A program made the position numbers and the translations under genes. A DNA stretch of 64,000 nucleotides from Eledone cirrhosa (taxonomy: Eukaryota). The stretch is taken from the NCBI GenBank assembly GCA_964016885.1, contig OZ024741.1, positions 206,646,001-206,710,000 of the forward strand. Direction: 5' to 3'. Under the pieces are notes generated by a model, which was not told the origin of the DNA, searched no databases, and saw only the letters and a list, made by a program, of their open reading frames with translations. Shown one piece after another: positions 1-64,000 of this stretch (position 1 is its first letter; each line of letters begins with the position of its first letter).

Positions 1-396
1 GATGTAAGAATGATTTGTTCTCGCTCTCATGTCAACCAGGAAGGTACATGAAATGGCTATGATGCGTTCTCCTCTCACTAGCTAGAGACAATATATGTTC
101 ATTTTGTTATTTGTTAAATTGTTGATTTCATAGAGATATGAGGCGGTGGTCAGCGGCTGCGCATCCTTCAAGAATAGTGGATATATCATCAGAATTACAG
201 TGGGAGGAGACGGGCAGGGTTTTGTCGATTGAAGTATTGATGGTGCTTTTAAATGATACACTATTAGTGAAAACAAACTTGATACTATCAAAAACTATGT
301 GAAGAAGCCCGAGGAGTATTCAACAGTCTTAGCACCAAATGTATAAATATATGTAAATATAATTATGTATATGTGTTCATATAAATGTATATGTAT

Positions 397-1100
397 TATA
401 AGAGCTACCACACTTTTTCCTGGACCTCACATAAAATTCTATATGTACTTGTAGCTTAATTGCTATGAATTAATGTTTTGTCTCTACTGGAGAGCATTTG
501 GCTTGTGACAGACGTTGTGACTCAGGGCGGACTGTAGAACCGCTGGTAGTGTCCATCGTTTGTATATTTATTTAATACTTTTTACGGTTTCCCTTTAAAA
601 AATTGTTTTTTTTTATCGTTGTCTTGTCGTCTCTCTGTTAGTTGTTTTAAATATATCAATACTAATGTGACGTACGTGTTTTGGCTGCGTCCCTACTCCA
701 TTTATTGCAATGACTTACACATTTTGTAACACATCTTACTTTCTTCTTGCTGCTTTTTCTTTGCTTTTCTTTTTCATTCATGATTCTCGTGCTATAAGAG
801 GCACCACACATTTTCCTTGACGTCACATAAAATTCTATGTGTACTTGTAGCTTAATTGCTATAAACTAATCTTTTGTCTCTTACACCACAGGACAACGTT
901 TGGCTTGTGTCAGATGCTGTGATCCCGGGTGGGCAAGCTATACTATTGGTAATGGTCGAAACAGCCAAAGTCCACCTCAACGACCGATTACACTGGAGTT
1001 CTGTGTCCTTCGTTTTTACAACAATAATTTTTTAGGCTTCTCCTTAAAAAATTATTTTTCGTTCGTTGTCTTGTCCTCTCTTTGTTAATTTTCTTAAGTT
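397..1100. repeat. Diverged ~396-bp tandem duplication of an unclassified interspersed repeat
   Basis: tataagag..accacac..tcacataaaattctat.tgtacttgtagcttaattgctat occurs at 397 and 793, followed by similar ggcttgtg.caga and cgttgtcttgtc blocks. Confidence 0.6.
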
Positions 1101-1101
1101 T

Positions 1102-1167
<66 letters not shown>

Positions 1168-1441
1168 GCAGGCCGCCCAGCCAGTGGGATGGCGTTATCT
1201 TATGGCTAAAACAGCACGACGTGCTCTGACCAGCAGCGCCGATTGGCGCCCGGCAGACTGGTCGGTCAAGGTGATATATATATATATAGAGAGATAGATA
1301 TATATGTATATATGTATTTAAATTTCGTATATCTAAAAAAATACGGTGTGTTTATAAATAAACATTTAGGAAGCCGTAGCTTTGCAAAAACACTGGCAGG
1401 TAAAGCCACCGAGCGGTGTCCACCAGAAGCAAGGGGGGCAG

Positions 1442-1483
1442 TCGTCGATGCATTTCGAACTTGGCTGGTTCTCGCCAGGACGA
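1442..1483 (-). ncRNA. Minimal type I hammerhead ribozyme-like motif (A6G core variant)
   Basis: Minus strand reads TCGTC-CTGGCGA-GAAC(cagccaa)GTTC-GAAA-TGCA-TC-GACGA, with paired stems I and II and palindromic stem III. Confidence 0.6.
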
Positions 1484-1609
1484 TCTCTCCCACTTTTGCA
1501 ACTGCTGGACCTTGAAAACAGGCGAGAATATATACTATTCTCGTCTGTGAAAATGAGGTTATTAATCTCATTTGCATATGAAGCTGCATAAGTTGGCTCA
1601 ACTTATAAT

Positions 1610-1789
1610 TGTTTTTACTTTAGGCACAAGGCCAGCAATTACCCAGTGCATTACTGGTCCTTTATTTTATCGACCCCGTAAGGATGAAAGGCAAAGTCAA
1701 CCTCGGCGGGATTTGAACTCAGATCGTAAAGGGACGTAACTATGCTGGAAAGCATGGCGTCCGACCCTCTACCGATAGTGCCAATCCAC
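1610..1789 (-). mobile_element. tRNA-derived SINE (octopus-type, Nin/Deu-like core)
   Basis: A box TGGCACTATCGG, B box GAGTTCAAATCC, core gcctttcatccttacggggtcgataaaat; 13-bp TSD ctcaacttataat at 1597-1609 and 1790-1802. Confidence 0.9.
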
Positions 1790-2149
1790 CTCAACTTATA
1801 ATAGAATAGAAATAGGATTTAGCTTCAAGTATAGCTGTATACAGATATGTATAGAAATTTCGTATTTCTAAATAAACACGGTATGTTCATAAATAAACAT
1901 TTAGATAGCCGTAGCTATGCAAAAACACTGGCAACTAACGCCACATAGTGGTGTCCAGCAGAAGCAAGGGGGACAATCTTTGATGCGTGGCATTAGCTGC
2001 CAGTGTTTTTGCATAGCTACAGCTTTCTGTAGAAATACAAAATTCAAATACATATTTGTATACAGCTATGTTCGAAGCTAAATTCTAATTCTATTCTATT
2101 ATAGGTTGAGCCAACTGATACAGCTACATATGCAGATGAGATTACACAC

Positions 2150-2305
2150 CACACTAGGTATTATCAGGAGACAATGAGTTCATGGGTCTCATCTGTGAAC
2201 GTGCCTGCAAAATAAAAGCGGGTTTGAAAAGTCACCTGCATGCATATTATCGCACAATGTTCAATGAAGGGATGGCAATCTTCTGACAAGAAGTTGTAAT
2301 CAGCA
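2150..2305 (+). mobile_element. 3' end of an RTE-like LINE (C-terminal zinc-finger remnant)
   Basis: Translates LICERACKIKAGLKSHLHAY from ~2185, resembling the RTE ORF2 terminal CxxC..AGLxSH motif; ends in (TA)n. Confidence 0.5.
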
Positions 2306-3084
2306 TATATATATATATATATATGTATATGATGCAATGCTGATTCTTTGTTTCCTAATTATTACCATATATGGTAATACATAATGATCGTTGATCTCGA
2401 AAAGAGTGATGTAAGCGAAAGCAAGTAAAGTATTCATCTGAATAAACATTAGGATATGAATATTATATATGACTATAGCGAAGATAGGAAACATCTGCAA
2501 GGTTTTACAAATGTGTTAAGATGCGTCACGTTAATAAGATTTAGTTTCAGTATATAAAAATGAGCAATGAATGATGGAGACCATGGCTGTAAGCTAAATT
2601 ATATACCTTCGTAGTAGGCTCCTTCCTAGATTGCTTATTTTATATATAAAAGATGCAATATTTAGCAACACTAAGGTATTTTAGGAAAGGTGTGATATGT
2701 CCAATACACGCATACACACACACACGATGTACATACATACATACATATTTTTGTCTCGTTTCGTCCGTAAGACAAGCATCTTTTCACCAGCCGATCTAGT
2801 ACGGCTTATGTCTATTACTAATAACAGGAAAATTGTTGCCGACGAAACTTGTTTCTTCAAACAAAAGAGTGGCATCTCTTTTAAGTAATATTATTTCCGT
2901 TGATGCAAATAGAAAGAGTGCCTTATGCAGAAGCAGTTTGAGCAGATCCATTTAGAACCTTTCTTTTTGCTAAACTTAATTAATACCAAAAACTGAACGT
3001 GCGACTGAGCTTTTAAAATCCTTTTTATGAACATAAGAATTCCGAAAATATTTCAATAAAGACACTTTCGAAATGAATAGGCAC

Positions 3085-3240
3085 ATGCATGGTTGCGTGG
3101 GTAAAATGTTCGATTTTCACCCATATACTTATGGTTCGATTCCACTGTGCGGCACCTTCGTTAACTGCCTTCATTGGCTTGACGAATAATTCGTGTATAG
3201 AAACTGGTAGACAAATTTTGCAGAAGCCCATCGTATATAT
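3085..3240 (+). mobile_element. Old tRNA-derived SINE of a second family
   Basis: A-box-like tggttgcgtggg, B-box ggttcgattcc, 3' ggtagac..gaagcccatcgtatat; diverged. Confidence 0.5.
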
Positions 3241-3244
3241 ACAA

Positions 3245-3284
<40 letters not shown>

Positions 3285-3393
3285 GATGGGCTTAATCAAC
3301 TAAACGCTGACGATAGTGTCCCTAGGATGGCAAGAGTTCAATCAAATTAACCAGTAAAAGATTAACAGAAGACAATAAAAGAACACAAATAAT

Positions 3394-3585
3394 GATTGTT
3401 TCTACGTTTGGCACAAGGCCAGCAATTACCCAGTGCATTACTGGTACTTTATTTTATCGACCCTGTAAGGATGAAAGGCAAAGTTAACCTCGGCAGGATT
3501 TGAACTGTGAATGGCAAGGACCGTAACTCTATACGTCAAAGCATGGCGTCCGACACTCTACCAATACTGCCAACCCACCGCCCTC
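3394..3585 (-). mobile_element. tRNA-derived SINE (same family as 1610)
   Basis: Same consensus; 20-bp TSD aataaaagaacacaaataat at 3374-3393 and 3590-3609. Confidence 0.88.
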
Positions 3586-3974
3586 AGAAAATAAAAGAAC
3601 ACAAATAATAATGAAGTGTGTGGGTATACTTCAAAGTAAAATTCTTTATTGAAAGCAAGTTCGTTAAAGTGTGTATAGTTGGTGCCGCATTGATTTTAAC
3701 CCCTAAAAATGTTAACATATTTGAAAATATCAATTTAGGAAGGGGAGCAGCTTTTGATGATATAACAAAAATGCCTAACTGTACTTAAGTTACCTTGAAA
3801 GAAGCAGTATAAGAATGTATATTTCATTCGATACCTGCAAATGAGGCAACAGATAACTAGCAATTACGGCATAATTGGTTGTATTCCTTTTCGATCGACT
3901 TTCGTCAAATCGGACCGAGGAAAAACAATGTTTCCGTTGGTCTTTCCAATTGCTAATACTATCTATCGGTCGCA

Positions 3975-4085
3975 ACTCCAGGTAGAAGGCGCAACGTGAA
4001 ATAAAGTGTCTTGCCCAAGGAGATAACGCATCGCCAGGTCCAGGAATCGAACCGACAACCCCACGATTGCGAATCCAATGCCTGC
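3975..4085 (-). mobile_element. CORE-type SINE fragment
   Basis: aagtgtcttgcccaagg CORE-like motif plus B box (ggttcgattcc on minus strand). Confidence 0.55.
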
Positions 4086-4514
4086 TTTAATATGTCGAGA
4101 TAATATATTTATAATCAGGTAATACTTCGATATTTACATTTGAAAATGTATTTTAACATTTTATAAATCCTATGTAGACATTAAGAAATATCTACTTTGA
4201 CGAATCATACATCGCTATGTTTTGAAGTTTATCAGTATAAACATGTTTTTACATTATATTTAGCCAAGAACTAGACTTATGGATAATATTAATCTCATAA
4301 ACAAAGAACTATTACTTCAAAAGCAAAGGAGAACCAACAATCTTATTAAGATGTTTCATTAAATTTCAAACATGTGCTGTGAAACCTTTCGTGCTTTGGT
4401 ATCTAATGAATTATAAATATTCGGTTAATTAGTATGTTATAGCATCTCGTTAATTAATACATTAACTTATGTTGTTAATGAATATATCATAACATTTCAA
4501 TTAAGGCCGTTTAA

Positions 4515-5205
4515 TGTGCTATCTTACCGCCAGAGCGAGGGCCAGTTCCCCCGACACGCCACTCTTAAAGACATATTGAGACAGCTGGCTTTCCATCTCA
4601 ACCGGAGCCAGCAGGCGTAGACCGTGGAAATGGCAAGCGTCCCGACGGAATCACCCTCTTTCCATTCAAAGGAGGTAGATCCTTCTTCTGGGACGCAACC
4701 TGTTGCGACGCGTCCTCCTCCTCCAGCTTAGTCGCTTCGGCAACAAACCCCGGCATCGCAGCCCGCCTCGCAGAAGAACGTAAAGTAAAGAAATACCGGG
4801 GTTTGTCCGGCCGCTTCCTCTTCGCGCCGGCAGTCGTCGAGACCTCAGGAGTACTTGGACCTCGTGCAGCCGGGCTCCTCCGCTAGATCGGAGCGCCGGA
4901 GGCCCGTCTGAGGAGGGAGCCCCGCAAGGTTGGGTGGCTGTCACTGGCCATCGTCCGGGGGAAAGCTTTTGCCATCTTGTCAGTGAGACGCAGCACTTCT
5001 GCCCTGTTGCCCTAGGCCCAAAGCCCAATCACCCTCCCCTTCACTCCTTCCCTCTCTTCTGCGACACCAGAGCTCTTGCAATCCCCTCTCGTTCCCGTTA
5101 TTTTCCTTTTTTTTTCTTTTTTTCTATATTTCCCTATTCTTTCTTTCCTTTTGTTTCCCTTATTTTTTATTATATATATATTGATTTTATTATATATATA
5201 TATTG
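4515..5205 (+). mobile_element. 3' fragment of a CRE-clade non-LTR retrotransposon (restriction-like endonuclease pseudogene)
   Basis: Plus frame reads RH..LKDIL..AGFPSQPEPAGVDRGNGKRPDGITLFPFKGGRSFFWDATCCD...AEERKVKKY...VETSGVLG...SLAIVRG, the RLE motif set (RH, KRPDG, WD, KxxKY, ETxG); contains stops and frameshifts. Confidence 0.8.
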
Positions 5206-5446
5206 ATTTTATACCTAATTGTGTATGGTTGACGATATATTAAATCGATTTCCATGTGCTATTATAAACGGTGGGTAAATATTCTATAGCAGTTGATCGC
5301 GAATAGATAACTGTCGTTTATTTATCTATTATTTCTTCATAGGTGTCTTTTAATCTTGTTTAATTGTTTTTTTTGTGTGGTTGATTATGCTGATTGGGAG
5401 AGGAAATAATGTATATATTTTATCAAATGATTCTATGGGCATACTT

Positions 5447-5526
<80 letters not shown>

Positions 5527-5527
5527 T

Positions 5528-6085
5528 ACGATTTAGGATTGGTGCTCTGAAATAGCGATGCATACATGAATGTATGTATAGTATATTTGGCAATATACAG
5601 TATGTTTAATTAAAAAAATTAGAAGTCCATACGCTATCGGTTTTAAAGTAGTGACTATGTCTGTTTCACCAGAGCCACGCACCCCTTGCTTCTGCCGAAA
5701 ATTATAGAAGCTGGATTCTTATAGAATTCCAGTAATAATCAGGAGCTGATTATACAGAGCGATTACCGGTCCAGCAAAAGTTAGGTATTAGGATTGGTGC
5801 TGCGGTATATTGCCAAATATACTATACATTCATGTATGCATCGCTATTTCAGAGCACCAATCCTAATACCTAATTCTGTAACATTCCAGCTTCTATAATT
5901 TTCGGCGGAAGCAGCGGGTGCGTGGCTCTGATGATCGCCAACTAGTGTGAAACAGACTGTTAGCTGCTCTCCCGTCTTTCGCTGAAAAGAAGTAAGTGAC
6001 ATAGTCTCTACTTCAAGACCGATAGCGTATGGTCTTATAAATGTTTTTAGTTAAACATACGGTATATTGCCAAATACATTATACA
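5528..6085. repeat. Nested inverted/direct rearranged repeat between (TA)n tracts (PLE-terminus-like)
   Basis: 5533-5597 is inverted at 5805-5866; 5580-5715 is inverted at 5885-6076. Confidence 0.7.
5922..5967 (+). ncRNA. Type I hammerhead ribozyme motif
   Basis: GTGGCT-CTGATGA-tcgc(caacta)gtgt-GAAA-CAGaCTG-TT-AGCTGC. Confidence 0.65.
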
Positions 6086-6185
6086 TAAATATATATATAT
6101 ATATTTTAATTTACACGGCTCAGAAAAATTCCTTTCTTTGAGCTATTTAATTGTAAAAGATTATTTGAGTTTATAACTCTATATA

Positions 6186-6257
<72 letters not shown>

Positions 6258-6260
<3 letters not shown>

Positions 6261-6832
6261 AAAAATGGAGTGCTGCGTGGCTGCACATAGGTTACATATA
6301 AATAAAATTAGTCCTTGATCAGTGATCTTCCAACATTCATTGGTATTTCATCGCTTTAAAAATAATATACCTCTGGTTGGTGCGAGCAATAACTAAATAA
6401 AGTTATTGGGACAAGTAAAATAGGGTGAAGCGAGCGAGACATGTAAACAAACAAAGATGGTATTGCAACGGAAAGATAGGAAGAGGCAAGTACATGATAT
6501 CTATAAGCTTAAGCTTGGTGAAATCATGGACGAAATACAGACTATCCGACCTGGGTGAGATGTGAACGAGAAAAGGATTTCACACAGGTCAAACGGGAGG
6601 AAGTGAGAGAGGGGGAGAGGTAGAGAGTGAGTGAGTGGAAGTGTGAGGAAGAGGCCAGCGGAGAGAGAGTGTGACTGGCAGCGGGGGTAAAAAGAAGGTG
6701 AGAGATACTGAAAGCGGGGAAGCAGTAAGAAAAAAACAGACAGGTCGCAGCTGAGGAAAAAATATAAATATAAGAAAAAAGGAGTGCTGCGTGGTTGCAC
6801 ATGGGTTACATATGAATAAAATTAGTCCTTCA
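6258..6832 (-). mobile_element. Non-coding 1.1-mer repeat (514-bp period) in (TA)n; homologous to 8984-9891
   Basis: Terminal direct repeat 6258-6316 and 6772-6830; the reverse complement aligns with 9061-9250. Confidence 0.75.
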
Positions 6833-7821
6833 TATATATATATATACTTACACATACACACGAGCTGCTGGCCAAATAACTTTTGATATCAAGACATATG
6901 TAAAATCAATTAATGGTCAGTTCTTCAGTCTAAAGTCCCTAGGGAGACTGAGTCACCAAAAGTTTTTTGTACAAATTGGAAACATGTATGTATACATATA
7001 TATAAATCTCTATATATACATGTACACACATACACACACTACCAGATACCAGTGAGTGTAAAAGACTAAAGATCAATATTGAAAGGCTCTGGACGTGTAT
7101 ATTTCACTTTTTTTATTGGAGAAGATAAGCACGGTCGCTTGCATACTCTACTCTAAATAACAGTATACTATACATTCACAATTATTTAAAAAATCAATTA
7201 TAACATTCTGTATTAAGATTTAGTATTAATGTATACTGCTGGTAATATATACAGTATATATATACACTATAATTAGTAAAATATTACACATTTTTTCCGC
7301 AAAAGTTTTATTGCACTGTTTTGTTCTCACTTATGTAATTTTTGAAAATTTTATTTATTCATTATAAAAATTAAATGATAGCATTCTATATGTGGGTGGG
7401 CCTCCTTTATCTTCTGGCAACCAATATTTTTAGACCCAGTCCGCCACTGCGTAGAGGGATGCTTGATCTGCTATAAATAACGAGCAAATACCTGTCAAAA
7501 AGTTAAAAACATGGTTATGTAAAGTAATCCAAGTTGCCAATAGAAATAAGTTTGCTCTCTCAGAGCTAAATAATTCCAACTAATAATTTCAACTCCCAGA
7601 AACCGGGAGTTGCTCTCTTGCAACAAAAAGGAGATGAAGATATATAAATACCAGATATTAATAGCCAGGTTTTATTTCGTGCCTATCATTGTTGAAACCC
7701 TTCATGTCGCTGGTCACAGATTTGTCACCCTTATCCACCAAATTGTTGTCATCTTTTCATGGAACATAGCTTAGATAGATTGTTCAACGTATGTTTTGAG
7801 TGTTGATTTTGTTATGCATAA

Positions 7822-8110
7822 TTCTTCTTCTTCTTCTTCTTCTTCTTCTTCTGAGTGTGTCGTGGGGGAAGTATCCTCATACACGCCTTCCAGCGAGTCC
7901 CATTAGAAGCAATCGTCTCCAACTGATCCGGCCGGATCCCCAAGTGAGATCAGCCCAGCCAGACCCATGGATGGTATCCAACCATCTTGCTCAGGGTCTA
8001 CCCCTGGGTCTCCTGTCGGTTTGTTTTGCCCGTAAAATCTGTCCAACGATTCTTACCTAAGACATTCTAACCACATGCCCATAGGATCGGAGCTGTGATC
8101 TCTCAATTCA
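7822..8110 (-). mobile_element. RTE-clade LINE 3' fragment with (GAA)n tail
   Basis: Minus frame IERSQLRSYGHVVRM..RIVGQILRAK...RRPRGRP.ARWLDTI, typical of the RTE ORF2 C-terminus; (CTT)n at 7822-7851. Confidence 0.8.
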
Positions 8111-8868
8111 GCTCCCTCCAACCCTACTATTTTAAAAAAGAACACATTGTATACCGCTGTCCAAGATACATCTATTCTGAAGAAAATCGGGGATGGTCAC
8201 GTTTGGAAACACTTCTCATTATAGTTTTGCCGAATTAAGAAGTGAGCTAAAAAAGCGCAAATCTACCCAATAATGTTAATTAGTATACTATATACAAATT
8301 AAAGAGAAGTCTCAAGATCATTTGAAATAGCAACAATGCGGACACAGTGGATAATATCTACATATACCGATAAAAGTGTGATATTGTTCCGACTGGAACG
8401 CTTTTATCAAATTTATACTCCATCAAGTTCGAGTTGAAGCCAAACAACAATAACTGCATTAAACGGTATATTTCTTACCTCCGTTAGTCTTAACAAGCTG
8501 GCAATAATTTGATTATATGCTTACTGTTTCGTGAAAGATTTAATACGGTTGATGTCAAAGTTTAAGACAGAGAGAGAGAGGGAGAAATGAAGAAAGCAAG
8601 AAAGAGAGTACGGTGCCATTGTCTTTATTACCTGAATACATTTGCTTCATAAATGTCAATTATGAACTCTTCGTTCTGGTTACGTACGCTTTTGGACTCA
8701 ACATATATCGCCAACACCCTTGTGAGACACTATGTACGATACACCATAATTATGTTGTGTCGAATGATAGAAACATCTCAACAGGAACTGAAGAGTGTGA
8801 CCTGAACACCGGAAGTATCTTATCAAAGATCTTACCATTAATCTATAATATAGTACATGATATTATAT

Positions 8869-9914
<1,046 letters not shown>

Positions 9915-9919
<5 letters not shown>

Positions 9920-10745
9920 AACTATAGATGTTATGTTTGAGAAAACCTCAAACATGTGCCATATCACATGTAGGAACAGCTCAAAGAAAGATTCCAAGGA
10001 ATAAATCCGATCATTTATTATAAAAGGTCGATTGACATATATGTAAAGGAACACATCAAAACATTAACAGGAAATAATCTATAAAGAATGTAAGAACACA
10101 TGGTTCCATACGGTAACATATTACAATTTAACAAAGACTTCAAATATAGATAACTGGCAATAACTATTTATATTTCAAGACCAATAAAAGAATATGAACG
10201 AAAGAGTATAAATAATTATTGTTCAGATTTATTCCTTGGAATCTTTCTTTGAGCTTTTCCCACAGGTGATTTGGATAGCGCATGTTTGAGATGTTCTCAA
10301 GCATGACATCTATATTTTTGAATTTAATATAAACATACTTCTAAATATTTTTTTAGTAGAGCTTTATACAGTTGAAAGGTTTTGGCTTCTATTTCTAGCT
10401 GCCAATAAACCTATATTCACGTCACTGAGACAACGATAAGTCGTGCGGGATTTTCAAAAACCCACGTGTCTTTCGTCAGTCCCTGATTTGTATCATGCGT
10501 GTAAGTTCAGATAGCTCAATTTCTCCTTCGCTGACGATCCTAGATTGACTTTTGAACAGCTCTATTGGTGAAACATATTTCAAGAGCAATAAAGGAATAA
10601 GTATGAAGGCGTATAAATAATTTCTGCCAGGTAGCACTATTTGAAGTTTTTGGGAACTATGTGTTCATACATTCTTTACAGCCTATTTCTTGTTAATGTT
10701 TGATATGTTATTTCATATATATGTGAATGAATATTTTATATATAT
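9915..10745. repeat. Fold-back repeat with degenerate hammerhead (10525-10587)
   Basis: 9915-10020 is inverted at 10211-10322; CTGACGA at 10531 ... GAAA-CATATT-TC at 10570-10581. Confidence 0.55.
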
Positions 10746-12186
10746 AACACCACTGCTATAGTTAGTAGTAATCAGCCAATGCTATCTTACAATGACAGGT
10801 TAATAAGTTGAGGACAAACATACTAAAAAACTAATACGAAATATTAATTCAGAATACTAATACATAAATACTAATACAAGAATACTAATGCAAAAATACC
10901 ACTAAGAAATTTAGAAATCACGGAAATGGAGCAGCAACCAGAAAGAAAGCAAATATTTGGGGTCTAACACATCTACTATAACAAGCGAAATCGGCCAATT
11001 CTATCTTAAAATTAGGGGTAGGGGTTACTGAGGCTACAGAGGACCGATGGGCTGCATCGGGGTGGGCGAAAAGGTGAAAAAAGAAGGACCAACTCCTAAA
11101 CAAGATAGACGAACTGGTAACTGCATGCAAACACAGATTGCGTAGGACTTACCTCGCCCTCAAACCCCATAATGACCCGGGGGGGGGGGTAGACAAGGAC
11201 TGAAACACCTCACTTGCCGTGACTTTTTTTTTTATCTTCTCCGCTATAATTCCTTCTCCCCCCCCCCCATCTCTTCCTAGTCCTTCCACTCCAGTTCTTC
11301 CTTGTCTTTTTTTTTTCACCTTTTCGCCCACCCCGATGCAGCCCATCGGTCCTCTGTAGCCTCAGTACCCCCACCCACCTAATTTTAAGATAGAATTGGC
11401 CGATTACGCTTTTTATAGCAGATGTGTTAGACCCCAGATAATTGCTTTCTTTCTGGTTGCTGCTCCATTTCCGTGATTTCTAAATTTCTTAGTGGTATTT
11501 TTGCATTGGTATTCTTGTATTAGTATTTATGTATTAATATTTCGTATTAGTTTTTTAGTATGTTTGTCCTCAACTTACTAACCTGTCATTGTAAGATGGC
11601 ATTGGCTGATTACTACTAACTATAGCAGTGGTGTTAGACCCCCTGTAAAGATGGCTTTCACTACAATCTCGTATTTAGTATTTTTCTCCACCTATTAAAC
11701 TTTTCTATAGCTTAGCAATACAAATGAGAGATTTGGTGATTGTGGGGCTGGAGTAGTAACCAGAAATTGCTTTTTATATATTTATTTCCTCATTTTTATA
11801 ATGGCTTTTTTGTTTACTCCCTTTCGATTTACCTATTCTTTCAACTCCCCCTCCCCTTCTCCAGTACACTTTTTTCGACCTTCTATACACTATCCTTAGA
11901 ATCTACTGTATAGATTTCACTTTCAACGCTTGACTGGGTTTCCCCCACTCCCTCTTTGTTCTACCGGCAAGTTCAGCTACCCATAACTCCCACTAAATGC
12001 CAAAATAGCATCATCTGTCTTTACAACAAACTTTTGACCAATCCTTTTGACAATTACTATCTTCCGATATATGGAATTACCCCCTGAGAAGTTCGGCTAT
12101 TTATTTACCAGGCTAAAAATTCTTATTTAGTCCAGAATTAGCGTCGAAACGGCTTAAGCTCTGCCGTCGGGGTCATACTTGTTCCT
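10745..12186 (+). mobile_element. Non-autonomous PLE-like element with 5' inversion and 3' hammerhead
   Basis: 10745-11088 is inverted at 11305-11638; hammerhead-like motif just before the terminal (TA)n. Confidence 0.6.
12079..12173 (+). ncRNA. Type I hammerhead-like motif with long stem II (core CTGAGAA)
   Basis: ACCCC-CTGAGAA-long imperfect hairpin-GAAA-CGGC(9 nt)GCCG-TC-GGGGT; GUC triplet; C3/A8 mismatch. Confidence 0.6.
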
Positions 12187-12202
12187 ATATATATATATAT
12201 AT

Positions 12203-12980
12203 ATGCGTAAAATTAATAAAACTTCATATATTAAAGTACAAAATGTACAGAAGAATAGTTGAAAGTGTTAAAATTAATTCCTTTCAAAACGAAATATACA
12301 CCGTATTTATCGTAGATCGCATCATTTAATTTGTTTACATTATGTTTAATTTAAATTGCATCTTCTACTATACTCTCTATTCTATAATAAATATATATTA
12401 TTTAATTGCTCACGTTGACAAACATATGCGTCTTTTACAAATTATACTAATCATTCCAGCATCCTGCCTGAAGGAGACATCATTGCTATAATAACATTCC
12501 TTGTGGCAATTATCTTGTAATGAGTAAAGAAAAATCTCGGAAATGCATTTTTTTATAATTGTTTCTATTTTAGGCACAAAGACAGCAATTACCCAGTACA
12601 TTAATTGTTTCTACTTTAGGCACAAGGCCCGCAATTATCCAGTGCATTACTGGTACTTTATTTTATCGACCCCGTAAGGATGAAAGGCAAAGTCAACCTC
12701 GGCGGGATTTGAACTCAGATCGTAAAGGGACGTAACTATGCTGGAAAGCATGGCGTCCGACCCTCTACCGATACTGCCAATCCACCGCGTAAGGATGAAA
12801 GGCAACGTTAACCTCGGCCGCATTTTTTAATAATATAATTATGTTGTCTGCAGTTATAACTAATGATTTCCCTAGTTAAGTTGTATCTGAATTAAATTTA
12901 CCTTAAATCTTCTTACATATATATATCAAAAATACAAGTATGAAAATGCATTAATATGAAGCCTTATTAATTTTACGCAT
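12203..12980. repeat. Element with ~30-bp terminal inverted repeats between (TA)n, containing SINE insertions
   Basis: atgcgtaaaattaataaaacttcatat at 12203 vs atatgaagccttattaattttacgcat ending at 12980. Confidence 0.5.
12558..12820 (-). mobile_element. SINE cluster (partial copy, full copy at 12603-12788, fragment)
   Basis: Same SINE consensus as 1610. Confidence 0.88.
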
Positions 12981-13105
12981 ATATATATATATATATATAG
13001 GGAGAGTAACGTGCAGTTACTGTAGGTTCACCCAGGTGAGCAGTCGATGTGTAGATTCACGTGTGTAACGAGGTGTAGAACTAAACAGAGTGTAAATATA
13101 ATAAT

Positions 13106-13452
13106 TGTTTCTACTTTTTGGCACAAGGCCAGCAATTATCACAGTGTATTACTGGTACTTTATTTAATCGTCCCCGTAAGGGTGAAAGGCAAAGTTAACC
13201 TCGGCGGGATACTAAACAGAGTGTAAATATAATAATGATTTCTACTTTAGGCACAAGGCCAGTAATTTTTTGTGGGGGAAAGTCGATTAAATCCACCCCA
13301 GTACATTACTAGTGCTATATTTTATCGACTTCTTAAGGATAAAAGGCAAAATAAACTCCGGCAGGATTCGAAATCAGATCGTAAAGGGCCGTAACTCTAT
13401 GCTGCAAAACATGGTGTCCGACGTTCTACCGATACTGCCAATCCACCACCGT
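13106..13452 (-). mobile_element. Two SINE copies inserted successively at the same site
   Basis: Target (ctaaaca)gagtgtaaatataataat is repeated at 13081, 13212 and 13453. Confidence 0.85.
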
Positions 13453-13562
13453 GAGTGTAAATATAATAATAAAAGGACGATTTGTTATGCCTTCATTACG
13501 TTTATTGAGTAGTGACGCCCGTTTCGCTATTGATCAGCTATTACCTTTATAGATTTCGGATA

Positions 13563-13718
13563 TGTTTTCTCCTAATCAGAAGATAACTGCTCTTATGATT
13601 CTGTCTAGAGAGAAATCTTATTACAGCGACGTGATTGATGTCAAGCTGGTTGTAGCATGGTCTGTATATGCTTGGCAACGAATCACATAAGTAATTATCT
13701 TCTGATGAGGAGGAAATA
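13563..13718. repeat. MITE-like inverted repeat
   Basis: tttctcctaatcagaagataactgc vs gtaattatcttctgatgaggaggaaa. Confidence 0.45.
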
Positions 13719-16489
13719 ATTTATAACAAGCTTTAAGTTAATCTCTTATGTGCTTCTGTAAACAAAGGAACATTTTTTTTATAACTTTGCTATGGGAACG
13801 AAAACATGATCTCATGAGTGTGAACTGAACTGTTAAATATTCGGCGGTTGAGCCCTTAGCAGTGGAGACCTCTGGTGACCCGGGCCTAGGGCTACCTCCC
13901 AACTATTCGGCTATATGGCATTTTTTATATCTCTTGCTGTCTTAAAGACAGCAGAAGCGTTACAGAATTTGACCTACATAACATTTTAAAATAATGGATT
14001 TCTTTATTTGAACTGCTGAAAATCTGTAGTATATCCTATCAATTTCCAGCCAAATGTCACTGTGAAATATTGTGTGAAGAACTTTAATAGCAACTGGAGA
14101 ATAAACAGTAATAGTTCACAATAAGAACAGAAACTATTTTCAATATAAATTAGCATCTATGAGTTTCTTTAAAATTCTAGATCCATCCTGGGTTTGAACA
14201 TAATACTATTTTTTTTTAATTTATTTCATATTATTGAAAAGAAATATGTTTTTTTTTTATTTCTCTCATAATTCTTATTCATGTAATGTTGCAATCACTT
14301 TTTCATATTCTCAGGGAGTAAATTATCGTCTTTCTGCAACATTATTTCATCTAAAATGTTCATAAAGATGGCATTTTCACTATGAATTATTGCTTATAAC
14401 AACTTTCAATGTGCAATTTCGTTTCTACAAGACAATCACGATGATGTTGGCAAGTGCTATTGTTTAAAAGTTGTTGCCAAAATGATTACATTCAGGAAAT
14501 TTAAATCTTATGATATGATTTACATCTACAATATATCATGAAGGTAATATGATTGCAAATTTGGCATACTTCATTTTACTTTAAATTAATAGGAAGTGGT
14601 TACTATTAATATATGTTTTTGTACCAGCTACATTTGTTTAGGGGCAAATGAACATCACAATATCATTTATATATATATATATACTTACAACAATATTCAT
14701 AGATATATGTCTGTGTCAGATGAGCTAATAAAAGAGCCTCTACGTGATCATTTGGTATGCTAGGAATAGCAGCCAAAGCTCCTTCAAATTAATCACATTA
14801 CTCTCTTATATAGAGCTCAATGCATTAGATCATTTATTTCGAGATATCCCTGAAAAGATAGAATGCTTACAGTTGAAATGTCTTTGAACATAAGACAGCA
14901 AAATCAATGCTGATTTGAGGCTAAGCAAAAACAATTACAATAACTAAAATGTTTTAATTGATCTAAAAAGTATGTATTTATAAGAGGAAAGTTTTATAAA
15001 ATACCAATACTATTCTCTCTGGAATAAATAGTTCATGCTAAGTACAGAAGATTGCTTTGATCTTTCATCAATGTGGGTTGAGATTGGTAAAACTGCCACG
15101 TTACACATTTCGAAATTACTTTATACTACTTTTTTTATTTTGTATTGTTTCGATTTTACTCTTTGTTAGCACTTTTTATGGCGCTATTACTACGCCACAC
15201 ACAGTAGCGTTGAACTTTAACAGAACTAAGTAGGACGTCTTGGAAAGCCGCCATTTTCAATAATATTACAATAGTTGATTAATAGAAATATTTCGCTGAG
15301 AACGAAATAGTTGATAGAGAAATTTAAAACAAAAAGTAATGAGTTATTTAGGATTTGCTATTTAAAACATTGTAAATTACTATATGAAATCCAGGGCATA
15401 GAGCCATAATTGTCCAATATTTAGAAGAAGACTGAACGGCGTGCAGAAATTAGGTGCAGTTATTGGATAACAAATCTCAACAAAGGACAAAACTTCTCCC
15501 ACTCATTGGCAAGGATCTGATGGTTATTATAGAATACAAAATAATTAAATTCTTTCGGGTTCCGTTTGAAATTCTACAGGTCAATGTGTATTAGAAAATA
15601 ATTCCAGGGAAACAAAATCTCTTTTTCTGGGGAAGGTGGTAAAATTTATTCCGGAGTATTCTGAACGCGTTGAATGATCTTTTTTGGCGTCTAGCTGGTG
15701 GCTCGAGCACACCGTAAACTAAATCACCTTTAATCATCTTTACGTTTGCAATAAATATACATTGGAGTATATAGTTCTTTAATCACATTTACGTCTTCTA
15801 TAGAGATACATTGGACAGTATAGTTAATTACAACAAAATGGAATGATATTTATTTCTACCCTTTAGTCAGAGATCCACAATTTTTACTTGGTTGCTAAAA
15901 CTGGTGGGAAATAGGGGAAGTCATTCTCAAAATGGAGACCTGTCTTATTGCTTGCAACATAGTAAATGCCACTAAAGACATCAAATATCGCAAATCATTG
16001 TGTCCCACGGTGATGGTTTTAAACTGAAATCTGCCTATTATCAGTGCTGAACAACAACAGAAACAACGACAAATAATACAACAGCAAAGAAAACAATAGT
16101 AGCATCAACAACAAAAATTGCAATGCTATTTTAAATATCTTCAATTCTTATAAACCCGCGTATTTTATGAATTTATACACAAGTTAATGAATGTTGCAAT
16201 GGCCACGTCGATAGAGTAAGCAAACACTTAAACACATGCAACATTCCAGCTTGTATTCATTCATGCTAATCAAGCCCTATTTAATAAATTATTGCTTTCA
16301 CTAGTAATAAAGCATAGGGATCATAGGTCTGATGAAATGATTAAACCTTTGACTGAATACCAAAAATTCATTATAGTGATTACTTTGTTATTAATTTCAT
16401 AATATTCTGGTTTCATAAATAGAATATTGGTTTCTGAGAATTGATGGTTTATAAAAATGGATACATTTATTGATGTCTTGACACTCTCT

Positions 16490-16631
<142 letters not shown>

Positions 16632-16773
16632 GTCTGCGTATGAGCGGCGTGTGTGCGTGTGTGCGTATGTGCATGCCGGTATGTCTCTTTATATATCTCT
16701 CTTTACACGCGATACACATACACACATATTCATATCTATGTATATATACAGTATATATATATATTATATATAT

Positions 16774-16834
<61 letters not shown>

Positions 16835-16839
<5 letters not shown>

Positions 16840-17467
16840 TAAATTAGCGAGAATCGTTTTCAGCTCAGGAATTAACGAAAATCAACGTCCGATATGTGTG
16901 GCAAGCGCTCGATGAATCATATGAATCAGAGCTACAACATACGTTAAGGGCCAAACACACTGAGATGATGGTTAAACATATCATCCGCACAGCCAAAACA
17001 AAACGACCAAGTAATTCGGGTCAAACAATAAAAAATATATGTGTTGATACTTTCCCGGACCCTGGACTGATGGTAAAATCCAGTATTGGTTTCTGCGACT
17101 CCAAATCAGGTACTGTCCGCCTACATAAAGAATGTTGGGCTTCTGGTGAGATGATGAACAAGGCAGTCGTGTTATCAACGGGTTTTGCTCCAAGATGCTA
17201 TAGATAGTGTGGCTATTACTGACCCCTCGTGGGATTCAGCAAGGGAGGTAACACCTCTATTAAGCGAATGATTCAGTTGTGTATTATTGCGAGAATGCAA
17301 AATATCACAAATCGAATAAAGCTCTCGACAGAATGGTTAAATATAACAGAGCAATTCAACAGTCAATATAAGTAACTGAAAAAATCAATAAAATTAACTG
17401 CTCAATAGCTAGACTCTGGAGATTAATACAAATATAAATTAGCGAGAATCGTTTTCAGCTCAGGAAT

Positions 17468-17468
<1 letters not shown>
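16835..17468. repeat. Non-coding 1.07-mer (595-bp period) in (TA)n
   Basis: 39-bp direct repeat aaatataaattagcgagaatcgttttcagctcaggaatt at 16835 and 17430. Confidence 0.75.
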
Positions 17469-17561
<93 letters not shown>

Positions 17562-17566
<5 letters not shown>

Positions 17567-18190
17567 AGTATGTATACGTACATACATATATGTATACAGA
17601 CGTACAGTAGTATAAATATATATATATAAGTATGTATACGTACATACATATATATGTACGTATGGATTTACCGAACATTTATTATAATTCTCGGTGTGTT
17701 TGAAAACAAACATCCCGAATTAAGCCGTACAATGTTTAGAAACCTTCGTTACCCTTTTGTACAACACTGACAAAGGAACGATGTACTAGTTTCAAGCTTA
17801 TTAGCTATCGTCAGCACCGTATACCTTCCTGCCAGATGATTGAACGTCTGAAAACATATAACGTCTTATGCATATTAAGTGTTCCTTTGTCAGTGTTGAA
17901 CAAAAGAGCAACGATGGTTGCTAGACACTGTACGGCTTAATTCGGGATGTTTGTTTACAAACACACCGATCATTATAATAATTGTTTCTACTTTAGGTAC
18001 AAGGCCAGCAATTACCCAGTGCATTACTGGTACTTTATTTTATCGACCCCGTAAGGATGAAAGGCAAAGTCAACCTCGAATGTTCGGTGAATCGATACGT
18101 ATATATATATATGTGTGCATGTATGTATATATATATACACACTACTGTACGTCTGTTTACATATATGTATGTACGTATACATACTTATAT
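17562..18190. repeat. Fold-back element with hammerhead in the loop and a truncated SINE (17979-18077) in the right arm
   Basis: 17562-17779 is inverted at 17881-18190. Confidence 0.75.
17778..17820 (-). ncRNA. Minimal type I hammerhead ribozyme
   Basis: ACGGTG-CTGACGA-tAGCT(aata)AGCTt-GAAA-CTAG-TA-CATCGT; palindromic stem III. Confidence 0.75.
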
Positions 18191-18194
18191 TTAA

Positions 18195-18347
18195 GTAACA
18201 GCCGTACTAGTCCGAATTTTTTTTATAGCGAATGCGAGACCTGATTAAGGAGAACAGGAGATATGGACGAGTAATATTCAATAATATCAAATTGTACGAA
18301 CTTATATGTCTCTTTGTCTTCTATTTTACCGAAGCATTTAATGACTT
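18195..18347 (-). pseudogene. PLE reverse transcriptase fragment
   Basis: [35 protein letters not shown] aligns with EVIGWFNKLDNKNKLKFIQFDIASYYSSISPSLLN of the PLE at 38 kb. Confidence 0.8.
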
Positions 18348-18348
18348 G

Positions 18349-18448
<100 letters not shown>

Positions 18449-18610
18449 CGTAGGTATGTATATTTATCCGTGTATGTATATATGCGTGCAGTTTTGTGTA
18501 TATGCATTTCTTTTTGTCCTGAAGGTATATATAAATATATATATACACACACACATATATATACATATACACAAACATATATATATATTTATATAGATAT
18601 CTATATACAC

Positions 18611-18676
<66 letters not shown>

Positions 18677-18694
18677 TTATATATATATATATAT

Positions 18695-19100
18695 ATATAT
18701 TGGTAAACGGAATAGAAAATGCTGACAAATTGTTCACAGTTGAAAAATGGTTTAATTAGGAATAAAAGAGTATTAGTGATTGTATGGGTTAGTATTCAGT
18801 TGTGGTTTTAAGTTTTTAAGTTTTTACCGGTTGCGCATTTCTAAATGCTTTTCAAAAATAATTTTGAGATAGAGTGTCCGTGCTGTTTGCTCTGATCAGA
18901 TCAGAGCAAACAGCACGGACACTCTATCTCAAAATTATTTTGAAAAGCATTTAGAAATGCGCAACCGGTAAAAACTTAAAAACTTAAAACCACAACTGAA
19001 TACTAACCCATACAATCACTAATACTCTTTTATTCCTAATTAAACCATTTTTCAACTGTGAACAATTTGTCAGCATTTTCTATTCCGTTTACCAATATAT
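18695..19100. repeat. Near-perfect ~400-bp palindrome between (TA)n tracts
   Basis: Arms 18695-18897 and 18899-19100 with a 1-nt centre (tctgatc-a-gatcaga). Confidence 0.9.
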
Positions 19101-19171
19101 AATAACTTGTGTGTTACACCTCTATTCTTTTAACTATATATATATATATATATAAATATATATATATATAC

Positions 19172-19235
<64 letters not shown>

Positions 19236-20050
19236 GTAGGAACTTTCACTTAATTGTTGCGAAACAAATTTGAAATTTGGAATTTAAATTTGGCCAGGTA
19301 TCACGGCTTTTGCCAATATAGGTTTGTTTTTATTGATTTATTATTTTAAATCGAGACAGGCAAACCGTATTATATTAATTAGTATTTTTCAACCTAGCTA
19401 ACTTGGTCATTTGCAATACGAACACATGTATACTTGTATCAGTGTTTATCCCTATCATATATTCATTTGTATTACACGGCTCGGAAATATTCCTTTCTTT
19501 GAGCTAATTAATTGTAAAAGACTATTTGAATTTATAATTCTTTATATAATATACATTTATATATACATTTATATATACATTATATATATATATGTATATA
19601 TGTGTGTGTGTGCGTGTGTGTGCGTGTTTGTGTGTGTGTGCGTGTGTGTGTATATATATATGTGTGTGTATATACACACACACACACACATAATTTTCTC
19701 GTGATCATTGGTGTGCCTAAGGACGAAGCCATTTAAAATGATTGAAGACAAGATGTATACACAGGCTCACATATTTAAACAGTACCATCTGATGTGACAT
19801 TACTGGGTTGTTACGCATTTCAGTAATTGTTTTCTTCTGCAATTCCTCTGAATCACACGAACATCTGTAAATCTGTTGCTTCACTGTCGAAATACAAGGT
19901 CATATATTTTAATAAATGCTATATTCATTAGCATCACTATACATTAAAAACACTAATACAGCCATGTCTTTAGGGCTCACATATAAAAACAGAAATGCAT
20001 GACACACACACACACATACTCTCTTTCTCTCTCCACCTCTCTCTGACACA

Positions 20051-20093
<43 letters not shown>

Positions 20094-21149
20094 TTCTGTA
20101 TATAAACACACCCATACATACACATATATATAAGTGTGTGTGTGTGTGTGTGTGTGACAGTGTGTGTGTGAGTCAACAAGATGAAAATGTGCTCTCTATA
20201 TAAACAGAGCTAATTTATAGATGTCAGTATATGAGTATGTACAAAGCCATAAACTAATATACATACATACATAGACATAGACATACAAACGCGTACTTCA
20301 CTTATAATGAAATGTATATGTAATGTAATAATAGAATAAAACCGTGTTATAATATGAAGGATAGATAGGAAAATATTAAGGAAGGAGCGCTGATATATGA
20401 CAGTAAACAGCAAAGTACCTAGTAATCGATAAACAAGCACAGCGACTGTGTCTACAAATTCTCTGCTGTATTAGAAACACATGTTTCTTACAGAGACTTT
20501 CAATACGGCTATTAATCTCCTTAGACAAATGTTGGAATGGCATCTAGCTAACTAGCTGGAAAATGGCCGTATATTTACTGCCCTCTGGTTTTTCCGTCGT
20601 GGATTTTCTCCATAGCTACCACAAACAGCTGCTCGTTAGTCATCTATCGGCACTCCACGGCTACCATACACCGCTGCCCGATAGTTGTCTACAGTCTCTC
20701 TATCGGTAACTGCCCACTAGTCCGCCACCATGGGAAGAACAAACACGTAAGTAGTTACCACGAAATGGCTGAAGTAGGCGAGGTTTAATAAGGTTAACTT
20801 AATGTTACTTTAGATTGTTTTAGTTATTATACACTTAGTATTATTTAATCCAGAGTCAGACATTATATAGCGAAAAGCAAATGAAATTTAGTCGATTTCG
20901 ACCGATATGTGTGAAAGTTTACTCATGACAATGGTGTTATTATGGAAGAAGCATTTAATTTGACAGATTTTTTTTATCGTTGATCTAATCAATTTTAAAA
21001 CCTACCCACATGCATTTGATGTTTACTTTCTTCCAATCGTCTCAACACTTGGTTTTTACTTTCAGTTTGATATATGTTTCGGTGTTATCGGACATTTATC
21101 ACTGTTCGGGAGTATGAATCATAGTTTCCTATATATTAGTTTACAATGA

Positions 21150-21520
21150 TAATATTTGTTTCTACATTCCGCACAAGGGCAGCAATTTGAAAGGAAAGGG
21201 AAAGTCGATTAAATCAACTGCAGTGTGTTACTGCTGCATTATTTTATCGACCTTGTGGCGGTGTATTGGCAGTATCGGTAGAGGGTCGGACGCCATGCTT
21301 TCCAGCATAGTTACGTCCCTTTACGGTCTGAGTTCAAATCCCGCCGAGGTTGACTTTCCCTTTCATCCTTACGGGGGTCGATAAATTAAAGTACCAGTAA
21401 TGCACTGGTTAATTGCTGGCCTTGTGCCTAAAGTAGAAACAATTATTTTATCGACCTTGTAAGGCAAAGCTAACCTCGGCGAGATTTGAAGCCAGAACGT
21501 AAAGAGTCGTAATTCGAACA
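21150..21520. mobile_element. Young SINE (+, 21257-21441) inserted antisense into an older SINE (-)
   Basis: 19-bp TSD attattttatcgaccttgt at 21238-21256 and 21442-21460, itself part of the older SINE core. Confidence 0.88.
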
Positions 21521-21648
21521 TGTGCGCGTTATATCGATACTAACAACTTACACTCAAAATGCTATCTCCAACAATATTAAACAAATTGAACACTAAAGCC
21601 AAGCATGATTAATAAATATATATATAAATAAACATATTTATAATTATA

Positions 21649-21700
<52 letters not shown>

Positions 21701-21704
<4 letters not shown>

Positions 21705-21948
21705 AGGGCCAGCTGAAAAGTTAAGAGGCTGAAAGATTGATAGGCTGAAAAGTTCATAGGTTGAAAGGTCCATAGGCTGACTTTGAAGGATTAATTCTAG
21801 ACCTGTGAAATCTTGTATGCATTAATTTCAACTCTTCTTAATAACTGTATTGTTTCTTTCCAGGGACTAGGTTAAAAAAATAAACCTCATTTGGTCATTC
21901 CATGAAAATATTTTGGTCAGCCTTGCAACCTTTCATCCGACCATCGTA
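21701..21948. mobile_element. Tc1/mariner-type MITE
   Basis: TA-flanked TIRs tacaagggccagctgaaaagtt / acctttcatccgaccatcgta; homologous to 45234-45432. Confidence 0.7.
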
Positions 21949-21961
21949 TATATATATATAT

Positions 21962-22320
21962 ATATCACATAAAAAACGGAACAACAGTGGTGCGACCAAT
22001 TAAAGTTTATTAGAATATTACAATTGTTTCTCTGGCGACCAGCTCGAGTTACGATCGATGCAATAATCCATTTTAGAAACTCTGCTTCGAATAATCGAGA
22101 CGTATCTGAGGATCTTGCGATTTCAGAGTCAGGTTCTATCATTGCATCGATCGTGACTCGAGCTGGTCGCCAGAGAAACGATTGTAATATGTCTAATAAA
22201 TTTTAATTCGTCGCACCACTGATCCTCCGTTTCTTATGTGATATTATACTCTTCTCTGTAAGAGCATCGAGTGCTCAAACGTCCTACCGCTTCCGGACGC
22301 TTTAAGCATCCCACACCAAT
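21962..22320. repeat. Fold-back repeat in (TA)n
   Basis: 21962-22065 is inverted at 22139-22243. Confidence 0.75.
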
Positions 22321-22351
22321 TATATATATATATATTAAAATAACAGATTAA

Positions 22352-22402
22352 AGTTTAAGCAAAGAATCGCTGCTTTCACCCTTAACGGGATCTTCTGAAA
22401 CT
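22352..22402 (-). ncRNA. Type I hammerhead-like motif (CAGAAGA core)
   Basis: AGTTT-CAGAAGA-tCCC(gttaa)GGGt-GAAA-GCA(9 nt)TGC-TT-AAACT; identical copy at 23235-23285. Confidence 0.55.
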
Positions 22403-22624
22403 AAGAAAATCAATCTGTGAACGCAGAAGTAAATATTTCGAAAAACGTTGCAACATATATATATTATTCAGTTGATGAAAGGAAGTTGAAAAAAAATCTA
22501 TCCACATTTTCGTAAACAGAAGTAAAGCACTCAACGTTATGTATTCCTTAGGATTTTCTCTGTACGTAATCAACCGGAGATATAATATAATAAATAGGAG
22601 ACGGTAAGGATGAAAGGCAAAGGT

Positions 22625-22713
22625 TAACTTTGCCTTTCATCCTTACGGGGTCGATAAAATAAAGTACCAGTAATGCACTGGATATTTGCTGGCCTTGTGC
22701 CTAACGTAGAAAC

Positions 22714-22717
<4 letters not shown>
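22625..22717 (+). mobile_element. 5'-truncated SINE with short 5' inversion
   Basis: aactttgcctttcatccttacggggtcgat...cctaacgtagaaacaatt, preceded by inverted gtaaggatgaaaggcaaag. Confidence 0.8.
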
Positions 22718-22787
<70 letters not shown>

Positions 22788-23172
22788 TTGTTTTGCAAGG
22801 TTTTTGATATGAAATCGTGTGTTTTGATATAAAATCCTGTGTTCAGAATGGGGTGCCACTCCTTATTTTTAAGTTTCTCTTAAGCTATGTCTATATTTCA
22901 GGTGTCTATAAGATCGTTCGAGGTCAGTCATGGTTGATGGATTTAAAGAAAAGGGTAATTCTTTAAAAGCTAATTCTTTAAGTTTCTACTTAGAGTGACA
23001 AAGGCCTAGAGAATTCTATAAACCAGTTCAAAATATTGAGTGCCTATCATACCATTATCTTCAAGTTCCTCTTAAGCTATATTCCAAATGTTACCAGACA
23101 CATTCACAAACACACACACTCACACACACACGCGCGCACCCCTCACCCACACACACATACATATATATATAT

Positions 23173-23217
<45 letters not shown>

Positions 23218-23218
<1 letters not shown>

Positions 23219-24665
23219 TAAAATAACAGATTAAAGTTTAAGCAAAGAATCGCTGCTTTCACCCTTAACGGGATCTTCTGAAACTAACAAAGTCAATCTG
23301 TAAACGCAGAACTGGATATTTCAAAAAATGTTGCAACCGGACGGAGACAGGAAGACGATACTTTGGTTCGTGGAAACGTTCGCTGGCTAAGAACGGAAAA
23401 AAACGAATATAATACGTCATTAATAGGAGCGGTGAAAAACAATTACGCGCAAAGACAGAACCACGTTTATGGTATAAAAGAGGTCGTAGACTAATGTTCT
23501 CTTAGGTGGTGCATAGAGACGTTCTCTGGCGATGAACGAAAAAAACGAAGATAATACGTCATATGTGGAGCGTGGAGAACAATAGCACGCAAAGAAAAAA
23601 ACACGTAAATGGTATAGCAGAAGTCGTAGACTAAATTCTAACTAGGAGACCGAATGAATCTCCGCTACGGAGTTAAAAACAAAGTAAATAAATACAATAC
23701 AGAAGTAATAGAAATAAATAAATACATACACGCAAACAGAAACGTACATACACAAGCATACGCAAAAACTTACCATAGGTAAACAAAGCCACGCACATAT
23801 AAATATGTGTGTGTGTGTAAGCGTGTATACAAATAAATAAATAATTATATAAACGTATATAAATAAATAAATACGTATATAACAAGCGCACACACAGACC
23901 TACATGTAAATACACGAATGTTTGGAGACGTAAGTCAACCAAAACATGAAGTACACATATACACACGCCCTATATACGTACGAACCTGCATACTCACACA
24001 GACGCAAAACTCCCGTATACACATAGCCGAACCATATGTACCAGAATATATAAAAAAATGTATACGCCATAACAATCAAATATACGTACGAGAAGGTATA
24101 CGTACCTTCACAAAACATACGGATAATATATACTTACCTATGCAAATAAGTAAAGGTAAACAAAACATATACTTAGATCCCACATCGAGACGTAAAATAT
24201 CCACGTATAGATCGTACTATCCGTTAGGGTATAACGTGGGGCTGTAATACAGGAAAGGTTTGTGCAATTTATGTTTACGAGCCGAAATTGCCTCAGATTT
24301 TTTGTTTAAGATGTGGTCTGTGGCGTAGAGTATTTCCAGGGCCTCAGCGGGACAGAGGTCACATGGTCTTTTATTTCCGTTATACGATCTAGCCCTCGCT
24401 AGGATCTCCCAGTGTAACTTATATTGGGTGTGGTTGTCTTTTAGACTCAAGATATAAGCTGAAAGTGACGTCATATTCCTTCTTAGAGGGTAACGAAAAG
24501 AATGGGTATGCATGTAAAGACGCTGCTTGAATCTATTGGCGGTTAACCCTATGTAGGCCCTACGGGACGTGGGTGTTACAACCTTACATTTGTAGACAAT
24601 GTTACTAGAGAGGCATTTCCCGGATAGGGGGAAATCAACCCGATTCCTACAATTACAGTTAATAG
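23218..24665 (-). mobile_element. 5'-truncated PLE: GIY-YIG remnant (24240-24660), 3' UTR and terminal hammerhead (23235-23285)
   Basis: NCNCRNRVDFPLSGKCLSSNIVYKC..AYIGLTANRFKQRLYMHTHSF...CDLCPAE; ends in (TA)n. Confidence 0.8.
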
Positions 24666-24667
24666 AT

Positions 24668-24720
24668 GAGATTCTACAGGACTAGAACTGTTTCATTCTT
24701 TAGAAATCATCAGGAATCTC
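24668..24720 (-). ncRNA. Type I hammerhead ribozyme
   Basis: GAGATTC-CTGATGA-tTTC(taaa)GAAt-GAAA-CAG(8 nt)CTG-TA-GAATCTC; damaged copy at 26557-26604 (+). Confidence 0.75.
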
Positions 24721-24725
24721 TCTCC

Positions 24726-24830
<105 letters not shown>

Positions 24831-24984
24831 TATTTACGTATCGAGAGAGAGAAAAAAGGGGAGGATAGGTGATACATATAGTTATTTGCCAAGTAGCGTA
24901 TACCAAAGGTGCTCGATACTAGTGCCGGCAGTATTAAATATTCGAAGTGTTAATATTTAGTGGGCTAGAGAGTTAGCAGAGCGT

Positions 24985-25940
24985 AAGCACGTGGAAAAGT
25001 AAGAAATCATAGATTGGACCGTTAAAACATGTTTATTTGAAACACCACCTACGTACGTTTCGCCCAAGCAGTATCCTCTGGATACTGCTTGACTGATAGG
25101 GTTATATATAGATGCACTGTAACTAGCCACAATAGCGTTAAACATTATATAGGGGTTACCTCCGGCCCGTTCAATAATAGTTTTCGAACACATCTCCACT
25201 CTTTCACAAATAAAAAATTAAGACACTCCACTTCGCATGCAGACTACATCACATCACTAAAGGACTTAAACATCAGCTTCTCCACGCACTGGGATATTGT
25301 CGGTAGGGCTGCACCATACAACTTCAAGAGGAAGTGCGATCTTTGCCTCATGGAGCTCTGCCACATCATAACTGCATGCCACGAACTCATCAACAGCACA
25401 GCTGAAACAGATAGGTTGTACACATCGCTTAAAAATATCCTTCTTCAGATGGGTTAAGGATGAGGAGTGAAACCGTGCACCGGATATCCCTGCAACAAGT
25501 TTTAACACCCCGGCGGGCAGGCGCTGCAAAATAACACCCAGAAAACTAACCATGCATACCAGACCCAGCCTCAAACAACCCAGACAAACGGATGCGACAA
25601 ACAAACGTCTCAAAATAAGCGTTGGTTACATGACCCTGTGCGTATCGACAAAGGTGAGGTTGTAACCGCATCTAGTAACGGATAAAAATTTGTCTGGGAA
25701 AGACTGCCCTATCACCGGCCAGAGTTACCTCCCTTGATCTGCTGCAAAATCAAAACACGCTATTTTTGCGAGCAATGAACCTTGACGTGAACTTAACCCC
25801 AAAAACTCTTTCCGAGCAATGTAAGGAACACTTTTGGTTATTTTTGCCCTTGAGAAGCCCAACTGGGCGAAACGTACGTAGGTGCTGTTTTAAATAAACA
25901 TGTTTTACCGGTCTATTCTCCGATTTCTTACTTATCCACG
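24985..25940 (+). mobile_element. 5'-truncated PLE with GIY-YIG remnant (25089-25457), 3' hammerhead and inverted 3'-end copy at its 5' side
   Basis: VIYRCTV..HYIGVTSGPF..HLHSF..CDLCLME; 24989-25066 is the reverse complement of 25863-25940. Confidence 0.82.
25846..25885 (+). ncRNA. Minimal type I hammerhead with U3-A8 core
   Basis: GCCC-TTGAGAA-GCCC(aact)GGGC-GAAA-CGTACG-TA-GGTGC. Confidence 0.65.
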
Positions 25941-26266
25941 TATATATATATATATATACATACACACATGTACATATATATATACATATACACATATATA
26001 TATATATACGCATATATATAATATATATAAATATATATATATATATACATATAAATATATATATACATATACACACATATACACACATACACATACATAC
26101 ATATATACACACATACACACATTCATACATATACATACATACACACATATATATACATATATATATATACACATATACACGTATGCATATATACACATAT
26201 ACATATACATATACATATATACACATACACAGACATACACACATACATACATACATATACACATAC

Positions 26267-26298
<32 letters not shown>

Positions 26299-26302
26299 TT
26301 AC

Positions 26303-26385
<83 letters not shown>

Positions 26386-26506
26386 CACACATATACATAT
26401 ACAAACACACATATACATATATACACACACACACATATATACACAAACATTCACATACCTACATATATACATAAATATATATATACACATATATATTCAC
26501 ACATAT

Positions 26507-26546
<40 letters not shown>

Positions 26547-26685
26547 TTGATACGCAGTTTCCTGATGATTTCTAAAGAATGAAACAGGTCTAGTCTAGAA
26601 TCTCATCTATATTAAAACTTTTATACTCCGCTATGTATTGAGTACCTTACTAACTGTGGTTACCTCCGATTCAACCCAGTATAAC

Positions 26686-26776
<91 letters not shown>

Positions 26777-26798
26777 TAAATATATATATATATATATG

Positions 26799-26889
<91 letters not shown>

Positions 26890-26945
26890 TTCATTTCTGA
26901 ATTTGTTTAGCAAGATTCTTTATCTGAAATATTGTGTTGAAACCG

Positions 26946-27789
26946 ATATTGTTATACTTTGGGAGGGTCATGTATAGATAAGAAATGTATAACCTGTAAA
27001 ATAAGCCCCCATATTAACTGTAAAACTAGAAATGTAGTGTATAGCATAAGATGTACAGAAGGACAATGTAGAAAGAAAAATATAGTGTACATACGTGAGA
27101 CAGCTCGTAGTATAGGGGAACGAATAAATGAACACTGGCGAGACCTCCAAGATAATAAAGAATCATCTGTGCTCTACCAACATGCTAAGATAGAACATAG
27201 AGGTAGACTAGAGAACATAGAAATAAAAATAGAATCCACACACAGAAAAGACGCAATGTTTAGGCAAATTACAGAGGCAGTAAGCATAAAAGAAGTAAAA
27301 CCAAAATTAAATTAAATAGAAAATATGAGTGGAACAGCAACATCACAACTTACAATTAAGGACAAAATGAAAACACACACAGGACAAAATCAAAACACAC
27401 ACACACATAGAACAAACAACCAACCAACAATAAATAAATAAATAAACAAATAGATAAATGAACACAAACACACACAGACATCCGGATGTGGCGCATGCGC
27501 AAACTGAGCACACAACACACACACAGAAACAAAATGGCGTAGGATAGAAGAAAGGAAAGGCACAGAAACAAAGGAAAGGAATCCCCAGTCACTGAAGAGA
27601 TCACAGAGTGTGTGACGAAAGGACTATGACTATATATAAACAACTATCTGGTTGTGGAACCAACCAACCAACCAGAAATTTATAAGTTTGTAATTTTGTA
27701 AATTTATAAATTTATAAATATATAATAAATTGAAGTGAAAGTAACTGGTGCGTGTGTTTCTTATTGGCAACATGACCCTCCCAAAGTAT

Positions 27790-27797
<8 letters not shown>
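26946..27797 (+). mobile_element. 5'-truncated PLE of a different subgroup: GIY-YIG remnant (26959-27315) plus hammerhead
   Basis: NCKTRNVVYSIRC...C...VYIRETARSIGERINEH...RQITEAVSI; inverted termini atattgttatactttgggagggtcatg / catgaccctcccaaagtataacaatat. Confidence 0.8.
27587..27631 (+). ncRNA. Type I hammerhead ribozyme
   Basis: AGTCA-CTGAAGA-gaTCACA(gagtg)TGTGAc-GAAA-GGAC-TA-TGACT. Confidence 0.7.
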
Positions 27798-27857
<60 letters not shown>

Positions 27858-27906
27858 AATAATATATTATATATATATATATATATATAATATATATAAT
27901 ATATAT

Positions 27907-27994
<88 letters not shown>

Positions 27995-28162
27995 TAGTTT
28001 CTGATGTAATGAAGTTTGTAGCCCATATGCGAGACCGATTAAATAATGTACCAGTCAAGTACTCTGGTCGGTATAACCGATTTCCCCTTCCAACAATTTG
28101 TCTGACGTTGTAACTACGTTAGAAACTCATAATTGTACTTTCCTATGTTCTCAGCCCCAATA

Positions 28163-28163
28163 C

Positions 28164-28195
<32 letters not shown>

Positions 28196-28196
28196 A

Positions 28197-28250
<54 letters not shown>
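28163..28250. repeat. (TAG)n microsatellite
   Basis: Direct reading. Confidence 0.95.
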
Positions 28251-29024
28251 GCGTCTTATTAGTAGTAGAGGAGCATTTTTTGTCAAATATGCCTCCAATT
28301 TTTGTAATGGTTTGTGTTTTTATGTCGCGCCTTTTCTGTCTTTCACACCCTCTTTCTTTGTCATACACACTCTCTCCCTCTCTCTCTTCACTCTTTCTCG
28401 CTCCCTCCTCTCTCTCTCTTTCATACACACATACACATACTTCACCATCCACAGATACGTTCTTTCTTTATATTTACGCAGTCGACAACTTCTTATGCTC
28501 TACAATACCTTGAAAGTACACAGCGAGTAATTCTTCTTAATGTAAAGTGAATTTACACAATGACAACTTTATATACTTAGAATTGATGGATTATCTCATA
28601 GATGCCTAATTCACGCGTTTCTCAGTGGAAAAAGGAATGTCTGCCATTATATCCATTATATGCTAAAGTAGTTAGAACGACTTCTTGAAGATATATAATC
28701 GTTTGTTTGCTGAAGCTATGTAGCTAACCAGTTTCCGAATGGTTGGTTTCTAAATCCGTAATTTCTCTAATATTACCTTGTTTCCAATATTGTATTATGA
28801 GCAGTTATCAAGGACGAGTAACTAGAGTAAATGTCCTCTCATTGGCATGTGTGATTTAGTGTAAACTGTTTAGATATGGGGGTTTGATGGGGCAGATTTC
28901 GGGTGTTTCATTCAGCAAGCTATGCGTGTGCAGTTAAGTCTCGATCATCCGAATGAAATGAACAATGTGTATTTGTTCGAAGAACTTTTTCGGATAATTG
29001 ATCTGATAGTAAACAAAAGATGTA

Positions 29025-29222
29025 ATAGTTGTTTCTACTTTTCGCACAAGGTCAGGAATATGATGGCAAGGGTAAAGTCAATTAAATTAATTCTAGTTCG
29101 TTACTTGTGTTGTATTTTATGAAAGGCAAAGCTAGCCTCAGTGGGATTCGAATTCAGAACATTCCTTAATGCCGCGAAGCATGTTGCCCGACATTCTACC
29201 GATACTGTCAATCCTCCGCCCT
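29025..29222 (-). mobile_element. Old diverged SINE copy
   Basis: ttgtttctacttttcgcacaagg...atgaaaggcaaagc...ctaccgatactg. Confidence 0.75.
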
Positions 29223-29393
29223 CAAATGATGTAATAATAAATATAATTAAATAAAATCAGGTGTGCATAGTTTTTATGTGATTCAATCGAGGAAATGTAC
29301 TTTCTTGCAATCTTTAATACTTTCTCTATCCAATCACACCGCTGACAATTATTGCTTTTCTTCAAGTCTGTTGCTTTTCCTTCAAAGAATTCA

Positions 29394-29486
<93 letters not shown>

Positions 29487-29594
29487 TATTTTGCGTAGTG
29501 TTGTAATATAAATATTACACACAGTAGATGGACAGCTCACGTAGAGTTTGCTCGACGGTTCCAGTTGTAGTTCCAAAAGTAATCCGGAGAAAAA

Positions 29595-29898
29595 TAGAAG
29601 GATTTTAATGGATACAGTTTAGTTAAAAGGAATTTATTGACACGTGTTTCTATAACAGTTACATAACCTGAAAACAGCTGCTATCTACAAAGTATTAGTT
29701 ATGCAGACATTCAATATTTCAATGTTATTATCAACTGTCATTTCATCGGAAATGACAGTTGATAATAACATTGAAATATTGAATGTCTGCATAACTAATA
29801 CTTTGTAGATAGCAGCTGTTTTCAGGTTATGTAACTGTTATAGAAACACGTGTCAATAAATTCCTTTTAACTAAACTGTATCCATTAAAATCCTTCTA
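29595..29898. repeat. Perfect ~150-bp-arm palindrome ending at (TA)n
   Basis: Arms 29595-29744 and 29749-29898, loop atcg. Confidence 0.9.
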
Positions 29899-29958
29899 TA
29901 TATATATATATATATTATCGACTGTTTCCAAGTCCAGCAGTAGCAAGCGGTGGGAGGG

Positions 29959-30002
29959 ACAGTCCTGAAGAAGGCCAGTCAAGCCTGAAATGCATAGACG
30001 GT
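29959..30002 (+). ncRNA. Minimal type I hammerhead ribozyme in a ~190-bp (TA)n-flanked element
   Basis: ACAGTC-CTGAAGA-AGGC(cagtcaa)GCCT-GAAA-TGCA-TA-GACGGT; the element is homologous to 1320-1520. Confidence 0.8.
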
Positions 30003-30104
30003 TGTCCGCCTGCGTCTGCTGGACACCACCAGAGAGCGTTAGCACCCCGGTGTTTGCATATCTACGGCTACCTAAAACCGTATTTCTTTAGAAATACGAA
30101 ATTT

Positions 30105-30201
<97 letters not shown>

Positions 30202-30341
30202 AAGATTAAACATGGTTCAATGAATAAATCAAAGAATAAAGTTTTACAATAGATTAGAAGCACTCCACATATTTGGTTTTCCGGAGTTATTAATATTAAT
30301 TCAAAATATTAACAAAAATAGACATTCGTGTGATCAAGTAT

Positions 30342-30406
30342 ATTTTATTATACATATTTCAGAAGTACTGAGTTATCTTCAACAGTACGTCCTCATCAGA
30401 TAAAAT
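30342..30406 (-). ncRNA. Type I hammerhead ribozyme within fold-back 30294-30533
   Basis: ATTTTAT-CTGATGA-ggacGTACTG..CAGTACttct-GAAA-TATGTA-TA-ATAAAAT; same stem I as the young PLE hammerhead. Confidence 0.8.
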
Positions 30407-31034
30407 AAGATGATGCATGACATACCCTGACTAAGTAGATGGTTAAAATTCACTGCCAGTACCTCTGAAATATGTATAATAAAATATACTTGATCACACG
30501 AATGTCTATTTTTGTTAATATTTTGAATTAATATATATATATATACAATTCAATGATATTAAATAAATGGAAACTATATTTATAAGGGTACCAACATTTT
30601 GGTACGCTTTCATCATATAAAATACCAAGTTTGTTTCATACATTTTGACATAACCAAGAAAAGATACCTTAACGGTTCAAGTTTTTCTTGGATAGTGAAG
30701 GGAAAAGAGAAGAAAAGTCAGATATTTGAAAGTATTAAGATGAGTATGCAAATGAGGTTGAGGGCTGAACAAACGTTATTTTAGACGCTATGCAGAATTT
30801 AAATAATTAGGGTATATGTATGTATGAGTGGGAAGAAGAAAAAAGAAAGAAGAGCTTCTATTTATGTTAATTTAAAAGGAATTAACAATTTGCGGGAATG
30901 GTGGAATATGATTCCAGAATTTAGTGGCGTGAGTCTGCGAGACACGTTAAGTTCTGCAACCATGTGCGTTACATATACGCACACTATCCATTTTTTAAAT
31001 TATATTTAGAAGTGACCAGGATACTAATAATTCT

Positions 31035-31116
31035 TCACCCGCTGATGAACTAGGATTTTGGTATTCCTCTTCACAAATAATATTGCGAAACAGTATTATC
31101 AAAACTGTCCGGGTGA
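31035..31116 (+). ncRNA. Type I hammerhead ribozyme (stem II degenerate)
   Basis: TCACCCG-CTGATGA-...-GAAA-CAGT(9 nt)ACTG-TC-CGGGTGA; downstream tail acggctcgg..gagcta is shared with 6110 and 19472. Confidence 0.7.
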
Positions 31117-31371
31117 TCGATAGTTACCACAATTTTGGTTTGTATTTATTTTTCTTGATTTATTCTTAAATTGAGTCTACCAAACCCTATTGTCTGTAGT
31201 TATTATTCTTTTCACCTTAGCGAATCTGGTCCGTTACGATTTGAACACATATATGTATGTGTTCGTTTTTCTTTTTTGTTCAGTTATACTATACGGCTCG
31301 GAAAAACCACTTTCCTAGAGCTAATTCACTGTAATGAGACTATTTTGAGTTTCTAACTCAATACATGCTTT

Positions 31372-31439
<68 letters not shown>

Positions 31440-31470
31440 AGATCAAAAGATGGTTAAAGGAGTTCAATAT

Positions 31471-31539
31471 ATTTTATTATGCGCATTTCAAAAACAAACA
31501 TCATCAAACAATAATATTTGTGTTTTCATCAGATAAAAC
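31471..31539 (-). ncRNA. Hammerhead ribozyme, PLE copy 1
   Basis: Reverse complement of 41281-41349. Confidence 0.85.
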
Positions 31540-32829
31540 AGGAGAACATGATATGAAGGCTAAAAAAACACTTGTTGATAGTGCAGTTTTAAATCAACAT
31601 ATGAAAAGTGGTTTTAGATTGATGTGTGATATTGGGAAAAATATTTTATTTAGAGAGGGGGGGAGAGAAAAGGATGAAAAGGGAAGGAGATGAGAGGGAG
31701 AGATGGGTGATAGAGAGAAAGAGATAGTTTTTATAACTGAGAGGAGATATATTTTATATAGAGGGGTTGAAAACCGTTGGAAGATACTGTATAAATTAAA
31801 AATTTTGAAAATTAACGAAGGGAGGATATGTGCGAGGAAAAAATATATTATATTTAGGGAGGGGTGGGGGTGGAAAGGATGAAAAAAAGGGGAGGAGATG
31901 AGAGTGAAGGTGGAAAGGGAGAGATGGGTGATAGAGAGAAAGAGATAGTTTTTATAACTGAGAAAAAGATATAATGTTTTAATATAGAGAGGTTGGGAAC
32001 CGTTGGAAGATAATGTATAAATTAAAGGAATTTGAAAATTAACGAAGGGAAATTATGTATGGAGATAGAGAGAAAAAATTAACGAAGGGAAATTATGTAT
32101 GGAGATAGAGAAAAAAAATAACGAAGGGAAATTATGTATGGAGATAGAGAGAAAAAAATAATAATTGTGGGTGAATATTCTAACGTCAAAAGAAGAAATG
32201 TAGGAATTTTAAAATTTTAAAATTAGCAAATAGAAAAAGTTTATGTGTAGAAGGATTTGAGAAAAATAATGTGAAGTTAAAGTTTTTATATTGAATTCAT
32301 ATGTATTAATAATGAGTTCGTTGATGGGGAGAAAAAAATAATAATAAATTAAGGATGAAATTGAGATTAAAAAGATTTATGATAGAGAGAAAAAATAATA
32401 ATGATTGCGGATGAATACTCAAAATGTCAAAAACAAATGTTATTGTTTTACGAGGAGATATAATGAGGGTGATGAGTAAACGGGTATTATAGAGTGTATA
32501 ATGCCCTTTAAAGTAAGGTAGATGGGTATATTTTAAAGAATATATGAGTGTATATTAAAAAAAATATATATAATAATAAATTAAGGATGAAATTGAGATT
32601 AAAAAGATTTATGATAGAGGGAAAAAAAAATAATAATGATTGCGGATGAATATTCAAAATGTCAAAAACAAATGTTATTGTTTTACGAGAAGATAGGATG
32701 AGGGTAATAAGTAAACGAGTATTATAGAGTGTATAATGCCCTTTAAAGTAAGGTAGATGGGTATATTTTAAAGAGGTGTATGTATATGTGCCTTTGAGAA
32801 AAGATTCTAAATTGATAAAGAATTGAATA

Positions 32830-35428
32830 TTAACTGTATACTTTGTGAAAAGTTCTATGGAATTTATGCAGGCAGATGGAAAACAAATCCGAGCGTCTAT
32901 TTATTATGGATTCTAGGTTAGAGATAATGGTAAATTTTTCATTTAGGCAGAGATTACAGATTTTAGATAGAGAGCTGTTCAAGTACGAGGATGCAGAAGA
33001 AATCTTTTTCCAAAAAATGTTATATTTAATGTTTTTGTCTTTTAAGGACCATATGAGTTCTGAGAGAGCAGTGTTAGTTCTTTTAAGTTTGTATTTGAAA
33101 GATGAATGATGATTATAGAGACGAGCTTTAAAAGAGGTGGAAGTGGAGCCAAAATAGGTGAAGGAATTGGTGCTAGTTATAATTTTACATTCATAAATTA
33201 AGTTTTTATCGAGGCAATGGTTGTTGAGAGGACATTTATTTTTAATGCGGCAGTTGCAATTAGAGAGATTATTAATGAGTGATCTAGTGTTATCTATAGA
33301 AGGAATTGGATTGGAGAAGTTGTTTGCGATAGGAATAATAGGAATAATAGTTTCTTGATTTAGAGTTGGATTATGAACATTTAGCGAAGTTGTGTTTGAC
33401 GTTGCATTTGGGTTTACAGAGGTTAGCCTAGGGTTTACAATGACGTCAGGAGTACTATTATTGTTATTATGAGATTCAATATTGGAAGGAAGAGATTTAG
33501 TATTTAATATTTTGTTGTTGTGTTTAGAGATGATGTTGGAAATATTGGAGGATGTAGAATACGAAAATTTGATGGTGTGTTTGTTAAATATTTTACTATA
33601 GATATGTGAGGGAGGGAAGCATTTATTTAAGGCACTAAAAAATAATTTAGGAATATTGTTATTAATAGAGATGGAGAAAGGAGCATTATACCAGATTATG
33701 TTTTTGTATCTAGGTCTTTTATTAAAATTATTGGAATGGTTATGATTAAGTATTCTACTGTAAGTTTTCCTAGAATTTGTTTCTTTATTATATTTGATTT
33801 TATCTGGATAGCCGGCTTTAGAAAGTGCGTTATTATAGTAATTGGCGTTAGCATCAAAGATGTTTTTATTACAAGATATGTTAGATATTCTATTTCCAAT
33901 ATTATTAACTATAGCATTCTTGATATTGGTAGGATGGTTAGATTTAAAGTTAACATAATTAAGATTCTCATTGTTTTTATGGTAAGGGTAATATAGGCCA
34001 GTGTCAAGATTAAGAGATACATCCAAGAAATTAGCTAGTTTGGTACTATTATCAAATTCAATTTTTAGGTTATGTTGGTTAAAGAGATTACGTATATTGT
34101 TCTTAATAATATTAAGTTTAACTATATTGCAATTTAGGATAGTAAAGAGTCCATCGTCACGATAAATTCCACCGCGAAGTTGAGGAATTTTCCGACTCAA
34201 AGAGTTCAAAATGAAGATACCAATTAAATCAGTCAATTGGGATGAATCGGATGCTCCCATTGTGATGTCGAAGTTGTTAGAGGTATCGGCTCTGGTCCAA
34301 TATTCGTTGTTGAACTCTAGGATGGTTTTACGTGCGGTGAGGATGATGTGAAGTTCATCTGTGGTGATGTCAGAATATTTAAGTGCGAAAGATAGAGCAT
34401 TATTGAGAGGGGGGTGGATTGGCAGTATCGGTAGAGGGTCGGACGCCATGCTTTCCAGCATAGTTACGTCCCTTTACGATCTGAGTTCAAATCCCGCCGA
34501 GGTTGACTTTGCCTTTCATCCTTACGGGGTCGATAAAATAAAGTACCAGTAATGAACTGGGATAATTGCTGGCCTTGTGCCTAAAGTAGAAACAATTATT
34601 GAGAAGTGAAGGCGAAATGGAGGAATAGTAGCTGGCAATATCGAATTGAATAAATTTTAGTTTGTTTTTATTATCCAATTTGTTGAACCAGCCAATCACT
34701 TCAGAAGTACCAAACCATAAATTTAGGTTTAAAGAAGAGCAATTAGAACTAACCTGTGGGATAATCCTATCCAAGATGGCTTTACTAACAACCCCCAGAT
34801 CAGATTTAGAGGGGGCGATTAATCTAACAGGTAGTTCAGTGCGAAAATTGTTTTTGTGATCCTTGAGATTTATCCTCGGAGTTCTTGGGAGGAATGGTTC
34901 GGTCTTTTTTTCAATGCCAAGTTTTGACATAATCTCATAGGCTTCAAGTTTTATGCATTCTAAATTTTCATGGTTGGTTTTACGATACTTTTTCCTAAGT
35001 TCCTTTAGGATAAGGTTGTTATAATTATCCTTGGAAATACCATATAGGTTATTGGTTTTGTCAGAGTGGACTAAAACATTTTTTGAGGAATTTAGGTTAG
35101 AGATTGTGTTCTTGAGATTTACAAGGTGCTCTTGTCCTTTGTAAGGGTATCTCTTGAATTTAAGATTTTTTATAATTTAAGTTAATTTTTCCTCGAATTG
35201 TGCTAGATTTTTGTTGGAAGGAGGATTTCGTCTGGAATTAAAAAGATGATCGAGGAAGTTGTGTTCTTTGGTATGAAAGTTCCCTTTTAGGCGCTGGTCA
35301 TAGAAATAGGCTGTCCATCTAAGTCTTCTTACGAAGGAGTCAGTTTTTTCAATAAGAAGTTTGGTGAATTCAGATTTACCAGGTATAGGAATGTCTTTAG
35401 TAGAATTGGTTATGTTGTAATAATCCAT
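32830..35428 (-). pseudogene. Full-length PLE ORF (N-terminal domain, RT, GIY-YIG) interrupted by a nonsense codon and a SINE
   Basis: Starts MDYYNITNSTKDIPIP..RRLRWTAYFY; in-frame TAA at 35177-35179; SINE at 34409-34594; motifs QFDIASYY, ITMGAS, YRDDG, FLDV, IYEC..YFGST. Confidence 0.9.
34409..34594 (+). mobile_element. tRNA-derived SINE inserted in the PLE RT
   Basis: 10-bp TSD attattgaga at 34399-34408 and 34595-34604; empty site visible at 38411-38420. Confidence 0.95.
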
Positions 35429-35633
35429 GTTGTAGAAGAAGAGGTGAAGGACCATCAAAAGGTATCCAATATGAGAGTAAGCGCTCAACCGTTAAGGAGC
35501 AAGTTAATGTAGGAGGTGAGTTTTATTGTAGTACAATAAAGCAATGCAGATATCGGATAAGAAGCACTCTACAGTTTGTGGGACCGGAGTATGCATAATA
35601 TAAGATCAAAAGATGGTTAAAGGAGTTCAATAT

Positions 35634-35702
35634 ATTTTATTATGCGCATTTCAAAAACAAACATCATCAAACAATAATATTTGTGTTTTCATCAGATAAA
35701 AC
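35634..35702 (-). ncRNA. Hammerhead ribozyme, PLE copy 2 (upstream pLTR of copy 1)
   Basis: Reverse complement of 41281-41349. Confidence 0.85.
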
Positions 35703-36994
35703 AGGAGAACATGATATGAAGGCTAAAAAACACTTGTTGATAGTGCAGTTTTAAATCAACATATGAAAAGTGGTTTTAGATTGATGTGTGATATTGGGAA
35801 AAATATTTTATTTAGAGAGGGGGGGAGAGAAAAGGATGAAAAGGGAAGGAGATGAGAGGGAGAGATGGGTGATAGAGAGAAAGAGATAGTTTTTATAACT
35901 GAGAGGAGATATATTTTATATAGAGGGGTTGAAAACCGTTGGAAGATACTGTATAAATTGAAAATTTTGAAAATTAACGAAGGGAGGATATGTGCGAGGA
36001 AAAAATATATTATATTTAGGGAGGGGTGGGGGTGGAAAGGATGAAAAAAAGGGGAGGAGATGAGAGTGAAGGTGGAAAGGGAGAGATGGGTGATAGAGAG
36101 AAAGAGATAGTTTTCATAACTGAGAAAAAGATATAATGTTTTAATATAGAGAGGTTGGGAACCGTTGGAAGATAATGTATAAATTAAAGGAATTTGAAAA
36201 TTAACGAAGGGAAATTATGTATGGAGATAGAGAGAAAAAATTAACGAAGGGAAATTATATATGGAGATAGAGAGAAAAAAAAAATAACGAAGGGAAATTA
36301 TGTATGGAGATAGAGAGAAAAAAATAATAATTGTGGGTGAATATTCTAACGTCAAAAGAAGAAATGTAGGAATTTTAAAATTTTAAAATTAGCAAATAGA
36401 AAAAGTTTATGTGTAGAAGGATTTGAGAAAAATAATGTGAAGTTAAAGTTTTTATATTGAATTCATATGTATTAATAATGAGTTCGTTGATGGGGAGAAA
36501 AAAATAATAATAAATTAAGGATGAAATTGAGATTAAAAAGATTTATGATAGAGAGAAAAAATAATAATGATTGCGGATGAATACTCAAAATGTCAAAAAC
36601 AAATGTTATTGTTTTACGAGGAGATATAATGAGGGTGATGAGTAAACGGGTATTATAGAGTGCATAATGCCCTTTAAAGTAAGGTAGATGGGTATATTTT
36701 AAAGAATATATGAGTGTATATTAAAAAAAATATATATAATAATAAATTAAGGATGAAATTGAGATTAAAAAGATTTATGATAGAGGGAAAAAAAATAATA
36801 ATGATTGCGGATGAATATTCAAAATGTCAAAAACAAATGTTATTGTTTTACGAGAAGATAGGATGAGGGTAATAAGTAAACGAGTATTATAGAGTGTATA
36901 ATGCCCTTTAAAGTAAGGTAGATGGGTATATTTTAAAGAGGTGTATGTATATGTGCCTTTGAGAAAAGATTCTAAATTGATAAAGAATTGAATA

Positions 36995-38216
36995 TTAACT
37001 GTATACTTTGTGAAAAGTTCTATGGAATTTATGCAGGCAGATGGAAAACAAATCCGAGCGTCTATTTATTATGGATTCTAGGTTAGAGATAATGGTAAAT
37101 TTTTCATTTAGGCAGAGATTGCAGATTTTAGATAGAGAGCTGTTCAAGTACGAGGATGCAGAAGAAATCTTTTTCCAAAAAATGTTATATTTAATGTTTT
37201 TGTCTTTTAAGGACCATATGAGTTCTGAGAGAGCAGTGTTAGTTCTTTTAAGTTTGTATTTGAAAGATGAATGATGATTATAGAGACGAGCTTTAAAAGA
37301 GGTGGAAGTGGAGCCAAAATAGGTGAAGGAATTGGTGCTAGTTATAATTTTACATTCATAAATTAAGTTTTTATCGAGGCAATGGTTGTTGAGAGGACAT
37401 TTATTTTTAATGCGGCAGTTGCAATTAGAGAGATTATTAATGAGTGATCTAGTGTTATCTATAGAAGGAATTGGATTGGAGAAGTTGTTTGCGATAGGAA
37501 TAATAGGAATAATAGTTTCTTGATTTAGAGTTGGATTATGAACATTTAGCGAAGTTGTGTTTGACGTTGCATTTGGGTTTACAGAGGTTAGCCTAGGGTT
37601 TACAATGACGTCAGGAGTACTATTATTGTTATTATGAGATTCAATATTGGAAGGAAGAGATTTAGTATTTAATATTTTGTTGTTGTGTTTAGAGATGATG
37701 TTGGAAATATTGGAGGATGTAGAATACGAAAATTTGATGGTGTGTTTGTTAAATATTTTACTATAGATATGTGAGGGAGGGAAGCATTTATTTAAGGCAC
37801 TAAAAAATAATTTAGGAATATTGTTATTAATAGAGATGGAGAAAGGAGCATTATACCAGATTATGTTTTTGTATCTAGGTCTTTTATTAAAATTATTGGA
37901 ATGGTTATGATTAAGTATTCTACTGTAAGTTTTCCTAGAATTTGTTTCTTTATTATATTTGATTTTATCTGGATAGCCGGCTTTAGAAAGTGCGTTATTA
38001 TAGTAATTGGCGTTAGCATCAAAGATGTTTTTATTAGAAGATATGTTAGATATTCTATTTCCAATATTATTAACTATAGCATTCTTGATATTGGTAGGAT
38101 GGTTAGATTTAAAGTTAACATAATTAAGATTCTCATTGTTTTTATGGTAAGGGTAATATAGGCCAGTGTCAAGATTAAGAGATACATCCAAGAAATTAGC
38201 TAGTTTGGTACTATTA
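36995..38216 (-). pseudogene. 5'-truncated PLE ORF (RT thumb to GIY-YIG)
   Basis: Nearly identical to 32830-34050; the N-terminus in the ORF track is chimeric antisense sequence. Confidence 0.88.
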
Positions 38217-39989
38217 CTGGGGGTTGTTAGTAAAGCCATCTTGGATAGGATTATCCCACAGGTTAGTTCTAATTGCTCTTCTTTAAACCTAAATTTATGG
38301 TTTGGTACTTCTGAAGTGATTGGCTGGTTCAACAAATTGGATAATAAAAACAAACTAAAATTTATTCAATTCGATATTGCCAGCTACTATTCCTCCATTT
38401 CGCCTTCACTTCTCAATAATGCTCTATCTTTCGCACTTAAATATTCTGACATCACCACAGATGAACTTCACATCATCCTCACCGCACGTAAAACTATCCT
38501 AGAGTTCAACAACGAATATTGGACCAGAGCCGATACCTCTAACAACTTCGACATCACAATGGGAGCATCCGATTCATCCCAATTGACTGATTTAATTGGT
38601 ATCTTCATTTTGAACTCTTTGAGTCGGAAAATTCCTCAACTTCGCGGTGGAATTTATCGTGACGATGGACTCTTTACTATCCTAAATTGCAATATAGTTA
38701 AACTTAATATTATTAAGAACAATATACGTAATCTCTTTAACCAACATAACCTAAAAATTGAATTTGATAATAGTACCAAACTAGCTAATTTCTTGGATGT
38801 ATCTCTTAATCTTGACACTGGCCTATATTACCCTTACCATAAAAACAATGAGAATCTTAATTATGTTAACTTTAAATCTAACCATCCTACCAATATCAAG
38901 AATGCTATAGTTAATAATATTGGAAATAGAATATCTAACATATCTTGTAATAAAAACATCTTTGATGCTAACGCCAATTACTATAATAACGCACTTTCTA
39001 AAGCCGGCTATCCAGATAAAATCAAATATAATAAAGAAACAAATTCTAGGAAAACTTACAGTAGAATACTTAATCATAACCATTCCAATAATTTTAATAA
39101 AAGACCTAGATACAAAAACATAATCTGGTATAATGCTCCTTTCTCCATCTCTATTAATAACAATATTCCTAAATTATTTTTTAGTGCCTTAAATAAATGC
39201 TTCCCTCCCTCACATATCTATAGTAAAATATTTAACAAACACACCATCAAATTTTCGTATTCTACATCCTCCAATATTTCCAACATCATCTCTAAACACA
39301 ACAACAAAATATTAAATACTAAATCTCTTCCTTCCAATATTGAATCTCATAATAACAATAATAGTACTCCTGACGTCATTGTAAACCCTAGGCTAACCTC
39401 TGTAAACCCAAATGCAACGTCAAACACAACTTCGCTAAATGTTCATAATCCAACTCTAAATCAAGAAACTATTATTCCTATTATTCCTATCGCAAACAAC
39501 TTCTCCAATCCAATTCCTTCTATAGATAACACTAGATCACTCATTAATAATCTCTCTAATTGCAACTGCCGCATTAAAAATAAATGTCCTCTCAACAACC
39601 ATTGCCTCGATAAAAACTTAATTTATGAATGTAAAATTATAACTAGCACCAATTCCTTCACCTATTTTGGCTCCACTTCCACCTCTTTTAAAGCTCGTCT
39701 CTATAATCATCATTCATCTTTCAAATACAAACTTAAAAGAACTAACACTGCTCTCTCAGAACTCATATGGTCCTTAAAAGACAAAAACATTAAATATAAC
39801 ATTTTTTGGAAAAAGATTTCTTCTGCATCCTCGTACTTGAACAGCTCTCTATCTAAAATCTGTAATCTCTGCCTAAATGAAAAATTTACCATTATCTCTA
39901 ACCTAGAATCCATAATAAATAGACGCTCGGATTTGTTTTCCATCTGCCTGCATAAATTCCATAGAACTTTTCACAAAGTATACAGTTAA
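38217..39989 (+). CDS. 5'-truncated but uninterrupted PLE RT + GIY-YIG endonuclease frame
   Basis: FDIASYY, TMGAS, YRDD, FLDV, CNCx5Cx5C linker, IYECKI..YFGSTSTSFKARLYNH, CNLC; lacks the native N-terminus. Confidence 0.85.
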   Translation: MGVVSKAILDRIIPQVSSNCSSLNLNLWFGTSEVIGWFNKLDNKNKLKFIQFDIASYYSSISPSLLNNALSFALKYSDITTDELHIILTARKTILEFNNEYWTRADTSNNFDITMGASDSSQLTDLIGIFILNSLSRKIPQLRGGIYRDDGLFTILNCNIVKLNIIKNNIRNLFNQHNLKIEFDNSTKLANFLDVSLNLDTGLYYPYHKNNENLNYVNFKSNHPTNIKNAIVNNIGNRISNISCNKNIFDANANYYNNALSKAGYPDKIKYNKETNSRKTYSRILNHNHSNNFNKRPRYKNIIWYNAPFSISINNNIPKLFFSALNKCFPPSHIYSKIFNKHTIKFSYSTSSNISNIISKHNNKILNTKSLPSNIESHNNNNSTPDVIVNPRLTSVNPNATSNTTSLNVHNPTLNQETIIPIIPIANNFSNPIPSIDNTRSLINNLSNCNCRIKNKCPLNNHCLDKNLIYECKIITSTNSFTYFGSTSTSFKARLYNHHSSFKYKLKRTNTALSELIWSLKDKNIKYNIFWKKISSASSYLNSSLSKICNLCLNEKFTIISNLESIINRRSDLFSICLHKFHRTFHKVYS

Positions 39990-41280
39990 TATTCAATTCT
40001 TTATCAATTTAGAATCTTTTCTCAAAGGCACATATACATACACCTCTTTAAAATATACCCATCTACCTTACTTTAAAGGGCATTATACACTCTATAATAC
40101 TCGTTTACTTATTACCCTCATCCTATCTTCTCGTAAAACAATAACATTTGTTTTTGACATTTTGAATATTCATCCGCAATCATTATTATTTTTTTTCCCT
40201 CTATCATAAATCTTTTTAATCTCAATTTCATCCTTAATTTATTATTATATATATTTTTTTTAATATACACTCATATATTCTTTAAAATATACCCATCTAC
40301 CTTACTTTAAAGGGCATTATACACTCTATAATACCCGTTTACTCATCACCCTCATTATATCTCCTCGTAAAACAATAACATTTGTTTTTGACATTTTGAG
40401 TATTCATCCGCAATCATTATTATTTTTTCTCTCTATCATAAATCTTTTTAATCTCAATTTCATCCTTAATTTATTATTATTTTTTTCTCCCCATCAACGA
40501 ACTCATTATTAATACATATGAATTCAATATAAAAACTTTAACTTCACATTATTTTTCTCAAATCCTTCTACACATAAACTTTTTCTATTTGCTAATTTTA
40601 AAATTTTAAAATTCCTACATTTCTTCTTTTGACGTTAGAATATTCACCACAATTATTATTTTTTTCTCTCTATCTCCATACATAATTTCCCTTCGTTATT
40701 TTTTTTCTCTCTATCTCCATACATAATTTCCCTTCGTTAATTTTTTCTCTCTATCTCCATACATAATTTCCCTTCGTTAATTTTCAAATTCCTTTAATTT
40801 ATACATTATCTTCCAACGGTTCCCAACCTCTCTATATTAAAACATTATATCTTTTTCTCAGTTATAAAAACTATCTTTTTCTCTCTATCACCCATCTCTC
40901 CCTTTCCACCTTCACTCTCATCTCCTCCCCTTTTTTTCATCCTTTCCACCCCCACCCCTCCCTAAATATAATATATTTTTTCCTCGCACATATCCTCCCT
41001 TCGTTAATTTTCAAAATTTTTAATTTATACAGTATCTTCCAACGGTTTTCAACCCCTCTATATAAAATATATCTCCTCTCAGTTATAAAAACTATCTCTT
41101 TCTCTCTATCACCCATCTCTCCCTCTCATCTCCTTCCCTTTTCATCCTTTTCTCTCCCCCCCCTCTCTAAATAAAATATTTTTCCCAATATCACACATCA
41201 ATCTAAAACCACTTTTCATATGTTGATTTAAAACTGCACTATCAACAAGTGTTTTTTTAGCCTTCATATCATGTTCTCCT

Positions 41281-41349
41281 GTTTTATCTGATGAAAACAC
41301 AAATATTATTGTTTGATGATGTTTGTTTTTGAAATGCGCATAATAAAAT
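41281..41349 (+). ncRNA. Type I hammerhead ribozyme with palindromic stem III, PLE copy 3
   Basis: GTTTTAT-CTGATGA-aaacacaaatattat(tgtttg)atgatgtttgttttt-GAAA-TGCGCA-TA-ATAAAAT. Confidence 0.88.
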
Positions 41350-41471
41350 ATATTGAACTCCTTTAACCATCTTTTGATCTTATATTATGCATACTCCAGT
41401 CCCACAAACTGTAGAGTGCTTCTTATCCGATATCTGCATTGCTTTATTGTACTACAATAAAACTCACCTCC

Positions 41472-41517
<46 letters not shown>

Positions 41518-42585
41518 GAAGTTATATTTAATTTGTTGGGATACAACAAGCAAATATTTTTATAACTAATATAAAGCACTCAACAAATCTTTGGAGTAAA
41601 AATACAATATATTAACAAATGGAAACTATATTTATAAAACCATATTTATTTAAGTTAAAACAATGAAATAAAAATCAAGTCATTAGAGATATACTTCACT
41701 GCTTTACGATTGTTTCTAGATGTTGATAATACATTGTATCTATACTCAATTATTGATCTATGTAAGTTTACAAACTATCAGATAGAGAGAATATTTACTT
41801 ACATGCATATCACCAGCTGTTTTCAAAAGCAATAATAATTTTATTCAATAATAAATTTACTCAGAATTAGTAGCATGTTAGTATCATGTTCTTATTTGGA
41901 GTTAGTTGAAGAACTAACGAATCAAATTGTTTTTTACATATGGTATTAAGATGAAAAGTAATACACTTTAGTTGAGGTCATGACCCTTTGAAAGTAATAG
42001 TTAAAGGGTGTTAGTAGAAATGGCATAACAATCTATTAGGAAGGAAGGGATTGTCAAACTGATAGCTGAATGTATCTTGTATAGTTAATTTAAAAGGAAT
42101 GTCAAAATAAATGGTGATTAGTGTTGTATTGAGTTTTAAGGTGAATATAAATTAATGTTATGGCTAGGAAAGATAGTATATTAAAAGATGAAAATTATAA
42201 TAAGATAATGCAATATAGTAATGCGATAATATACAACTTAACCAACACAATATAGTACGGTGTGGTAAATTGCACTTAGTATAATATAACATATTATGCG
42301 CTCTAAAATATTACTAAGTATGTTTATGCATAAACAATCAAACTCAGATAAGTACATGTTGGCATAGTTAAAACACATAACTTTCATAGTCTACAAAGTG
42401 CATATATCCACACTATATATATAGAGAGGTACAGTTATATTGATATCTAACCAAAATATACATATGTACAAATAGATGCAAACCTAAATACACATACACA
42501 CGCATGCATATAATCATATATATACATATCCATACATATCTATATCCACACACACACATCTATACCCGCATATATACATATACAC

Positions 42586-42616
<31 letters not shown>

Positions 42617-42845
42617 CATATACACATATATATATATACACACACACACACTCATACATACATACATATATACATATACATACATATACACACACACACA
42701 TACATACATATATACATACACATATACACACATATACACATATATATATACACACACACACACACTCATACATACATACATATATACATATACATACATA
42801 TACACACACACATACATACATATATACATATATACATACACATAT

Positions 42846-42886
<41 letters not shown>

Positions 42887-43061
42887 ACACACACACATAC
42901 ACACATATATATATACACTTGTGTGAGTATATGTACACTCCTCTTACGTGTGCACATACTCATATATAAACATTCATACACCTTTACTCACATATCCACA
43001 CATACAAACACACACACACATATATATATATACATATATATATATATACATATATATATAC

Positions 43062-43120
<59 letters not shown>

Positions 43121-43444
43121 GACATATACATATATATACATACATACACATACACACATACATATACAAACATATATACATATATATATATATACACAAA
43201 TATACACACACATAAATATATTTCCATATCATACATAGATGTAAATTTTTACTCATGCAATTACAGGTGGTTGTGTATCTTGTTGCCTTTAGTCATTAAC
43301 GCATAAATCTAAGGAAGCTAAAACATTAAAAGGCAAACATAAGCTTGAAAGCATACAATTAGAGGAAAGAGGTACTGATAAATGTTATTCTATACCGAAT
43401 TATAGTGAGTTGCTATTTAGAATATTTAATTAGGTTTATAGTAT

Positions 43445-44080
43445 TTAATTAGGTTTATAGTATGTAAATGTTTTTCGTATACGGTGATTACAGACTATGA
43501 TCAATTCCTGTCTTTTATTTAATAAATCGTCCTTAGATTTAGTAATTTCCTTGATCTCTCCTGAACATAATCTGCATTCCCTCCTGTTCCCAAGATATGG
43601 AGTTTTTTGTAGAATGGTGTTCCACGATAACTTGAAATCTATTTTTTTCTTTTTATAATTATTTACCGCTTCAGCTAAAGATGTGGTGTTTTCTAGTTTA
43701 GTATTGTTGAAACTACTAGAGTGTGCGTAAAATCTTTTCTTAAATGTGTTTGATGTAGATCCTATATTTGTTTTGTTGGAGTTTGTAGTAGACACAGTGC
43801 ATTTATATATTACATTATTAATCAAACAGTTTCCATTTAAGGGGCAAATGCTTCTATTTCTGAAATTACAGCCATACGTAAGATGGTTTTTTGGGGTGCC
43901 TATACTATTCTCATTTATCCTTGAGCTATTCCTATTGTAATTAATGATAGCAGGAGAATGAAGGCTGCTTGGTGGGTGGTTTGGTGCTAGAGTTGTATTG
44001 TAATTTTGTGTTCTGTTGTTTTTGTGTTGGTGATTTGGGTGGTTGTGTTTTCTAGGTTGAAGGATTGTATTATTTGTCTT
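43445..44080 (-). pseudogene. PLE GIY-YIG remnant
   Basis: CNFRNRSICPLNGNCLINNVIYKCTV..NIGSTSNTFKKRFYAHSSSF..CRLCSGE. Confidence 0.82.
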
Positions 44081-44107
44081 TATATATATATATATATATA
44101 TATATAT

Positions 44108-44682
44108 TTCTCCCGTTCTTGCTTTCCTCTTTGTATAAGTATACCTTATCCAGCAACTACACAGCCCGTTTCTTCTAAAATGTATATTGAGTTTCGCTGT
44201 GACCTATCCTCTCTTTCTCCCTATCTATTGTGCTGCTATCAGCTCTTCCTCCTCTTCCTTCCTCTCCCTTTCTACCTCTCACTTTCACTCTCCATCTCTC
44301 TGCTAGCCAGTTCACTGTTTCTCTCGCCTGCTCCTCTAACTGTCTCTTTCCACTTACTCTCGCGAAGTTCAGACGTGTTTTTTTTTCTCTCATCCACACC
44401 ACCTCGAAATTATGTTCAGTAATTGGTGTCGATTTTAATTTTTCGCTTTCTTCCAGTTGCTCACACAAATGTGTTTTGGGTTTCCCTCTTCGGTTTGTTG
44501 CTTCCTGTTTTTTTTGCTGTTTTTTCTTTTCTCTTCCTTCTTCCCTTCTGTTACTATTTTTTCTCTCTCCCTTTTTTTCCCAATAACTTCCTTGAGTTAT
44601 TGACGCCCTGGGGCGAGACATATTGTCTTTAATGCGCCTTTATAAGTACACCTTATCCAGCAACTACATAGCCCGTTTATAC
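44108..44682 (+). repeat. Non-coding 1.1-mer (507-bp period) between simple repeats
   Basis: tataagta.accttatccagcaactaca.agcccgttt at 44134 and 44641. Confidence 0.7.
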
Positions 44683-44741
44683 TTACACACACACACATAC
44701 ATATATATATAACAATATATATGTATATATATGTATACATT

Positions 44742-44860
<119 letters not shown>

Positions 44861-45233
44861 ATATATATATATACGTAGCCCACTATATTAGCTTTTCTGG
44901 CATCACTCTTGAATACTGGAGTTTCCATCCTTCATCCAAATGTACGGTACCACAGCCACAGAACTTTATTCAGGAAAACCTTGACCTATTCGACTAGTAA
45001 GGGTTGTAACGTTCCATTTGTCAACTGTTAATGTTTGCTCACTTCTGGACCCCCTCTTGTAGTGTCGAAGATATGCAGTCTTTCTGTATCCATCCTATGC
45101 AGGCCTATTGATAGTTTTTTCGACGTTAGATGGGGAATTCTTCGCAACGGGTCCTTTGTTACTCCGATCATCCTGTGAGTACACAGGTGAAACTCAAGAG
45201 TAACTAAACTCATTACTTAGACATAATAAAGAA

Positions 45234-45432
45234 TACAACGTCGGCTGAATAGTTCACAGGATGTCTATGAAGGATTGATGCTAGAGATGCGAAATCTTGC
45301 TTGTATTCATTTCAACTCTTCTTATTAATAATTGCATTGCTACTATCCAGGGTCTATGTTGAAAAATAAACCTCATTTGGGCATTCTATAAGAGTGTTGG
45401 TCAGCCTATGAACTTTTCAGTCGACCCTCGTA
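45234..45432. mobile_element. Tc1/mariner-type MITE
   Basis: TIRs tacaacgtcggctgaatagttcac / tatgaacttttcagtcgaccctcgta; homologue of 21701. Confidence 0.72.
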
Positions 45433-45771
45433 TTAAAAAGCTCCTCATAACTTTGGTATGAAGTCGTTGGTGATAATTGTTCTATAAATACTCTTGTGTC
45501 TCTTTCGATATCGAAACTCCCGTGAAAATCTCTTTATGTTTCTAAAATACCTCAGTCAAATCTAATAAACTAATTAACGTGTAAGTGACTGTATTTTCCA
45601 TAGTTACGTATTGCCCGATCTGGTGCAGTAATGCGCCACCTTCAGCACTCGGTAATCAAAAGAGAGAAGGTGGGTATAAAAGCCAAACTCGCTATCTTCA
45701 ATTCGGTATTCAGTCCAATCCTTACATATGGTCAAGAATCTTAGGTATTGACCGAAAGAATACAAGTGGAC

Positions 45772-45872
45772 GAAGAAGAAGAAGAAGAAGAAGAAGAAGA
45801 AGAAGAAGAAGAAGAAGAAGAAGAAGAAGAAGAAGAAGAAGAAGAAGAAGAAGAAGAAGATGATGATGATGA
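45772..45872. repeat. (GAA)n-(GAT)n microsatellite
   Basis: Direct reading. Confidence 0.95.
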
Positions 45873-46083
45873 TCCGTAACGTAATTCTGGTGGGAATTCA
45901 GTGTGAAACAGAGTGTTGGTGCAATCCACATAAAGTGCACCAAAGCAGTTTTCTTATATCCAATTTGCATCGCAACCTTTGGATATATTTATGGCCAAAG
46001 AAACCAACGAAACCAATTCCAGAATCTCATGATTGTAAAGTGAACATATTGACCAATTTTCCATGCTTCGTAATCGGTATAAA

Positions 46084-46084
46084 G

Positions 46085-46128
<44 letters not shown>

Positions 46129-46182
46129 CTACTCCTACTACTACTACTACTAATAATAATAATAATAATACTACTACTATTT

Positions 46183-46238
<56 letters not shown>

Positions 46239-46320
46239 GCTATTACTGCTACTAATACTACAGCCAGTATTACTACTTCGACTGCTGCTGCTGCTGCTCT
46301 TGCTACTACTACTAATAATA
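46084..46320. repeat. (TAC)n/(TAA)n compound microsatellite
   Basis: Direct reading. Confidence 0.95.
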
Positions 46321-46730
46321 CCATAAACGCTCGGTTTAAGGAACGAAACAACAATGCTATCACCGGTAATATCATTCCAACTAATAGTTGCTCTGCAACA
46401 CTATCGTCAACATCATCTTTATTATTCTCATACCACCTTCTTCATCACTATCACTTGCTGCTAGCCAATTAAATAAGACGTTCAGTTCGTTGGTCAGGCG
46501 GAAAGTATCGGTATGGCTTAATATTACAGCGTCACGCTTCACTGAATCACTCCTGCTTTCATTACAGTGTCTTGGTTCATTGCATCTTCTCAGTCTTCTC
46601 CACTACTCTTTCCTTCAGGAAACATGGTCACTGTTGAGAATACCATTTTAGAAGCCACGTTTTTGTGTGCTTCATAGTTTTCATTCATTCTCACCATCTA
46701 TATCTCTGTCTGTCTATCTATCTATCTATC

Positions 46731-48999
46731 TTTCCATACGAACTGTATTTAAGTATGCCGAACTTGTTCTTCGATCACCTCGAAGCGGTCTACTGGAACT
46801 GGCAACATAACGGGAGAATTCTCTGTTCTGTGACCAAGGGCGTAGTCTCGCTAGTGAAGAAGGACGAGAACAAGGGATGAAATAAGTAATTTTAGGCCCA
46901 TAACACTGCTAAATGCAGAGTTAAAGATTTTGGCAAAGGTGTTAGCAAAGAGGTTGGCGCTTGTCGTGGGAAACCTGTTGGGAGATGCGCAGACATGCGC
47001 CATACCGTCCAGGTCCATTCACGACAACCTCCATCTCATGCGATACATCATAGAGAGGGTTGGGAACGAACCCGGCTTTGGTGGGGCCCGGATCAACTTG
47101 GATCAATCTAAGGCGTTTGATAGGGTTGAACATCGTTACCTGGATGCGGTGCTAGTGGCGGCAGATTTCGGACCCGTTTTCAGGGGCTGGATCACTGCCA
47201 TGCACAGCAGCCGCATCTGCTCTAGAGTCAAGGTGAACGGCTACCTCTCGGAGCCGTTCGAAATCACGCGGTCCATCCGACAGGGATGCCCTCTCTCCTC
47301 CCTTCTGTATGTATTGGCCCTAGAGCCACTGCTGGGAAGTTGGAGTTGTTACAGGGCATCCCTTTGGAACCGGGATTGCGGAAAGCGGTGTCGGCCTACG
47401 CCGACTACGTGACAGTAATGGTGTCAACCGCATCGGAAATCGGAGTAATCGGCACCTTACTGGAGGAATACGAAACGTTTACAGGGGCTAAGCTGAACCG
47501 GGACAAGTCAGTCGGTTTGCAACTCGGCGAGTGGAGGGGCAAAGCGATGGCCTCCAACGGCGTCGTCGGACGTTGGACGCAGGGCCCGGTGAAGTTGCTC
47601 GGGGTCTGGTTCGGGCCAGACCTCCAGGTGGAGAAGAACTGGGGTGAGGTATCGTACAGGGTGTTTGCGCTGACGCGGAAGTGGGCTGAGTGCAAACTAT
47701 CCCTGAAAGGTCGGGCGGAGGTGGCGTACGCTTATATAGCGTCCGTCATCTACTACCGCCTGACCGTCGTGCCTTGCCCAAGGGAAACGCTCACCAAAAT
47801 GGAGCGCGCACTCTTCCAATCCTTTGCAAGAAGCGGGCTCCTTTGGTGAGGAGATTCATCTGCTGTCAACACCCTTCGAAAGAAGGGCTGAGGATGCCGT
47901 GGCTGTCGATGCGTAAACACGCATAAAGGCTACGGCACCTCCAGGTATTCCTCACCGGTCAACCGGTGTGGCGAGTGGTTTGTGAGGCGAGCCTTCCCGA
48001 GACTCGTCTCGCTCACCGAGCTGCAGTCCTGGGTCAAGCAAAGACCGAGAAAACTGGGCGCCTGGCACACTGAGTGTGCCCAGGCGCTCACGGCTCTCTG
48101 GCGGACCCGGCTATCGGTGGAGACTCCACCTCGTCATTCTATAGAGGGCTGGTGGTTAGTAGGTGCGACGACGCCCTCGGACAAGCCCTAGGCATGGAGG
48201 GAGACGAACTGGTTAGCCTATTCGGGAGGACATTTGGCCCGGTATCTATGGACAACTTCCAGAAGTCCCTGGCCAGGCAGTGCTACCGAGGGCCGCTGCC
48301 CGTTCAAGAAAAGCTCTACAGGCACGGGCACCCGGGTAGGGACCCCTCGAAAAAAATCTGTCCCAGATGCGTGCGCGACGAGGAAACCGTTGCGCACGCA
48401 TTGGTACACTGCTCGGGCGTTGCCGATCAGTGGGGCTATGTCGAACGACTGCTGTCACGGGTGGGACCAATCCGGTTGACCACTGAGTCCATTGTAACGA
48501 TCAAGCCGCCTCCCCCCTTCAAAAATGAAGGAGAGGCGGTCTTCCTCTGTGTAATAGCCATGGTGAAAGAGGTGGTATGGTGGACACGTTTGAAAGGGCT
48601 GAGGTCGGACACCTTTCTCTCCGGCCAACAACGGGTCCTTTTCTTTAAATACCATTTTAAGAGAAGGATCAGAATGGAAAGAGAGGTGCTCTACCCCAGC
48701 AAGTTTTATGAAAGGTGGGTGAAAGTAGCGAGAATGGCCCGTGTGAATGGGCCTTCTCTCTATATCTGCCTGTAGGTGGAAAGGTGGAAGTGCAAAGCAG
48801 CACCCCCTCTTTGTGCTCCTAAGGAAAAGGGTTGCACACTTTTTCGGGGGTGTGTGTAACCCCCAAAACGCCTCCTCCCTATTGAGGACTGTATTGTTAA
48901 TTTTATATTTGATATTTGTTTTTTTACTCGTTCCTTTATGTAACCCCCCCACTTGTATTTTCCCCCTTTTTTGTGCCCTTGTGGCAAATAAATAGAAAC

Positions 49000-49000
<1 letters not shown>
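46731..49000 (+). mobile_element. Tx1/L1-like retrotransposon unit A (5'-truncated, degraded ORF2 ending at 48775)
   Basis: LDQSKAFDRV, IRQGCPLS, YADY, CPRC..H..C; begins after (TATC)n and ends in (TATC)n. Confidence 0.92.
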
Positions 49001-49051
<51 letters not shown>

Positions 49052-49082
49052 ATATCCATCTATCTATCTATCTATCTATCTA

Positions 49083-49223
49083 TATTTTATTTTGTTATAT
49101 TTTATTTTATTTTTATATTTTGTTATTGCCTCCTCCTTATTGAGGACGCCTTGTTATATAAACTCCCCCCATTGTACTTGTCCCACTTTTTGATGCCCTG
49201 GTGGCAAATAAAAAGAAAATGAT

Positions 49224-49224
<1 letters not shown>
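49083..49224 (+). mobile_element. Unit A': 3'-UTR-only Tx1-like copy
   Basis: ctccttattgaggac...aaactcccccc...gccctggtggcaaataaa between two (TATC)n tracts. Confidence 0.8.
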
Positions 49225-49292
<68 letters not shown>

Positions 49293-52200
49293 CTACTTGA
49301 CCAGCAGGTAGTAGCAGACATGGACAAAGGAAAGCCAACATTATCGCCTCAATATTTAGAAGAGGAACAAGCTTCAGTTGCTTGTAAGCAACTGAACACG
49401 CCTGACGTCACAAACGTCACATGTATCCACGCAACAAAAGGAATCATTGGCAACACAACGAATAAGACCATCATCACCACCAACAACAACAATAACACAA
49501 TTTCATTTGCAGCAACAGTTGCTAAGCAACAGGATTTTTAATACTACTCCATGGACATTTCCCAAAAGTCCCAATATTTGGAAGAAGCTTCCAACTATGT
49601 GACGTTTGAGGGAGACACCCCACACATACACATACCCCCACAAGTAAGAGAAATGACACAGAAAAAGAAGCTAATTTATAGAACAGTTGACATCACTACC
49701 AAAAAACCCATAACACTCCCAACAAGCACTATCGAAGCTGAACTAAAAGACATCAAGCCAAAGAGGTAAACAGTATGGAAGTGTGTCAGTGCTCTCTAAG
49801 AGCGAAACTTTGGCACAAAACACTCGGTTCACCCAATAAAAACGGATCAACACATCTTCTTCCCCACATACATGGGAAGAAGATCCTACAAAATAAAAAT
49901 AACCAGGATCCCAACAGAGGTTAACATATGGTGGATCCTACGCTGCATCCTGAAGAAGGATGAGGACACCCTCCTATCTCTAGACAGGACAGACTGGCAT
50001 AACTGGTTTGGAACCTGCATCGAGGTTCTGGTACAAATGAGGCCAGAGAGAGTTGAGAAAATACCGGACAGTATCGTCCTTGAGGAAGATGTCATCTCCA
50101 TTTTAGTGGAGTGGAAAGACCTCAGTGCCATAAGTGTGGGAAACCCACACTCTTAAAGGCCTTTTGCCCTCTCTTAAACAAACCGAGGACAAACAAGGTG
50201 TTATTACCAACACCAAACCCCCAACATCAACACTCCAAACCAAACACAACACAAACACCTGCAACATCCACTCCCACACCACCACAGACCAGAGACAGCC
50301 ACACACAAAATCCCACTGAAAAACCCTCCATTGCCTCTTCCCCTCTGTCAAATACTTCCACAAACCCCTGCACAAACACTCCACCACACAAAATACCCCT
50401 CCCATATACCCCTGATTCAGAAGTCTCAGATACGGGAACCTCTACATCTTCAAGTGAGAATGAAGAGGAACTCCAAAAATTCAAAAAACAAAAAAGACAC
50501 AAAAAAAAACACAAAACATCTACAGAAAACACGCACACACGCAACCCCACCATAAACACACCGCCACAAATGACAAACACACCAACAGCACAATCACCAT
50601 CAACACAACCAAACACTTCACCAACAAAACAAACACCCACACCACCACAATCACAAACTCCAACCACAAAAAGAAAACTACAAACAAAAACAGTACACAT
50701 AAAAAACAAAACACTACACATACATAAAAACAAGAAACAAAGAACTGGTGGAAACTGTCCGAAAGGACCCCACAATACAAACGGAAGGGAACACCTTCCC
50801 CACCAACGACCCGCCCCCAAACCTCAAACTTATCAGGGTAACAACCCTACAGTATGAAACTTTAAAAGAGAACTTCCCACATTATGTGCCCCCCCCCGCC
50901 CTTGCCAAAATCCCCTTTACCGTGTCCCGCTAAAAGGATTCCCTCCCTCACCAAACACCACCAATCTGGACTTAGAGATCGAACAACCCGATCTCCAGGA
51001 AACGAAAAGGTTAGTATTCCTGCCTTTTCTCTCCTTAACTCTACTTCACTAATATGGCGACTATACAAGCTGGATGTTTGAATGTACGTGGCTTGGGCAT
51101 GTCCTGGAAACAGGGCCAGCTTTTCAATGATCTCAGCTCACATTGTATAGATGTGATAGCCAACACCGAGTCCAGAATTCACGACAAGCAGCAGCTAACC
51201 CCCAAGTTCGATGATTTTGAGATCTACGCATCTCTCTGTCAGCCAGGACGTGGAGGGGGATTTGCTGTTCAGTTTCGAAAAAAATTGGATCTCAAAATAC
51301 AGACGATTCACTTGGACCCGGAGGGCAGCCTGGTGGTCATGGACGTCAATGGTAGTGAAGGTGGAGCTTTCAGACTGGTGGTCGTATATGCCTCGACTGG
51401 GACATCGCGACCAGAGTTCTTCAAGCGTCTGGAGCCATTCCTGGGAACATCTCGCTCCTTAGTGTTAGCGGGGGACTGGAATGGCATCTTAGACGCACGT
51501 TGAGACTATGTAGGAGCTTGTGATAATAGAGGGGGGTGTAATAGCCTCAAAAATCTCATCAGCCAATTCTAACTGGCTGATAGATATCGACTAGACTTCC
51601 CAAGTGCACCACTGTGGACACGGAGCAACCGCACTGGATCTTCTAGATCGTATTTAGATAGATTTTTAATTAGACAGAATGATAAGGAAACATTAAGCTG
51701 TCCACAAATAGTTGCCTATTCAGACCACAAATTAGTCACCTGCGTAGTCAACCTTGATAGAAAACATAGACAGGGACCCGGATACTGGAAGCTAAACATG
51801 TCGCACCCGGCACGTAAGGCCTACAGTAAACGGATTAGCACCTTAGTTAAGTGCCAGTTGACGAGGGCGATCGTCAACAACAGGTGGTGGAGCTCTCTCA
51901 AAAGAGCAATTAGAATAGAATCAATAGCATTTAGTAAGGAAGTAGCTTTAGAAAAAAACAAAACTGAAATGGAACTGGTAGCTAAAATAGAAGAGGCACT
52001 TAGGAATGGCAGTACAGCTGACGTGTTAGCGGCGAGAACGGCACTTGACCAGTTCTTCAACGTGAAACACGAAAGTTGTATTGTCAGAAGTAGAACACGT
52101 GCTCCAAGAAACGAGGGAGCCAAAGGTGTTAGCTGGGCCCGAGTGGCAGAGGCGAAAAGTGGCAACAAACCCATAATTCGGTCTTTGCAAGACAAAGATG

Positions 52201-54692
52201 GTCGCATTATACTTGAATCCAAGCAGATGTGCGCGGCCTTCCAGCAGCATTTTGCACAACTGTTCGAGCAAAGCGGTACATCGAGCGAAGTGATGGACTC
52301 AGCTCCTATTTCGGTGGCGTACCGCGACTCTAGAGCACGGATGCGGAGAACTGCGAAAGGCCAATCACAGCGGGCGAAATAGAAGATGCCCTAGGCCACT
52401 CCGGGAAACGCAAATCACCCGGTTTAGATGGTCTAGCCTATAAGTTTTACATAGGCATGTCGGACCTGTTCTCTGGCGTCCTCGAAGCGGTCTACTGTAA
52501 CTGGCAGCAGAACGGTAGGATTCCGAGTTGTATAGGCAGAGGCGTAGTAACGCTGATCAGGAAAGATGAGAACAAGGGGTATGAGATAAGCAATTTCAGG
52601 CCCATAACTCTGCTCAACACAGAGTTAAAGATTTTGGCCAAGGTGTTAGCAGCAAGGCTGGCGCTTGTCGTCGAGAACCTTGTAGGGGAAGCCCAAACGT
52701 GTGCAATCCCGACCAGGTCCATACACGACAACCTCCACCTCATGCGATACATCAGAGAGAGGGTAGGGTGTAAACCTGGCTTTGGTGGGGCTCTGATCAA
52801 TTTAGATCAGTCTAAGGCATTAAATAGGGTCGACCATCAATACTTGGAAGCAGTTCTCAAGGCGGCCAGCTTCGGTCCCGTCTTCAGAGGCTGGGTCACT
52901 GCCATGCACACCAGCATCTGCTCGGCAGTCAAGGTGAATGGCTACCTATCAAAGCCATTCCAAATCATGCATTCCATCCGTCAGGGATGCCCTCTCTCCT
53001 CCATTCTGTATGTACTGACACTCGAGCAATTACTGCGGAAATTGGAGCTGTTGCAGGGCATCCCGATCGAACCAGGACTGCGGAAAGCAGCGTCAGCCTA
53101 TGCCGACGACATAACGGTAATGGTGTGTCGAAAACCTCGGAAATCAGGGTATTCGGCAACCTCTTACAGGAATACGAAACGTTGACAGGAGCAAGACTAA
53201 ACCCAAACAAGTCTGTCGGTTTTCAACTCGGCACATGCAGAGGCAAACCCATGCCATCCGACAGTGTCGTTGGACGCTGAACGGAAGGACCGGTGAAATT
53301 ACTCGGGGTCTGGTTCCGTCCAGACCCCCAGGTGGACAAGAACTGGAATGAGGTCACGGCGAAGGTGTTTGCACTCACCCAGAAGTGGGCTGAGTGCAAA
53401 CTCTCCTTGAAAGGTCGAGCGGAGGTGGCGAACACTTACATAGCGTCCGTCATCTACTACCGCTTGACAATCGTGCCTTGCCTCCGCGAATACCTTACCA
53501 AAATGGAACGCCTACTCTTCAAGTTCCTCTGGAAAAAACAGGCTCCATTGGTGAGATCCATCTGCTGTCAACACCCTTCTAACGGATGGCTGGGCATGCC
53601 GTGGCTGATGATGCGCAAACATGCGCTGAGGCTACGCCATCTCCAGATATTCCTGACCGGTGAACCGGTGTGGCTGTCGTTTGTGAGACAAGCTCTTCCA
53701 AAACTCGTCTCACTAACAGAGCTGCAGTCCTGGGTCAAGCGAAGACCGAAAATGGGTGCCTGGTACCTCGAGTGCCTACAGGCGCTCACAGCCCTCCACC
53801 AAGCGGAAACAGCAATCAGCGGAGACTCCACTTCGACATTCTATATGGGATTAGTGGGGGATAAGTGCGACGACGTTTTCGGGGAAACTCTAGGCATCGA
53901 GGAGGACGAGCTGACCAGTCTGTTAGGGAGGACTTTCCGTCCAGGGCCTATGGATAACTTCCAGAGGTCTCTGGCCTGGCAGTGCTACCGAGGAGCTCTA
54001 CCAGTTCGAGACAAAATCTTCAGGCACGGACGCCCTGGCAGAGATCCTGCCAAAAAGACCTGTCCAAGATGCGAGCAAGACATCGAAACCGTTCTGCACG
54101 CAATTGTTCAGTGCCCAGGGGTGATCGACCTGTGAAATTATGTCGAACAGCTACTGTCATGTGTGGGACGCATCCAGTTGTCAGCTGAGTCCATCTCCGC
54201 CACCTTTTTCGCGGTTTTCCTCTGTCTGGTGTCTATGGAGAAAGAGGTAATATGGTGGACGAGGTTAAAAGGACTGAGGGAAAACACCTTTCTCTCCGGA
54301 CAACAACTTATTCCCTTCTTTAAGTATCACTTCTGAAGGAAGGTGAGAGTGGAGAGAGAGGTGCTACACGCCAGTAAATTCGTTGAAAGGTGGGTGAATG
54401 TGGTAAAAATGGCCCGAGTGAATGGGCCTTCTCTGTATATAAATCTGTAAGTTGAGGAAGATAGGAACACCTACAAAACGTGTTCTTGGTGTTGAGGGTT
54501 GTTCTGCCCACGGGGTGTAAAACAACCCTGCAGTAACGTCCCCCCCCCTCCCTACTGGGGATTTCAATTGTCATTTTATTATATATAGTTTATTGTTATT
54601 TATTAATGTTAAAGTTATTTTTATGTAAAACCCCCGCCGTCACGTCTTGTAATGTCCCATTTTTGTACGCCCCTGTGGCAAATAAAGAAAGA
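49293..54692 (+). mobile_element. Unit B: near full-length degraded Tx1-like element (ORF1 49320-~51050, ORF2 51054-54450)
   Basis: ORF1 remnants homologous to units D and E (FPTYMGRR, LVQMRPER); ORF2 CLNVRG, GDWN, SDH, YADD; multiple stops and frameshifts. Confidence 0.92.
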
Positions 54693-54814
54693 TATCTATC
54701 TATCTATCCATCCATCCATCCATCCATCCATCTATCTATATATCTATCTACCTATCTATCTTTCTTTCTATCTATCTATCTATCCATCCATCTATCTATC
54801 TATCTATCTATCTA

Positions 54815-55738
54815 TCTCTGGCAGGCGGACCCGGCGATCAGTGGAGACTCCACTTCGTCATTCTATAGAGGGTTGGTCCGCAGCAAGTGCGACGACGCGC
54901 TCGGTGAAACTCTAGGCGTGGAGGAAGATGAACTGGCCAGTCTGTTCGGTAGGACCTTCCGCCCGGGACCGATGGACAACTTCCAAAAGTCCCTGGCCTG
55001 GCAGTGCTACCGAGGAGCTCTACCAGTTCGAGACAAGCTCTACAGACATGGGCGCCCGGGCAGGGACCCTGCAAAAAAGATCTGTCCGAGGTGCGTGCGA
55101 GACGAAGAAACCGTCGCGCACGCATTCATACACTGCCCGGGCGTCACTGACCTGTGGGGCTATGTAGAACGACTATTGTCGCGGGTGGGACCAATCCAGT
55201 TGACCACCGAGTCCATTGTCATGATCAAACCGCCACCCTCCTTCAAAAACGAAGGAGAGGCGGTTTTCCTTTGTGTGATAGCTATGGCGAAAGAGGTTGT
55301 ATGGTGGACAAGGTTGAAAGGGCTGAGGTCAGACACCTTTCTCTCCGGCCAACAACTGATTCTTTTTTTCAAATACCACTTTGGAAGAAGAATCAGGATG
55401 GAGAGAGAGGTGCTGTACCCCAGCAAGTTTTATGAAAGGTGGGTGAAAGTGGCGAGAATGGCCCGAGTGAATGGGCCTTCTCTCTATATCAGCCTGTAGG
55501 TTGAGGAAAAGAAGGAGGAGAGGAAGGGAGTACAAGCTCTTCGTACTCCTGGAGATGAGGGTTGCACATTTTTTTCGGGGGTCTGTGTTACCCATATAAA
55601 CTGTCTCCCTCTATTGGGGAAAATCGACTAACTTTTAAATTCCATCTGTGATAACATTTTACACGTTTTTATTGTATGTAAACTTCCCCCTTTGTATTTG
55701 TCCCCTTCTTTTGTGCCCCTGTGGCTAATAAAGAAATA
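54815..55738 (+). mobile_element. Unit C: 5'-truncated Tx1-like element (ORF2 C-terminus to 55499 plus 3' UTR)
   Basis: WQADP...CPRCVRDEETVAHAFIHC...GPSLYISL; flanked by (TATC)n. Confidence 0.92.
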
Positions 55739-55953
55739 TATCTATCTATCTTGATAGAGTAAGACACGCTTCGCATCGGCTCCGCTATTCCATCGGGATT
55801 TACCCTTACTATTGTAAGTACCGGATAAATTTTTTAGTGCAACACATTTGGAACACTAACCCCTGTTATTTAGGGAAACATTTTTGCATTTACCCCCTTT
55901 TTAGGGGGTAAAATAAATATCTATTTTTGCCGAAAAATTTCTTTCTTGGCAGC

Positions 55954-57785
55954 ATGGCGGAAAAGATGGCAGACATGTCTGCCATTAGCTCTGCCACGCC
56001 CCCCAAGTCTGAAGAACAAAAAATAATTACAACAAAATTAGACATTGAAACAAACAAACAAAATGAAAAAACAAATGTTAAGGAAAATGAGCAAACAGAA
56101 AACAAACAAACAGAAAATAATACAAATAACGACAGGGCAACTTTCGCCCAGAAAACAAAACAATCCATTACATACACACCAATTGACCTAACTGCCGCCA
56201 GAGAAAAACTGGCCGAAGCAAAGAAACACATTGTTTTGGGGGAGAACGGAATGTTTTCCATTAACTCCCCCCCAGAATTCAAGAAAGCCAGAGCAGAAAA
56301 CACAGTTCTCTACAGAACTATACTGAATCAGACAAGAAAGCCAGCACAGCCCAGCCAAATGGAAATAGAGTTAGTCCTAAAAGACTATATGAAGAATATT
56401 CTCTTCATACGAAAGGACCGACTCTATGGCAGCATTTCGGTCCTAACAAGAGACAAAGAAACGGCGGAGAAGCTTTCCCTAAGCCCACTCTCGTCGACAA
56501 CATATAGCTTCTATCCCTCCTACATGGGTAAAAGAACACAGAGAGTAAAAGTAAAAACAATGCTGCCCACAATGGACTTCTGGTGGGCTATTGCTGGCTT
56601 CATTGATATGGGCGAAGACACAATGCTGTCAATGGGGAAGGCAACTGGAGATGCGTTCCTGGGAATGGGCCTCGACATACTAGTCCAAATGAGGCCCGAA
56701 AGAATAGCACAAATCCCGGATCGCATCTGGCTGGATGACCTTACCCCAATAGACATAATTGTAGAGGGGAGAAGACCAGCATGCTATTTATGCATGGAAA
56801 GGGGACACGTTAAGGCTAACTGCCCGAAACGTATCCCCCAAAAAGGACTATTGCCCACACCCACCACAAACAGTACACCAACACCACCCACCTCCAAAAA
56901 TACACTAATACCACACACAGCAAACAAAATACAGACACCACCAACCACAAACACAACACAAACATCACCACCACCAGCACCAAACACAAGCACGACACAA
57001 AAATCACCACCACCAACCACAACACAAACATCACCACCACCATCACCAACCACAAGCACGACACAAACATTACCACCACCACCACAAAACCCATTCCAAA
57101 CAAATAATAAAAAAAGCAGTAACAAATCTACCCCTCCCGCAAAAAAAAAACAACCACACAACACGTCCCTCCCACCTAGCGCTGAAGAGTTTCCCCCAAC
57201 TTCTGAAGAAGAAGGAGGAGAAGCCTTCAGACAAGTTAAAAGAAAAAAAAGAAAACACACACCCAGCACACCACAAATAACCCACACACAAACACCAACT
57301 CCAATCAAAAACACCCCACCCTCAACAAACAAAAATAAATCTGCGCCTCCCCTCTCCGAAACATTGACAGCATCACAAAAAAAGACGTTGCAATACACAT
57401 ATATAAACAAAGAAAACAAAAAACTGGTTAAATTAATAAACAATAACCCTATGGTGCAGACCGAAGGGCCAAACTTTATCTCAGCAGAGAACTTCACCCA
57501 TTTAAAAATGATAAAGGTCCCTCTGGACCTTTATCGTTCCTTAAAAGAACAATTTAGACGGGACGTGAGCCCCCCTGTTTAAAACCGTTGAATCGCGTCC
57601 TCTTGAAAGATTTCCCCATAACCGCCCCTCTCCCTGACACAACTCCAAATACCCCAACCCCACCACACACGTGTACCCCCACACCACCACAAAACATCCC
57701 TCCACCCAACACACCTGATGCCATGGAAATTACACAACCCGGAGAGGTAAGTGCTTTTCTTTCTTCACTTTCAACACCAAAATAG
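55954..57785 (+). CDS. Unit D ORF1: gag-like protein with CCHC zinc knuckle and Pro/Thr-rich tail (frameshift at ~57572)
   Basis: CYLCMERGHVKANC; basic NLS-like RQVKRKKRK; continuation NRVLLKDFP.. in another frame matches unit E. Confidence 0.85.
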
Positions 57786-60700
57786 ATCAATTGAGAGTTG
57801 GCTGTTTGAACGCGCGTGGCCTGGGCTCAGCTTGGAAGCAAGCAAAGCTTCTAAGTGACCTCAGGTCACAAAGTATAGATGTGATGGTTGTTTGCGAGAG
57901 TCGGATCAGCAGCGTGAGACAGCTGGCGCCCGCCTTCGATGACTTTGAGATGCACGCATCTCTCTGTCAACCCGGAGGCGGGGGGGGGGGAGCTGCCGTA
58001 CTGCTGGATAAACGTCTGACTCTCGACGTACAGATTGTTCACTCGGACCCGGGGGGTCGATTACTGGTGCTGGACGTCGGACGCGGTGAAGGCGGGGCTT
58101 TCAGACTGGTCGGTCTTTATGCTCCCTTCGGGGCGGAAAGAGCCGACTTCTTCCAGCGTCTGGAGACTTTTCTAGGAACGTCGCGTTCCCTGCTTTTAGT
58201 GGGGGACTGGAATGGAATCCTAGATGCGCGTTGGGACTATGCAGGGGCATGTCCCGATAGAGGGGGGTGTAGCAGCCTCAAGGGGTTACTCGATCGATTC
58301 GACCTGGTCGATAGATTTCGACTAGATTGTCCAACTGCGCCAACCTGGACCTGGGCAAACCGCAGTGGACAATCTAGATCGTACCTAGATAGGTTTTTGG
58401 TTAGGAGTAAGGATAGGGACGTATTTAGTTGTCCAGAACTGATCATGGTTGGCTATTCAGATCACAAATTAGTGACCTGCGTGGTCAACCTTGATAGAAC
58501 GCATAGACAGGGTCCCGGTTACTGGAAGATGAACTTGTCCTTACCGACAAAGAAAGATTACAGAAACCGGATTAGTAGCTTAGTTAAGATGCGGTTGACG
58601 GGAGCGATCGTCAACAGTAGGTGGTGGATATCTCTAAAGAGAGAGATTAGAGTAAGTTCGATAGGTTACAGTAAGGAACTAGCGGCGAATAGAAATAGGA
58701 GGGAAAGGGAGTTAACAGATAAACTAGAAGAGGCGATTAGGAGCGGAGACGTAGCCAGAGTGTTAGCGACGAGAACGGCATTGAGCCAGTTCTTTGACGC
58801 GAAGCACGAAGGCTGCGTTGTCCGAAGTAAAATACGTGCTTTAGGAAACGAGGGGACCAAAGCTGTTAGCTGGGCCCGCGTGACAGAAGCCAAGAGTGGG
58901 ATTAAATCCACCATTCGGTCTTTGCGAGACCAGGATGGACGGGTGATCCTTGAACCTGAGCGAATGTGCGAGACCTTTCAAAGGCACTTTGCTCGACTGT
59001 TCGGAGGTGGCCGGGGGCCGGACGGGGATGTGGACTTCGGTCCATACCTCGACGGTCTACCGCGTCTTTCGAGCGGCGAAGCGGAGTGCTGCGAAAGGCC
59101 AATCACAGCCACTGAAATAGGGGAAGCGCTCAGCCAATGCAGCAGACGCAAATCCCCGGGTCTCGATGGTCTACCATACGAACTTTATTTAGCTATGCCG
59201 GTCTTGTTCTCCGAACTCCTCGAGGCTGTCTATTGCAACTGGCAACAGAACGGGAGAATTCCCTGTTCTGTGACCAAGGGCGTGGTCACGCTAGTGAGGA
59301 AGGACGAGAGCAAGGGGGACGACTTAAGTAACTTTAGGCCCATAACTCTGCTGAATGCAGAGTTACAGATTTTGGCCAAGGTGTTGGCGAAGAGGTTGGC
59401 GCTTGTGGTGGGTGGTTTGGTGGGAGACGCGCAGACATGCGCTATCCCGTCCAGGTCCATTCACGACAACCTCCACCTCATGCGATACATCATAGAGAGG
59501 GTTGGCTACGAACCCGGCTTTGGTGGGGCCCTGATCAACTTGGATCAATCTAAGGCGTTCGATAGGGTCGACCATGGTTACCTGGATGTGGTGCTAGCGG
59601 CGGCGGGCTTCGGACCCGTTTTCAGGGGCTGGATTTCTGCCATGCACAGTGGCAACATCTACTCTAGGATTAAAGTAAACGGCTACCTCTCGGAGCCGTT
59701 TCAAATCACCCGATCCATCAGACAGGGGTGTCCCCTCTCCTCCCTTCTGTACGTATTGACTCTCGAGCCACTGCTGCGGAAGTTGGAGTTGCTGCGGGGC
59801 ATACCCCTGGAACCGGGATTGCACAAAGCGGTCTCGGCCTATGCCGACAACGTAACAGTAATGGTGGCGGACGCCTCGGAAATCGGGGCGATCGCCACCC
59901 TACTGGAGGAATACGAAAGGCTGACGGGGGCTAAGCTGAACCAGGACAAGTCAGTCGGTTTGCAACTCGGAACGTGGAGGGGCAAACCGATGCCGTTAGA
60001 CGGTGTCGTCGGGCGGTGGACGGAGGGCCCGGTGAAGCTGCTCGGGGTCTGGTTCGGACCGGACCTTCAGGTGGAGAAGAATTGGGGCGAGGTGACGAGC
60101 AGGGTGTTTGCGCTGACCCAGAAGTGGGCCAAGTGCAAACTATCACTGAAAGGTCGGGCGGAGGTGACGAACGCTTACATAGCGTCCGTCATCTACTACC
60201 GCCTGACCGTCGTGCCTTGCCCCAAGGAAAAGCTCACCATCATGGAACGCATGCTCTTCCAGTTCCTCTGGAAGAAGCGGCCTCCCATGGTGAGGAGATC
60301 CATCTGCTGCCAGCACCCTTCGAAAGGAGGGCTGGGTATGCCGTGGCTGTTGATGCGTAGGCACGCATTGAGGCTACGGCATCTACAGGTATTCCTCAAC
60401 GGTCAGCCGGTGTGGGCCCCGTTTGTGAGGCGAGCCTTCCCACAGCTCGTCTCGCTCACCGAACTGCAATCCTGGGTGAAGCAAAGACCGAGAAAACTGG
60501 GCAACTGGCACACCGAGTGTGCCCAGGCGCTCACGGCTATCTGGCAAGCGGACCCGACTGTCAGTGGAGAATCCACCTCGACATTCTATAGAGGGTTGGT
60601 GGCTAGCAGGGGCGACGACACCCTTGGAGAGTCGCTAGGCATGGAGGAGGACGAACTGGCCAGCCTGTTCGGTAGAACTTTCGGCCCGGGACCCATGGAC

Positions 60701-61222
60701 AACTTCCAGAGGTCCCTAGCCTGGCAGTGTTACCGGGGGTCTCTGCCCGTTCGAGAAAAGCTCTACAGACACGGGCGCCCGGGCAGGGATCCCGCGAAAA
60801 AGATCTGTCCCAGATGCGTGCGCGACGAGGAAACCGTTGCGCATGCACTGGTACACTGCCCGGGCGTTGCCGATCTGTGGGGCTACGTCGAACAACTGCT
60901 GTCGCGTGTGGCGCCGATTCGATTAACCGCCGAGTCTGTGGTGAACATCAAGCCGCCTCCTCTCTTCAGAAATGAAGCAGAGGCGGTCTTTCTGTGCGTA
61001 ATAGCCATGATGAAAGAGGTTGTGTGGTGGACGCGCCTGAAAGGTCTGAGGTCGGGTGACTTTCTCTCCGGCCATCACCTGGTTTACTTCTTCCGATACC
61101 ACTTCGGAAGAAGAATCAGGATGGAGAGAGAAGTGCTTGGTCCCAGACAGTTTTATGAAAGGTGGGTGAAAGAAGCGAGAATGGCCCGTGTAAATGGGCC
61201 TTCTCTCTACATTGTTCTGTAG
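57782..61222 (+). CDS. Unit D ORF2: APE endonuclease, reverse transcriptase and C-terminal zinc knuckle
   Basis: NARG, GDWN, YLDRF, SDH; KSPGLDG, FRPITLLN, LDQSKAFD, RQGCPLS, YADN; CPRC-x8-H-x4-C; start codon position reads ATA. Confidence 0.92.
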   Translation: MDQLRVGCLNARGLGSAWKQAKLLSDLRSQSIDVMVVCESRISSVRQLAPAFDDFEMHASLCQPGGGGGGAAVLLDKRLTLDVQIVHSDPGGRLLVLDVGRGEGGAFRLVGLYAPFGAERADFFQRLETFLGTSRSLLLVGDWNGILDARWDYAGACPDRGGCSSLKGLLDRFDLVDRFRLDCPTAPTWTWANRSGQSRSYLDRFLVRSKDRDVFSCPELIMVGYSDHKLVTCVVNLDRTHRQGPGYWKMNLSLPTKKDYRNRISSLVKMRLTGAIVNSRWWISLKREIRVSSIGYSKELAANRNRRERELTDKLEEAIRSGDVARVLATRTALSQFFDAKHEGCVVRSKIRALGNEGTKAVSWARVTEAKSGIKSTIRSLRDQDGRVILEPERMCETFQRHFARLFGGGRGPDGDVDFGPYLDGLPRLSSGEAECCERPITATEIGEALSQCSRRKSPGLDGLPYELYLAMPVLFSELLEAVYCNWQQNGRIPCSVTKGVVTLVRKDESKGDDLSNFRPITLLNAELQILAKVLAKRLALVVGGLVGDAQTCAIPSRSIHDNLHLMRYIIERVGYEPGFGGALINLDQSKAFDRVDHGYLDVVLAAAGFGPVFRGWISAMHSGNIYSRIKVNGYLSEPFQITRSIRQGCPLSSLLYVLTLEPLLRKLELLRGIPLEPGLHKAVSAYADNVTVMVADASEIGAIATLLEEYERLTGAKLNQDKSVGLQLGTWRGKPMPLDGVVGRWTEGPVKLLGVWFGPDLQVEKNWGEVTSRVFALTQKWAKCKLSLKGRAEVTNAYIASVIYYRLTVVPCPKEKLTIMERMLFQFLWKKRPPMVRRSICCQHPSKGGLGMPWLLMRRHALRLRHLQVFLNGQPVWAPFVRRAFPQLVSLTELQSWVKQRPRKLGNWHTECAQALTAIWQADPTVSGESTSTFYRGLVASRGDDTLGESLGMEEDELASLFGRTFGPGPMDNFQRSLAWQCYRGSLPVREKLYRHGRPGRDPAKKICPRCVRDEETVAHALVHCPGVADLWGYVEQLLSRVAPIRLTAESVVNIKPPPLFRNEAEAVFLCVIAMMKEVVWWTRLKGLRSGDFLSGHHLVYFFRYHFGRRIRMEREVLGPRQFYERWVKEARMARVNGPSLYIVL

Positions 61223-61453
61223 GTGAAGAAGTGAAGAGGAAAGGGAGAGCGCCTCCTCTCTGGGCTTCCCCCGCGAAAAGAGTTGCACACTTTTCGGGGG
61301 TATGTGCAATCCCCAACACGCCCCCTCCCTTTTGAGGACTTTTTATTGTTATATTATTATTGTTATTCCTTTTTTCTTTACTCGATTTATGTAAACTCCC
61401 CCACTGTGTAAATGTCCCCTTCTTTTGTGCCCTCGTGGCAAATAAATAGAAAT

Positions 61454-61454
<1 letters not shown>

Positions 61455-61537
<83 letters not shown>
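61455..61537. repeat. (TATC)n spacer/target tract (also 46713-46730, 49001-49082, 49225-49292, 54693-54814, 55739-55750)
   Basis: Direct reading. Confidence 0.95.
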
Positions 61538-61778
61538 AAAAAGGAAGTCGTCTGTTCTACAGTGTGGATGTAATTCACTTCGCGCAGAAGTTTTGTTCAA
61601 ATTTATTGCGGAAATTTTGTGAGTTCAAATTTAATTTTGATACTATTGTGTAGCTTGTCCCCCCGTCTGAACTGTCAGACGGTGGGTCAGCTCATCTTTA
61701 CCCCTCCTAGAGGTGAAAAACCTGTTTTTTAAAATTTTGTGGCAAAAAAAAAAAAAAATTTTCAATCGTCTGACAGAA

Positions 61779-63685
61779 ATGTTAAACGAAGCGAACGAAA
61801 ATAGTGGTGGGGGGACAGCGGTAAGAGTTGTAAGCTCGCACGGTTTAGCCCCCCCCTTCCTTCCCAACTAACGTCATAGAGAAGGAAGGAATAAAAAAAA
61901 TAAAAACAGACGAATCTGCGGAGAAAAATGACGAAAACACAAATCTGGACATGGATTCCAACAACGAAAAAAAAATTATTTGAAAAATTGCATGACAATA
62001 TTAATACCACAAACAAAGACACAACAAACACAAAAATAACATTTGAAAACAACATCATAACAGAAAGCAAAGCAGACGACAGAGTCAACAAGATTTCATT
62101 TGCACAAACAACAAAGAAATCTTTGACATATATACCCGAAAATATTTCAGATGTGGCACGAAGAATCACAGACGCCAAACAATACATAAGTGAAGGAGAG
62201 AATGGTATTTTATCGGTAAAAATGCCTCAAGAACTCACCAAAGACATTGAAAGTCGAACGGTCGTGTTCCGCACCATCAACAACACTTCAAAAAAACCTG
62301 AACAGCCTTCTCAAGCAGATATCAAAACAGTACTCACAGAAGTACTTAATGAAACCACTTTCATAAGAAAAGACAGACTGTATGGGAGCCTAGCAATTAT
62401 TATGAAGAACGAATCGGCGGCAAAAAAATGTGCTTTGTCACCGATTCGTTTGAAAAATTTTACCTTTTATCCATCTTATATGGGGAAAAGAACTCAACGC
62501 ATATGGCTGGATGCAATGATGCCAGATGTGGACTACTGCTGGCTCATAGCTGGCTTCATCGATCCAGTGAATGACAACGTGATTTCCATTGGGAAAACCA
62601 CAGGCAATGCGTTCAGTGGAACAGGTATAGAGCTGGTAGTGCAAATGAAGCCTGAACGCATCGCCCAAATACCCGAGAGAATCCTATTAGAGGGCCACGG
62701 GTATATAAACATTAGCGTGGAGGGGAGAAGGCCGTCCTGTCATATCTGTGCAGGCAGAGGGCACCCGAAGGCCGCTTGTCCCCAACTCAACAAAAAGAAA
62801 ACCCTGCTACCAACACCAGCTCCACCACCACCACCACAACAGATAAACAAACAACAAAACTCAGTCCTACCCAACCCGTCCCTCAGTAAAACTACACCAC
62901 CACCACAACACAAACAGTCACAACACATTACCCCAAAACAAAATACAGGCCCACCCAAACCCTCACTCAATAAAACAACACAACCACCGCAGACACAACA
63001 CACAACACAGTCTAACATAGTGACATCCATCTCCCCCACAAAGAAAACCAACACGGAAACATTACCAGCAAACATACCTCTTCCCTCCAACACTGAAGAT
63101 AACCCAACGAATTCGGAGGAAGAAACGGAGTCCTTCAGACAGATTAAAAGGAAAAAAAGAAAACATGTGCAAAACACACAAGGCCAAACAACCCACACCC
63201 AAATGTCAACACAATCCAACAAAACAGAAAACACCCCTCCAGCAACAAACAAAACCAAACCTGCCCCTCCCCTCTTCGAAACACTCACACCATCCGAAAA
63301 AAAGACATTACACTATACTTACATCAACAGAAACAATAATAAATTAAATGAACTCATAAACAATAATCCTTCGGTACAAACCGAAGGTGTAAACTTTGTT
63401 TCTTCAGAAAACTACCCACATTTAAAATTAATAAAGATCCTAATGAACCTCTACCAAAAACTAAAAAAGGATTTTAAGGAGGACGTAGGACCACCCTCTG
63501 TCAAACCCATAAACCGCGTCCTACTAAAAAGCTTTCCCCCTCCCCTTCCCCTCCCCAACACAACTCCAAACACCCCAACCCCACCACACACTGACGACCC
63601 CACACCACCACAAGACACCCCTTCACCCAACACCCCCGAACCCATGGAAGTCGTGCGACCCGAACCCCGGGAAGCGGAAAGGTAG
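61779..63685 (+). CDS. Unit E ORF1 (open 61928-63685; true start probably 61779 with homopolymer frameshifts)
   Basis: CHICAGRGHPKAAC knuckle; FIRKDRLYGS and FYPSYMGKRTQR shared with D; LDMDSN in a shifted frame matches D LDIETN. Confidence 0.82.
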
Positions 63686-63718
63686 GTCTCTACACTCTCC
63701 TTTGGCTCTGCCGCCCAC

Positions 63719-64000
63719 ATGGATGTGTTAAGAGTAGGATGTTTGAATGCACGTGGCCTGGGCTCAACTTGGAAGCAAGCAAAGCTTCTAAATGACCTCA
63801 GGTCATGTGGTATAAATGTAATGGTTATCTGTGAGACTCGGATCAGCGTCGTGCGGCAGCTGGCCCCCACCTTCGATGACTTTGAGGTGCATGCATCTCT
63901 CTGTCAACCTGGAGGTGGGGGTGGGTTTGTCGTACTGCTGCAAAAACACCTGGGTCTTGCCGTACAGGTTGTGCACTCGGACCCGGAGGGTCGTTTGTTG
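63719..64000 (+). CDS. Unit E ORF2 N-terminus (APE endonuclease), partial
   Basis: MDVLRVGCLNARGLGSTWKQAKLLNDLRSCGINVMVICETR. Confidence 0.9.
   Translation, partial: MDVLRVGCLNARGLGSTWKQAKLLNDLRSCGINVMVICETRISVVRQLAPTFDDFEVHASLCQPGGGGGFVVLLQKHLGLAVQVVHSDPEGRLL

Follow-up and report, generated by a model that had tools for sequence, protein, structure and literature searches.

Is the second open reading frame of the LINEs at this locus an ordinary coding region, or can it also be removed from the transcript as an intron? The window, meaning the whole stretch of 64,000 nucleotides analysed here, holds five tandem L1/Tx1-type LINE copies (A-E) in a genome of 3.0 Gb, probably that of an octopod. 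The original prediction proposed a splice donor at the end of ORF1 and an acceptor at the ORF2 stop codon, so that splicing would set the ORF1:ORF2 ratio. The balance between ORF1p and ORF2p in LINEs is usually credited to translation alone, and a predicted U1 site that is conserved at the end of ORF1 and kept through three frame changes points to control at the level of RNA processing. The proposal is partly supported, strongly in its donor half and in part in its acceptor half. We give a probability of roughly 0.45 to the reading that ORF2 is an optional intron, with the donor used in a fraction of transcripts and joined to an AG that lies either at the ORF2 stop or no more than about 15 nt away from it. 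If ORF2 is indeed spliced out, LINEs would have converged on the strategy of copia, and LINE expression as counted by RNA-seq in cephalopod tissues could not be equated with the amount of competent RNA; if the motif is only a docking site for U1, it would still be an undescribed cis-element.

The copy on which the question turns is element D, followed downstream by element E:

55750..61455, + strand: element D, a full-length LINE of a young subfamily (BLAST against fetched copies, 97.7-99.3% over the whole length)
55912..57785, + strand: D ORF1 (putative CCHC-knuckle ORF1p); open copies read through the donor to the TAG at 57783-57785
57719..61222, + strand: D ORF2, open for 1167 codons, with AP endonuclease, reverse transcriptase and zf-RVT
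57747-61222, + strand: proposed D intron (candidate)
61223..61446, + strand: D 3' UTR, its first 30 nt purine-rich, with predicted stem-loops and AATAAA at 61441-61446
61455..61534, + strand: (TATC)n run separating D from E
61904..63685, + strand: element E ORF1, open, ending in AGG TAG

The elements have the make-up of L1/Tx1-type LINEs, with an ORF2 that carries an AP endonuclease, a reverse transcriptase and a C-terminal zinc domain; their placement in the Tx1 clade is putative, and neither of two homologues identified bears a clade name. ORF2 matches the Pfam families Exo_endo_phos and RVT_1, with zf-RVT below its cut-off, and its best PDB match is human L1 ORF2p (E 9.5e-49). In ORF1, zf-CCHC was matched in one of three ORF1s scanned (copy L036; E=0.018, below the cut-off) and in neither of the two ORF1s of a separate scan, and the first Atlas match (0.92) belongs to a zf-CCHC cluster. 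Homologues of ORF1 in public proteins, sought for spliced C-termini, gave no match, and no relatives were found in metagenome and viral contigs. Within the genome, the family comprises tens of thousands of candidate copies; the D ORF1/ORF2 junction retrieved 971 candidates, of which the best 40 of 971 match at 99-100%. Elements A and C are both 5' truncated. At least two TATC units follow 47 of 151 distinct 3' ends, a count in which target and tail are not told apart, and among the 3' ends listed those of M and N run into (ATT)n.

The proposed donors lie at or near the end of ORF1 in three of the window's elements:

57744..57752, + strand: D 5' splice-site motif GAG/GTAAGT (the slash marks the splice point), phase 0 of ORF1, GT at 57747
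57753..57781, + strand: pyrimidine-rich, G-poor stretch directly 3' of the D donor
57782..57785, + strand: ATA where other subfamilies have the ORF2 start codon, overlapping the ORF1 stop TAG; D is without an AUG here
63679..63687, + strand: E donor AAG/GTAGGT, phase 2, overlapping the ORF1 stop, GT at 63682; the ORF2 ATG at 63719 is in the same frame
51007..51015, + strand: B donor AAG/GTTAGT, GT at 51010, decayed in the window copy

These three motifs had been named beforehand, and all of them are present where the prediction placed them. The D donor reads GTAAGT or GTAGGT in 30/30 D loci and ranks first of 263 GT sites by U1 match (copy L036). The GTTAGT donor and the TAA stop of B do occur, but they reflect the decay of one copy: AAG/GTAAGT is found in 6/7 other B copies examined, and the visible 3' ends of these have TAG. 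Two parts of the description needed adjustment. The donor was said to stand at the ORF1 end, whereas in D it lies 12 codons inside ORF1 and not at the stop; the surroundings were called unalignable, whereas the ORF1 ends align as protein, with low conservation of the DNA flanking the donor (mean column identity 57%). The predicted spliced product of D, ending in PGE/VKK-stop, holds for D copies with an open ORF1 but not for the copy in the window, where a frameshift within a C-run near 57575 makes ORF1 stop at 57582, before the donor.

A donor at the end of ORF1 is commoner than chance. The motif G/GTRRGT just upstream of the ORF2 start is found in 92 of 102 distinct copies versus 1 of 714 control windows, and the other 10 copies carry decayed versions at the same place; a stop triplet with GG before it and GT after it is rare in the window (10 of 6631 stop triplets). 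The positions G, G, T, G and T are invariant in 15/15 lineage representatives; besides these, the 45 nt preceding the donor contain a single invariant column and the spacer contains none. Background invariance at ORF2 4-fold sites is 71/269. The only donor variants are GTAAGT, GTAGGT and GTGAGT. The GT is kept across the family in three reading phases of ORF1, namely phase 2 in E, H, J, B, C and M, phase 0 in D and phase 1 in N and O, with at least three phase changes mapped on the ORF2 tree. Found in every one of the three phases, the donor is a signal at the nucleotide level and not a stop-codon context. In 13/15 representatives, no other GT site of the element matches U1 better (five tied; 233-317 GT sites each). 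Its distance to the ORF1 stop is always 0-12 codons, so a splice there would leave ORF1 whole, with the stop in the last exon. The G fraction at +7 to +30 after the donor is 0.00-0.12 in all 15 representatives, and no RNA structure is predicted at the donor (z 0.07).

The candidate acceptors and their surroundings are the following:

61199..61223, + strand: D candidate 3' splice site, a pyrimidine tract and TAG/G at the ORF2 stop, with 16/20 pyrimidines and no upstream AG
61177..61205, + strand: predicted hairpin across the last ORF2 codons of D, pairing part of the pyrimidine tract (z -2.08 for 61170-61340)
48752..48776, + strand: element A ORF2 end, TAG/G
55476..55500, + strand: element C ORF2 end, TAG/G, with a competing CAG 7 nt upstream
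54427..54451, + strand: element B ORF2 end, TAA in the window copy

The ORF2 stops are as originally quoted, TAG at 61220-61222 (D), 48773-48775 (A) and 55497-55499 (C) and TAA at 54448-54450 (B). In D, the AG of the stop is the most pyrimidine-rich of 269 AGs (copy L036), and the tract encodes P-S-L-Y. The acceptor is nevertheless weaker than the donor: it is top-ranked in D and not conserved across the superfamily. The stop is TAG in 13/16 representatives, the exceptions being M, M2 and a single G copy whose stop is mutated. TAG is thus kept outside clade M, but M, an active family, retains the donor and ends ORF2 in TAA, and N and O are without a clear pyrimidine tract at the ORF2 end. By pyrimidine content, the stop AG ranks 1-4 in D, D2, E, H, J3 and C and only 7-29 in J, J2, G, B, N and O, and five lineages have another AG 7 nt upstream of it. 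The synonymous constraint that might be expected in the last ORF2 codons is not raised, with a 4-fold identity of 0.68 over the last 15 codons versus a mean of 0.63 (sd 0.12). The hairpin was also considered as the cause of the pyrimidine tract and rejected: 87.5% of cells are paired, but the covariation lies within that of shuffles (191/500 as high), and a compensatory change in O that would support the hairpin was not borne out.

Taken together, we infer a mechanism in which U1 would bind the conserved motif near the ORF1 end and, in a fraction of transcripts, the donor would be joined to an AG at the ORF2 stop or at most about 15 nt from it, removing ORF2. The spliced mRNA would yield ORF1p with almost no extra residues, and the unspliced RNA would yield ORF2p and serve as template. 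Such splicing might provide more ORF1p or dampen transposition, for example in the soma. A rule that takes the first AG after the tract, picked post hoc once the data had been seen, predicts that the tail, read in the phase of the donor, is no longer than 3 codons in 13/16 representatives, with 7.3 expected (clade-level P 0.016); phase-2 lineages score short tails partly by construction, since an AGN codon sets the tail in the frame of ORF2. With the exact acceptor of the original prediction, the stop AG, the tail is short in 9/16 (clade-level P 0.12). In E and H, the predicted spliced protein ends as the unspliced one does. LINEs already attain a high ORF1:ORF2 ratio by translation, which counts against a need for splicing. 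In human cells, a 5' splice-site motif left unused inhibits RNA export and favours decay (PMC4380460), so keeping one should cost. In its widest form, the proposal tentatively extends to the whole LINE superfamily: ORF2 may be a regulated optional intron whose donor and acceptor co-evolve through phase shifts while ORF1p stays intact, forming a switch, possibly tissue-specific, between an ORF1-only mRNA and retrotransposition-competent RNA.

Splicing could leave traces in the genome as processed copies with ORF1 joined to the 3' UTR. Six genome-wide patterns, which apply to forms other than B and the ACG-donor form of M, found 0 copies with the exact intron removed. One pattern matched once and another four times, all point mutants; three further patterns gave no match, and the last gave three, comprising two unspliced B copies and one unrelated sequence. 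For scale, related patterns match 1658 ORF2 starts and 1888 ORF2 ends. Among the 40 internal deletions listed, 0 are GT-AG or begin at the donor. Contigs from four sequencing runs of one study, with the kind of molecule unrecorded, were mapped to 57695-61330. Of the contigs in the smallest run (X4, 87.8 million letters), one spans the donor unspliced (57695-57967) and another spans the ORF2 stop (60854-61330). Of the 15 joints listed (123 more unlisted), 0 begin at the donor; since contigs drop rare forms, they are no evidence either way on splicing.

A donor that is conserved without an equally conserved partner, and for which the six patterns found no processed copies, also fits the main rival, which we regard as rather unlikely: the motif would be a U1 snRNP docking site without productive splicing, shielding the transcript from poly(A)-signal cleavage in the A-rich ORF1 or limiting activity by retaining some of the RNA in the nucleus. 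The HIV-1 major donor suppresses an upstream poly(A) site in this way, and 11/15 representatives carry AATAAA or ATTAAA at a distance of 188-345 nt upstream of the donor. These signals, however, are no commoner than in codon shuffles (40 observed versus 43.8 expected) and fall within a conserved protein block. Retention of RNA by a 5' splice-site motif is documented (PMC4380460), and N1 has a second donor-like site, TAG/GTAGGT, at its ORF2 stop. On the other hand, a docking site has no need to stand at the ORF1 stop, and docking leaves the short in-phase tails unexplained.

It is improbable that the donor is instead spliced to a different acceptor, such as the TAG that lies some 440-454 nt further downstream in the endonuclease region, which would decapitate ORF2 and not remove it, as in the short intron of plant Ty1/copia. 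This TAG has at least 14 pyrimidines in 20 in 13/15 representatives and rests on a Leu codon ending in A in 8/8 intact ORF2s. It heads a list of 90 conserved AG columns, but one best site among 90 is expected, and the frames of such a splice, judged from the codons, vary by lineage (in the ORF2 frame for phase-1 donors and out of it for the others).

A role in translation, with the motif as a strong stop context and a reinitiation signal for an ORF2 start some 30-50 nt downstream, seems equally doubtful. Non-canonical initiation of ORF2 is described for LINEs (PMC3894237, in whose available text 'splic' does not occur). The motif overlaps the ORF1 stop in phase-2 lineages and is followed by the pyrimidine spacer and then by the conserved CCAACATG, yet D, N and O, whose ORF1 stops lie elsewhere, retain it. 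The variants of the motif are simply the usual donor hexamers.

That the motif is functionless and inherited by chance is very improbable: the lineages are related and their ORF2 4-fold sites are unsaturated (identity 0.50-0.57 between clades), but five positions stay invariant despite indels and three phase changes, against the single occurrence in control windows. A mini-intron fusing ORF1 to ORF2, from the donor to the AG of an Arg codon at the ORF2 start (39-53 nt), was rejected because the protein motif accounts for this AG, such introns would be very short, and D, which is without the AUG, has no in-frame AG.

Several known systems resemble the optional intron proposed here in part. A search of the openly accessible literature returned no report of a LINE ORF2 as an intron, nor any of a donor conserved where ORF1 ends. 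L1-Tx1 families have been recently active in Octopus vulgaris (PMC13282606). Kibi and Koshi, microsatellite-targeting members of the Tx1 clade, are likewise APE-RT LINEs adjoining simple repeats, whereas the flanks here are (TATC)n or (ATT)n, and the available text of PMC4494074 reports no splice signal for them. TART also has conserved introns in a non-LTR element, but these are on the antisense strand, mostly short and without a coding outcome (PMC1636488). Human L1 contains functional splice sites, and its spliced RNAs can leave genomic copies, the SpIREs (131/6609 full-length L1s); those events lie within the 5' UTR or run from the 5' UTR to ORF1 and keep ORF2, whereas the donor of the present LINEs lies near the end of ORF1, and the patterns above revealed no spliced genomic copies (PMC5860796 for human L1). 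In the shGAG RNA of plant Ty1/copia elements (EVD, BARE1), diverged families share a conserved donor close to where the structural gene ends, but these are LTR elements, and the intron is short, lies around the protease region and is coupled to premature termination (PMC5580714). Drosophila copia, in which an intron covering all of POL is spliced (PMC5580714, citing others), belongs to the LTR elements and has one gag-pol ORF and a demonstrated splice, whereas the element here is a bicistronic LINE with its own ORF2 start and a predicted splice. Both have a conserved donor at the end of the structural gene, and the copia gag RNA resembles the outcome proposed for ORF2: a single intron of about 3 kb extends over the whole enzymatic region, and the spliced RNA encodes the structural protein only (PMC5580714).

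Five LINE copies lie head to tail from 46.7 kb to the end of the window, with (TATC)n runs between them. The original prediction was that the whole of ORF2 is an optional intron, with a donor at the end of ORF1 and an acceptor at the ORF2 stop.

Element A, a 5' truncated LINE copy
Element B, a full-length, decayed LINE copy
Element C, a 5' truncated LINE copy
Element D, 55750..61455 (+), a full-length LINE copy
Element E, a LINE copy extending beyond the window end
57744..57752 (+), donor of D, GAG|GTAAGT
57747-61222 (+), proposed intron of D, ending with the ORF2 stop TAG (61220-61222)

The ORF2 of D contains endonuclease and reverse transcriptase domains and, below its cut-off, zf-RVT; its closest solved structure is human L1 ORF2p. 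Two database homologues were found, one from Argonauta hians (58%), which makes an octopod the likely host. The family is presumably Tx1. It is large: in the 3.0 Gb genome, 49,764 first-look candidates were obtained for the ORF2 C-terminus, a figure that is not a copy number. In the fetched loci, neighbouring copies are frequently head to tail, and the simple repeat at the 3' end differs by clade, being TATC-type in D, E, J, B and C and (ATT)n in those M and N ends listed. Stem-loops predicted in the D 3' UTR (61240-61320), with arms that look complementary in several subfamilies, may serve the reverse transcriptase as a recognition site. In two loci (L168, L253), what was taken as a single element has its 5' end from one subfamily and its 3' end from another, which suggests recombination or nested insertion. 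Elsewhere in the window, at 32830-40500, three AT-rich ORFs (547, 456 and 610 codons) occur on opposite strands, and their GC skews are strong and of opposite sign; by eye they could be a Penelope-like element in inverted arrangement, and a Pfam search of them gave no match.

About 290 loci were fetched, and one copy was chosen for each of 15-16 lineages (drawn from D, D2, E, H, J, J2, J3, G, A, C, B, M, M2, N1, N3, N4 and O, the set varying slightly between analyses). The two main clades share 66-71% ORF2 protein identity and 50-55% identity at 4-fold sites, and ORF1 C-termini are 20-64% identical to that of D. All motifs quoted by the original prediction are present at their positions; those of B (odd donor, TAA) also exist as quoted, but reflect the decay of one copy. 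The D copy of the window has an ORF1 frameshift near 57575, and in open D copies ORF1 reads through the donor to a TAG 12 codons beyond. The anticipated conservation of the GT was borne out: 92/102 distinct copies have GGTRRGT at 25-70 nt before the endonuclease start, vs 1/714 control windows from the same copies, and the other 10 carry damaged forms at the same place. In a DNA alignment, the letters G,G,T,G,T are invariant in 15/15 representatives and the middle letters are restricted to AA, AG or GA, with one invariant column in the upstream 45 nt and zero in the spacer. The motif is kept through three phases relative to the ORF1 codons: phase 2, with the ORF1 stop inside the motif (E, H, J, B, C, M), phase 0 (D) and phase 1, with the stop two codons further on (N and O). 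On the ORF2 tree M and O are sisters, which requires a minimum of three phase changes. Scored by simple complementarity to U1, the donor comes first among the 233-317 GT sites of its element in 13/15 elements, with ties in five of them; in C it comes second and in M fourth. Directly after it, 15/15 have a pyrimidine run poor in G. The donor motif is a selected nucleotide signal shaped like a 5' splice site, which we infer is bound by U1; its conservation holds under any of the mechanisms considered.

The candidate acceptor at the ORF2 stop is strong in some lineages and weak in others. In D, the stop AG has 16 pyrimidines in 20, without an AG upstream, and comes out top among 269 AGs. The stop AG also places high (1-4) in D2, E, H, J3 and C, whereas its place falls to 7-29 in J, J2, G, B, N and O. 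In M and M2 the stop is TAA; these two have an AG 13 nt before the stop and AAG|G 7 nt after it, where one M-like copy has TAG|G. An additional AG lies 7 nt upstream of the stop in H, J, G, A and C. If ORF2 is spliced out, the exact acceptor probably shifts by a few bases among lineages. Of the 163 distinct ORF2 ends, TAG|G accounts for 81 and TAA|A for 66, the latter being the form found in clade M, which the underlying searches oversampled. Purines make up 0.60-0.93 of the 30 nt that open the 3' UTR in 15/16 lineages (ORF2 mean 0.55), a composition that would suit an exonic enhancer. The synonymous constraint proposed for the last ORF2 codons did not appear, with no excess over the last 15 codons. 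A predicted hairpin pairs part of the pyrimidine tract, with covariation no higher than in shuffles. In N1 (L257, L258, L284), a second donor-like site, TAG|GTAGGT, occurs at the ORF2 stop.

In all lineages the splice would take away the stop of ORF1, and a new one has to come from exon 2. Tails no longer than 3 codons, read in the phase of the donor, were counted, with P calculated for independent lineages or for six clade blocks. With the stop AG as acceptor, 9/16 lineages have a short tail (expected 6.0; P 0.07 and 0.12, respectively); with the first AG after the tract, 13/16 do (expected 7.3; P 0.002 and 0.016). Three lineages depart from the latter: B, G (a copy whose stop is mutated) and O (one copy). 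Further O-type ends have an immediate phase-1 stop in 4/5, but two full-length O copies (L261, L274) lack it. Upstream AG codons are confined to phase-2 lineages (7/10 vs 0/6). Because the first-AG rule was chosen after the data were seen and part of its outcome is built in, this result counts as support, short of proof.

Spliced RNA would still carry its 3' UTR, and copies of it might re-enter the genome. The processed ORF1+3'UTR copies suggested as a check were found by none of the patterns (D/E/H, J/G/C, M2, N). Genome-wide, the D donor-side pattern gave 1 match, a point mutant and not spliced, the D acceptor-side pattern 4, all point mutants, the two-part D/E/H pattern 3, zero spliced, and the two-part J/G/C, M2 and N patterns zero. 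The predicted junctions would fit the patterns in 15/19, 8/8, 10/10 and 6/7 fetched copies, with B and the ACG-donor form of M left out. D made up 36/100 among the matches listed, of 1888 3' end matches, and GT-AG internal deletions 0/40 among those listed. In human, about 2% of full-length L1s stem from spliced RNA, with ORF2 kept and movement in cis (PMC5860796). ORF1-only RNA would require ORF2p in trans, and a splice limited to soma would leave the germline without a trace; absent copies are thus compatible with splicing, at lowered odds.

Optional splicing of ORF2 is the favoured reading, tentatively held at roughly 45%. A splice at the donor would keep ORF1 intact, with its stop in the last exon. 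This reading is favoured by the placement of the donor, by D's best acceptor being the ORF2 stop, and by the cost of an idle 5' splice-site motif, which is harmful to unspliced mRNA (PMC4380460). The main rival, somewhat less probable, is that U1 docks at the donor without productive splicing, which fits both M's missing acceptor partner and the absence of processed copies. Splicing of the donor to a different acceptor is unlikely, as is a translational signal, set beside the three phases of the motif; chance is scarcely credible beside the control windows.

The start of ORF2 also differs among subfamilies. D ORF2 has no AUG (57779-57790): an ATA overlaps the ORF1 stop TAG in 30/30 loci, where other subfamilies have ATG. 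Judged from its dN/dS (0.20 vs J, 0.14 vs E), D ORF2 is under purifying selection despite the missing AUG. The arrangement resembles the overlapping stop-start of SART1 (PMC3894237), except that the start codon would not be AUG; slippage by -1 at the ORF1 stop is an alternative. ORF1 and ORF2 share a frame in E, H and J, where one stop and then 8-12 sense codons lie between ORF1 and the ATG (63683-63721; L111, L163), and readthrough would yield a fusion protein. In one M copy (L207:591-6098), ORF1 and ORF2 form a single open frame of 1836 codons, following a short deletion immediately upstream of the donor.

In human L1 (PMC5860796) and TART (PMC1636488), splicing is described at other places than the ORF1 end. 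No LINE with ORF2 as an intron, or with a conserved donor at its ORF1 end, came up in the open-access articles searched. In Drosophila copia, the gag RNA is formed by removal of an intron spanning all of POL (PMC5580714), and the proposed ORF2 splice would work in the same manner, although the window element is not an LTR element and its splice is a proposal.
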